NCBI RefSeq assembly: GCF_963921235.1
Contig: NC_086097.1
Span: 122,452,001-122,516,000, forward strand
DNA length: 64,000 bases
Reading direction: 5' to 3'
From: Mobula hypostoma
Taxonomy: Eukaryota
Part shown: piece after piece, positions 1 through 64,000 of the stretch
How the letters are laid out: the number at the start of each line of letters is the position of its first letter
How positions within the stretch are numbered: the stretch's first letter is position 1
Translations under genes and position numbers: made by a program
The notes under the pieces: model-generated
Told to the model about the DNA's origin: nothing
Databases searched by the model: none
The model's input: only the letters and a program-made list of their open reading frames with translations

Positions 1-589
1 AGGTAATGTTGAAATTCTTCAAGCTGATTTTGATATTATTTTTGAAGCATTTCCTTTGTCCACCAGGGGCTCACTGACCTTCCTTCAACTGGGAGTAAAA
101 GATCTGTTTGAGAAGATGCGAGTTAGGCATTAGGATGACTTGAAGAATACCCAAGAATTGTCTGTATCAGCTAGGTTTCCAGAGGATTTCCCCTGATGTT
201 TGGGAATCAATAAGCAATTGCAGAACATGATAAGATAGAAAGAATGTCGGAATCATCGCATAATTCAACCCATGGCCTTGATGGAAGAAACCAACAATGT
301 TATAGAACCATCCATGAAAAATAATCACGATCAAAGCAGATGCTCATTCAAAGTGGCTAACCGTTCCCATGGAAACTTCAACGTTTCAAGTGATAAATTT
401 AAAAGCTGAGAATATGCAGTTACTTGAAGCAAACAATTGGCTGTAATGACCAAAATTGGCAAAGTACTCAGAATCAATGGAATCTAACACACAAGCACCA
501 TGTACCCACTATGCACCCCCTCCCCCGTCAGTGGTATGGCAGAAAGGGCAACAGTCTGTCAAAGGTCAAATGGAATCATGTCAAAGTTT

Positions 590-915
590 GCAGACATTTA
601 TTTATTAGCCTTATTTCATTAGCTCTAGTTCTCACATATACATTGAAACATACAGTGAAATGCATCATCTAATGCCATTGGTCAACACACTGAGCTTGGG
701 GCAGCCTGCAAGTGGTGCAAAGCTTCCGGTGCAAGCATAGCATGCCCACAACTCACGAACCTTAACCTTTTGAAATGCGGGAGGGAACCAGAGTCCCCAG
801 ACGAAACCACACGGTCATTGGGAGAATGTACAAAAATGCTTATAGACAGTGACAGGAATAAACCGTAGTCCGTGATCAATAGTGCTGTAAATCAATGTCA
901 CTGACTGCCATGCTA
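590..915 (-). mobile_element. tRNA-derived V-domain SINE (HE1-like), degenerate
   Basis: Minus strand has a V-domain-like core (TGTACATTCTCCC..GACCGTGTGGTTTC..GGTTCCCTCCCGCATT). Confidence 0.65.
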
Positions 916-1129
916 TCATGCTACCTGAATGGCAGACCACAGTGTGTGCGGCTTCAGAGTTGTGTGTCAGACGTGGCTATAGGCAGCACTGGGGCCCCCC
1001 AGGGGACTGTACTGCTGTACTGGCCTGGCTCCCTTCCTGTTCACCCTGTATACCTTGGACTTTAGATACAACACTGAGTCATGTCATCTGCAGAAATTCT
1101 CTGATGACTCAGCAGTAGTTGGGTGTATA

Positions 1130-1925
1130 AAGGGAAGGCTGGAGGAAGAATGCGGGGCCCTGGTGGAGGACTTTGTCAAATGGTGCAAGCATCTAACATC
1201 AGTAAAACAAAGGAGATGGTGATGGACTTTAGAAAGACTAAGCCTGCACTGTTACTATTGCTGATGTGGATGTGGATGTGGTGAGGACCCTCAAATACCT
1301 GAGGCTGCACATGGATGATAGACTTGAGTGGAGCACCAACACAAAGGCTGTGTATAAGAAAGGCCAGGGTCTCCTCTACTTCCTGAGGAGACTGAGGTCC
1401 TTTGGAGTATGCAGGCCTCTCCTTCACGTGTTCTATCAGTCTGTTGTTGCCAGTACAATCTTCAATGCTGTGGTGTGCTGGGACAATGGCATCAACACAG
1501 GTGATGCCAACAGGCTCAATAAACTGATTAGAAAGTCTGGTTCTGTTATAGGAGTCAAACTGGACACACTGGAGGCTGTGGTAGAACAAAGAACCCTATG
1601 GAAAATCCTGGCAATTCTGGACAATGTTTCTCACCCTCTGCATGCTACCTTGGCTGAACAGAGGAGCACTTTTAGTAATAGACCAAGACAAACTGTGCTA
1701 CTCCAAAGAGCGCTATATGAGGTGATTCTTTACCCTTGGCCAATAGGCTCTATAATGAGTTAACCTATAGCCAGGAAAGTGATGACCCCCTCCTGTTAGA
1801 CTGTTTGAGGTAACTTACATTTTATTCTTTCTACTTATCCTCTAATATTTATATCTGTGCACTTGTAATGCTACTGTGACACTGCAATTTCCTTTGGGAT
1901 CAATGAAGTATCTATCTATCTACCT
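1130..1925 (+). mobile_element. Rex1/Babar LINE 3' fragment
   Basis: SKTKEMVMDFRK and KKGQGLLYFLRRLRSF RT C-terminal motifs; (TATC)n tail. Confidence 0.85.
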
Positions 1926-2019
1926 ATGCTGCCCAAATTTGACTTCCCAAATACACCAAATAGAAATGACAAAACAGGTACCTTTGGAGATATGCATGTG
2001 CAGACTTAACAGAACATAG

Positions 2020-2325
2020 TAGGAGAATCTTAGCACCAGAGGGCACAGGATCAGAATTCAAGGACGTCCAATTAGAACAAAGATGAGGAGAAATTTCTTT
2101 AGACAGAGGGTGATGAATCTGTGGAATTCACTGCCACCAACAGCACATCATTGGGTATATTTAAAGCGGAGGTTAAGATGCTCTTGCTTAGTCAGGGTGT
2201 CAAAGATTACGGAGGGAAGGCAGGAGAATTGAGTTGAGAGAGATAATAAATCAGTCAGGATGGAATGATCGAATAGACCTGATGGGCCAAATGGCCTAAT
2301 TCTACTCCTATATTTTATAGTCTAT
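2020..2325 (+). mobile_element. CR1-type LINE 3' end
   Basis: TRGH..MRRNFF.QRV.NLWNSL-type motif plus GGCCAAATGGCCTAATTCT 3' UTR. Confidence 0.8.
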
Positions 2326-2489
2326 TAGCTTATTCCTAATGCAACCCTAGTCTCATCAGAGATTTTCCTTTATCCTAGACACCATCCTCCAGCTTTACTA
2401 CAACTAAACACTTGTCTTTTTCTTGCCCAATTCTTTCAAAGGGTAGTTAACACAAAACTCGAAATGTCTTTGTTTTTTTTTTGTTCTAA

Positions 2490-2755
2490 TCAGCGTTCAA
2501 TTCCCAGTGCAGTCTCTAAGGAGGGTGCACCTTCTCTCCATAACTGTGTGGGTTTCCTGCGGGTGCTCCGGTCTTCTCCCACATTCCAAAAATGTATGAT
2601 TAGCGTCAATGAGTTGTGGACAGGCTATGTTAGCGCCAGAAGTGCAACTACACTTGCAGGTTGCCCCCAGCGCAACCCCACTGATTTGATTTGATGCAAA
2701 TGCACATTTCACTGCATGTTTCAACGTGTATGTAACCATTAGAGCTAAATCTTCT
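2490..2755 (+). mobile_element. V-domain SINE
   Basis: B-box GTTCAATTCC followed by GTGGGTTTCCTGCGGGTGCTCCGG core. Confidence 0.75.
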
Positions 2756-4615
2756 CCTTCTTTCAATTCTTTAATACCACACTGACCCAAGGAATTCTTT
2801 GACCATACAATCAAACTGCATTACCAACACTCATTTAAATATGTCAGAGGAAAAGTCTTGACAAAAGTGGTTTCTCTCTTTAGAAATAATATCCTCCGAA
2901 TCTTTATTTTCCAGTGCAACATCAATAGGCTGGAAAGCAAATGCACCACCTCTTCTTTGAGCCACCAAGATTCCTCTGAAGTTTGGTCACAGCTACACTC
3001 AGACTGGAGATAAACAAAACTCCAATGATAACAACTAAGCCACAAAATAGCCAGATTCCTGTTTTGTTTTATACAGCACGGTTACAGACCCTTCTGGCCC
3101 AACGAGACTTCCCTGTCCATTACACCCATGTCACCAATTAACCCACTAACCCATATATCTTTGGAATTGGTGAGGAAACCCATGTGGTCACGGGAGAATG
3201 TACCAATTCCTTATTTCTAGAAAACAAACAGAAGTAACTTCACTGTAACGACTCAAAAAATCAGCAAACAATTATATGTGCACAGGTGATTATATAAGCA
3301 TAGGAAAGTTAAATTATAAGTAAATATCAATTCTACACCCCAATCCAATATACAGGAAATAACACAATATTTCTATAACGAAATGAATAATACAGCTCCT
3401 CTCCAGCTGTCATGCTGAATTCATCATCCATGTTATAAATTTTTAATCTATATTTCTATGAGTTATGGTATTAACACAGCACACCACAATGAACAACAAC
3501 AAAGTAGGTCAAGAGCATCTTTCAGAATGACCCTACCAGGACAAAATTATTTCATTCACTGTTGGCTGGAATGGAATGAATTTATTAAGGCTGTGATCTC
3601 TTCTGTAGAGATAAGCCTGCCAAATAGAGATTTATTTTCCATTCCGGATGAAAGGCAAAATCTCCAAGTCACATTCTCGCTTCCTAATATCAGGACATTA
3701 AAGGTCACTGGTTCCAGTCTTCAGATGTATGATTTCCTCTTTAGAATTGTTCCCACTTAATTCTAATTGTTCTGTTGAAGTGTACACATTAACCGACTCT
3801 TACAGGCTCTGCATTCACCAATAGATTTAATGTTTGTGCTGCACTTGCATTAAAAAGAATCATTTTACAAAAGATTGTGAATAATCTGTTTTAAAGCATT
3901 CTTTCCATTATCCTGTTCCAGGCTACAAGGAGAGTAAAGTATTCCTTAAAATATTGCTCCAGGGCGAGTTTTCAGGAATCGTATGTCAGCCTCCTTGGAT
4001 GCACTGGCAGGAGATAAAATTTTGCATTGAACCCTTTTCTACTGCATGCATTTTGACATCTTACTATTTTTATCTTCAGCACGTGTGCTGATTTCTCTGA
4101 CAAATTAACATATAGCCTTTCCTGGTCTCTTACTTGGTACAGTAGAAATATCAGCAAAGTCTGGTTAAACATTGGTGCAAATATTGTTGAAAAAATAAAG
4201 ATGAACAGCATTATCAAGTCAGCAAATTCGTGGAATGAAAGGTATATGCCTCAGGTTGTTGGAAAATTTATAGTACTACATCTTTTGTTTTGCAAAACTG
4301 ACAGCTTGCTCTTTGCTTCCCGACCACTTTTGATATCTAAGACATTTACACTAATTGTAGAAAGCTGAGAGTGATAATTAAGAAAACAAGAAACACTTTA
4401 AAATTGTCACTAACATTTATGTAATTCCTACTAACCTCTGGTTCAGGAAAGGAACAATTTAAACTGCTCAATCTAATAGCACACATGACATTCATAGACC
4501 ATAGCACAGAGTGAGCCTTTCAACCAGCAATGTAATGCCAACCAATAAACAAACTTCTCCATTGTCAATCTAACCCTTCCCTACTACACAGTCTAAAACT
4601 CTGTTCTTATATTTA

Positions 4616-5166
4616 CACTCAGTGGCCACTCTATTAGGTACATCTGTACACCTCATTAATGCAAATACCTAATCAGCCAATCATGTGGCAGTGACTCAAT
4701 GCATAAAAGCATGCAGTCAGAGTCAAGAGGTTCAGTTGTTGTTCAGACCAAACATCAGAATGGGGAAGAAATGTGACCTAAGTAACTTTAACCATGGAAT
4801 GATTGTCGGTGCCAGACGGGGCGGTTTGAGTATCTCAGAAACTGCTGATCTTCTGGGATCCTCACACACAAGAGTCACTAGAGTTTACAGAGAATGGTGT
4901 GAAAAGCAAAAAAAATACATCCAGTGAGTGGCTGTCCAGTGGATGAAAATGTCTTGTTAATGAGAGAGAGGTCAGAGGAGAATGGCCAGACTAGTTCAAC
5001 CTGATAGGAAGGTGACAGTAACTCAAATAACCACACATTACAACAGTGGTGTGCAAAAAAGCATCTCTGAATGCACAAGACATTGAAACTTGAAGTGGAT
5101 GGGCTACAGCATCAGAAGACAACGGACACATGCATAGTGCCACTTTATTAGGTACAGAAGGTATCT
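4616..5166 (+). mobile_element. Non-autonomous Tc1-like element (transposase N-terminus only), copy 1
   Basis: TA then CACTCAGTGGCCACT TIR; MGKKCDLSNFNHGMIVGARRGGLSISETADLLG paired-like HTH; stops before the DDE domain. Confidence 0.85.
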
Positions 5167-5875
5167 GTGAGTATCTGTGTATATCAATTAAACATTGTCT
5201 TTTCCCTGTCCTTATCGTATGAGCCTCTACCACTGACCCCCATCAGCATTATCCAAGCATTTTAACATCCTTAAGAGAGATTTATTCTTACTTTTCACCT
5301 CTATGAATTTTCCCTTTGGTTTCCACGTTTGCATACCTTGTAGAAGGTTTATTTAGCCAATTGTTTCTGTGCCAGTTTAAAAAGCAATCCTACTAATTTT
5401 CCCCTGCAAAATCTATTCTTCCCACGTTCCCTAAAGCTCCAACACTAGGGGCAAGTTAGTGTCCAGTTGACACATCTTTTTGATATAGAGAGAAAAAAAC
5501 TTCAGCACCCAGAGGAAACACATTCAGTCATAGGAAATATATGTAATCTCCACACAGACGGCACAGGAGGTCAGCATGAAACCTGGGTTGCCAGAGATGT
5601 GAGGAGCCAGCACTGCCGAGTGCACCACACGTCTTCTCAGTCAATCCTCTGTAAAATTGTTCTGCTCGCCATTATCAGGAATATTCCAGCATCCTCTAAA
5701 TACCCTTTTGGTGTCATTGTCAGCTTGAATTTCTACCGGGTTATAGAACTCAAGATTTTCTAAGCCAAAGGTTGAGGAAAGCTTTTCTAATCATGCTTAC
5801 TTGGACACCTTATCCCAATGTCATGTGGCTCATTATTTTCAGTGTTAATATGCTCTCTTCTGGGGTCTTCCAACT

Positions 5876-6470
5876 TATAACCATATAACCATATAACAAT
5901 TACAGCTCAGAAACAGGCCATCTCAGCCCTTCTAGCCGTGCTGAACAATTACTCTCACCTAGTCCCACTGTCCTGCACTCAGCCCATAAACCTCCATTCC
6001 TTTCCTGACTATATAGCTGTCCAATTTAACTTTAAATGACAATATCAAACCTGCCTCTGCCACTTCTACTGGAAGCTCATCCCACACAGTTACCACTCTC
6101 TGAGTAAAGAAGTTCCCCTTCATGTTACCTCTAAACTTTTGCCCCCTAACTCTCAAATCATGTCCTCTTGTTTGAATCTCCCCTACTCTCAATGGAAAAA
6201 ACCTATCCACATCAACTCTATCTATCCCCCTCATAATTTTAATACCTCTATTAAGTCCCCCCTCAACCTTCTACACTCCAAAGAATAAAGACCCAACTTG
6301 TTCAACCTTTCTTTGTAACTTAGGTGATGAAACCCAGATAACATTCTGGTAAATCGACTCTGTACTCTCTCTATTTTGTTGATATCTTTCCAATAATTTG
6401 GTGACCAGAACTGTACACAATACTCCAAATTTGGCCGTACCACTGCCTTGTACAATTTTAACATTACAAC
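5876..6470 (-). mobile_element. CR1 LINE 3' fragment
   Basis: LYKAVVRPNLEYCVQFWSP and TRGH..NFFTQRVV motifs; (TTATATGG)n tail. Confidence 0.9.
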
Positions 6471-6474
6471 TTGG

Positions 6475-6940
6475 ATTTCAAAGTGCAAAGTAAATTTATT
6501 CTCAAAGTATGTATATATCACCATATACAGTATTACTTTGATATTCATTTTTTGTGGGCACTTACAGGAAAATAAAGAAATACAATAGAATTTCTGAAAA
6601 ACTATAAATAAGAATATATCTCATATAGAATATATACCAAAAACCAATGTGCAAAAGATGACACATCATGCAAATAATTCTAAAAAAGTAAATAAATAAT
6701 ACTGAGCTTGAAAATGAGTCTATAGGTTGTGGAGTCAGTTCAGTGTTGAGGTGAGTGAAGGTATCCACACTGGTTCAGGACTCTGATGGCTATAGGGTAA
6801 TATCTGTTTCTGGACCTGGTGGTTTGGGACATCCTGCCTGATGGCAGCAACATGGCCTGGACAGTGAGGTTATTGGTGATGGATGATACTTTTGTGTGGC
6901 AGCGCTCATTGTAAATGTGCTCCTTGTAAATATCCCATCT
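6475..6940 (-). mobile_element. Rex1/Babar 3' fragment
   Basis: LLPSGR..TTRSRNRYYPIAIRVLN terminal motif plus 3' UTR ending AATAAATTTACTTTG. Confidence 0.7.
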
Positions 6941-7289
6941 CCACATAATCCAACCTCCAATGAGCTCAATCATTCATTCATGAAACACGCAGCACTAGAA
7001 GAAACTAAATGAAGTAGCATCCATTTTTTTGGTTAAAAATCCAACCCTATAACTAGTTTGAAGAAAAAAAAAGTCTGAGGGATGGAAATGAAGACAAATT
7101 TAATCCGGGAGTAACATAGGCATTTTGACTGATGAAGCATTGCAAAATGAGAAAAAAGTGCTGTTGAGAAACAACAAGCAAACCCCCTGTGGCAAAGATT
7201 AACAAGCAATGATGAAAGTTTCTTAAATCCTCTATAGTTGCTAAACTAGTATACTTCAATGCCTCTGCAGCTTCCCATTGCAATCTGAA

Positions 7290-7693
7290 GTGCCACAGTA
7301 GCATAGCTGTTAGTGCGACGCTATTACAGCTCAGTACCTCGGAGCCCGGAGTTCAACTCAGTCTCCATCTTGTACGTGAATGCCTGTGTTTTCTCCGGGT
7401 GCTCCGGTTTCCTATGATATTCCAAAGATGGACAAGTTACTAGGTTCCAACCTCCAATGAGCTCAACGCTCATTCGTTCATGAAGAACACGGCACTATAA
7501 GACATTAACCAAAGGAGCATCAGGGTTTTTTTTTGGTTGAAAATCCAACCCTATAACTAGTAAATTAACAGTAAACCTGTGTAAATTGCCCTGTGATTAG
7601 GCTAGGGTTAAATATGTGAGTTACTGGACGGTGTGGCTTGTTGGGCCAGAAGGGCCTGTTTCCTGCTGTATCTCGAAATAAGATAAAATAAAA
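7290..7693 (+). mobile_element. V-domain SINE with CR1-like tail, interrupted by a ~115-bp insertion
   Basis: tRNA-like head (GAGTTCAA), TCTCCGGGTGCTCCGGTTTCC core, GGGCCAGAAGGGCCTGTTTC tail. Confidence 0.8.
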
Positions 7694-8299
7694 AGCGTGC
7701 ACTCCTGACTGGAATCCAGGTGGTGAATCAGTCTGTGTTTGGCCAGGCCTTCAAGGAAACTATTTGTAATAAGGCCCCACACTTGCAATCATTGCAGCGC
7801 CCAACAAAAGCAGCGCTACGATATCTGAACATTCATGATGCTTTAAGCAACTTCTGAGCACAAATTTCAACTGACCACTGAGTAGCAATCTATAATTGCT
7901 AAGCAGTTGTCAAAAGGTTTCAAGATGAAACAATCATTGTTCCTCAACTGTGTAACCATCAATTAACAAGAAAGCCTCTGGGTAGAGAACAGCATTTTTC
8001 ATTAAAAATACAAACAGCATTAACCATTAATATTGTCAATTGAAGCCACAAGCTTCAGTGTTAAAAGTCCTACAGATGTGCAACAATGAAGACAAAATGT
8101 TTAATGCATTTTAATAGCAATGCTGTCAGATAAAATTCGATGGTGAGGAATGCAGACATATCAGTACAGCTGGCCTAAAGCTCCAGTAAATACAAAAATT
8201 TGAAAGAGGCATTGTAACACAACAACAGGGAGCATCAGAAAGGAATTGCTAGAATTTGGGGCATTGGCAGTTGAAGGCATGGACTCTTACAGAAGGTCA

Positions 8300-9060
8300 G
8301 AAATACAAGGCATTCTGCAAATGCTGGAAATCTACAGTAACACACAAAATAAGGAACAATACTGAATATTCTGTCCAAATAGCCTATAACCTGCATCAAT
8401 TTCTCTACCTTCTGATAATTTCTCCCACCTTCCCCTTTCTTTCTTGTTCCATTCACCATTCTCGCTCCCCTCTTACCTCTTCCCTTCTCCTCATCTGCCT
8501 ATCACATCCCTCTGGTGCCATGTCTCCTTTCCTTTCTTCCATGGTCCACTCTTCTCTCCTATCAAATTTCTTCTTCTTCATGCTTTTACCTTTTTCACCT
8601 ATCACCTGTCAGCTTCTCACTTCATCCTCCCCCACTCACCTGGTTTCACCAATAACCTTCAAGCTTGTACACATTCATCTTCCCCACAACCCCACTCCCA
8701 TTTTCTTATTCTGGATTCTTCCCCATTCTTTTCCAGTCCTGATAAAGAGTCTCAACCCAAAATGTCAATTCTTTCTTCCTTTCCATGGATGCTGCCTGAC
8801 CAGCTGAGTTCCTCTCTATGAATAGAAAGTCAGAGGGTATGACAATAGAGACCTCTACAGATTGTAGGGCTGGAAGGAAAAACCACAAAAAATCATTGAA
8901 AGTCACTCTAATCCTCATCTTTTTCTCCAGTCCTGCGAAATGGTCTCAGCCCGTAACTCTTTTCCACAGATGCTGCCTGGTCTGCCGAGTTCCTCCAGCA
9001 ACTTGTGTGTGTGTGTTGCTTGGATTTCCAGCATCTGCAGATTTTCTCTTGTTTGTGGTT
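8300..9060 (+). mobile_element. Penelope-derived terminal-repeat fragments (two) with degenerate hammerhead motifs
   Basis: Pyrimidine-rich tract, CAGTCCTGATAA..AAAATGTC at 8734-8771, GATGCTGCCTG..CTGAGTTCCTC; same family as 52165-52710. Confidence 0.7.
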
Positions 9061-9974
9061 AAAAAGAAGGCATTTGCAGAGACCAGAGCTACTGCAGCTT
9101 GGCAAATAACAAGAGCGCAAGCTGAATAAAGCATTAAGGGTGCTGGTCCATCTTCTGCACACAAAGACAATTTTGAAATCCAAAATCAGATCAGTGCTCT
9201 GTAAATCTCCTCTGTGTGCAAGCTATAATTGTGAAATGAGACTTCTAACTTCTCCACATCCCTGTCCCTAAACACTAATCTCACCTCTTTCTCGCCGACA
9301 ACCATATCCCTAAAACCTAACCAGACCCCAACTTCCCCCTCTCTCTCCTCAAAACCATCCCTGTGAACTTAAAAGAGAGCGAAGTCTGAGTATAAACATG
9401 ATGGAGACGACAACTCGGTGCCACCTTGAACAAAAAAAACAAAAAGACATCTCCAAAGAAATATTCCCATGCCGAGACCATTTTAAAAGATTGCACACTG
9501 GCACACAACAGCTTTTTCTGCTGAGACACAGTTGGAATACATTGCTGGGCCAAGTACAAGTGTGTGGCATTTGGTCATGCAGCACTTAACAAGAGATTGT
9601 TGGTGATGGGCACTGAAATGGAAATTGTTATATGCATTCACATCCTTCATCTTAATGAGCACATTTTTTAAAGACCATAGGAACGAGCGACATCAATTTA
9701 ATGGCTCACAACTTCCATATAAAAGACATCCTTGTGCACAATCCCTTGATGAAAAAAAACCTCAAAGTGCCTAATATTCATGACTCATGTCCTAAATCTA
9801 AGTCACATCAGGGTTAATGGCAAATTAAGTATTAAACAAAAATAAAAATCAATTGCAAATTGCAGCACCCTCACTGAGAAATGGTGGGCGAGGTGCATGG
9901 GCATTCGATTACCCTCATCACAGTGACAAGAGGAGCTGTCATTTATAACTTTGACAGGAGTTGTATTCTGCATT

Positions 9975-12180
9975 GTGGCAAGGATGCGAACCAAACTTCA
10001 ACCATTCTAACTTAAAAACAGCCCAGCCTAAGTTCTACTGGCAGGCTGTCTTTGCTACCAGAGGTGACAACACATTAGACCCGGTTTATATCAACGTCCC
10101 TGGTGCATACAAAGCTGCTCCCCACCCCACCTTGGATACTCTGCCCACCTCTCTGTTATGCTAAATTCCTGCATATACACCACTTATCGAACAAGGCAAA
10201 CCAGTTCAAAGGGAGATGAGGACCTGGTGAGAAGGAGCAACCTCACCATTACAGGACCGTTTTGAAAACACAGACTGGCAGACATTCAGGGAGGTGGCTA
10301 CCTATGACCATCACATTAACATTGATGAATATGCGGGATCTATGACAGGTTACAGTACATAGCAGTGGCTCCCAACCATTTTTATGCCACGGACAAACAC
10401 TGTTAATCAAGGAGTCCCTGGTCCCCAGGTTGGGAATCTCTGGTATATGGCGAAGTGCTTTGAGGATGTCACTGTTACTACAGACATCCATGTGTGTAAT
10501 ATCAGAAGCCATGGCCGACAGCAGGCATTGCTGAAACATCGGGATACTGCCTTCAGATTGGGGCTTAAGACAGCTCTCAGGACAGCAAGAGCTTGTGCTT
10601 TCCCATGCCATCAGGAAGGCAAAACGGGATTATTCACAGAGGATGTACAACTTGAGACACACAGCGCATGTGGCAGGGCATTCAGACCATAATGGTCTAC
10701 GTTGACCCCTGCATGTCAACAGCAGCGCTGCCTCTCTTCCTGATAGGCTGAAAGTGTTCTACACTCCGTTTGATGCACGGAGCAATGCGCTGGCGAGGAA
10801 TCCCCCGCCCACACCCACTCCGTCCTCCCAAGGAGCAGGCACTCTGTGTGGCTACAGCTGATGCGAGGAAGACCCGAGCCAGGATCAATCATGTAAAGCT
10901 GCTGGTCCTGAGAACATACATTGTTGGGTGCTGAGGGACTATGTGGTTATCAGAGACATCGTTGTCATTTCTCTGGAACAGTCCACTGTCCCCAAATGCT
11001 TCAAGACAGCCACCATCAATCTGTTTCCCAAGAGGGCGGCAGTAATCTGCCTTCACGGCCACCGTCCAGTGGCAATATAACCTCAATAATGAAGTGCTAT
11101 GAATGGTTGCTTATGGATCACATTAAATCCCAGTGTCCTGCCATATTCGGCCCTGTCCAGTTCGGTTATCACTCATATTGTCCACTGATGATGCCATAGT
11201 CTCCGGACTGAACTTCATCCTGTTCCATCTGGAAAATGGTGTCTCGTACACCAGAATGCTGTTTAGCAACTTCGGCAAGGCCTTTAATACGAACGTCCCT
11301 CAGAAGCTGGTGCATCCACCGTCCTTGTTGGATATCAACACCTCTCTCTGTAACTGGATCTTGGATTTCTTGACGGAAAGGCCACGGTCCGTTTGTGTTG
11401 GGAGCAACACCTTTAGCTCCATCACACTGGGCACCAGTGCCCTCCCACCACCCCCCCCCGTCCCCCATGGCTCTGGACTCAGCCGGCCGCTGTTCACACT
11501 GCTGACACATGACTGCACTGCTAGATCCAATCCAAACTGAATCATCAAGTTCACTGATGGTACAGCATTCGTTGGCCTCATCAACAACAACGATGAGACA
11601 GCATCCAGAGAGGAGGTAGAGCAGCTGGCAAAATGGTGCCAGCACAACAACTTGAGTCACAAAATGGACCAGACTAAGGAGGTGATTGTTGATTTTAGGA
11701 AGGTGCAGACTGACTACTACTCACAGCACAAAAATGACTATTCCATGGAGAGTGTTAGGAGCATAAAGTTTCTGGGAGTGCACATAACAGATGATCTCAC
11801 CTGGCTCCTTAACACCACCTATTTAGTCAAGAAAGCACAGCAGTGTCTCCACTTCCTGAGGAGGTTGAGCTGAGCGAGGCTCCCCACTGCCCCATTCTAA
11901 TCAATTTTCACAGCAGCACCATCGGGAGTGTCCTGACCAGCTGCATCACTGTCTGGTACAGGAATTGCAAGGCATTTGACCATAAGACCCTATAAAGAAT
12001 CGCAAGGACTCCTGAGAAGTTTGTCGCGATCTCCATTCTACCCATATGAGCTATTTATCAGGTGTGGTATGTACACAGGTCCCTTACCACTGTCTATCAT
12101 CCCTCAACCTCCAACTATACTTTGACCCCCTATTATCAGGCAGGGATACTGTAGCACTAGGACAAGGACCTTGAGGATGG
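9975..12180 (+). mobile_element. Degenerate Rex1/Babar LINE (APE end to RT end)
   Basis: ATRGDNTLD (APE), STDDAI..RMLFSNFGKAFNT, LCNWILDFLTERP, IIKFTDGT and KKAQQCLHFLRRL motifs, with frameshifts. Confidence 0.88.
10363..10442. mobile_element. 80-bp hAT/Charlie-like MITE inside the Rex1 LINE
   Basis: TIRs CAGTGGCTCCCAACC / GGTTGGGAATCTCTG; 8-bp TSD GTACATAG / GTATATGG. Confidence 0.8.
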
Positions 12181-12189
12181 TTCCTGAAA

Positions 12190-12375
12190 TCACGACAGCA
12201 ATACCATCTTGGGTTTAGCCATCTGGTGCTTTGCTCCTGGTAGGGTAACCCATAGTGATAAGGTCAAGGGGGTGATTCTAGACAAAGAGCGATCCAACCA
12301 AGACCTGAACAGTCGAGCGGGCAGTCACTTTGCAGTCCACGACACTGGACCCTGAACCCCAACCTGAGAAGCTGG
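12190..12375 (+). mobile_element. Probable RTE (Expander/Rex3-like) 5' region fragment
   Basis: GCTCCTGGTAGGGTAACCCAT..AAGGTC..AGACAAAGAGCG resembles fish RTE 5' UTRs as I recall them. Confidence 0.5.
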
Positions 12376-12993
12376 TGAAACATTCTGGTTTCCTTAGCTG
12401 CATAAGCCTTGGGAAGACAATCTCTGGCCCCGCCAAACATGGGAGATTGGGGCGCGAACCCACCCCAAAACCCCACTTATATGGATGCTGTGTGATTCAT
12501 TACCCTGTTACAAATGAGTGCCACGAAATAACAGATGCTACACCGCATACAATTAAATTCTTTATAATTCTTAATTTGACTAAAGGGTTAATAACAAAAA
12601 GAACCAAAAAAAGGGGCCCAGTTTAATGAAATGGTCTAATACGCACAAGTTGGATCTCATGGTTTCCCCAAGTCACCAATCCTCAATTGATCTCACCCCA
12701 GGATTCGACAAATCATGGTCCAGCTCCGGGTCGAATCCTATGATCTCTTCTCTCTGGCGTCTTCTCTCTTCATTTCTCTTGAACCACCCAAAAAAAAAAC
12801 CCCAAGCCCAACCTTAGTGTCACTCACCAGAGAAACCGCCCCTTCAATTCAACCATCCTAATTGGATGGCAGACATGTCCCCATATCTTCAACAATAACC
12901 CAAACATAAGCTGGAAACAAGCAGCTCGCACAGAGCAGCACAAAATGAAATACATACAGCATAACAGTAAAATATATGGACCAGGGCATTACA
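12376..12993 (-). mobile_element. Solo LTR
   Basis: Minus strand starts TGTAATGCCCTGG and ends TTTCA; flanks CTGG/CTAG (4-bp TSD, 1 mismatch); related to 41276-42050. Confidence 0.7.
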
Positions 12994-13384
12994 CTAGGAA
13001 GGGGTAAGTGCAGCCAGGTGAACTCCTCATTCACTTCAGGTCTGTACAACAGCACTACTTACACACCATTTTCTGCATCTTCTTCTTTAAAAGGCAGATA
13101 CACAAAGCATGTTTCAATTCTCTGCCATTTTTATATTTTACATGATAACTTCTTCAGTCTCAGTCTGTTATGGGAATAACAACAAATGTTTATTAATGTT
13201 TTTCACTTTGCACATAGAATTATAAAAAAAATCTATAAACAGGCTATAGAAATATTTACTATCCTTTTTATAAATACTTGCAACAGTTATCTCAACTTTG
13301 ATCCTCAAAATTCTAAACTTCCCCAGTCTACAGATTCATTGATATTGTTGACAATGTTGCAAGCTTCTTCCTTTAATCTGATAC

Positions 13385-13515
13385 TGTAACTGCTGAAGAG
13401 TTTTGGCCCAAAATGTCAACTGTACTCTTGTCCATAGATGCTGCCAGGCCTGCGGAGTTCATCCTGTATTTTGTGTGCATTGTTCGGATTTCCAGCATCT
13501 GCAGATTTTCTCTTG
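13385..13515 (+). mobile_element. Penelope-derived terminal repeat fragment
   Basis: CTGCTGAAGAG..GGCCCAAAATGTCAACTG followed by GATGCTGCC..GATTTCCAGCATCTGCAG. Confidence 0.7.
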
Positions 13516-13979
13516 TTAGGTATGGTTGGACCGTTTGTCCTACTGGGTTGTTGTGCCAACAGAATTGATCCAAGTTGGTTGTAACATTTATTAATTCTTG
13601 ATACATTGACCACTGCTTGTTTATATTTTATCTTTCAACACCTTTTCCCCTATTTACCACAGTCAACGTATGCTCCATACCTTGAGAACCCTGGCTTCAG
13701 AATCCAATGTTCAATTTTTAAGTAAACTTTAAGTATATTACAATCCCTTTTCCCTGAAGACTGTAATCCAAAAAAATTAATTAACCTTTCTGAATTGCAC
13801 AGTCCAAGAACCAAACATTTCCATATGATATTGAAGGCCATTCTGCTCTTCAAATATATGGAGCTGTCACAGCAAAGTGCCCCCCCCACCTCAATTCCCA
13901 CACTTATTTCTCTGTAATCTGCTCACATCAGCCTGTACAGCAGCATCACCCGTCCCCAGTCCTGAGATTCTCCAACACA

Positions 13980-14435
13980 CAACAGACTCTACAGATGCTG
14001 AAAATCCAGAGTAACACATACAAAGTGCTGGAGGAACTCAACAGATCAAGCAGCATCTATGGAGGGAATAAGCAGTCAATGTTTTGGACCAAGACCCCTC
14101 ATCAGGACTGGAAAGGGAGGGGGGAAGGAACCTGAATAAAGTGGAGACAGGATAAGAAGTACAAGTTGGCAGGTGAAAACAGGTGAGGGGAAGGTAGGTG
14201 GGTGAGGGGCGGGGGATGAAATGAGAAGGTGGGAGGTGATAGCTGGAAAAGGTAAAGGGCTGAAAAAGAAGGAATCTGACAGGAGACAATTGACCATGGG
14301 AGAAAGGCAAGGAGGAGGGACACCAGTGGGAGATGAGAGGCAGGTGAAGAGAATGGAACGGGTAAGGAGAGCCACAATGAGTAATGTAAGAACACAGAAG
14401 GTGAAGGGGGGAAAAATTACTCCAAGTTAGAGACC
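13980..14435 (-). mobile_element. Penelope-derived terminal repeat with hammerhead-like motif at 14073-14110
   Basis: Minus strand CAGTC CTGATGA GGGGTCTTGGTCC AAAA CATT GACTG. Confidence 0.75.
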
Positions 14436-14984
14436 TACACAGTAGGAAATTTATAATGACCAAATAACCTGTGACGTGGGAGGAAACCAGAGTGTTTGGG
14501 GAGAAAAGGCAGCATCTATCATCAAGGACTTACATCACCCGGGTTGTTACAGCTGTGGTCAGGCAGGGAGCGAGAAAGGTCTCAAGTCAGGAACACCTAT
14601 TCATTTTACATTCATTGGGACTTGAAACAACCTGCACAACCCTGACTTTACCTTCACAATGGAATGCCTCTTGCACCACCATGGACACAGCTTTGACCAT
14701 ATCTTTGTTTTTGTTGAACTAATGTCTTGCTTTCGCAGTCCTCCAAAAACCCCAGCCCACTGAAGGGTGTAATTTTACTTTCAAGATTCAAGACTGTTTA
14801 TTGTCATTCTTCAGTACACCAGTGTGAGGAAGAACAAAATGTTTGTTACTCTTGATCCAACGCAGCTTAAAAAATATAATAAGCATAAGCCACACAATAA
14901 TTGTAAAAGCAATCCTATTAAACACAGTTTACAAATACTTTTTAGTATGGCCATATACATAAAATTAGCTTATATAAATAAACT

Positions 14985-14999
14985 GAATATATATATATT

Positions 15000-15048
<49 letters not shown>

Positions 15049-15095
15049 ACGCGCGCATATATATATATACACACACACACATATACAGACATACA
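14985..15095. repeat. Compound (AT)/(GT)n/(GC)/(AC) microsatellite
   Basis: Directly visible. Confidence 0.95.
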
Positions 15096-15119
15096 TGTGA
15101 TATCAGGTGCAGAAGTATC

Positions 15120-16095
15120 TATATATATTAATGACTTGGATGAGGGAATTAAATGCAGCATCTCCAAGTTTGCGGATGACACGAAGCTAGGTGGCAGGGT
15201 TAGCTGTGAGGAGAATGCAGAGTGACTTGGATAGGTTGGGTGAGTGGGCAAATTCATGGCAGATGCAATTTAATGTGGATAAATGTGAAGTTATCCACTT
15301 TGGTGGCAAAAATAGGAAAACAGATTATTATCTGAATGGTGGCCGATTAGGAGAAGGGGAGGTGCAACGAGACCTGGGTGTCATTATACACCAGTCATTG
15401 AAAGTGGGCATGCAGGTACAGCAGGCGGTGAAAAAAGGCGAATGGTATGCTGGCATTTATAGCGAGAGGATTCGAGTACAGGAGCAGGGAGGTACTACTG
15501 CAGTTGTACAAGGCCTTGGTGAGACCACACCTGGAGTATTGTGTGCAGTTTTGGTCACCTAATCTGAGGAAAGACATCCTTGCCATAGAGGGAGTACAAA
15601 GAAGGTTCACCAGATTGATTCCTGGGATGGCAGGACTTTCATATGAAGAAAGACTGGATGAACTGGCTTGTACTCGTTGGAATTTAGAAGATTGAGGGGG
15701 GATCTGATTGAAACGTATAAAATCCTGAAGGGATTGGACAGGCTAGATGCAGGAAGATTGTTCCCGATGTTGGGGAAGTCCAGAACGAGGGGTCACAGTT
15801 TGAGGATAAAGGAGAAGCCTTTTAGGACCGAGATTAGGAAAAACTTCTTCACACAGAGAGTGGTAAATCTGTGGAATTCTCTACCACAGGAAACAGTTGA
15901 GGCCAGTTGATTGGCTATATTTAAGAGGGAGTTAGATATAGCCCTTGTGGCTACGGGGATCAGGGGGTATGGAGGGAAGGCTGGGGCGGGGTTCTGAGTT
16001 GGATGATCAGCCATGATCATCATAAATGGCGGTGTAGGCTCGAAGGGCCGAATGGCCTACTCCTGCACCTATTTTCTATGTTTCTATGTTTCTAT
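15120..16095 (+). mobile_element. CR1 LINE, 5'-truncated
   Basis: YINDLDEG..SKFADDTKLGG through VVNLWNSLP; (TTTCTATG)n tail. Confidence 0.93.
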
Positions 16096-16899
16096 AAAGT
16101 GACTCTGACAGGAATTGTCTGTACCTAGTACCCCTGATGTTGCTTGCAACTTTTCATTGTGCTGTGCCTCACCTCAATGTACTGGTGCACACTGCAGTAA
16201 ATTTAACTTGACTTGAAAGCATGTAAGCTCCACATAGACAGCACAAGAGGCAAAACTCCATTTGGATCAGTGGCATTGCAAGGTAGAACTGCCTGATATA
16301 CCAGCTTGTTCACTGGTTCATCAAGAAACCCTGTAGCAGGGTGACTGCCAATACACTCCTTGATAAATTGGAAACCTTTGCATCCATTTCATACTCAAAA
16401 TTAAACATTTAGTACATAATAATTCCCACACCATTTTTAGTCCTTGCTCACCTTCTTTGTATTTTTCCTTTGGTTTGTCAATATCAATTCAGAAACAAAT
16501 GTAACCAAACTTAAAACTGATTTTAGTTACTTCTGAGATCATGTTTCTATGGATTGAAATTGGTCTCAGGAGGTGGTTAATGGGAAACAAAATCATGCAG
16601 AGTTTAAAGCAGGCTACTGATGCACTGCTATGTGTTCTACAACTAATATAATACTATTAATCTCTCTCCATCTCTTACAATCATATAGGCCTTAGTTAGG
16701 AAACATGCTCATCGTTATTTCACAGGAACCTGAAGGATTAAGTGCGGATCGATTGATGGATCACCATGTAGGCCTGCTAGAAATCCAGCTCAAAAGATCA
16801 TAGAGCCAGCTGACAGCATCAACAGTGGCTTCAAATGGCATTGCAAGAACCGGTAAGAAAATTAGACCCGCTCATGGGCAACACTCTGAATGTATACTG

Positions 16900-17510
16900 T
16901 CTGAAGCAAAAAGTGACCTGTTGGAAGAAATCAGCAGGTCAAGCAGCAACCATAGAGGAAAGTGTGCAGTCGACATTTTGTGTGGAGACTAATCATCTGG
17001 ACTGAAAGAGTAAAGGGGAGATAGTAACATAAAGAGGTAAAGAGAGGTGAGGCAAATGAAAACTTAATTATCCAATGTCATACGATCCATTCCCCTTTGA
17101 TCTCTTTCTCTCTCCCTTATTTCCAGTTTCTTTCCCCTCCCCCACCTACTCCATCTGCCCATCACCCATACACTCCTCCCATTGGGTCCTCTCTCCCCAC
17201 TGCTCCCATCTGCCCACTGTATCTCCCTTATTTAATTCCTGTTATAAAATGAAATTATCTATAGCCCTTTGTTGCCTCCATATCTCATCTTCCAAGCCTC
17301 AGTCTCTCTCTTTGCCCAATGCCTTTCATAAGACTCCATCTGCCCGTGGAACCCCGCCTCACAGCATCCACTTATTGCTTGCCAGCTCTTGCCCCATATG
17401 AGCCTCACCCTTTATACCAGTGATCTTCCCTCTGCCATCAGTCCAGATGGAAGGATGCTTTCTGATCTGCTGAGTTCCTTCAGCAACTCATTTTTCAGCA
17501 CCTGCAATCT
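16900..17510. mobile_element. Penelope-derived repeat with inverted terminal-repeat arrangement
   Basis: Left arm on minus (hammerhead-like 16967-17004), right arm on plus (CAGTCCAGATG..CTGCTGAGTTCC). Confidence 0.65.
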
Positions 17511-19439
17511 AGTGTTTCCATATTCTGCCCAAGGACCTTTTCTGTCTTATTCCTTCCAGACTGAGGAAATAAACTTCAAGCGGCATTCAAACACATACTG
17601 TACTGATCGAAAGATCACGCAATGAATTGCTGAAACAATGCTGAAAGGAAGCACATCTCAGAAACATTCAATATTATGAGAAGTCACAATCCCAGCAAAC
17701 GAAAAAATGCAAGAATTATTCAATATTTTTCTTAATCTTTTTAAAGTAGTTTCCTTTCAATTTAATGACAATAATAAAAAAAGCTTGACTTTCTTCTTAA
17801 TGGGTCCCATGTATTACTTTGAAGTTTAACTAGCAAATTCTGCTACCAATTAGCCATGAATGTCAGTTCTCCCTGGTGGGATTCCAGTTATTGCTTCAAC
17901 AGAAAATGGCTATGAATACCAACAGTGATAAGAACGTTAACTTCACAACTCAGAGGTCAGGAAGTGCAGCTTTCTGGCTCCTACTTTAAAACAGAGTCCA
18001 CCGAACAGACTCTGAAAAGATTATCAATTCTTATCCAGATCACTATACCAGACCACAAAATAAAAGAACATATCATTACTTCTACATCAATACCCAACAA
18101 ATCAGGAGTGACAATGGCAGCTTACTCCACACTTTAAAGTGCAAAAAATGTTGAGACGTTTTTTCTGCAGTAGAACAAATAAACAAGGGTGGTTCTGGTG
18201 CATCCTTTGCCATCAATACGGGCAGTCTGAGGGAATAGCAATCTCTCATCTCTTCCCTCCATTTTAAATAGAACACAAGAAGAAGGACTTGGGCTCATTA
18301 TCCCATCCGTTACTACATTTGTCTCTTTGGTTGACTGCAAGGCAGGCATCAACGGCATCTGCACTATCTAACGGTTAACAAACAACAGGGTCTTCTTTTG
18401 CACTTTGGTTGTTTGTCAGCTTTATGTATAGGTTTTCAGAATTTCAAGTGGGTTTCTTAATGCTTGCGAAAATGGCTCTCAAGATAGTCTATGGTAACAC
18501 ACATACTTTGATAACAAATTGACTTTTGCTTTGAAATCGGTGGTTAATTTGTTTGTTTGCCACCATGGACTACAAGTATAATCCAGTCCTGACAGGTAAA
18601 AGGACACTTTTAGGATTACAAATATATAATTGCTTTGGCCTATCGCTTTGGCCTCTGAGAGGCACAGTTCATTTTTGCGAACATCACTTCCTGTACGCAA
18701 GCTGTTTTTTGCACCACTTCCTGCACAGGTAGTCTCTATTCTGCACATGATGGAAAGGCATTCATCTTCATTCACACTTAATTGCCCTTGAAATGTAATA
18801 TCTTTTCACAAAAATAAAAGATATCCTATTAAAAACCCTGAAAGAAAGCTTCTGTCTTGGGTGATTTGTAAGAACTTGTTTAGCTCACTGCATAGCTCTG
18901 TCCACACATACACTGAGGACAGTAGACCTATTAAATGAAACACCTTTTACCCACAAAGCATTTCAGTTAAAAATTAGTGCTTGATATTCCTACATTACTT
19001 GTGCCATTGCTTTAAATCCAAGGCTGTGTTCTACAGGCAATGAATCCTTCAAGACATTGGATTTTGTAAAGAATAACTCCATTCCGTAAAGCAAAAATTG
19101 TTTTTAACAAGGATTCAATCTCATCAAGAGTTTAGCATGAATAAACACTATGACTACAATTCGTAATCTGTGATCAGCATCATGAGACATTTATTTTAAC
19201 TCTTTTTTCACTGGCAGTCTACTCTCCAAAAAGATGGAATCCTCTTGCTGGATTTTAACTCTCGCCTCCTAAAGTGCTAAGTTCTAACAGGGCTATCATT
19301 CTATGAATGTCACCAGCCATCAGAGGTTTCAACAAACCAATCATGTTGGAGACCCTTATGTGAATAATGATTGTGAACATACTGTTTAACAGTAAAAGGC
19401 ATCACCATCAGGCCTGACCCAACATTCACAAGAACAACG

Positions 19440-20190
19440 GTGATCAATAGTTTCTCATCGTATTAGGCAAACTGGTTGGTAGATACACATTTTGCCTCTC
19501 TCCCTCCTTTCTGAAATAATGGAATCATACAGTATATGCTATGCTCCAATCTGCAGGAACTATTCCAGAATCTATATACAGTAATTCTGAAAAATGATAA
19601 CCAATACATTCAACATTCCAACAGCCATCTCTTTCAAATTCTATGTCATAAATCAACAGATCCTTAGGATTTATGGCCTCTCAATTTCACCAGCCTCTCT
19701 AGTATTTTTAAATTAATATTGATTGCTTTTCACTCTTAATTCTTGCAAGTCCTTTGTACTCCACTACTTTTGTGTCTTCTATGAAGACAGAGACAGCATA
19801 TTGTTTAATTGCCCTACACAATATTCTAAATTTAAGATATTTTTATCTACTTAATGCAGAAATATTCTGATATTGAAGACTGTTCAGCAAAGGTTCACTG
19901 GAATGAGTTCTAGGAGGAAGGGTTGGTGAAAAAGGTAGAGCAAGTTGAGCTCACTGGAATTTTTGACAAGCAAGATGTAGTCTAATTGAAACATAAAGTA
20001 CTGAGCGAACTTGGGGTAGATACAGAGAGAATGTTTCACTTTGCAAGGAAATTCTGAGCTCAGAAGTATTAATTCAGAATAAGGGATTGTCCAACTAAAA
20101 TAAAGCAAAGAAAAGAATTTTCTTCTCTCAGAGGAGTATGGATTTTAGGAAATCTTTATTTCAGATGGCTGTGCAGCCTGCCATTGAACA
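19440..20190. mobile_element. Old, heavily decayed CR1 fragments (minus then plus)
   Basis: Residual RT and 3'-end similarity, e.g. CAGCAAAGGTTCACTGGAATG and TTCTTCTCTCAGAGG. Confidence 0.55.
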
Positions 20191-20194
20191 TATT

Positions 20195-21446
20195 GTTATG
20201 ATAGTCATGGGGACTTCAATTTGCAGATAGATTAGGAAAATCAAGTTGGTGCTGGATTTCAAGAGAGGAAATCTGCCTACAAGAAGCCTTTCTAGAGCAG
20301 CCTGTGGTTGTGCTCACTCGTGGAAAGGCAATTCTGGATTGGGTGCTGTGTAATGAACTAGATTTGATTATACAGCTTAAGGTAAAGGAACCCTTGGGAG
20401 GCAGTGATCATAATATGATAGAATTCACCCTGTGGTCAGAAAGGGAGAAGGTAAACTCGAATGTATCAGTATTCTAATGGAGTAAAGGGAATTATAGAGG
20501 CATGTGAAAGGAGCTGGGCAAATTTGATTGGAAGGGGACACTAGCATGGATGACAGCAGAACAGCAATGGCTGGAGTTTCTGGGGCAATCGGAAGGCACA
20601 GGATAGATACATCCTAAAGGTGAAGAGGTATTCTAAAGCATGGATGGGGAAACTGTGACTGACAAGGGAAGTCAAAACAACATAAAAGGAAAAGAGAGTG
20701 CATATAGCAAAATTAGTGGAAAGCTAGGAGACTGGAAAGCTTTTAAAGACCAACAGAAGACAACTAAAAAGCAAAAAGGAGAGAAAAGATGATATATGAA
20801 GGAAAGCTAGCCAATAATATCAAAGAGGATACCAAAAGTTCTTTTTTCAGATATGTACAATAAGGAGTAAAAGAGAGATAAGAGTAAATATCAGACTATT
20901 GGAAAATAATGCTGAGGAGGTAGCAGTGGAAGCAAGGAAATGGCAGACAAACTTAATGAGCATTTTGCATCAGCCTTCACTGTGGAAGACACAAGCACTA
21001 TGCCATGAATTCGAGAGTGTCAGGGTGTTCGATGGCTCTGGGCCTGTACTCGCTGGTGTTTAAAAGAATGCAGGGGGGGTGGTCTCATTGAAATCCATAG
21101 AGTGGATGTGGAGAGGATGTTCCCTACAGTGGGTGATTCGAGGAACAGAGGGTACAACCTCAGAACAGAGGGACATCCATTTAGAACAGAGATTATGAGG
21201 AATTTCTTTAGCCAGAGGGTAGTGAATCTGTGGAATTCATTGACACAAACAGCTGTAGAGGCCAAATCATTGAGTATATTTAAAGCCAAGATTGATAGGT
21301 TCTTGATTAGTCAGGGTATCAAAGTTTACAGGGAGAAGGCAGGAAAAAGGGTTTGAGAGGGATATTAAATCAGCCTTGATAAAGTGGCAGAGTATACTCG
21401 ATGGGCTGAATGGCCTAATTCTGCTCCTATGTCTTATGGTCTTATA
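20195..21446 (+). mobile_element. Internally deleted CR1 LINE (APE/linker joined to 3' end near 21022)
   Basis: GDFN, EPLGGSDHNMIEF and FASAFTVED motifs, then a jump to NFFSQRVVNLWNSL and a TCTTATG tail. Confidence 0.85.
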
Positions 21447-22249
21447 TTCTTGAATAGATTTATTTTACTGTAAGGAATCAAGATCTGACAGGAAATGAAT
21501 GCAGCCCCCAGCCATGTCCTGACTCAGTATGCGCACATTACAGCTAGTCCAAATGATTGCACATTCAGTTTGAACAGACTGAGTGTCAGTCTTAAATGGC
21601 AGTACATTCTCAACAGACCGAATGGCCTGATTCTGCTCTAATGTCTTATGTTCTGTGTTCTCAATGGTAGAGTGAAAGTCCACGAATGACATACCCCTAC
21701 TCTCACTTTCTCTCATTCCTGTGGCAGAAACTCACTAAGCCACCCTTTAATTATAGCCTTAACTGAGTGCCATCAGATTTATGTATATTCTGAATAGAAA
21801 AAGAAATACAAGTAATAGCGAAAGAAGGGATTTTATCCAGAAACCAAATACCCATTTCGGCAATGGAACTTATTAAGAAGATTAATTCTTTGCCTTGTTT
21901 TTAATCACTGATAAACTGCCTCACATTCCGTGGCAGATACAAGCTCTGAACTGGCCAGACAATAGTTACAGCAGTCCTGTCAATATTGTTTCAGTCACAT
22001 AATTTGTGATTTGTTTGGAAAGTATGCTTTTATGGCAACCCACTTAAAAGATCTGAAAAGTCTGTTGCCATTTTAGATCCTATCACTCCAAGAAGCAGAC
22101 AGCTAATCACCCTTACACCACCTTTCACAGGGTGAAAGTCTGCAACTCTTCATACATTATCTTGATCGTAAATGTAGAAATCAAAGGAGGGTTTATAAGA
22201 CCGACTGTGCACATTACATTAGATCGAGTTAAAAGCAATTTCAATAACG

Positions 22250-22425
22250 AGATTCTACAGATGCTGGAAATCCAGACTAACACACACAAACTACTGGAAG
22301 AACTCAACAAGTTCATCAGGACTCTGAACTGTTTATTTTCCCCCACCTGATGAAGGGTCTCAGCCCCAAACCCTTTCCATCGATTCTGCCTGACCTGCTG
22401 AGTTCCTCCAGCATTTTGCACGTTA
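22250..22425. mobile_element. Short fold-back Penelope-derived repeat
   Basis: CTGGAAGAACTCAACAAG and CCTGCTGAGTTCCTCCAG inverted arms around CTGATGAAGGGTCTCAGCCC. Confidence 0.7.
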
Positions 22426-23083
22426 CTCTGCACATACAAAGTCCACAAACAGATTATCACCCTTAGAATAGTTTTAAACAATTTGAACTTGTATGAATAC
22501 CTAAATGGGATTTAAGTAACCGGTCAAGATAAACTGTACCAGTATCTAATCAGGGCAGTGAAATGGGAAAAAACATGTTACACTGGACTGATCAAAACCT
22601 AGTTTCCACGGCAAGGTTGTTCCTCAGCGGTGGTTAGGAAGAGCCATCTTCGTTCCCGTTTCACGCGCCTTTACCCAGATCTGCATCTCCTGTCCGTTCC
22701 CAGACAACGCTTCAAACCACTGCCCAAGGCAACGCAGGTTCGGCAGCTCGTACCCACACCCTCGCAACAATTGCTAGCCCATTGAAATCTCGCACACGCT
22801 ACAAGGCATTAGCCTGCACAGCGCAAACAGAGCCAAACGCAATAAACCGGATAAGTGAGCATGTGCCGGATTCTCTGGGCAACATTGGACATTTCACAAA
22901 AGCAGAACGGAAATCAGCTGGAACTCCAAACCCACGCCGTCAGAAAAATAAGATCAAGCGAACGAAATTTCCTGAGGAAACACACCACTCATCAACCTTC
23001 ACCAAGGTCCATTTCTAGCTGCACAAAATGTACAAACATTCTTGCCTCACAAACATATCACAAACTGAACAATTATGCATTGT

Positions 23084-23173
23084 AGCAACACACATCAAAG
23101 TTGCTGGTGAACGCAGCAGGCCAGGCAGCATCTGTAGGAAGAGGTGCAGTCGACGTTTCAGGCCGAGACCCTT
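23084..23173 (-). mobile_element. Penelope-derived repeat fragment with 3' half of hammerhead
   Basis: Minus strand AAGGGTCTCGGCCTGAAACGTCGACTG..GATGCTGCCTGGCCTGCTGCG. Confidence 0.75.
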
Positions 23174-23349
23174 ATGCATTATGCATTGTGTTACTGGAGG
23201 AGAAGCTCACATAGCCTTTGAATCTATTTTAAGGACTTGACATGGACGAAACAAGAAAACATGTTAAATGTTTTTAAAAGTTCTTTAAACGGCAACATCT
23301 GAACAATTGTTGCAACTTTGGATGTTGTCCTTGCCTTGAGTTCCTGAAG

Positions 23350-23690
23350 CTAGAGTCAGTCATGGAAACCGGCACTTCGGCCCATCTATTCCGTCCTGAA
23401 CTATTACCCTGCCTAATCCATCGACCTGCACCCGGACCATGGCCCTCCATATCTCTCCCATTCAGGTACCTATCCAAATTTCTCTCAAATGTTGAAATGG
23501 AACCCGCATCTACCACTTCCGCTGACAGTTCGTTCCACACTGGCACCACCCTCTGAGTGAAGAAGTTCTCCCTCATGTTCCCCTTAAACGTTTCACCTTT
23601 CACCCTCAACCTATGACCTCTAGTTCTCGTCTCACCCAGCCTCAACGGAGGACAAAAACCTGATTGCTTTTTATCTACACCCCTCACAAT
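23350..23690 (-). mobile_element. CR1 3' fragment
   Basis: TRGHRLRV..NFFTQRVVPVWNEL. Confidence 0.88.
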
Positions 23691-24635
23691 TCTGTATAGC
23701 TACTATAACACTTTGTTACTTGACCCAAATAGGGCAATACAGTATCCCAATACAACAAACAAGCGCCAATAATGCACTCATATCTCAATTCCATTGATCT
23801 TCTCCTGTGACTCTTGATACAAAACTTATGTCTTTTATTTTGCCAACAAAAATCAGCGGTACAATGCGACACATTTGGAAGAGTAGAAGATATCTAGGTG
23901 TGCTGCATATGTAAACAACATTTAACGCAATTAAGTGCTGATACATAGAAACAATGACATTGACACAAAATCCTACACTGACACTTGCAAAATGATTCCT
24001 GCGCGTTTGGTGAAAAACAACTTTGTCATCAGTTCCAATGTATTTTTACGTGCAAGATGATTTCTTTGTAATGTGCATGATAGCACTACAGCGGGCGAGT
24101 AGTTACGTGAAAAATTGGATCAAAATTATCGATCAGTTTTTTAATGTAATTAAATTCCAGCAGGATGTATTGACGTTTAAACCATGGTTGTTCTAAAACA
24201 GGAAAAGAGCCATCTCACTGATTACAGACAGGCAAATACTGGGAGCATAATCAGGTGGCATCTTCACGATAAAAGAACATGTTTAACTTCGCTTTTTTTT
24301 TCCCCTCCTCAACACAGCACGAGCCTATGAACATGAGTCCTGGTTAGGACTATCTATAAATGACAATTTCCTCGTTCAGAAACTCCGCACTATCAGTGTG
24401 GGAAACGCACCGAATCTGACAGATGAGAAATCACGCTGATAAAGGAAAGTTAGGCTTCCCCAGCGCCTTTTTAACATACACACCGAAGCCAACCTTATTG
24501 CTTTTGTTAATAATTCACAGTTTTATCTACAGTGTTTAAAGCCCATCCATACCCATCAATACTGTCGCGCTAGTATCAATTGAGATTTTGTTAAAACCAG
24601 CTGTTAACAAGCGCTGTCGCTGGATTTCCACTCAC

Positions 24636-24701
24636 CCCCAGTTTTCTGCTGCGAATTTTCACATAGCCCTGTTTCACTATGTCATTAAAATTTGAAGCCA
24701 T
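24636..24701 (-). CDS. DOK6: Docking protein 6, first coding exon (22 codons, start of PH domain)
   Basis: Minus strand reads gccATGG (strong Kozak) then MASNFNDIVKQGYVKIRSRKLG, followed by a phase-0 GTGAGT donor at 24635. This matches the DOK6 N-terminus as I recall it (VKIRSRKLG; DOK5 has VRIRSRRLG). Too short for the ORF track. Confidence 0.93.
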
Positions 24702-24804
24702 GGCTGGTGTCGCTTTCCCACTGCTGAGCAAGTCCCTGTTCAGCCGGGAGCCCTTTCCCCCGGCAGCTCCACGTTTGAGCCCTCGAGTGTGCGCTAACCC
24801 GGTG

Positions 24805-24880
24805 TCTTCGTCTTCGTCTCCTTCTCCTTCTCCTTCTCCTTCTCCTTCTCCTCCTCCTCCTCCTCCTCCTCCTCCTCTTC
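24805..24880. repeat. Compound (TCTTCG)/(TCTCCT)n/(CCT)n microsatellite, probably in the DOK6 5'UTR
   Basis: Directly visible about 105-180 nt upstream of the ATG. Confidence 0.9.
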
Positions 24881-25251
24881 GCGTGTGTATTCAGCCGGCT
24901 CGGAGGCTATTCCATCTCAACGGGGAGGCAGAGCGTGTCACCTGATTTTTTTTCCCGAACACTCTGCTTCCTGGATTACACCATCCCCAGTTGTCAAAGG
25001 GGGTTTGCTTCAGAAATCTGTCTTTTACCAAACGGAGCGTAAACCGCGGACTGTGCGCAGTTTATCAAGTGAAAAGGAGAGGAGTGGGCATTGATTTTAG
25101 ATTTTGCATCACTTCCCGTTGGTAACTTTTTAATTTACTTTACATTGATTGTATTGTTTTTATTATAAATTGGCGATATCTATTGTATTCTCCAACGAAG
25201 TATTTATATACACTGAGGAACTGTATACGTCAGTGAAGGATTTATGTACAC

Positions 25252-25595
25252 TTATCCTGAGGAAAGGTCTCAGCACGAAAAACCGACTGTTTATTTATTT
25301 CCGTAGATGCTGCCTGACCTGCTGAGCTCCTCCAGCATTTTGTGTGTGTTGCTTTAGACACACTACAGATATTATACAAAGAAACACACACGAGATGTTC
25401 GAGGAACTTAGCAGGTCAGAATCAGTATCAGGTTTATCATCACCGGCATATGTCGTGAAATTTGTTAACTTGGACTGTACCGATGAAGGGTCTCGGCTCG
25501 AAACGTCGACTGTTTATTCGTTTCCAACCTGCTGAGTTCCTCCGGCATTTCGTGTGTGTTTCTCTGGGTTTCCAGCATCTACACAATCTCTTGTG
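25252..25595. mobile_element. Cluster of Penelope-derived repeats (two plus, one minus) just upstream of DOK6
   Basis: Hammerhead-like motifs at 25252-25289 and 25475-25512; inverted arm at about 25380-25420. Confidence 0.75.
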
Positions 25596-26819
25596 CTAAT
25601 TATGTAGGCAGCATTGTTTGCCACGAATAAAAACCACAATGGGGTAAATTTGATAACTCTCACAAACGGGTCTCAGAAGTATGTGTGTATGGCAAGGTTA
25701 ATCCTTTTACTGCAGCCCCACTTTGTGCTTCCGATTCACTTCAATGATCACGGCACAGTGGTGGATTCGTTGGGCTGTATCAGGAGGTGTCCAGTGCCTT
25801 CATTTAAAGCTGGCCGGCATCTCTTAAAGGGGAGGTGCGCTCCTGTGACCGGGGTAGGTGCTGATGGTTGTGTTGCAAGTAAACCTGACTTACCAAACAG
25901 TACAGAATGGCATAACACTGGATGGGGAGGCGGGGGTGGGTCATGATTTTTATAAACTGTGCTTTGGAGGGGACAATTCAAGTTCAAAGTATTGGCATTC
26001 AACCATACACATGTATACAGTACATCTGGAGCCAATGCCAAACACAGTACATCCAGTCACACACAGCACATATAATTGCAATCCAGCACATACACTAACA
26101 GTATAAAATTGGCTGGTGGAGGAGGTGGAAACTGTGAGAGGTGGCCAGCCCAGAGTGTAAAACCTGAAAGCCTTACATATGGACTATCAAAAGGCAATGG
26201 TAACTTTTATCCCTAGAGACTGATGCCACCAGATAGTGACCTCAATGTAACAGCACTTAAGAATGATGGAGTCATATAGCACTGAAATAGGCATGTCAGC
26301 CAAGCACGTCAGTCCTACGTTAACCCTATTTCATTCTGCCCACAATCCTATGTTTAAATATCACCAACAATTTGTCCTAGTCCAGCCATGTGGGCACAAT
26401 GACCAAAACAGCAGATGAGCATCTCTACTTCCTCAGGAGTCTAAATAAATTTGACATGCCTGTATTGACCCTCACCAATTTTTACAGAAAGCATCCTATC
26501 TGCATGTAGCACATGTAGCACTGCTTGGTATGGTAACTGCTATGCCCAAGACTCTAAGAATTGCAGAGTTATTAATGCAACCCAATCCATCATATAAGTC
26601 TACCTCCCCTGCACTGACTATATTTTCATTTCCACAGCCTTAGGGAAATAGCCGACATAAAGAAGGATTCAAAGTTCAAAGTTCAAAATAAATTTGTTAT
26701 CCAACTATGTATATGTTACCATATACTGCCTTGAAATTCATTTTTTTTGCAGTCAGGAAAAAAGAAGTATGATAACATTTTATGGAAAAGTACACGTAAA
26801 AGACAGACTGATAATCAAG

Positions 26820-29158
26820 CATAGAAATGCAGAAGACCTGCAGCACAATACAGGCCCTTCGGCCCACAATGTTGTGCTGAAGATGTCCCTACCTTAGAAA
26901 TTACTAGGCTAAACCATAGCCCTCTATTTTTCTAAGCTCCACGTACCTATCCAGGAGTCTCTTAAAAGACCCTATTGTATCCGCCTCTACCACCGTTGCC
27001 AGCAGCCCATTCCACACACTCACCACTCTCTGAGTAAAAAACTTAACTCTGATGACTTCTCTGTACCTGTTCCCCAGCACCTTAAACCTGCGTCCTCTTG
27101 TGGCAACCATTTCAGCCCTGCGAGAAAACCTCTGACTATCCACACGATCAATGCCTCTCATCATCTTACACACCTCTATCAGATCACCTCTCATCCTCCG
27201 TCGCTCCAAGGAGAAAAGGCCAAGTTCACTCAACATGTTTTCAGAAGGCATGCTCCACAATCCAGGTAACATCCTTGTAAATCTCCTCTGCACCCTTTCT
27301 ATGGTTTCCACATCCTTCCTGTAGTGAGGTGACCAGAACTGAGCACAGTACTTCAAGTGGTGTCTGACCAGGGTCCTATATAGCTGCAACATTACCTCTT
27401 GGCTCCTAAAATCAATTCCACGATTGATGAAGGCCAATACACCATATGCCTTCTTAACGACAGAGTCAACCTGCGCAGCTGCTGTGAGTGTCCTATGGAC
27501 TCGGACCCCAAGATCCCTCTGAACCTCCACTCCAAGAGTCTTACCATTAATAATATATTCTGCCATCATATTTGACCCACCAAAATGAACTGCTTCACAC
27601 ATCTGGGTTGAACTCCATCTGCAACTTCTCAGCCCAGTTTTGCATCCTATCAATGTCCCACTGTAACCTCTAACAGCCCTGTACACTATCTACAACACCT
27701 CCAACCTTTATGTCATCAGCAAATTTACTAACCCATCCCTCCACTTCCTCATCCATGTCATTTATAAAAATCATGAACGGTAAGAGTCCCAGAACAGATC
27801 CATTAGGCAAACCATTGGTCACCGACCTCCATGCAGAATATGACCCATCTACAACCATTCTTTGCCTTCTGTGAGCAAGCCAGTTCTGGATCCACGAAGT
27901 AATGTCCCCTTGGCTCCCATGCCTCCTTACTTTCTCAATAAGCCTTGAATGTGGTACCTTATCAAATGCCTTGCTGAAATCCATATACACCACATCTACT
28001 GCTCTACCTTCATCAATGTGTTTAGTCACATCCTCAAAAATTTCAATCAGGCTCGTAAGGCACGACCTGGCCTTGACAAAGCCATGCTGACTATTCCTAA
28101 TCATATTATACCTCTCCAAATGTTCATAAATCTTGCCTCTCAGGATCTTCTCCATCAACTTACCAAATCCTGAAGTAAGACTCACTGGTCTATAATTTTC
28201 TGGGCTATCTCTATTCCCTTTCTTGAATAAAGGAATAACATCCACAACCCTCCAATCCTCCGGAATCTCTCCAGTCCCCAATGATGATGCAAAGATCATG
28301 GCCAGAGACTCAGCAATCCTCTCCCTCGCTTCCCACAGTAGCCTGGGGTACACCTCATCCGGTCCTGGCAACCTATCCAACTTGATGCTTTCCAAAAGCT
28401 CCAACACATCCTCTTTCTTAATATCTACATGCTCAAGCTTTTCAGTCCGCTGCAAGTCATCACTACAATCACCAAGATCCTTTTCCATAGTGAATACTGA
28501 AGTAAAGTATTCATTAATACCTCTGCTATTTCCTCTGATTCCATACACACTTTCCCATTGTCATACTTGATAGGTCCTATTCTTTCATGTCTTATCATCT
28601 TGCTCTTAACATACTTGTAGAATGCCTTGGGGTTTTCCTTAATCCTGCCCACAAAGGCCTTCTCTTGGCCCCTTCTGGCTCTCCTAATTTCCTTTTTAAG
28701 CTCCTTTCCATTAGCCTTATAATCTTCTAGTTCTCTAAACCTTTTGTAAGCTTTTTTTTGCTTCTTGACTAGATTTATTACTAACTTTGTGCACCATGGT
28801 TCCTGTACCCTACCATAACTTTCCTGTTTCATTAGAACGTACCTATGCAGAGCTCCACACAAATATCCCCTAAACATTTGCCACATTTCTTCTGTACTTT
28901 TCCCTGAGAACATCTGTTCTCAATTTCAGCATCCAATTTCCTGCCTGATAGCCTCATAATTCCCCTTACTCCAACTAAAAGCTTTTCCAACTTGTCTGTT
29001 CCAATCTCTCTCCAATACTATTGTAAAGGAGATAGAATTATGATCACTATCTTCAAAATGCTCTCCCGCTGAGAGATCGGACACCTGACCACGTTCATTT
29101 CCCAATACCAAATCAAGTACAGTCTCGCCTCTTGTAGGCTTATCTACATATTGTGTCA
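26820..29158 (-). mobile_element. CR1 LINE, 5'-truncated with frameshifts
   Basis: PTRGETVLDLVLGN, NYRPVSLTS, YMDFSKAFDKVPH, SKFADDIK and KFFTQRVV motifs. Confidence 0.95.
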
Positions 29159-30377
29159 ATATGCAAAAGCAGTTAAACAATGCAAATAAAAGCAATACTT
29201 CGTATATGAGTTGCAATAAGTCCTTGAAAATGAGTCTGTGGATGATGGATTCATTTCAGAGTTGTGGTGAGTGAAGTTATTCACGCCAGTTCAGGAGCCT
29301 GGTGGTTGATAGGCAATACCTTTCCTGAACCTGTGGTGTGGAACCTAAGGCTTCTATATGTCTTGTTCCATGGTAGAAGAGACCATGGCCTGGAGAGTGG
29401 GATGTTGTTTTGATGATGGATGAAACTTTATTGTGGCAGCACTCCATGTAACATACACAATGATGGGAAAGACTTCACTATGATGGACTGGGTTGCATCT
29501 ATTTTCTGAAGACTTTCCTGTTCCTGGGCATTGGTGTTTCCATGCCAGGCTGTGATGCAACCAGTAAAGATGCTCCCCACTGTACATCTATAAATTGTCA
29601 AATTTTTTGTAGACAGGCCAAATCTATGCAAGCTTCTAGGAAACTAGAGGCATTTTCCCTGATATAAGATCATAAAACAATAAGATACAGGAGCAGAAGT
29701 AGACCATTTGGCCCATCGAGTCTGTTCCGCCATTCAATCATAGGCTGATCCAAGAGCTACCAGACGTTCCTCATACGGTAACCCTTTCATTCCTGGAATC
29801 ATTCTCATGGATCTTCTCTGAACTCTCTCCAATGTTAGTATATCCTTTCTAAAATAAGGAGCCCAAAACTGCACACAATACTCCAAGTGTGGTCTCACAC
29901 GTGCCTTGTAGAGCCTCAACATCACATTCCTACTCTTATATTCTATACCTCTAGAAATGAATGCCAACATTGCATTTGCCTTCCTCACCACCGACTCAAT
30001 CTGGAGGTTAACCTTTCGGATATCCTGCACAAGGACTCCCAAGTCCCTTTGCATCTCTGCATTTTAGAACATAAGAACATAAGAAATAGGAGCAGGAGTA
30101 GGCCATCCAGCCCATCAAGCCTGCCCCGCCATTCAATAGGATCGTGGCTGATCTGTCCGTAAACTCAGCTCCATCTACCTGTCTTTTCTCTATAACCCTT
30201 AATTCCCCTACTACGTAAAATCTAACTAACTGTATCTTAAATATCTTTAGTGAAGAAGCCTCAACTGCTACCCTGGGCAGAGAATTCCACAGATTCACCA
30301 CTCTCTGGGAAAAGCAGTTTCTCCTCATCTCCGTCCTAAGTCTTCTCCACTGAATCTTGAGGCAATGTCCCCTAGAT

Positions 30378-30557
30378 CAGTGGTCCCCAACCTCCGGGCT
30401 GTGAAGCATGCAGGGGTGCAGCGGCAGCCGGAACGCACCCAGCACACCTTTAAGAAAAAAGCTATAATAATGTGCTGGGTGCATTCCACCTGCCGCTGCA
30501 CCCCTGCATGCTTCACGGCTCGGTATCGGTCTGCGGCCCGGAGGTTGTGGACCACTG
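30378..30557. mobile_element. 180-bp hAT/Charlie-like MITE with internal palindrome
   Basis: TIRs CAGTGGTCCCCAACCTCCGGGC / GCCCGGAGGTTGTGGACCACTG; TSD CCCTAGAT / CCCTAGTT. Confidence 0.9.
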
Positions 30558-30780
30558 CCCTAGTTCCAGTCTCACCTACCAATGGAAACAGCTTTTCTAC
30601 TTCTATCTTATCTACCCCTTTCAAAATTTTGTATGTTTCTATAAGATCTCCTCTCATTCTTCTGAATTTCAGAGAGTGTAGTCCCAGGGGACTCAATCTC
30701 TCCTCATAGGTTAACCCCTTCATCTCTGGAATCAACCTGGTGAACCTCCTCTGCACTGCCTCCAAAGCCAGTATATCCTT

Positions 30781-31390
30781 TATACTGGAAGCTTAAACAA
30801 GCATTACTCCCCACTAACATCTTAACTACATTCTACAGAGGCATGGTTGAGAGTGTGCTGACCTTTTGCATCACAACCTGGTACTTTAGCTGCAGTGCTG
30901 TCGACAAAAAAGCCTTGCAGAGGGTGGTTAGGGGAGCAGAGAAGGTTATTGGGGTCTCCCTACCTTCTGTCCAAGACCTCTTTCAGAGTCGATGCCTCCG
31001 GAAGACACGGTACATCATTAAAAACCCTCACACCCTCTCCGTGAACTGTTTGTTCTTCTGCCATCAGGCAAGCGTTACAGGAGCATCAAAACTAAAACCA
31101 CAAGGCTACTAAACAGCTTCCTCCCACAGGCAGTCAAACTGCTAAATAGCTGCTCTACCTGACTCTGCTTTGGACACTTTTAACTTGCACTGGACACTTA
31201 TAACTTGACTTTAACTGACATGTGGCTATTGTGTTTTACTATTTATTGTTATGTTTATTATTTAGTGTTGCGTTTGTTATGTTATGATTGCACTGCCCCT
31301 GAGAAACGCTGTCTCATTCTGCCCTGCAGAACTGATGTACGGTTAGAATGACAATCAAGTTTTCTGAATCTTTTGAATCTTGAATCTTGA
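30781..31390 (+). mobile_element. Rex1/Babar 3' fragment inserted in CR1 copy B
   Basis: FYRGMVESVLTFCITTWY; (TGAATCT)n tail; ATCCTT duplicated at both flanks. Confidence 0.88.
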
Positions 31391-34254
31391 ATCCTTCCTC
31401 AAGTATGGAGACCAGAACTGCACACAGTACTCCAGTTGTAGCCTCACCAGTACCCTGTATAGTTGCAGCATGACCTCCCTGCTCTTAAATTCAATCCCTC
31501 TAGCAATGAAGGCGAACATTCCGTTTGCCTTCTTAGTAACCTGTTCCACCTGCAAGCCAACGTTTTATGATTCATACACAAGCACTCCGAAGTCCCTTTG
31601 CACAACAGCATGCTGCAATTTTTCACCATTTAAATAATCATCTGCTCTTCTATTATTCCTTCCAAAGTGGATGATCTCGCATTTACCAGCATTGTATTCC
31701 ATCTGCTGGACCTTGGCCCACTAATTTAATCTATCTATATCCCTCTGCAGACTCTCCACATCCTTGGTACAATTTGCTTTTCCACTCAGTTTAGTGTTAT
31801 CAGCAATTTTTGCTACGCTGCACTCAGTCCCCTCTTCCAAGTCATCAATGTAAATGGTAAACAGCTGCGGGCCCAGCACCGACCCCTGCAGCACCCCACT
31901 CACCACAGACTGCCAAACGGAGAAACACCAATTTATACCAACCCTCTGCCTTCTATTGGTTAACCAATCCTCTATCCCTCTCAATACTCTTCCTCCGACT
32001 CCATGCATCCATATCTTATTTATAAGTCTCTTGTGCGGCACCTTATTGAACGCCTTCTGGGAATCCAAGTATTCAACATCCACCTGTTACCCTCTATCCA
32101 CTGCACTCATTATGTCCTCAAAGAACTCCAGTAAGTTTATCAAACTGGACCTGCCCTTTCTGAATCCATGCTGTGTCTGTCTAATATAACCCCTCCTTTC
32201 TAAATGTTTCACTATTTCTTCCTTAATGACAGCTTCAAGCATCTTCCCAACTACAGATGTTAGGCTAACTGGCCTATAGTTGCCCATCTTTTGCCTACAT
32301 CCTTTTTTAAAAAGTGGCATGATATTTACTGTCTTCCAACCCACCAGGACCTGCCCAGAGTCTACTGAGTTTTGGTAAATGATTACCAACACGTCTCCTA
32401 TAACCTCCGCCAATTCCCTCTGCACCCTGGGATGCATCCCATCAGCACCAGGGGACTTATCTACCTTCAGGCCCTCTAGTTTGCTCATCACTGTCTCTTT
32501 AGTGACAGTGATTTTATCTAAGTCCTCACCTCCCATTTCATCCGTAACATCATTCTTTGGCATATTGGACATGTCCTCCACTGTGAAGACCGACACAAAA
32601 TAGTTGTTCAATGCTTCAAACATTTCCTTATCACCCAATATCAATTTCCCTTTTTCGTCTTCCAAGGGACCTACATTGACTTTAGCCACCCTCTTCCACT
32701 TTATATATTTATAAAATTTTTTGCTATCTGTTTTTATATTTTGTGCTAATTTACTTTCATACTCTACCTTCCCTTTCCTTATTTCTTGCTTAGTTGTTCC
32801 TTGTTGCTTTTTAAAGTTTTCTCAATCCTTCAGCCTTCCACTATTCTTTGTGACTTCGTACAAATGAGCTTTTAATTTGATACTATCTTTTATTTCCTCA
32901 CTTATCCAAGGCTGGCTCTCCCCACACTTACTGTCCTTACTCTTGACTGGAATATACTTTTGTTGAGAACTGTGAAAAATCTCTTTGAAAGTATTCCACT
33001 GTTCCTCAACTGTCCTACCAAATAGCCTGTGCTCCCAATCTAAATTAGCCAACTCCTCCCTCATCCCGTTGTAGTCTCCCTTGTTCAAGCATTATACACT
33101 GGTTTTAGATCTAACTATTTCATCCTCCATCTGTATGCAAATTTCAATCATACTATGATCACTCTTTCCAAGAGAATCCCTGACTACAAGATCATTAATC
33201 TTTTGAATTCTATCCCCATCTAAATAATAGTCTGCCCATTCATTTCTTCCCCCAAAGTGCAGGACGATACTCTTTCCACCATTGTATTTCATTTGCCACT
33301 TCTTTACCCAGTCCCCAAAACTATCTAAGTCTCTCTGCAGGCTCTCTGTTCCCTCAATGCTACCCACTCCTCCATCTATCTTTGTATCGTCGGCAAATTT
33401 AGCCACAAATCCATTAATCCCATAGGCCATATCATTGACTTACATCGTAAAAAGCAGAGGCCTCAACACCGACCCCTATGGAACTCCACTGGTAACCAGC
33501 AGCCAGCCAGAATAGGATCCCTTTATTCCACCTCCCTGTTTTCTGCTGACCAGCCAATGTGCTACCCATGCTCGTAACTTCCGTGCAATTCCATGGGCTG
33601 TTATCTTGCTAAGCAGCCTCATGTGCGGCGCCTTTTCAAAGGCCTTCTGAAAAACATGTACAACACATCTAGTGCATCTCCTTTGATACGTTGATGTCAA
33701 GTAATTTCAATTTCTGGCACTCTCCACCTCTGATCTTCTATGTGGACTGGCTCATGGACCTCCTGCTTCTTCCTCCTGTAGTCAACAATCAACTCTTTGG
33801 CCTTGTTGACATTGAATGAGAAGTTGTTGTTGTGGCCCCTTTCAACCAGATTTTCAGCTCATTCCTATATGCCAATTCATCACCACCTTTAACTCAGCCA
33901 AGAGTAGTGTCATCAGCAAACTTAAATATGGCATTGGAGCTGTATGTAAGCAAGGATTCTTATCTCCCCTGTCAGGCAGAAGGTACAAAAGCCCACATGA
34001 TTCAAGGGCAACTTTCATCCCATTATTCTCAAACTCTTGAATAGACTTCTCATAAACTAAATGATGAACTCTTGATCTCACAGTCTACCTGGACCTTGTT
34101 TGTCTACCTGCACCGCACTTTCTCTGTAAGTGCGACACTATATACTGCATTCCGTTTTACTTCCACTACCTCAGTGTAATTATGCATAGCGTGACCTGTC
34201 AGGATGGCACACAAAGAAAATCTTTCCCTGTATCTTAATATACCATGTTACAAT

Positions 34255-34535
34255 ATTTATTCATTTATTTATTGAGATAAAATGTGGCCCTTCAAGCCAT
34301 GCGGGCCAGCAACCCCCGATTTACACCTTGCCTAATCACGGGACAATTTACAATGACCAATTAACCTACCTACCATTACACCTTTGGAATGTGGGAGGAA
34401 ACCAGAGCACCCAGAGGAAACCCAAGCAGTCAGGGGAGAATGTACAAACTCCTTACAGGCAGTGGCGGGAATTAAACCTGGGTTGCCTGTACTGTAAAGT
34501 GTTGTACTAGCCACTACACTATCGTGCCGCACCAA
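34255..34535 (-). mobile_element. V-domain SINE
   Basis: tRNA-like head plus GGAGTTTGTACATTCTCCCC..GGGTGCTCTGGTTTCCTCCCAC core. Confidence 0.8.
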
Positions 34536-35099
34536 TAATAGACCAGTTACTGAGATACGGTGAAAGTTCCCATATAGATGGTGGGGAGGGCTTCATCTGT
34601 GATGGACTGGGCTGAATCCGTCATTTTTCCATTGCTGGGCATTGATGTTTTCATACCAGGCTATGCTGTAACCCATTAGGTTACTCTCCATTGTACATCT
34701 ACAGAGATTTATCAAAGAAAAAAAAACAGCATTGCTGCCAACTGCTTCCAGATTTGACCTGCTACATAGTAAAACAACTTACAGTAACATACACAAATTG
34801 CTGGAGGAACTCAGTAGGTCAGGCAGCATCCATGGAAAGGAATGAACAGTCGATGATCCAGGCTGAGAGTTTACAGTGCCTATTAACATACCAAACTATG
34901 TGTCTTTGGGAAGCGGAAGTAAACTGGAACTCCGATGGAAACCCGTGTGATCACTGGGAGAACAGGCAAACTTCACACAGATCAGCACACAAAGTCAGGA
35001 TTCCCAGAGCTATGAGTTCACTGCCTTATCCACTGCCACCTCCAGATACAAACTTCTGCCAACTAGTTTCCAATAGCATTAAATTCACCAATTCACTTC

Positions 35100-35520
35100 C
35101 ATAGAGTCAAACAGTATTACGGTGAAGAAACAAGCCACTCAGCCCATCTAGTCCGTGCCAAACTATTACTCTGCCTAGTCTGAGTTACCTGTACCTGAAC
35201 CATAGCCCTCTATACCTCTCCCATCCAATTACTTAAACAAACTTCTCTTAAATGTTGAAATTAAATGTGCATCCATCACTTCTGCTCGCAGCTCATTGCA
35301 CACTCTCAGCACCCTCCGAGTGAAGAAGTTCCCCTTCCTGTTGCCCTTAAACATTTCACCTTTCACCTTTAACCCATGACCTCTAGTTCTAATCTCACAT
35401 GAGCTCAGTGGAAAAAGCCTGCTTGCATTTACCCTATCTAAGTTTTTCCTACACCATGCATAATCTTATATAATTATCAAATCTTCCTTTATTTTCCAAC
35501 ATCCCAGGGAATAAAATCCG
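35100..35520 (-). mobile_element. CR1 3' fragment
   Basis: TRGHGLKVKG..NFFTRRV motif on the minus strand. Confidence 0.82.
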
Positions 35521-35984
35521 AAGTTTCACTCAGCTGTCAGCAACTCCTATCAATTATTATTAATATCTAACATTCCTGCGCACTGTTTTATTCCATGCTG
35601 GTAACAATACTTCACAGTTTGCACATACTGCCAGCTATTCAACCAAACTGAGTACCCAACACTCATTGACACAGATTCTCCCACTTGAAGCAGAAGTACA
35701 TAGATCCACAATTGTACTGAAGAAGCAGGTGTGACTCTGTATGGTGATGGACCGTTCACTGGGGTGGCCTCAGCTGAGACCTGTCAATGCTGGTACTGAG
35801 ACCAAGAAAATGACATACCTTTACTTTACTATTCAAGCTGTTCCCTTAACTTAGGCTTACAGGTGCTGCAAACGCGCATCTTTCCCCATCTTCCGTCACC
35901 ACCTTCTTTGCTGAGCATCACGCCCTATTTTATTTCCAAGTACTACAACTTAACCAGACGGAAGAGGAACAGCAGGAAGGCGTT

Positions 35985-36895
35985 GAGCATCAAAGTATTG
36001 GGTACCAGAGTTTGGATGTTATGTTGAACTTGTTTTGGATGTTTGCGAGGCTTAGTTTCGAGTATTTCATGTAGTTCTGGTCACTCGCCTACAGAACAGA
36101 TCAAGTTCAAGTTTAGTTGTCATTCAGCCATACACGTGTATACAGCTAAAGGAAACCGTGCTCCTCCAGGGCCAGGGTGCAAAACACAATACATACAGTC
36201 ACACACAATACACATAGTTACTATAGCAGATATAGTCACAAAAATAGTACGAGCACAAGTTCCTGAGTGATATGGCCTGAAGAATGATGGATCGTGGGAT
36301 GTCATCCTGGAGCCATGTTTCTGCAAGAATAAGCACTTAGCAGTTCCTCATCTCATTCTGGCTCAGCTGCATATGAAAGCATATCAGCTTGCACTGCCTG
36401 ATATCAATAAAATTGAAAGAGTCCAGAGAAAATTTAAGAGGATGTTGCCAGGACTTGAAGTCCCGAGATATCGTGAAAGGTTAAATAGACTCCCTTGAGT
36501 GTAGGAGAGTGAAAGCAGATTTGATAGAGTTATACAATATTATGAAGGGTAGAGACAGAGTAAATGCGAACTGGCATTTTCCACTGCGGTTGGGTGAGAC
36601 TAGAATGAGAGATCATAGGTGAAGAATGAAAGGCAAAATATTTAAGGGGAACATGAAAGGGAACTTGCTCTCTCAGAGGGTGGTGAAAGTGTGGCACAAG
36701 CTGCCAGCAGAAGTGGTGGATGCACGTTTGATTTCAACATTTATGAAACGTTTGGATAAGTATCTGGAATTGAAGGATATGGAGGGAAATGGTCCATGTG
36801 CTGGCTAATGGGACCAAACAGAATAAAAGTTTAGCGCAAACTGGACAGACTGAATGGCTGTTTCTGTGCTGTAGTGCTCTATGACTCTATGACAA
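35985..36895 (+). mobile_element. CR1 3' fragment with a ~295-bp insertion (about 36100-36395)
   Basis: DINKIERVQRKF and SQRVVKVWHKLP; the insert resembles the repeat at about 25976-26100. Confidence 0.8.
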
Positions 36896-37695
36896 AAACT
36901 GAAATGGAAGTTCTTCAACAGGTCTCTTCATAAATTGAAGAGGAACACAACAGTTTGTTACAGACTCTGAAGTTCTGATGTCTTCCTTGCACAACAATCG
37001 GAGATCTTTTTGCCTTAATCGATTCCTTCTTTGCAGTGTGCAGATTCCAGCTGAAGAATTGTGCAGTGTAAAGACAACTATGATGTGAGGACTGGGATAT
37101 GGTGGAAGAATATCAGGAGTGGAGGAGCTGCATGGTTGGGATTAATGGGATGAAAGAATAGGGAGTAGAGAAATTGGAATGTGCTGGAAAGATAAATAAG
37201 AGGCTGGGAAGATGGAGGTATGAAGGGGACAATGTGGTAGAAGCTGGAAAGATCAGTGCCAAGGTTGACAAGGGAGCAAATTGGAGAAACAATTGGTGGG
37301 GAGGGGTGAGTGGTTGTGGGGAGTTGGAGAGGGGCTGGTGATAGAAAGGTGAGCAAGAAGTTGAAGGAAGAGATCTAGAGGTCCAAAAAAAGATGGTAGA
37401 GTGGCATGGAGAGATCTGAGAGGCTACGGGAATGTCCATAGGGAGCCAAGACTCTCATTAGCAAGAATGGGAGTATAGATACAGGTCAGGTGACAAAAAT
37501 GGAAACTGGATAGCTCAAAGAAAATTGTTGCCTTAGATGTGGGCAGTTGGAGGGTCTTTAACGAATGCAAGCAACTGGCACAATGCTCCAAATCAGACCC
37601 GCTCCACTATTCATGGCCCCCACCTTTCAAGGATCTTAAATGTGCAATCTAGTTACCACATGCTGCCAACCACTTGTTGTCATCTGATGTACAAC

Positions 37696-37697
<2 letters not shown>

Positions 37698-37740
<43 letters not shown>
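37698..37740. repeat. (GT)n microsatellite
   Basis: Directly visible. Confidence 0.97.
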
Positions 37741-37742
<2 letters not shown>

Positions 37743-37749
37743 CTATACA

Positions 37750-38070
37750 ACTGGATCAGCATGGTAGTGTAGCTGTTAACACATTGCTTTACAACCCTAG
37801 CTGTAAGATCAGGGTTTGATTTTTGTCCTGCCTGTAAGGAGTTTGTACGTTTTCCCGTGACCACGCGGGTTTTCTCCAGTTATTCCGATTTCCTCACACA
37901 TTCCAAAGATATGTGGTCAGGGTTGGGGTTAGTGAGTGGTTAGCACCAGAAGCATTGCCACACTTCTGAGCTACCAGCAGCACAATCCTTACTGATATGA
38001 TTTGACACAATTGGCGCATTTCACTGTATGTTTTGATATACAATGGCTAAATAAAGCTAATCAAATAAAT
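37750..38070 (+). mobile_element. V-domain SINE
   Basis: TGGTAGTGTAGCTG head and GTAAGGAGTTTGTACGTTTTCCCGTGACCACGCGGG core. Confidence 0.8.
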
Positions 38071-38233
38071 GAAAATCTACCCAGTAAATTTGAAGGTCAT
38101 TTTCAACCAATTTTGCCTGGAAGCTAAAGCTCAGATCCTCTTATTGTGGCAAATTTACTGGGTTATCTATGTGAAGTAAGTCACTGGGTAGAAATGATCT
38201 TGTACCAGGAGAAAAGAAGAAAGACATATTTAC

Positions 38234-39958
38234 TTTCTTTTTCCAATATTTTTATTAAATTTCATATACACAAATACAGATACAAATCAAACAAAATAAA
38301 TTGAATTATGAAATACAATAATATGGTTAATTATATTATTAAAAAAATCTACACCCACTACCAAGACAAAGCTGGTTGGTAAAAAAAACAAAAGAAAAAA
38401 GGAGTACTTTACCATATAGTGTTTTATAATAATGCCCAGATCTATATTTTAATAACAATAACAATTCAAAGATTTTCAAAATAGTTCAGAAAGAGTCCCA
38501 TAATGTTTGAAAATCTTGATTAGAATCAGAAATCGAACAACGAATCTTCTCTAAATTTAAACATGACATTAATGACATTACATCGCATAACCATTAAGCG
38601 CATGTGGGGGGGGGGCAATCTCCTTCCATTTAAGCAAGACTCCCCCCCCCCCGCCATAAGAGAAATAAAAGCCAATACCCGCAAATGAGAAGGCTCCAAA
38701 ATTACAGCTCTTTCCTCAACAATACTAAATAAGGCAGTCAAAGGACTGGGCTTAAAATTAACTTTAAAAAGTACAGAAGAAGTTTGGAATACATCTTTCC
38801 AATATTTTTCAATGCTCGAACATGGCCAAAACATATGAATTAATGAAGCCTCTTCATTATTACATCAGTCACAATAAGGAGATATAAACGAGAGAGCTTG
38901 TCTTTAGACATATGAGCCCTATGTATCACTTTAAATTGTAGGAGGGAATAACGAGCACATAATAAAGAATTAACCATTTTGAAAATAGCCCAGGTCTCAT
39001 CAGATAATGAAGTCTGTAAATCCTTTTCTGTAACTTTTTAAATTTTGTCTAAAGGAGTCATTCTCAGTCCCAACAACAGACCATAAATATAAGATATTGA
39101 ACCATTATCAAAAGGTTTCAAATTAAGCATTACATCTATTTTGTAAGAAAACAATTTACATATTTGGGTGTAACAATCACTAAGAATTATAAAGATCTAT
39201 TCAAAGAAAATTTTCTAACCTTAATGAATTATGTGAAAAAGGCACTTTCTAATTGGTCGCCTCTCTCTTTATCATTGATTGGTTGAATTAATTCTATTAA
39301 AATGAATATTTTACCTAAATTTATATACCTTTTTCAAGCCGTACCTGTTTTTATTCCTAAGTCTGTTTTTGATTCTTTAGATTCAATTCTTTCTTCCTAT
39401 ATATGGAAGAACAGAAAACCCCGATTAAATAAAGCCCACCTTCAAAAAAATTAAAAAGAATGGAGGCTTTGCTTTACCCAATTTTAGGTTATATTATTGG
39501 GCAATTAACATATGAAATCTCATGTTCTGGTTATATTATATTGTGAGGATTGTCCAATATGGATCTTTTTGGAAGCCAACTCTGTTACGAAATTTTCTAT
39601 TATTTCTCTTCTCAGATCCTCTCTTCCTTTATCTTTAAATAAATTAACTGACAGTTTGTTGGTTAAACATACTTCGAGGATCTGGCTGGAGTTTAGAAAA
39701 ATTTCAGTTTATTGAGATTTTCTCTTTCTAGTCCCATTTTTTCTAATTTTTTTTTGAGCCATCTACGATCGATCTGTTTTTTAGAGAATGGGATAGATTA
39801 GGCACTGAACAATTTCAGTGTCTGTTTGTTGGAGGGACCTTTCTTCTTTTGAGCAGCTCTCAGTGAAATGTCACTTATCAAATACTCACTTTTATCGATA
39901 TCTACAGATTAGAGATTTTTTAAGATCTAAACTGCGTATATTTCCAACCATCCAGGAT
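38234..39958 (-). mobile_element. L1-clade LINE, 5'-truncated and 5'-inverted
   Basis: 38234-39141 on minus encodes the ORF2 C-terminus (ASLIHMFWPC) and 3' tail; 39141-39958 on plus encodes FTYLG..WSPLSLSLIG.INSIKMNILPKFIYLFQ..GGFALPNF; 17-bp TSD. Confidence 0.92.
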
Positions 39959-40176
39959 AAGAAAGACATATTTACCAACTCGTTAAAAGCAAAAGCTAAG
40001 CACACACACAAGTAGAGGATTCAGGTGAGAAATTTGATGGAACGGGTTGAATGATGTGCAATGAAATAGTTGGCTACCAGCAACTTGCCAGAAGGTCTGA
40101 ATTGAAAGCAATGATGCATGAAGGACCAACTCCACATGGGTTTTATTTGCAACACTTGGACCATCCATAACTTCTT

Positions 40177-40492
40177 TTTTCTTTTGGCATCTGCCTGCGT
40201 GCGTGTGTGTCTGTGTGTGCGCGTCTGTGTGTACATGCATGCGTCCATGATGATGTCTTTTTCATGGCTTTTACAAGGCGCAGAGTGAGAGAGAGAAACT
40301 GTGTGACACGCCACTCCCCACACAGACACTTTTACAGCATTTTTCCCTCTTATTTTACTAGGTCGAGTTGCAATCTCAACATTCAACCCGGCACGGATGG
40401 AAAGCGTACTTGGGAGCGGACCCGACTGGTTTCGAACCCGGGAACCTCCGCTCCCGAGTCCAGCGCCGATGACATTGCTCCACCAGCCGGCC
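40177..40492 (-). mobile_element. Young tRNA-derived SINE
   Basis: A-box-like TGGTGGAGCAATG, B-box GGTTCGAAACC, CpGs intact, A-rich tail, perfect 16-bp TSD CCATCCATAACTTCTT. Confidence 0.88.
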
Positions 40493-40679
40493 CCATCCAT
40501 AACTTCTTAAAACTTACCGAGTCGGTAAGTTGGCAATGGTTTATTATTGTCACACGAAATGAAATACATTGAAAAGCTTTGTTTTCCAAACCATTATACA
40601 GCCATTATAAGTACATCAATGTAATACAAAGGGAAAAACAATAAAAGAATACAGAATATAGTGTTAGTTATAAAGATAG

Positions 40680-41004
40680 TGTCATACATCAAACTGACCA
40701 CCAGAAGGAAGCAGAGGTGACAACGCCAACACTTCCTGCCCACTTACCTATTAGACTAATTATTGGTGCATTGTTATCCCTTGTGCCTTCTTTGTAGCCC
40801 TATATCAGTTCCTTGTCCCTTGTTTCTTTGCTTAGTCTTGGAGTCATCTTTTGTGAGTGAGTGTATGGCTTTGTTTCTAGTAAAGCCTTGTTGGATTCCA
40901 CACCCCCTCCCCCTCCACCCCATCTAATTTCTCTGCAATTGGATTCACCACTATTCAGTGTGAGGGAAGTTAAAGCTAAAGAATTTCCCTAGTCAGCTAT
41001 GACA
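40680..41004 (+). mobile_element. Solo LTR inserted in a Rex1 3' remnant
   Basis: TGTCATA...TATGACA inverted ends, with TATA-like and AGTAAA signals inside. Confidence 0.65.
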
Positions 41005-41275
41005 GAAAATGCAGTGCAGCTAGGCAGTAAGATAGTGAGGGAGACTGTGAGATCAAGAGTTCTTTATCTTACCTGAACTCCATTCAAGAATTTTGTAAGA
41101 GCAGGACAGAAGTTGTATTGGTGGTGCATGTTCATAGGCTTTTGTACCTTCTGGCCAATTGAAGAGGAATGGAGAGAAAATGTCTGGGTGGGAGGGATAT
41201 TTGATTATGTTGACTGCTTTCCCAAGGCAGCAGGAAGTGCAGACTGAGACAATGGAGGGGAGGCTGGTTTGCATG

Positions 41276-42050
41276 TGTAATGCCCTGGTTAAGATTTTAC
41301 TGCTATACTGTAGGTATTTCATTTTAGCAGTTCTGTAAGAGCAGTCTGTTCTGCTTTTAGCATGTTTGGGTTTGAGCTAAAGATAAAGAGCTATGTTGTT
41401 CAACTTAAAAATGTTGTGTCAGCCAATCAGGATGGTGGTATTGGGAGGATGCTGAGTGGAGAAGTTTAGGTGGCGGACACTGGTGTGTATTGAGGTCTCT
41501 TTAGAGGGAGCTGGGAGAAGATGAGGGAAGATGGCTGAGGATGTTATTGCACTTGCACAAGGTGCTTTGTGTAGATGATTGACTGCAAGGAGGAAGGGCC
41601 AATACTCCTGTAGGAGAGCCCGATTGTTTGAGGTGGATTTCAAGTGTAATGTGGAAGGTGGTGTATGCTTTCACGCAGTCTGTGGGCCCAGTGCATGAGT
41701 TAAAGACAGCTTCAAGATGAGTTCCAACTTGTGCACATTTGGACTGGGTTAACCGTAATGGGGCCCTTTTTACTTTTTTTTCTCTTTCCTACTAACTGGT
41801 AACATTGACATTTGTAAGTATACTTTCTTTGTACACTGCATACAATTACAATCTGTTATTTCTTGCTGAGGCTAATGCATGGGGGCAATAGTTGCACAAA
41901 TCAGCATTTGGGTGATCGAGACATTCCACCTTCCTGGTTTTAGTGGGACCCAAGTCATACTGACCCTAGATGTAGCGAGTTTGAGAAAAGTCATTTTCCT
42001 CACCACAGAGTCCAGTGGCTGTTAGCGAGGGGCTAACAAGCTGCATCACA
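41276..42050 (+). mobile_element. Solo LTR inserted in the same minus-strand Rex1 remnant (about 40530-42200)
   Basis: TGTAATGC...GCATCACA ends; CATG at both junctions; homologous to 12376-12993. Confidence 0.72.
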
Positions 42051-43051
42051 TGAAAGACTGGACTGTGTTCGCAACTCTCTGCAATTTCTTCTGATCCTGA
42101 ATAGAGCAGTTGCTGTGCCAAGCTCAGATGTATCTGGATAGAGTGATGCATCAACAAAAGTTGGTGTGTGTCCTGCTAATTTTCCTTGGCCTTCTGAAGA
42201 AGGAGATTATGGAAGACGGGTAGTGGGGAAATAAGTTTGGAAGATGGAGGAAAGATGGTTACATCCTTATTTTGATACCTTAGACCTTCAATAATGCCAG
42301 GTTATTGAGATTAAAAAGAACATGGGGTGAAAGAGTTGTTGTTTTTTTCTCTATACTTCCATGGGTGCCACTCACAGAAAGACGTGAGGAGCCCTGAGGT
42401 CCAAGTGGTGGTATCTTGCTGGTATGCTTTCAGGAGAATTGGATGCATTCAATGTACAAATAAGTGGTTTATTGATCTCAGTTCTTGGAATATACGCAGT
42501 AGATTAAAAAGATCAGAATTTATCATTGAACATTTCATGACTTGGGAGCTTCTTAAATGTTGGCATTCAATTGAACTGGAAAGTACAGTAGTCAACCTGA
42601 GCACAACAAGCTCTCTCAAACCAATATAATTGTGCTACATAACTAGATCTAATGATGTTTATTCAGTTAATATTGCCAGTCATTGTTACAGAGTTAGTCC
42701 AAAACTATCATGCCAAATCTTTATCCCTTTATTTTAATAAAAATTATGATTGTAATTGCATTTGTACTGCATTCTGCAATACTGTATATGTGATTGTCAG
42801 AGGCAAGTGACAGCAATCATAAACACAAGAGTTTCTGCAAATGCTGGAAAACCTGAGCAACACACATGAGATTCAGGAGGAACTAAGCAGGTTAGACAAC
42901 ATCTGTAGAGGGGAATGAGTCACTAGCTCAGGACTAATGCAGACTCTTCAGCTCAAATATCAACTATTTATTCTGACCTGCTGCGATACAGCACAGAACA
43001 GGTCCTTCTGGCTGAAAGAGCTGTACCGCCCAGTAACCCACCCATTTAACA

Positions 43052-44961
43052 GTCGCTACACAGAATCCAGGCGTGAACTCCGGAAAGTCATTAAGGACGC
43101 CAAGAGGCAACATCAAGCCAAGTTGGAAGCCCAGGCTAACCAAAGGGATTCCAGTAGACTATGGCAGGGTCTAAATGAGATCACTGGGCACAAAGAAAAG
43201 GCTGGGAATATCAATAACTGTGGCGCTTCTCTTCCTGATGAACTTAACGTATTCTACGCAAGATTCGAACAGAAGAGGAGCGTCCCGCTCCCTCCGGATG
43301 AACCGGACCTGATGGCATCGAGATTCATCATCACCGAGGAGGACATTAGAAGGGCCTTCCTGAAGATAAATCCAAGGAAGGCTACGGGCCCAGATGGCGT
43401 CCCAGGACGGGGTCTCCGGGCCTGTGCAAGCGAGCCAGCTGGAGTGTTTGCTGACATCTTCAATGGCTCCTTGCTTCAGTCTAAGATCCCCTCATGTTTT
43501 AAGAAGACAACGATAATCCCAGTGCCGAAGAAGAGCAAGGTGGCATGCCTGAATGACTATCGACCTGTGGTTCTGACATCAGTTGCTATGAAGTGCTTTG
43601 AGCGATTGGTTATGACACACATCAACCACAGCCTACCAGTCAACCTCGACGCTTCGCAATCTGCCTACCGGAGCAACAGGTCAACGGCAGATGCCATCTC
43701 TCTGGCCCTACATTCCTCCTTAGAACAACTGGAGAATAAGGACACATACGTAAGGCTCCTTTTCATTGACTACAGCTCTGCCTTTAATACCATCATTCCA
43801 AATAAACTGATTCCTAAGCTCTGGAACCTGGGCCTTAGCACTCAGATCTGCAGCTGGATCTTCAACTTCCTCACAGACAGGACCCAGGCTGTAAAAATAG
43901 GGGACAAGCTCTCCTCTACAATCACTCTGAGCACCGGTGCCCCACAAGGCTGTGTACTCAGCCCCCTGCTGTACTCACTGTACACCCATGATTGTGTAGC
44001 CAAATTTCCATCAGACTCTATATATAAGTTCGCTGATGACACAACAATTGTAGGCCGTATCTCGGGTAATGATGTGTTTGAGTACAGAGAGGAAATTAAG
44101 AACCTGGTGGCATGGTGCGAAGACAATAACCTATCCCTCAACGTCAGCAGGACGAAGGAATTGGTTGTTGACTTCAGAAGGAGTAGCGGACCACATGACC
44201 CAATTTATAATGGTGGTGCACAAGTGGAACAGGTCAAAAGCTTTAAGTTCCTCGGGGTCAATATCACAAATGACCTAACTTGGTTCAACCAAGCAGAGTT
44301 CACTGTCAAAAAGGCCCACCAGTGCCTTTACTTCCTGAGAAAACTAAAGAAATTTGGCCTGTCCCCTAAAACCCTCACTAATTTTTATAGATGCACCATA
44401 GAAAGCATTCTTCTAGGGTGCATCACAACCTGGTATGGAAGTTGTCCTGTCCAAGACCGAAAGAAGCTGCAGAAGATTGTGAACACGGCGCAGCACATCA
44501 CACAAACCAATCTTCCGTCCTTGGACTCACTTTACACCGCACGCTGTCGGAACAGTGCTGCCAGGATAATCAAGGACACGACCCACCCAGACAACACACT
44601 TTTTGTCCCTCTTCCCTCCGGAAGAAGGCTCAGGAGCTTGAAGACTCAAACAGCCAGATTTGGGAACAGCTTCTTTCCAACTGTGATAAGACTGCTGAAC
44701 AGATCCTGACCCGGGTCTGGGCCGTACCCTCCAAATATCCGGACCTGCCTCTCGGTGTTTTTTGCGCTACTTTACTTTCCATGTTTCTATTTTCTATTAA
44801 TGATTTATAATTTAAATTTTAAATATTTAATAATTTTTACTATTTTTAATATTTAATATTTGTAATCCAGGGAGTGAGAAGCGCAAAATCAAATATCGCC
44901 TTGATGATTGTACGTTCTAGTATCAATTGTTTGGCGACAATAAGGTATGAAGTATAAAGTA
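43052..44961 (+). mobile_element. Young 5'-truncated Rex1/Babar LINE with an uninterrupted RT frame to 44709, inserted in a minus-strand SINE (about 42985-45170)
   Basis: KATGPDGVPG, LNDYRPVVLTS, LFIDYSSAFNT, GAPQGCVLSPLL, KFADDTT and LPSGRR motifs; (AAGTAT)-like tail; TAACA duplicated at the flanks. Confidence 0.95.
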
Positions 44962-45249
44962 TAACACTAGCCTAAGCACAGGACAATTTACAATGACCAA
45001 TTAGTCTTCTAACCAGTACATCGTTGGACTGTGGGAAGATACAAGAACACTGAAAGAAACCTTCACGGTTCACAGGAAAACACCGCGTACAAACTCCTTG
45101 CAGATGGTGCCGGGATTGAACTTCCAACTATGAAATGCCCCAAGCTGTAATAGGAGCACACTAACTGTAACTCTGTGGAATGCACAGAAGCAGAATAAGG
45201 CCCTTCGGTCCATCAAGTCCACTCCACCATTCCATCATGGCTGATTTAT

Positions 45250-48140
45250 ATAACCATATAAACACATAACAATTACAGTAAAGAAACAGGCCATCTCGGC
45301 CCTTCTAGTCCCTGCCGAATGCTACTGTCACCTAGTCCCACAGACCTGCACTCAGTCCATAACCCTCCATTCCCTTCCTGTCCATATAGCTATCTAGTTT
45401 TACTTTAAATGACAATATCGAATCTGCCTTGACCACTTCTGCTGGAAGCTCGTTCCACACAGCCTCCACACTGAGTAAAGAAGTTCCACCTCATGTTACC
45501 CCTAAACCTTTGCCCCCAACTCTCAACTCATGTCTTCTTGTTTGAATCTCCCCTACTCTCAATGGAAAAAGCCTATCCATGTCAAATCTATCTATCCCCC
45601 TCATAATTTTAAATACCTCTATTAAGGTCTCCCCTCAACCTTCAATGCTCCAAAGAATAAAGACCCAACTTGTTCAACCTTCCTCTGTAACTTAGGTGCT
45701 GAAATCCAGGTAACATTCTAGTAAATCTTCTCTGTACTCTCTCTATTTTGTTGACATCTTTCCTATAATTCAGTGACCAGAATTGTACACAGTACTCCAG
45801 ATTTGGCCTTACCAATGCCTTGTACAATTTTAACATTATATCCCAACTCCTATACTCAATGCTCTGATTTATAAAGGCCAGCATACCAAAAGCTTTCTTC
45901 ACCACCCTATCCACATGAGATTCCATGAATCGGGAGGAGGAGAAGATGGCGGCACAACGCAGCCTCTCCGGTGATGAATATCTGTAATCTGTCAAGTAGG
46001 AGGCCGTGCACAATTCTGATTTAATGAAGGCAGACATGAGAGCATGGAGGGACATCTGGTGAAACTTCTGAAATGCCTGCTTCGCTGCCACTGCCACTAT
46101 ATGATCCGAAATCTCCGGAGGGGAAGGCCTCGAATCCTTGGCTTTGCCTGTTGCTTAGCGGCTGGGGTCGGGGTCGAAGCGCTCGGCAGAGATGGTGCTC
46201 AGTGCTCGGTGTCGGAGGGCTGGTTGGAGGCTCGAAGATTTAGGACGGACTCAGAGTCGGACTGTGGTCGGGTGCTTCCAGGACGCTGCATCGGCAAGTT
46301 TGCGGTGCTGGAAGCTCGTGGTAGGGAGAGTTTCTTCCTTCTACTGTCTGCGTGAGATGTTGGGGCTATCAGGACTTTGAGACTTTTTTTTACCTTGCCC
46401 ATGGTCTGCTCTTATCAAATTACGATATTGCTTTGCACTGTTGTAACTATATGTTATAATTATGTGGTTTTTGTCAATTTTAGTCTTGGTCTGTCTTGTG
46501 TTTCTGTGATATCATACCGGAGGAACATTGTATCATTTTTTAATGTATGCATTTCTAAATGACAATAACGAGGGCTGAGTGTCCTCATAATCTAATCTAA
46601 CCTTCAGGGAGCTATGCACCATTATTTGTAGATCCCTCTGTTCTACTGCATTCTTCAATGCCCTACCATTTACCATGTATGTCCTATTTTGATTGGTTCT
46701 ACCAAAATGTAGCACCTCACATGTATTAGCATTAAACTCCATCTGCCATCTTTCAGCTCACTCTTCTAACTGGCCTAAATCTCTCTACAAGCTTTGAAAA
46801 CCTGCTTTATTATCCACAACTCCACCTATCTTAGTATCATCTGCATACTTACTCATCCAATTTACCACCCCATCATCCAGATCATTAATGTATATGACAA
46901 ACAACATTGGACCCAGTACAGATCCCTGAGTCACATCACTAGTCACCGGCCTCCAATCTGACAAACAGTTATCCACCACTACTCTCTGGCGTCTCCCATC
47001 CAGCCACTGCTGAATCCATTTTACCACTTCAATATTAATACCTAACGATTGAACCTTCCTAACTAACCTTCTGTGTGGAACCTTGTCAAAGGCCTTACTG
47101 AAGTCCATATAGACAACATCCAACGCTTTACCCTCATCAACTTTCCTAGTATCCTCTTCAAAAATTCAATAAGATTTGTCAAACATGACCTTCCACACAC
47201 AAATCCATGTTGACTGTTCCTAATCAGACCTTGTCTATTCAGATAATTATATATACCATCTCTAAGAATACTTTCCATCAATTTACCCACCACTGACGTC
47301 AAACTCACAGGCCAATAATTGCTAGGTTTACTCTTAGAATCCTTTTTAAACGATGGAACAACATGAGCAATACGCCAATCCTCCGGCACCATCCCCGTTT
47401 CTAATGACATTTGAAATATTTCTGTCAGAGCCCCTGCTGTTTCTACACTGATTTCCCTCAAGGTCCTAGGGAATATCCTATCGGGACCCAGAGACTTATC
47501 CACTTTTATATTCCTTAAAAGCGCCAGTACTTCCTCTTCTTTAATCATCATAATTTCCATAACTTACTTACCTATTTCCCTTACCTTACACAATTCAATA
47601 TCCTTCTCCTTAGTGAACACCGAAGAAAAGAAATTGTTCAAAATCTCCCCCATCTCTTTTGGTTCCACACATAGATGTCCACTCTGATTCTCTAAGGGAC
47701 CAATTTTATGCCTCACTATCCTTTTGCTATTAATATAACTGTAGAAACCCTTTGGATTTATTTTCACCTTACTTGCCAAAGCAACCTCGTATCTTCTTTT
47801 AGCTTTTCTAATTTCTTTAAGATTCTTTTTACGTTCTTTATATTCTTTGAGCACCTCATTTACTCCATGCTGACTATATTTATTGTAGATATCTCTCTCT
47901 TTCCAAACCAAGTTTCCAATATCCCTTGAAAACCATGGCTCTCTCAAACCCTTAACCTTTCCTTTCAACCTAACAGGAGCAGAAAGATCCAGTACCCTCA
48001 AAATTTCACCTTTAAATGACTTCCATTTCTCTATTACATCCTTCCTATAAAACAATTTTTCCCAATCCACTTGTTCTAAATCCTTTTGCATGTCCTGAAG
48101 GTTAGCTTTTCTCCAAGCAAAAATCTCAACCCTACATGGG
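45250..48140 (-). mobile_element. CR1 LINE, 5'-truncated, interrupted at 45926-46599
   Basis: Linker and RT motifs (YMDFSKAFDKVPH, SKYADDTK); same tail subfamily as 5876-6470. Confidence 0.93.
45926..46599 (+). mobile_element. Non-coding ~680-bp retroposon, copy 1
   Basis: GAGAAGATGGCGGC 5' end and (TAATC)n tail; second copy at 59638-60326. Confidence 0.85.
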
Positions 48141-48219
48141 CCATGACATCTGGCTGCTCCCCACTCCCACTGCCTCAACTCCATTCTCCATTCTCCATTC
48201 TCCTGCCTTTGACTCACTT

Positions 48220-48460
48220 ACTAATCAAGAACTTGCTGACCTCTGCTTTACAAATACCCAATGGCTTGTATACCCAATACCATTTACAGCCATCTGTGGC
48301 AATGAATTCCACAGATTCATCACCCTGTAGCTAAAGATATTTCTCCTCGTCTCTGTTCTAAGGAGATGTTCATGTACTCTGAGGCTGTGTCCTCTGGTCC
48401 TAGACTCCCCCACTATAGGAAACGTCCTCTGCACATTCACTCTATCAATTTTCAATAGGT
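48220..48460 (-). mobile_element. CR1 3' fragment
   Basis: ESRTRGHSLRV..VMNLWNSLP. Confidence 0.82.
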
Positions 48461-48869
48461 TCACAGCCATTTTGTTACCTAACTCAGAAGCAATTGTGTC
48501 CCATCAAGGAATGACAAAATGTGAAATCAATAACTCCCTGCGCTGAACACTTTAGTGATTAAAAAAAAACTTTGTCAATAGAGTGCCCAAAAGGTGATAT
48601 TCTATCACTCATCTGCTACATACCCCGCTCTGTGCCTTGTAATCACTGCTACCAATGCCAGTTGAGAGAAGCCGTGGGCAGGATGAATGTGTCAGCCAAG
48701 GCCGTCCTCTTTCAGCTATGACCCAAGGTGGATGTTCAAGATCAGTGGGGAAAGTATGTATACTTCTCTGGTCAAAAATAAAGTATGACATATTGGGTGA
48801 TTTTGATGTCTTCATCAAACCACATGTGAAAGTGTTTGGAATACTTTAATGAAAATGGTGCTGCATTTA

Positions 48870-49412
48870 CACTTTGTGGCTACTTTAATATGAATAACTA
48901 ATCAGCCAATCATGTGGCAGCATCTCAATGCATAAAAGCATGCAGACATGGTCAGGAGGTTCAGTTATTGTTCAGACCAAACATCCGAATGGGGAAGAAA
49001 TGTAATCTAAGTGACTCTGCCCGTGGAGTAATTGTTGATGTCAGGTGGGATGATTTGAATATCTTAGAAAATGCTGATCTCATGGGACTTTCACATGCAC
49101 CAGTATCTAGAGTTGACAGCAAATGGTGCAAGAAATTAAAAAAATACAGTGAGCACCAGATCTGTGGGCATAAACCACCTTACTAATGGGAGAAGTCAGG
49201 GAAGAATGGCCAGACTGGTTCAAGCTGACAGGAAGGTGATAGTAACACAAATAACTATGCATTACAACAGTGGTCAGCAGAAGAGTATCACCGAATGCAC
49301 AACATGTTAAACCTTGAGGTGGCTGGGCTACAGCAGCAGAAGATCATGAGCATACATTCAGTGGCAACTTTTATTAGATACGGGATGTACCTAATAAAGT
49401 GGCCACTGAGAG
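48870..49412 (+). mobile_element. Non-autonomous Tc1-like element, copy 2
   Basis: Collinear with 4616-5166; right TIR TGTACCTAATAAAGTGGCCACTGAG present. Confidence 0.85.
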
Positions 49413-51034
49413 AATAATTCCCATTGAAAGCTTGGTTTCAGTGCAAAGTATTGACCTTAATCCATGATTAATTCCTAATGAAGTTAAAATGAATATCAGC
49501 ATGTTTAGTACTCAGATGCTTTCATTGGATCATCAAGAGATGTGACCATGCTCCCATCTTCAATGTAACTGTGGGATCTGTTGGCTGGCAAGTAACAAGA
49601 AGCATAGAATTTATAAGGCCAGAGGGTCATGGAATCATGTCGCACAGAAACAGGCCCTTCAACACATGGTGTGCATGCCATCCATTCAAGATTCATGTTT
49701 ATTTATCACATGTACATCCAAACGTACAATAAAATGTGTCATTACCAACACACTTGAAGGTGCATGGGGTTAGCCCACAGGTGTCAGCACACATTCCACT
49801 GCCAAAATAGCATGCCCACAATGCTCGGCAAAACAACACAGAACACAACTAAACACAATACAACAAGGAGCAAAACAAGCCCCATACCTCCCTCACAACC
49901 ACAGACATACACAGTCCTTTAACCCCAAAACAGTTCTTTCTGTTTCCAGCCTCGGACTTGAACCTGTAAAAAATTAAACTGCATCTTCCTCAGCAGACTC
50001 ACAGGGGTTCGCAGACTCAGTATCAACAATGAGCCTCGACTTCCAAGCTAAAAATTCACCCCTTGGCATCAATCCTAGGAGATTCCTATCTCATCATTTC
50101 ATGAACTCAGTGGGTCATTGGAACTCATTCCTCCTGCCCGTACAGAACTCCAACTGCAAAACCTGCTGATCTTTCTACTCATCAACACTAATATTATTTA
50201 CTAACAATAGGTCCACACACATCTATGCATTGGCAATTTCTTTTTGTCTAGATCATGGTAAATATCATCAGAGTATCAGCCTCCAAAACCTCTTCAGGCA
50301 GCTCACTCCAAATGCCAACCAGTTGGGTAAAAAAAAAATTGTACTCAGACCCCCACCAAACCTTTTACCTTTCACCTTAAACTTTGATTGAGGGAGATAG
50401 CATAAGGAAGTGGAGATCCTTCTGGTACAGATACAAAGACCTGTGCCTGCAGTGTGGAACGAGCTTGTGCCCCCTCGCACCACGCTGCAACTTGTCCCAC
50501 AATCTCTCGGAATCGGAATCAGAATCAGATTTATTATAAGATCATAAGACCAACAACAATGAGCACTGGTGTGTGTTACCTTGACTCCCCCTTCCTGAAG
50601 TCCGCAATCAATTCTGTGGTCTTACTGATGTTGAGTGAAATGTTGCGACACCACTCAATCAGCTGATCTCCCTCCTGTACGCCTCCTTTTCACTATCTGA
50701 AATTCTGCCAACAGTAGTTATGTCATCGGCAAATTTATAGATGGCATTTGAGTTGTGTCTAGACACAGTTGTGCGTGTTTCTTGGAAGCATTCACATTAG
50801 AACAAAGAAACACAATAGAATCAATGAAAATCTACACAGAAAGATGGACAAACAATTTGCAAAAAAAGACAAGCTGTGCAAATACAAAAAGAAAACAAAT
50901 AATAAAAACAATAAATAATTAAGTAACAAATAACATTGAGAACATGAGTTGCGGAGTCCTTGAAAGTGGGTACATAGGTTGTGGGATCAGTTCAGTTTTA
51001 TTATTCTTACCGGTGCAGGAACCTGGTGATAACT

Positions 51035-51245
51035 GTGGGGCTAGCTTCTGGTGTAGTGGTATCGGCACTGGACTTCAAGGCAGATGGTCCTGAGTTCAAA
51101 CCCAGCCAGGTCCCAACCTGGGCAGCAGCAGTACCTCTGCAGAAGAAAGGCCTAGCAATCTACTTCTGTACCTTGCCATGAAAACTCTGTGGATCCAGTG
51201 GTCCATGAGGTCACGAAGAGTTGGACTTGACTAAAACAACCAAAC
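51035..51245 (+). mobile_element. tRNA-derived SINE with RTE/Bov-B-like 3' tail, inside a Rex1 remnant (about 50780-51460)
   Basis: A-box TGGTGTAGTGG, B-box GAGTTCAAACC, tail GTCCATGAGGTCACGAAGAGTTGGACTTGACT. Confidence 0.75.
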
Positions 51246-51699
51246 TTTATTTTTGACCAAATTGTTCATGAACCTGGTGTTGTGGAAGCTATGTACTTCT
51301 GTACCACCTTGTCAATGTAGCAGTCAGCATGTCCTGTGTGTTGGTGGTCCTTGATGTTGGATGCTGCTATCTTGTGTCAGCCCTTCCTGTGGGAAGGGCT
51401 TTGCCTGTGATAGACTGTGATAGACTGGACTGTGCTCGACACTTCTTGTAGGCTCTACAGAAAAGCCAACCCAAGTTCTCCTGAGCATTCATCACCTTCT
51501 AGTTAGCTACCCCACATAAAAAGCCGCAGTCACAACAGGACTTTCTTATGGAAATATGTATGTGGCCAATGTGTGTAGCCAAGCTAAAAATTCATAAGCA
51601 CTTGCACAAATAACATCTTGCACATTGTGCTCCCCGTGGACTCAATGAAACTGTTGCATTTCCCATCCAGGACAACTTGTATGCTTATTATTGATGTAA

Positions 51700-52010
51700 G
51701 GCAGAATTACTAGTTAGCACATCACTTTATAGCACCAGCTATAGGATTGGAGTTTGATTCCCGTTGCTGCCTGTAAGGGGTCCCTACATTTTCCTCGTGA
51801 CACCATGGGCTTCCTCCAGGTGCTCAGGTTTCCTCCCACATTTCAGAAGATGTGCATTTAGGGTTGGTGAATTATGGGAATACTACAAACGGTATGTTGA
51901 CACTGGAAGCTGGTGACTCTTGTGGGCTACCCGCACAACTCTCACTGTTTTGATTTGACGCAACTGACACATTTCACTATATGTTTCAATGTACATGTGA
52001 CAACTCAGTA
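51700..52010 (+). mobile_element. V-domain SINE
   Basis: GAGTTTGATTCCC..CCTCCAGGTGCTCAGGTTTCCTCCCAC. Confidence 0.75.
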
Positions 52011-52164
52011 AAGGTAATTTTTAATCTCCTTAAGGAGTCCCTTCTGACCGAGGATGAATTACTTCCATTGAGATTTATAGGTTCTGCAGTTAACGATGAA
52101 GCCATTTCAAAAACTGCAGACTCTGCCATGAGTTGGGCAAAAGGTGTTGGACACAAGCGACCAT

Positions 52165-52710
52165 CAGGTTTTGAGGCCACACACAGGTTGGGGGAGCAAC
52201 ACTTCATACTCCATCTGGGTAGCCTTCAACCTGACAGCATGAACATTGATTTACCATTCTACCCCCCCCCCACCCCCCACTCGTTTTGTATCCCATTCTG
52301 GGTCCACCTCTCCCTTTCTCTCATCCACACCTGCCCACCACCTCCCTCTGGTGCCCCTACTCCTTCCCTTTCTTCTATGGTCTACTGTCTTCTCTTGTCA
52401 TATTCCTTCTTCTTCAGCCCTTTACCTCTTTCACCTATCACCTCCTATCTTCTTACTTCATGCCCCCTCCCCCAACCACCGCATTCCCCCTCATCTGGTT
52501 TTACCAATCACTTGCCATTTGTGATCCATCCCTTCCTCCACCTCCTTACTCTGGCTTCTTCTCCTCTTTTCCAATCCTGACGAAAAGTCTCTGTCCAAAA
52601 ACGTTGACTGTTAAATTCTTTCTATAAATGCTACCTGACCTGCTGAGTTCCTCCAACATTTTGAGTGTATTCCCTACGATTTCCAGTATCTACAGAACTT
52701 CTTATGTTTG
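52165..52710 (+). mobile_element. Penelope-like element 3' end: GIY-YIG ORF terminus plus terminal repeat with hammerhead-like motif
   Basis: EATHRLGEQHFILHLGSLQPDSMNID fits the PLE endonuclease C-terminal RE..WI..L.TL.P.G.N pattern; CAATC CTGACGA..AAAAACGTT GACTG at 52572-52610. Confidence 0.8.
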
Positions 52711-52759
52711 TGATTGGCCCCTTCTGCTGCTTATACCTGGCTCCTGTATAGAGTCGATC

Positions 52760-53270
52760 AAATCACTTGAGCTACTCGATACCAAGCGTAATGGCGTTTC
52801 CGCACTTCAAAGGTGCCAAGGAAAGGCCAGTGACATCATGAAGTATCATATCCACCCCGCTGATGGACTGTTTGTCCTGGTCCCATCGGGGAGGAGGCTG
52901 TGTAACATCCATGTCAGGACCACCCTATTCAAAAACAGTTACTTTCCCCAAGCAGTAAGGCTGATCAACACCTCCACCCACGAACCCACCCCTTCACACC
53001 ACCAACCACCAGTACTTTATCATTGTCTGTCAGTCATCTTATATACAGATATCCCTCTACCTCGCATCACCTTGTGGACATAAAATCAATTTATGTATGT
53101 AAGCTATCTTATGACTTTGTATGTATTATGTTTTTTTATTGTTGTGTTCTTTATCTTATTAGCTTCTTTTGTGCTGCATCAGATTTGGAGTAGCTATTAT
53201 TTCATTCTCCTTTACACTTGAGTACTGGAAATGACATTAACCAATTTTGAATCTTGAATCTTGAATTTTG
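52760..53270 (+). mobile_element. Rex1/Babar 3' fragment
   Basis: HPADGLFVLVPSGRR..KNSYFPQAVRLIN; (TGAATCT)n tail. Confidence 0.85.
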
Positions 53271-53274
53271 ATCC

Positions 53275-53500
53275 TGTGTAGGCTAGGGATTCCTGGGAGT
53301 TATTGTTGAACTTTGCTTTTCTTCAAAGAAGCTTCGAACACATCTTTGAATCTCTTCCTTTGTCTATTTGGTAACTTCTTCCCACCAAAGGGCTCAGAAT
53401 AGAATGTCTATTTTAGGAGAATGGTGTGTGAATCATATGGCCTATGCAACATAACTGACTGAGTAGAATGAGGGCCTCAATGCTAGGGATGGATTCCTGA
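53275..53500 (-). mobile_element. RTE LINE C-terminal fragment
   Basis: Minus strand PSIEALI..QL...GHM..FYSE..RQRKRFKD pattern. Confidence 0.65.
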
Positions 53501-53613
53501 GAGAGAATATGGAGACATAATAGATTGCAGATACTGGTGTATAGAGAGGAAACAAACAAACTGCTGGAGGAACTCAGTAGGTGACACAATGTCTATGGAA
53601 GCAGAAGTATAGT

Positions 53614-55192
53614 TAGAAACGTAGAAAAACTGCAGCACAATACAGGCCCTTTGGCCCACAAAGTTGTGCCGAACATGTCCCTACCTTAGAAATTGCCTAA
53701 GATTACCCATAGCTCTCTATTTTCTTAGCTCCATGTACCTATCCAAAAGTCTCCTAAAAGACCCTATCATATTCGCCTCCACCACTGTTGCCTGCAGCCC
53801 ATTCCACGCACTCACCACTATCTGCGTAAAAAAAACTTACCCCTGACATCTCCTCTGTACCTACTCCCCAGCACCTTAAACAGCTGCCCTCTTGTGGCAG
53901 CCATTTCAACCCTGGGAGTAAGCCTCTGACTTTCCACACGATCAATGCCTCTCATCATCTTATCCACCTCTGTCAGGTCATCTCTCATCCTCTGTTGCTC
54001 CAAGGAGAAAAGGCCGAGTTCACTCAACCTGTTTTCATAAGGCATGCTCCCCAATCCAGGCAATATCCTTGTAAATCTCCTCTGCACCCTTTCTATGGTT
54101 TCCACATCCTTCCTGTAGTGAGGCGACCAGAACTGAACACAGTACTCCAAGTGGGGTCTGACCAGGGTCCTATATAGCTGCAACATTACCTCTTGGCTCC
54201 TAAATTCAATACCGTGATTGATGAAGACCAATACACCGTACGCCTTCTTAACCACATAGTCAACCTGCGCAGCAGCCTTGAGCGTCTTATGGACTCGGAC
54301 ACCAAGATCCCTCTGATCCTTCACGCTGCCAACAGTCTTACCATTAATACTATATTCTGCCATCATATTTGACCTACCAAAATGAACCACCTCACACTTA
54401 GCTGGTTTGAACTTCATCTGCCACTTCTCAGCCCAGTTTTGCTATCAATGTCGTGCTGTAATCTCTGACAGACCTCCACATTATCAACAACACTCACAAC
54501 CTTTGTGTCATCAGCAAACTTATTAACCCATCCCTCCACTTCCTCATGCAGTTCATTTATAAAAATCACGAAGAGTAAGGGTCCCAGAACAGATCCCTGA
54601 ATCACACCACTGGTGACTGACCTCCATGCAGAATATGACCCGTCTACAACCACTCTTTGCCTTCTATGGGCAAGCCAGTACTGGATCCACAAAGCAATGT
54701 CCCCTTGGATCCCATGCCTCCTTACTTTCTCAATAAGCCTTGCATGGGGTACCTTATCAAATGCCTTGCTGAAATCCATATGCACTACATCTGCTGCTCT
54801 TCCTTTATCAACGTGTTTAGTCACATCCTCAAAAAATACAACCAGGCTTGTAAGGCATGACCTGCCCTTGACAAAGCCATGCTGACTATTCCTAGTCATA
54901 TTATACCTCTCCACGTGTTCATAAATCCTGCCTCTCAGGATTTTCTCCATCAACTTACCAACCACTGAAGTAAGACTCACTGGCTTATAATTTCCTGAGC
55001 TATCTCTACTCCCTTTCTTGAATAAGGGAACAACATTCGCAACCCTCCAATCCTCTGGAACTTCTCCCGTCCCCATTAATGATGCAAAGATCATTGCCAG
55101 AGGCTCAGCAATCTCCTCCCTCACCTCCCACAGTAGCCTAGGGTGCACCTCATCCAGTCCCAGCAACTTATCCAACCTGATGCTTTCCAAAA
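53614..55192 (-). mobile_element. CR1 LINE, 5'-truncated (same subfamily as 26820-29158)
   Basis: Full RT motif series; near-collinear with the 26.8-kb copy. Confidence 0.95.
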
Positions 55193-55319
55193 TCTCAGTT
55201 GTTGTTTTAAGTTGTGACTGAATTGGGACTGAGAGCCCAGTGGGGTAACAGCCAGTATAAAGAGGGGAAAGGGACAGTTAAAACCTAATTTTGGTTTATA
55301 TATCCTTCCTAAGGATTTG

Positions 55320-55705
55320 GATAGGTGGCGGGTTGAAGATACATCTCTACCAAAGGAGGTGTAAAATGCTCCTTCCCTCTACTAGTCTGCAGGTTACCCT
55401 TGGGCAAGGGGTAGCCCTGCTTCACCCCCTGACATGAAGGTCACATGAAGTCATGGGAGCAAGGAGTGGATGGTCATATTAACAGCTGGTGCTTATCACA
55501 GTTCCTGGTTATGCGACCTCTGATGCCAGGGAGATGATCCCTTAAGGGTATTGATAATGGCTGGGGTCACCCATTTTGTCAAGACACTGTCCAGAAGAAG
55601 GCAATGGCAAATCTCTTCTGTAGAAAAATTTGTCAAGAACAATCATGATCAAAGACCATGATTACCTACATCATCAGACACAGCACATCATGATGATGAT
55701 GAAGA
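55320..55705 (+). mobile_element. Non-autonomous RTE-derived retroposon
   Basis: AGAAGAAGGCAATGGCAAA RTE-like 3' motif, (GAT)n tail and an RTE-5'-like front part. Confidence 0.55.
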
Positions 55706-55749
55706 GGAGGATTTGGAGAATTCTTCTAGAAGCAGCTTTGATGATTTCT

Positions 55750-55848
55750 TTCCAGATCTTGGAATGGAGCTGAAGGTAATCCAGATCTTGGGGCTGAAAG
55801 TAATCCGGGTCTTGGAATAGGAGCTGAAGGTAATCCGGGTCTTGGACG
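55750..55848. repeat. Short minisatellite, about 3 copies of GGAGCTGAAGGTAATCCRGRTCTTGG
   Basis: Directly visible, unit 24-30 bp. Confidence 0.85.
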
Positions 55849-56059
55849 AATGCAATGGGGCAAGTTGGTTGAAGGGACTTTTAACTTGTAGATGTTCACC
55901 AGGTCCCTCATTACTCTTTTGATAACAACATTTACTAAGTGAAATCATATTTCTCCTTCACTTATGTGAAAGCTGGCAAATTTATGCTGGTTACCACTAC
56001 AAGAGAGGAACAATGTGGGAACTTGGGAAGGGAGCCCATTGTTAAAGCTTTCAAAGTCT

Positions 56060-56660
56060 TAAAGTCATAGAGCACTGCACCACAGAAACAGGCCCTTTAG
56101 CCCATCTAGTCCATGCCAAACAGCTATTCTGCCTGGTCCCATTGACCCGCACCTTTGTCTTCCTCCCATCCATGTACCTACACAAATTTCTCTTAAGTGT
56201 TGCAACTAAAACCACATCCACTGACAGTATGCTCCACACTCTCACCACTCCCTGGGTGAAGAAGATCCCCCTCAGGTCCCTCTTAATTATTTCACCTTTC
56301 ACCCTTAACCTGTAACTTCTAGTTCTAGTCTCACCCAACCTCAGTGGAAAAAAAAGACTGCATTTATTTACCTTATCAATACCCCTCATAATGTTATGCC
56401 TTTGTGCCCGACGCTGGCCCCCTAGGCCTGAGTCAGCGTAGTAGTAGTAGTCATAATGTTATCTGCTTGCATCAAATCTCCTCTCATTCTCCTACGCTCC
56501 TAACCTGATCAACCTTTCCCTATAAGTCAGGTTCTCAAGTCTTGGTGACATTATTATAAATTTTCTCTGCACTCTTTCAATACAATATTATTGATATCCT
56601 TCCTGTACGTAGGTGAGCAGAACTGCACACAATACTCCAAATTCAACCTTTCCCTATAAC
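56060..56660 (-). mobile_element. CR1 3' fragment
   Basis: LEYCVQF and GETRTRSYRLRV..FFTQGVV motifs. Confidence 0.85.
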
Positions 56661-57409
56661 TTTGTCTGCTTTTGAAAGCAAAGAGGTGAAATTAATTTGG
56701 AAAGACAAAGGACAAGCATGTAGAAAGAAAGGTCAACTTGTGATGCCAGGGTGGGAGCGGGGGGGAAGTGAAGATATTCCAGGATCACAGGAAAAAAAAG
56801 ATTTGCGACAAAATTACATTCAATTCTTTTCACTATACTAAGCAATGAACATATTCCCTGGTAGCACACACCCAAAGCTCACGCTGATTCTCTGCCATCA
56901 GAATGCAGTCAGTCACAGCTTTTATTCAGCTCTTTACCTCATATGTTCCAGATCATCTGCTCTGCATTCCTGCTGTAAGTGACCGCAAACACAAACCAAT
57001 GCTCTGTTTTTTTTATGTCTCTGCACTATTCCAGCAAGCTAGCAGAAAGCTAATAAAAAAGATTATAGCCTTTTTACTACTAGGCTTCAAAATGCTCTCT
57101 TTCTTTACTGCAGTTTAAGAATGAATATCCTCCAGCCTTTGTCTGCTCTGCCATCAAAGCTATTACAGTAGAGAAGAGAAAAGTTCACCCTCTTTCAGCG
57201 TCTGTGGTGGATCTATTTCCCTTCTTTCCTGAAGTCAATGCCTTTGTAATTATCAGTCATCTCACCCATTTGTCCATGTAAACCATCAAGTGAGTGCTGG
57301 GAAGAGGAGATCTCAATCTGTCATCACCACAATTCACAAGCAAGTCACTTCCAACAGGGAGAGTGTCGGATGGTGGACAGCAACACAAGTCCAAGCCAAT
57401 TTTGTTACA

Positions 57410-60400
57410 TGTTGTGTACTTAGTATTTCAATAATAATTGAGTAATATTGTAAATATACTGTTTGATTAAGCATTCTTTGTTGTTTATATAATTCATTCT
57501 TAGTTATATGTAAAAGTACTGTACATGAATGGCATAGGTTTCATTATGCCATCACGTAATTTGTGCACACCTCTTCACTAAGAGTAAAAATGAAGCACTG
57601 ACACATTATTCCCAGCACTGTTTTTTTTCTTTCAATAAGTTTTATGTCTTAGAGTCACTAAACATAATAATGACAGCAAGTAAGGTTTAAAAAGAACTGG
57701 AGATAATTACCTACCCGGTGAAGAGAACACGCTTCTTCCTCAAAATGTAAAAAATACTTTTGAGTTTTTAAAAAAGCACAGTGAGACATTAAAATTCTTA
57801 AAAAGGGCATCATGTGGTTTCTTCAGAAAAGGAAAGATGATCAAATAAAAGAAAAGACAGAATATGGATGAAATTAACGGGTTCATAAACAGTGAATATC
57901 GAGTGATAATGAGAAATTTTAAAAAGCAGATATATCTGACTAAATTAGAGAGATAAACAAATTTGATTTTATAAGAGATAACTGGATATTGTATACTGAG
58001 TGAGTTGAGCAATAGTTTGAAGCAAATGAAATAGCCAGTGAAAAATGAGCACCAAATTTGCTGAGTTCATTGGGTGGAAGAGTACACAGTTTGCTTAGAA
58101 TTTTGACTGCTCCAACTAAACCAGCCAAAATGAATTTTGTTGGTATTATGAAAGTATTGCTGGAACATTTTGAACCAAAACCATCGTTGGTTGCAGAATG
58201 CTTTAGCTTTCATAAGTGGAATCAAAAGGAAGGAGAGTACATTTCAGCTTTATGTGGCTGATTTGAATAGATTGTTTGAGCATTGTAAGTTTGGCAGTGG
58301 GTTTAATGATGCACTGAGAGATCATTTAGTTTTGGAATCTTACAAGACAGCATTCAAAAATAGCTCCTAACTGAACCACAATTAACATTCAAAAGAGCAG
58401 CTGAAGGTGCTGTGTTAATGGAAATAGCAATTAGAGACGCAATTGAGTTGCAGTCAGGAAGGCAAGTGAGAATGCACAAAATTGTAGCATTTAAATGGAG
58501 GCCAGACTGGTTGAACAAAGAGGGTTATAGTTGTGGCAGGGGCTCACGTGCACCAGAACAATGCAGCTTTAAAGGCAAAACTTTCAGAAAATGCAACAAA
58601 GTAGTACAAACACAAAGAGCATGCTGGGTAAAAATAAATGGACAGCACAAGGAAGAGGAAGAGCTAAAAAGTCAAATTCCAGTTTCAAAAAAGGCACTAA
58701 TCTGCAACGTGATCATGAGTGACACAGGACTGAGTAGCCTTGAAATTGACAATGTGAAAAGTAACAATAGACAAGCAATATGGCTTACACCAGAAGTGAA
58801 TGGCAAATTAATTAAATTGGAATTGGAGACTGGCTTGGCTGTTTCAATTATTCCACAAAATGAGTTTGAATGGCATTTCAAAGATACTAAACTGAAGCCT
58901 GCAGATATCCAACTAAGAACTTATACCAGAGAAAAAGATAACTCCTGTGGTAAAGGCATTCATAACAGTGAAATACAATAACCAATAAACCACATTGGGC
59001 TTGATTGTGATAAACACAGGAGTGCCAGCATTGTGGGGTTGTGAGTAGCTGAGTCAACTACAAGTGACTGGAGACCCATCCACAATTTGCATGCCACATG
59101 CCATGTAATAGAGACAATTGAAAGTGAACTAAGAAAGGTACTGGATGATGCCACAGCAGTGTAACAGAACGGCACTGAAGATGTCACACTAAAGTTTCAC
59201 AAAGCCCATCTAGTTCCTTATACCATCTGTGAGAAAGTAGCTAGTGAGATAGATGGCATGGAGGTTGAAGAAATTATTTCTAAGGTTGAGTAGAGCCCAT
59301 GGGCAATGCCGGTGATCCCAGTAGCCAAGAAGAATGAATGGGTCTGTCATGTCAGGATCTGTGGTGATTGTAAGGTCACCATCAAATTCGTACTGAATGT
59401 AGATCAACATCTTTGGGCCAGGATAGAGAATATCTTTCCAAATCTTTCTGGAAGCAAACACTTCAGCAAAGTGGATTTAGCTGAGGTCTGCCTACAGATG
59501 GAGATAGAAGAAGAGTCCAAAATTTTTCTGTCCATAAGCACTCACAAAAGGCTTGATTGCAATCTAGCAGAATGCGATGGACCAGGTGCCACAAGGCTGC
59601 CCAGGCACTCAGTGTTACCTGGATGACATCATTGTTAGATTAGATTAGATTAGATTATGAGGACACTCAAGTCCTTGTTTATTGTCATTTAGAAATGCAT
59701 GCGTTAAAAATGATACAATGTTCCTCAAGAATGATATCACAAGAAACACAGGACAAACCAAGACTAAAACTGACAAAACCTCATAATTATAGCATATAGT
59801 TACAACAGTGCAAAGCAATACAGTAATTTGATAAAGAGCAGACCATGGGCACGGTAAAAAAGTCTCAAAGTCCCGATAGACTCATCATCTCACGCAGACG
59901 GTAGACCGGAGAAACTCTCCCTGCCATGAACCTCCAAGCACCACAAACTTGCCGATGCAGCACCATTGGAAGCACCCAACTGCAGCGGACTCTGAGTCCA
60001 TCGGAAAACTTCGAGCCTCCAACCAGCCCTTTGACACCGAGCACCGAGCATCATCCTTTGCCGAGCACTTCGACCCTGCCCTGGCCGGCAAGCAACAAAC
60101 AAAGCTGAGGACTCCGGGCCTTTCCCTCCGGAGATTTCAGACCACACAGTAGCAGCAGCAGCAGTGAAGCAGGCATTGCAGAAGTTTCACCAGATGTTCC
60201 TCCGTGCTCTCACGTCCGTCTCCATCAAATCAGGATTGTGCACGGCACCCTACTTGACAAATAACAGACATCACCACTGGAGTGGCCGCTGCGAGTTGTG
60301 TCGCGCCGCCATCTTCTTCTCTCCTCTTGTTACCGGTAAGGATGACAACGAATTTATACAAAATCTCAAGACAGTGTTCAATAGATTAGAAGATTATGGG

Positions 60401-62741
60401 CTCAGAGCACAATGCAACAAATATGAATTCTTTAAGCTGAGGATCACTTACTGTGATCACATGTGTGCTGAGAAAATTCAAGCAGTGGTGGATGCCCCAA
60501 GGCCAAAGGACGTGTCACTGTTGTGGTCCTTTTCAGGATTTGTCAATTACTGTAACAGGTTCCTGCCAAACTTGGCTACTGTGCTCCACCACCTGAACTC
60601 ATTAGTACAGGTTGGGAAGAAATGGCAATGGACAAAGCAGTGTGAGGTGGCTTTCCAAAAGGTAAGGAAATAGTGACATCAGAAACTGTACTCACACATT
60701 ATGATCCACATCATCCAGTGAAGCTTACCTGTGATGCCTCACCTTATGGTGTAGGCACAGTCATGTCACAATTTACAGTGATTGAAGTGAGTGCTCCATA
60801 GCCTTTGCCCTTACTGCTGCAGACAAAAAATACTTTCAGATTATCAGAGAGACCTTGAGTCTAGTTTGGGACATAAATCATTTCAACCAGTACTTGTATG
60901 GGAGGGAGTTTACCTTCATTACGGATCATCAACCACTAGTGTTCATTTTCAATCCTCAACACGAATGCAGAGTTGGGCTCTGTTTCTTGCAGAACACAGT
61001 TACAAAATCAAATTCCATAGGATGTCTAATTATAGAAATGCTGATTGGCTGTCCCATTTACCATTGGATAAGGAAATAACTGAAAAATTTACAAAAGAGG
61101 ACACTCCTCTTGACATATTCTCCCCAATGCAAATCAAAAATCTCCCTAATACAGCTGAGATGATCCAAAGGGAAATCAGAAAATGCATCACTGTCTCAGG
61201 TCTACATGGCCATCCAAAATAGCTGGAATGAGCAGCAAAAACTCTAGTCCCCTCATTTTTACCAGTGCTAGGATGATCTTGCACTTGACGGGTTGCCTTA
61301 CGTGGGGATTGAGAGTTGTTGCATCATCATAGTTGAGGGCTAAAGTGTTAGAGGAGCTACAAACAGGTCATCTGGGTGAGGCATAATGAAAGCATTGGCT
61401 TGAAGCTTTGTCTCGTGGCCTGGGATAATCGGCAGATCAGGCAGCTCACTATGCACTGTTCAAGATGCCAACTTGTGAAGAGGATGCCAGAAGCAGCTTC
61501 ACTCCATCCCTGGGAATGGCCTGCATTTCCCTGGCTTATGGATTTTGCCAGACTATTCATAGGCACAAATTTCTTGGTAGTAGTAGATGCAGCTACGAAG
61601 TGGCCAGAAGTGCTCCCAATAGCTTCCACTAAAGCCTCATGCACTGTTGATGTGTTGAGAGGCCTCTTCTCAAGGATTGCTGTTCCAGAACACTTAGTTA
61701 GTAACAATGGACCACAGTTTGTTGCAGAAAAGATTGAATCATTCCTGAAAATGAATGGAATAAGACCTATTATATCTGCACCATACCACGCAGCTAGAAA
61801 TGGCTTGGCAGAAAGGTTTGTTCAGAGTTTAAAAACACCTGCTAGCAATGTCAGCAGAACACACTACACTAACACTGAATCAAAATCTCACCAAATTCCT
61901 CCTTGCATATCGCAAAGCGACACACTCCACAACCAACAACTCACCAGCTATGCTGTTCCTGTGTTGTCCTTTGCAGTCGTGCTTGGATCTCCTCAAACCC
62001 AATCTCAGAGGGAGAATGCAGGACAAACAGCTGAGACAAATTGAGGGCTCTTCAAACAAGGAGGTTTGATGTTTCACTCCTCGACAAACAGTCATGCCGA
62101 GGGACTATAGAGGTGATCAAAAGAAGGTACTTGGAAAGGTTAAGGACAGACCTGGACCACTCTCCTGTACAGTAGATATTGTGTCTGAAGTCATCTGGAG
62201 ATGACACATTGATTGGTTGAGGAGAGCAGAGCCAATTGTTAGAGAAGAAATCTGTCTAGAACTTTCAGAACCACTTCTTTCAGTCCCAGAGTCAACTCCT
62301 ACAAACATTACAGAGGAGGCCCCACAACCTGAAATTGTTTCACGTTCACAATTCTCATTTGCAGAGCAGAGTGACCCCTCCCCCACCCTTCTCAGGAAAG
62401 ATGATATCCTGCAAGGGTAAGAAATACTCCACAGTGATTAAATCTTTAAGCCTGAATGGGAAATTTAAATTTACTACACTGTGGATGACTCTCTAGTTGT
62501 TTTATATGGTATGCTGTGTGCATAGCTGAGATGCATACTGTATTGAGTTGGAGTTTATAGCTAACCATAAACTTGTTGTTTACATAATTCATTATAGGTT
62601 GTATGTTAAAGTACATGAATGGCATACATCAGTTTGCCACCACATCATATGTGTGTACTCCACTAAAGTACAGACAAGTTACTCTCGACTCTGTGTTTTT
62701 GTTTCAAGTAGTTTTATGTTTTGGAGTTACAAATCGTAACA
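57410..62741 (+). mobile_element. Full-length but decayed Ty3/Gypsy (Mag-like) LTR retrotransposon
   Basis: 5' LTR about 57410-57667 and partial 3' LTR about 62570-62741; gag knuckles (CGRGSRAPEQC), protease (LETGLAVS), RT (VRICGD, YLDDIIV), RNase H (CDASPYGVG) and integrase (SNNGPQF, NGLAERFVQSLK) in Gypsy order; many stops and frameshifts. Confidence 0.92.
59638..60326 (-). mobile_element. Non-coding ~690-bp retroposon, copy 2, inserted just after the Gypsy YLDD motif
   Basis: Homologous to 45926-46599; 6-bp TSD TTGTTA. Confidence 0.88.
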
Positions 62742-62749
62742 CATCTAAC

Positions 62750-63100
62750 TTTGTCTAACCCTGTCCATCACAGGGAAAGCCCTCCCCACCTTTTGAGTAC
62801 ATCTACAAGGAGTGCTGCCACAAGAAAGCAGCATCCATCATCAATTACTCCCACTATTCTGGCCATGCTCTTTTATGGCTGCTACCTTTGGAAAGGAGGT
62901 ACAGGAGCCTCAGGTCCCATACCACCAAGTTCAGGAACAGTTATTACCCTACACTCATCAGATTCCCAAACCAGTGTGGATAACTTCATTCACCACAATG
63001 TTGAACCGATTCCACAACCTACAGACTCACTTTAAAGGGCTCCACAACTCATGTTCACAGTATTACTTATTTACTTATTTATTATCATTGTTTTTTTCTC
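62750..63100 (+). mobile_element. Rex1/Babar 3' fragment
   Basis: KAASIIN..GHALLWLLP..RRYRSLRSHTTKFRNSYYP pattern. Confidence 0.75.
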
Positions 63101-64000
63101 AGCTCAAGCTGGTAAAGCCTGAGATACGGGCATAGCCAAGCATGCTCGTTTCTCAATTGCTAGGAACATTCAAGCTATTCTAGTGGTGTTTACTATTGTG
63201 GCTTTCTGAAGATGTACATAAATACTGCTCCATATAGGCCTCATTGTTTAATGCTAATGTGTAGTAAATTTAGCCTGATATCAGTTGGGGAAATGTGTAC
63301 CTTGTTCATACCCCACAGTCTTTCAATTCCTTTTTTAATTCAGTATATTGCTGTTGTTTTTCACTTATTGATTTCTGTATGCTATGTGTGTTTGGAATGG
63401 GTATATCTAGTAAGTAGGTTGTTCTTGCTTGTTTATCCTGTAATTTTATATTTGGACGGTTATTATGGATTGTCCTATCTGTAATAATGGATCAGTCATA
63501 ACACAGTTTGTAGGACTCTGACTCTAAATCTGGATCAGTCTTGTATTTATAGTAAAGTATAATGATTTCATGAGTTTGTATTTTAAAGCAAGATTTTGGT
63601 GAATGATGTTTGCCACTTGATAGTGCCTGTGTGAGTAATCAGATTCAGTTAAACTACTGCAGTAGATTATTGTGTCTTTTGTATTTGCAGTTTAACTCCT
63701 TTTGCACATTGGTTGTTTGTAAGTCTTGATGTGTAATTTTTCATTGATCCTATTGTAGTTCTTTCTGTGAATGCCTGCAAGAAAATGAATCTCAGGGCAG
63801 TAAATGATGACACATACATATACGTACCTTGATAATAAATTTACTTTGAACTTCAAGGTACTAAATTCACTTACATGTGCTGTGGTTGGCCACTGAGTAA
63901 TGGCTATTGCTGGATCTCCCTGATCCATTTGCTGTCATCTCACTGGCAGACCTCATAAGGAAGTTCTTAACATCTATTTTATACTAAAATCTTACTTGGA

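Follow-up and report, generated by a model that had tools for sequence, protein, structure and literature searches.

A high-copy Penelope-like retrotransposon in Mobula hypostoma, likely of the Neptune clade, with a predicted minimal hammerhead ribozyme in its flanking repeat

A 64-kb stretch of contig NC_086097.1 of Mobula hypostoma, hereafter the window, contains at 52.2 kb the remains of a repeat whose motif of about 38 nt resembles a hammerhead ribozyme. The locus raises the question of what kind of element spread this motif, and whether the motif is of use to it. The initial annotation had listed ten places with the motif, tied it to Penelope-like elements (PLEs) through the end of a GIY-YIG reading frame, and proposed a very high-copy PLE or retrozyme-like family. 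We consider it highly probable that the stretch at 52.2 kb is a dead, 5′-truncated copy of a Penelope-like retrotransposon that reached a high copy number and likely belongs to the Neptune clade, and that the repeated motif is the minimal type I hammerhead of its flanking repeat, for which weak cleavage, confined to the dimer, is predicted.

To collect the copies in the window, a sequence profile was built from seven of the ten listed places. It identified 16 family copies at E ≤ 0.1 (Table 1), the best match in the reversed window being only E = 2.9, and all ten places were found to contain a copy of the repeat. The repeat unit exceeds 38 nt, as about 100–135 nt run on downstream from the motif start. 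Eight copies can be aligned across the whole motif and none of them passes a test of core and stems, in line with the earlier remark that the window holds no intact hammerhead; the remaining copies are truncated or carry deletions. The Rfam search that had been suggested as a check was negative, with no hammerhead family match in the window or on an intact copy from elsewhere. The Rfam matches returned for the window were dismissed as simple repeats or chance; among them, a GT/AC microsatellite at 15000-15128 yields spurious microRNA matches, all under the gathering score.

The stretch 52172-52710 is an old, dead, 5′-truncated PLE copy carrying a broken minimal type I hammerhead. Its GIY-YIG terminus proved real: at 52173-52253, 20 of 27 residues are identical to residues 1012-1038 of the full-length ORF of locus L205, although Pfam alone does not detect this fragment. 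In the hammerhead, the first box is intact, stem II is broken, G12 is replaced by A and C17 by U, and one base is extra. No target-site duplication is recognizable around this copy, the longest word common to both flanks being 4 nt. The young copy at 23083-23173 is flanked by a 12-bp target-site duplication.

Other retroelements share the window. LINE reverse transcriptase fragments lie at 26822-28560, 32087-32821, 47564-48217 and 53614-55277, which we take from their translations to be CR1-like; 26822-28401 and 53614-55196 are 88% identical. A second LINE type, presumably Rex1/L2-like, is found at 42919-44709 (+) and 1242-1763 (+) and includes a reverse transcriptase frame free of stops over 596 aa, which points to a fairly young copy. 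Broken LTR-retrotransposon-like frames for protease, reverse transcriptase/RNase H and integrase, assumed to be Gypsy-like, occupy 58364-62044 (+), and 45937-46603 matches 60321-59642 at 84%.

Table 1. Copies and parts of the Penelope-like family in the 64-kb window.
Position	Strand	Feature	Basis
8456..8814	+	older-subfamily copy, 3′ UTR and decayed hammerhead at 8734-8771	profile search, alignment
8923..9063	+	short decayed copy, tail present, deletion in 3′ half of motif	
13381..13521	+	short decayed copy, tail present	
13973..14433	-	older-subfamily copy, 3′ UTR, decayed hammerhead (14073-14110) and tail	
16890..17011	-	copy with strong decay	profile search
17453..17489	+	downstream-segment fragment only	profile E=3.8e-5
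22249..22313	-	inverted partner fragment of the 22347 copy	
22346..22425	+	short copy, 5′ end at first box, 3′ half of motif deleted	
23083..23173	-	young-subfamily short copy, U at 11.1, 5′ end 6 nt inside motif	95% identity to L205
25254..25356	+	short decayed copy, 5′ end at upstream edge of motif	
25377..25419	-	inverted fragment adjoining the 25475 copy	
25475..25595	+	short near-consensus copy, U4 and 11.2 altered	
34781..34868	-	short copy, 5′ end inside stem II; absent from the initial list	
42841..42952	-	copy with strong decay; absent from the initial list	
52172..52253	+	PLE GIY-YIG domain, last 27 codons; 5′ end of truncated focal copy	85% identity over 81 nt to full-length ORF of locus L205
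52254..52571	+	3′ UTR, pyrimidine-rich / upstream pseudo-LTR part, older subfamily	71-73% identity to window copies 8456-8814 and 14346-13993
52572..52610	+	decayed minimal type I hammerhead of focal copy	sequence; fails intactness test
52611..52710	+	pseudo-LTR downstream segment and 30-40-nt tail	74% identity to L205 pLTR and tail
53550..53603	-	downstream-segment fragment only	profile E=1.7e-6

Extending young copies in the upstream direction led first to a GIY-YIG frame, then to a reverse transcriptase and finally to the start of the element. The parent element was then sought elsewhere in the genome with an N-terminal DNA query, and 20 loci around its matches were fetched out of 40 scored. 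The full-length PLE unit is 3.5 kb long and has one open 1,042-aa ORF for a reverse transcriptase (RT), a Cys linker and a GIY-YIG domain, which bears out the proposed PLE origin. ORFs of more than 1,000 aa were present in five of the 20 loci (1,042 aa in four, 1,015 aa in one), and same-strand hammerhead pairs about 3.5 kb apart in 13. The four intact PLE ORFs are 96.6–98.9% identical to each other. The upstream hammerhead starts 88 nt 5′ of the first ATG, and the downstream one lies about 300 nt 3′ of the stop codon. Pfam matches on the full-length ORF (RVT_1, E = 4e-5; GIY-YIG, E = 0.004) are both below the curated cut-offs, and a search of solved structures with the full ORF gave no match at E ≤ 0.1. 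The motifs DKG and YIDD, a CX4CxxC linker and CCHH (CxxC...H...H) in the nuclease were read by eye from the translations.

Beyond the ORF combining RT and GIY-YIG, the family displays the partial tandems or pseudo-LTRs, inverted 5′ partners, optional 30–40-bp tail and variable 5′ truncation of endonuclease-positive PLEs. In the available text of Craig et al. (2021, PMC8557442), a CX2-5CxxC linker together with a CCHH GIY-YIG domain is the pattern of Neptune and Nematis, and the translations contain this linker ahead of GIY-YIG as well as the CCHH residues. Neptune elements as described there resemble the present one in the order of RT, linker and C-terminal CCHH GIY-YIG, and in their partial tandems, inverted 5′-truncated partner and 30–40-bp tail. 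The element thus likely belongs to the Neptune clade, an assignment that follows the linker motif, which Nematis has as well, rather than an RT phylogeny.

Several loci deserve separate mention. L196 (G000:C2:157227500-157237400) contains three hammerheads spaced by 3,516 and 3,514 bp, a double full-length tandem whose second unit has an open 1,042-aa ORF. The flanks of L174 and L175, 266 kb apart on C99, are identical, which suggests a segmental duplication or an assembly duplicate. Downstream of the hammerhead, L205:1355-1450 comprises the first ATG as well as both 3′-end sites, has changed little between subfamilies and folds as a long stem-loop (-23 kcal/mol, no shuffle control), a candidate protein-binding and initiation signal.

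To estimate the size of the family, 40 arbitrary 10-kb stretches were searched with a profile of the downstream segment, which gave 61 matches, and none in the reversed control. Extrapolated to the genome, this corresponds to about 530,000 end pieces (bootstrap 400,000–680,000), a very high copy number as first proposed. Among the 61 random copies, 39 align over the whole motif and 16 pass the intactness test, five of these 16 having G-C at 10.1–11.1; the 16 in 400 kb extrapolate to about 140,000 sequence-intact hammerhead copies. The recommended count of intact copies gave 45,182 exact intact 34-mers genome-wide as the sum of four variants: 5,457 with C at N7 and C at 11.1, 1,034 with U and C, 36,060 with C and U, and 2,631 with U at both (6,491 with C11.1 and 38,691 with U11.1). 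The core of the by-eye consensus in the initial annotation exists exactly in the genome, its 34-base centre being the variant with 1,034 copies (none when read backwards); the commonest young form departs from this consensus at N7 (C), in outer stem I (U-G) and at 11.1 (U). Exact downstream 33-mers number 59,464 for the young subfamily and 7,135 for the older one. L133:3749 and L168:6169 (minus strand) represent a third, older subfamily, which has its own stem II loop and a linker of reduced length. The expectation that annotation would miss the family held for the hammerhead, which Rfam misses, and failed for the repeat, as PLEs are reported to be expanded in a shark genome in the available part of that report (10.1101/443036).

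Next, the anatomy of the motif was compared between subfamilies. Among 91 young and 55 old copies, the majority letters spell out the core boxes CUGANGA, GAAA and UH together with stems I and II, and the palindromic, loopless stem III ACGU is the majority in both subfamilies, as the first description of a minimal type I hammerhead had it. N7 is the one core position that lacks a common majority letter: young copies have C there, old ones U or A. As G8 is kept in 51 of 55 old copies, this difference is not CpG decay. The changes from the old to the young master affect N7, which is unpaired, outer stem I (C-G to U-G) and 10.1–11.1 (G-C to G-U), with core and pairing retained. The proposed test of stem covariation was negative: the two subfamilies differ by no two-sided change, and by two one-sided changes that keep the pair. 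By its sequence, the motif would be a minimal type I hammerhead of a PLE flanking repeat, of a known kind, with cleavage after C17 as a prediction.

Dead copies decay neutrally, and only changes between master elements are therefore informative. For this reason the suggested comparison of core and flanks says little about dead copies, but it turned out favorably between the subfamilies. With 14 old and 14 young long copies, the subfamilies have different majority letters in 4 of 38 motif columns, two of which reflect CpG decay, versus 24 of 40 upstream columns (P = 5e-6), a contrast that is soft because the upstream stretch is low-complexity and gap-rich, and versus 9 of 16 linker columns (P = 8e-4). 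In the next 40 columns 11 differ, part of that stretch being fixed by the anchor patterns used. The conservation of the motif could alternatively reflect a promoter or a protein-binding site. In contigs of four other organisms, core-box positions are absent among the differences listed. Nor is a junction at the cut site among the entries listed for these contigs, which are presumed to derive from RNA and do not display transcript ends, so that this result weighs neither way on expression. Position 11.1 is C in 86, 70, 54 and 28% of the depth in these contigs, and stem I position 1.4 is A in 74, 44, 53 and 10%, with no partner change among the listed rows, which indicates that outer stem I is not always kept. 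In a single-strand fold, the hammerhead reaches -7 to -9 kcal/mol versus a minimum of -11 for a shifted non-hammerhead register; the unconstrained fold of two strands favors an extended duplex (-30 kcal/mol) over the double hammerhead.

The motif closely matches the minimal hammerheads of PLEs described by Cervera and De la Pena (2014, PMC4209133; available text). Common to both are type I topology, a stem I of 4–5 bp, the location in the pseudo-LTR, one extra base between A9 and 10.1, a palindromic 15.2–16.2 without loop 3, flanking repeats with a single motif each at a spacing of about 3 kb, and a majority of single, truncated copies. Such motifs were reported there in Xena, Poseidon and Neptune elements of fishes, and no shark, skate or chimaera names were found in the available text of the paper and its supplement. 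The present family differs in its exact copy number, in the tens of thousands versus 4,000–9,000 in coelacanth and frog, and in its dominant young form, which has G-U at 10.1–11.1 within a 4-bp stem II.

This G·U wobble characterizes the youngest and largest subfamily, in which U at 11.1 replaces the C of the G10.1–C11.1 pair. C11.1 and G12 form a CpG whose decay should yield C-to-T about as often as G-to-A; 36,060 exact copies carry U11.1, versus 5,457 with C and 1,247 in the G-to-A control, and the U is thus a master change. U11.1 is the younger form: decay at the N7 CpG amounts to 7.3% in U11.1 (2,631 per 36,060) versus 18.9% in C11.1 copies (1,034 per 5,457), and nearest-neighbor identity is 97.4% (22 copies) versus 95.4% (11 copies; P = 5e-4). 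Mismatches inside the motif did not separate U from C copies by age (P = 0.19), nor was CpG decay significant in the 89 sampled copies (P = 0.15). Every hammerhead in the five intact-ORF loci carries U11.1. With U11.1, the stability of stem II drops from -3.9 to -2.3 kcal/mol. Pairing stem II in another register, with an A-U closing pair, was rejected as less stable than the G-U register. Loss of the G10.1–C11.1 pair would be expected to slow hammerhead cleavage, and a G·U at this position would likely weaken self-cutting. The G10.1–C11.1 pair is highly conserved in PLE hammerheads according to the same 2014 study (PMC4209133), and no rate measurement for a G10.1–U11.1 hammerhead was found in the literature, including the available texts of PMC544870, PMC2837043 and PMC9901934.

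These observations open the possibility, to which we give some weight while thinking it unlikely, that the motif of the youngest subfamily no longer cuts usefully and survives in another role, as promoter, start site or protein-binding structure, with the element moving without self-cleavage. It would account for the excess of U11.1 over both the C form and the CpG control, for the exclusive presence of U11.1 at the intact-ORF loci, for the weaker stem II in a younger subfamily and for the departure from a pair that is highly conserved in other PLEs. It also agrees with the anole element, which inserted in vitro without cleavage and gave no reads ending at the cut site (available text of PMC11167929). 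Against it, G-U still pairs, the core boxes and the palindrome remain the majority in the 91 young copies, and U11.1 may be a simple CpG mutation recently fixed in a master copy.

To understand how the copies arose, their ends were mapped. For 5′ ends, 163 copies were sampled from the window, from 60 loci picked on downstream sequence only and from 40 arbitrary stretches; one was unalignable, and the remaining 162 include one window copy twice. Of the 69 young copies, 11 begin at -15 to -1 relative to the motif versus 1.5 expected (P = 5e-7), seven of these at inverted junctions where microhomology blurs the boundary, and 19 start at -15 to +12 versus 3.1 expected. Only two start within 3 nt of the cut site versus 0.95 expected (P = 0.25). 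All 162 copies include 39 that start at -15 to -1 and four near the cut site, with the proviso that 5′ boundaries of the old class are less reliable since upstream subfamily divergence can mimic them. Short copies thus start at the upstream edge of the motif and none at the cut site, which suggests that the insertion template was likely uncut RNA. The 3′ ends of 100 young copies, counted from the motif start, fall mainly into two groups, 53 at +85 to +99 and 38 at +120 to +139 (peaks near +95 and +132). The difference between the groups is the PLE tail, which has been traced to two internal starts of reverse transcription (available text of PMC11167929). Target-site duplications of at least 8 nt flank 8 of 43 short young copies versus 20 of 1,806 mismatched pairs. 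AC-rich fillers of 4–25 nt lie between the target-site duplication and the element 5′ end at the 5′ junctions of L095, L144 and L081 and at 23173-23180 of the window; some resemble the reverse complement of the 3′-end region and may be very short inverted products of the other strand.

The ends fit truncated and inverted PLE insertions from uncut RNA, and not retrozymes. That a separate non-autonomous retrozyme family, with short hammerhead units copied through circular RNA, makes most of the copies is very unlikely in our assessment, and for the bulk of copies this reading is largely refuted. Many copies are indeed just 100–140 bp long, and a 96-bp head-to-tail hammerhead pair occurs within a six-copy cluster at L168:3080-3300, the sole retrozyme-like tandem among the 61 random copies. 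Tandem retrozymes derived from PLE repeats are moreover reported from one chondrichthyan genome in the available text of a 2026 preprint (Li et al., 10.64898/2026.07.22.740005). However, same-strand neighbors within 500 bp were found for only 2 of the 61 random copies (16 within 4 kb) and inverted ones for 18, and the 5′ ends are ragged, with 34 of the 69 young copies extending more than 150 nt into the PLE 3′ UTR. None of the 162 copies starts exactly at the cut site, whereas unit-length cleaved or circular templates would give such starts. Short copies match the autonomous element at 95%, and the focal copy contains ORF sequence. The animal non-LTR retrozymes of the preprint (10.64898/2026.07.22.740005) share a type I hammerhead derived from a PLE repeat and many monomers, but are defined by tandem arrays with at least two complete motifs, as opposed to a single pair among 61 copies here. 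Short head-to-tail units, each with a complete hammerhead and no ORF, are thus not the organization of the sampled copies. The retrozyme-like part of the original proposal gives way to insertions, 5′-truncated or inverted, derived from an autonomous PLE of which intact copies persist.

Finally, a chance likeness to a hammerhead inside an abundant repeat, for which the lack of an Rfam match even on an intact copy and of two-sided covariation could be adduced, is extremely improbable given the joint occurrence of the complete core, stems I and II, the additional base 3′ of A9 and the palindrome, N7 as the sole core position with different master letters, and a position in the PLE repeat where such motifs have been published (PMC4209133, available text).

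For the preferred reading, a Penelope-like element spreading from mostly uncut RNA, we propose the following course of events. The PLE would be transcribed from tandem copies. Its protein would nick DNA and start reverse transcription internally, at one site about 95 nt and another about 132 nt 3′ of the motif start, which would produce the optional tail. Reverse transcription would usually end prematurely, which would account for end pieces in the hundreds of thousands, many of them beside an inverted partner. Within a tandem transcript, two motifs could pair their ACGU palindromes as stem III, probably helped by the PLE protein, and insertion would mostly use uncut RNA. The motif would be able to act only in tandem transcripts of full-length copies, the single window copies being presumably inert, and the pile-up of 5′ ends at the foot of stem I may reflect either initiation of the transcript or template switching there. 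In the available text of PMC4209133, PLE hammerheads show no cleavage as monomers and weak cleavage as dimers. For PAc, the Poseidon element of the green anole (Frangieh et al. 2024, PMC11167929; available text), cutting needs the protein of the element and is dispensable for insertion in vitro. PAc shares with the present element two internal RT starts that define the tail and a hammerhead just upstream, and the use of cut RNA as template is likewise not indicated. It differs in that its first ATG lies inside stem II, whereas here it follows the motif start by 88 nt, and in that it belongs to the Poseidon clade.

The Neptune-type layout has been known since 2014, and the additions made here are modest, namely a G-U pair in the copies of the latest burst and the finding that no sampled copy begins at the cut site. 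In the literature searched for hammerheads or Penelope elements in sharks, rays and cartilaginous fishes, the hammerhead of this family was not described, subscription papers, Repbase and Dfam being outside the scope of the search.

Together, our results point to a family whose ribozyme motif may be one of the most abundant in vertebrate genomes and of which near-identical, intact full-length copies exist. A further-reaching reading, which we hold to be tentative and somewhat less likely again than a loss of useful cutting, is that the most successful burst of retrotransposition in the recent history of this genome, with about 39,000 exact copies and every intact-ORF locus observed, came from a master without the G10.1–C11.1 pair, its short copies starting at the upstream motif edge and none at the cut site. 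If the U form is slow or dead, attenuation of its ribozyme would have benefited the element, the motif being mainly a start-site or protein-binding module. The C and U variants at 11.1 bear on whether hammerhead cleavage in PLEs matters for transposition, and with a slow or dead U form, a comparison of the older C with the younger U variant would lend itself to studying the role of PLE hammerheads.
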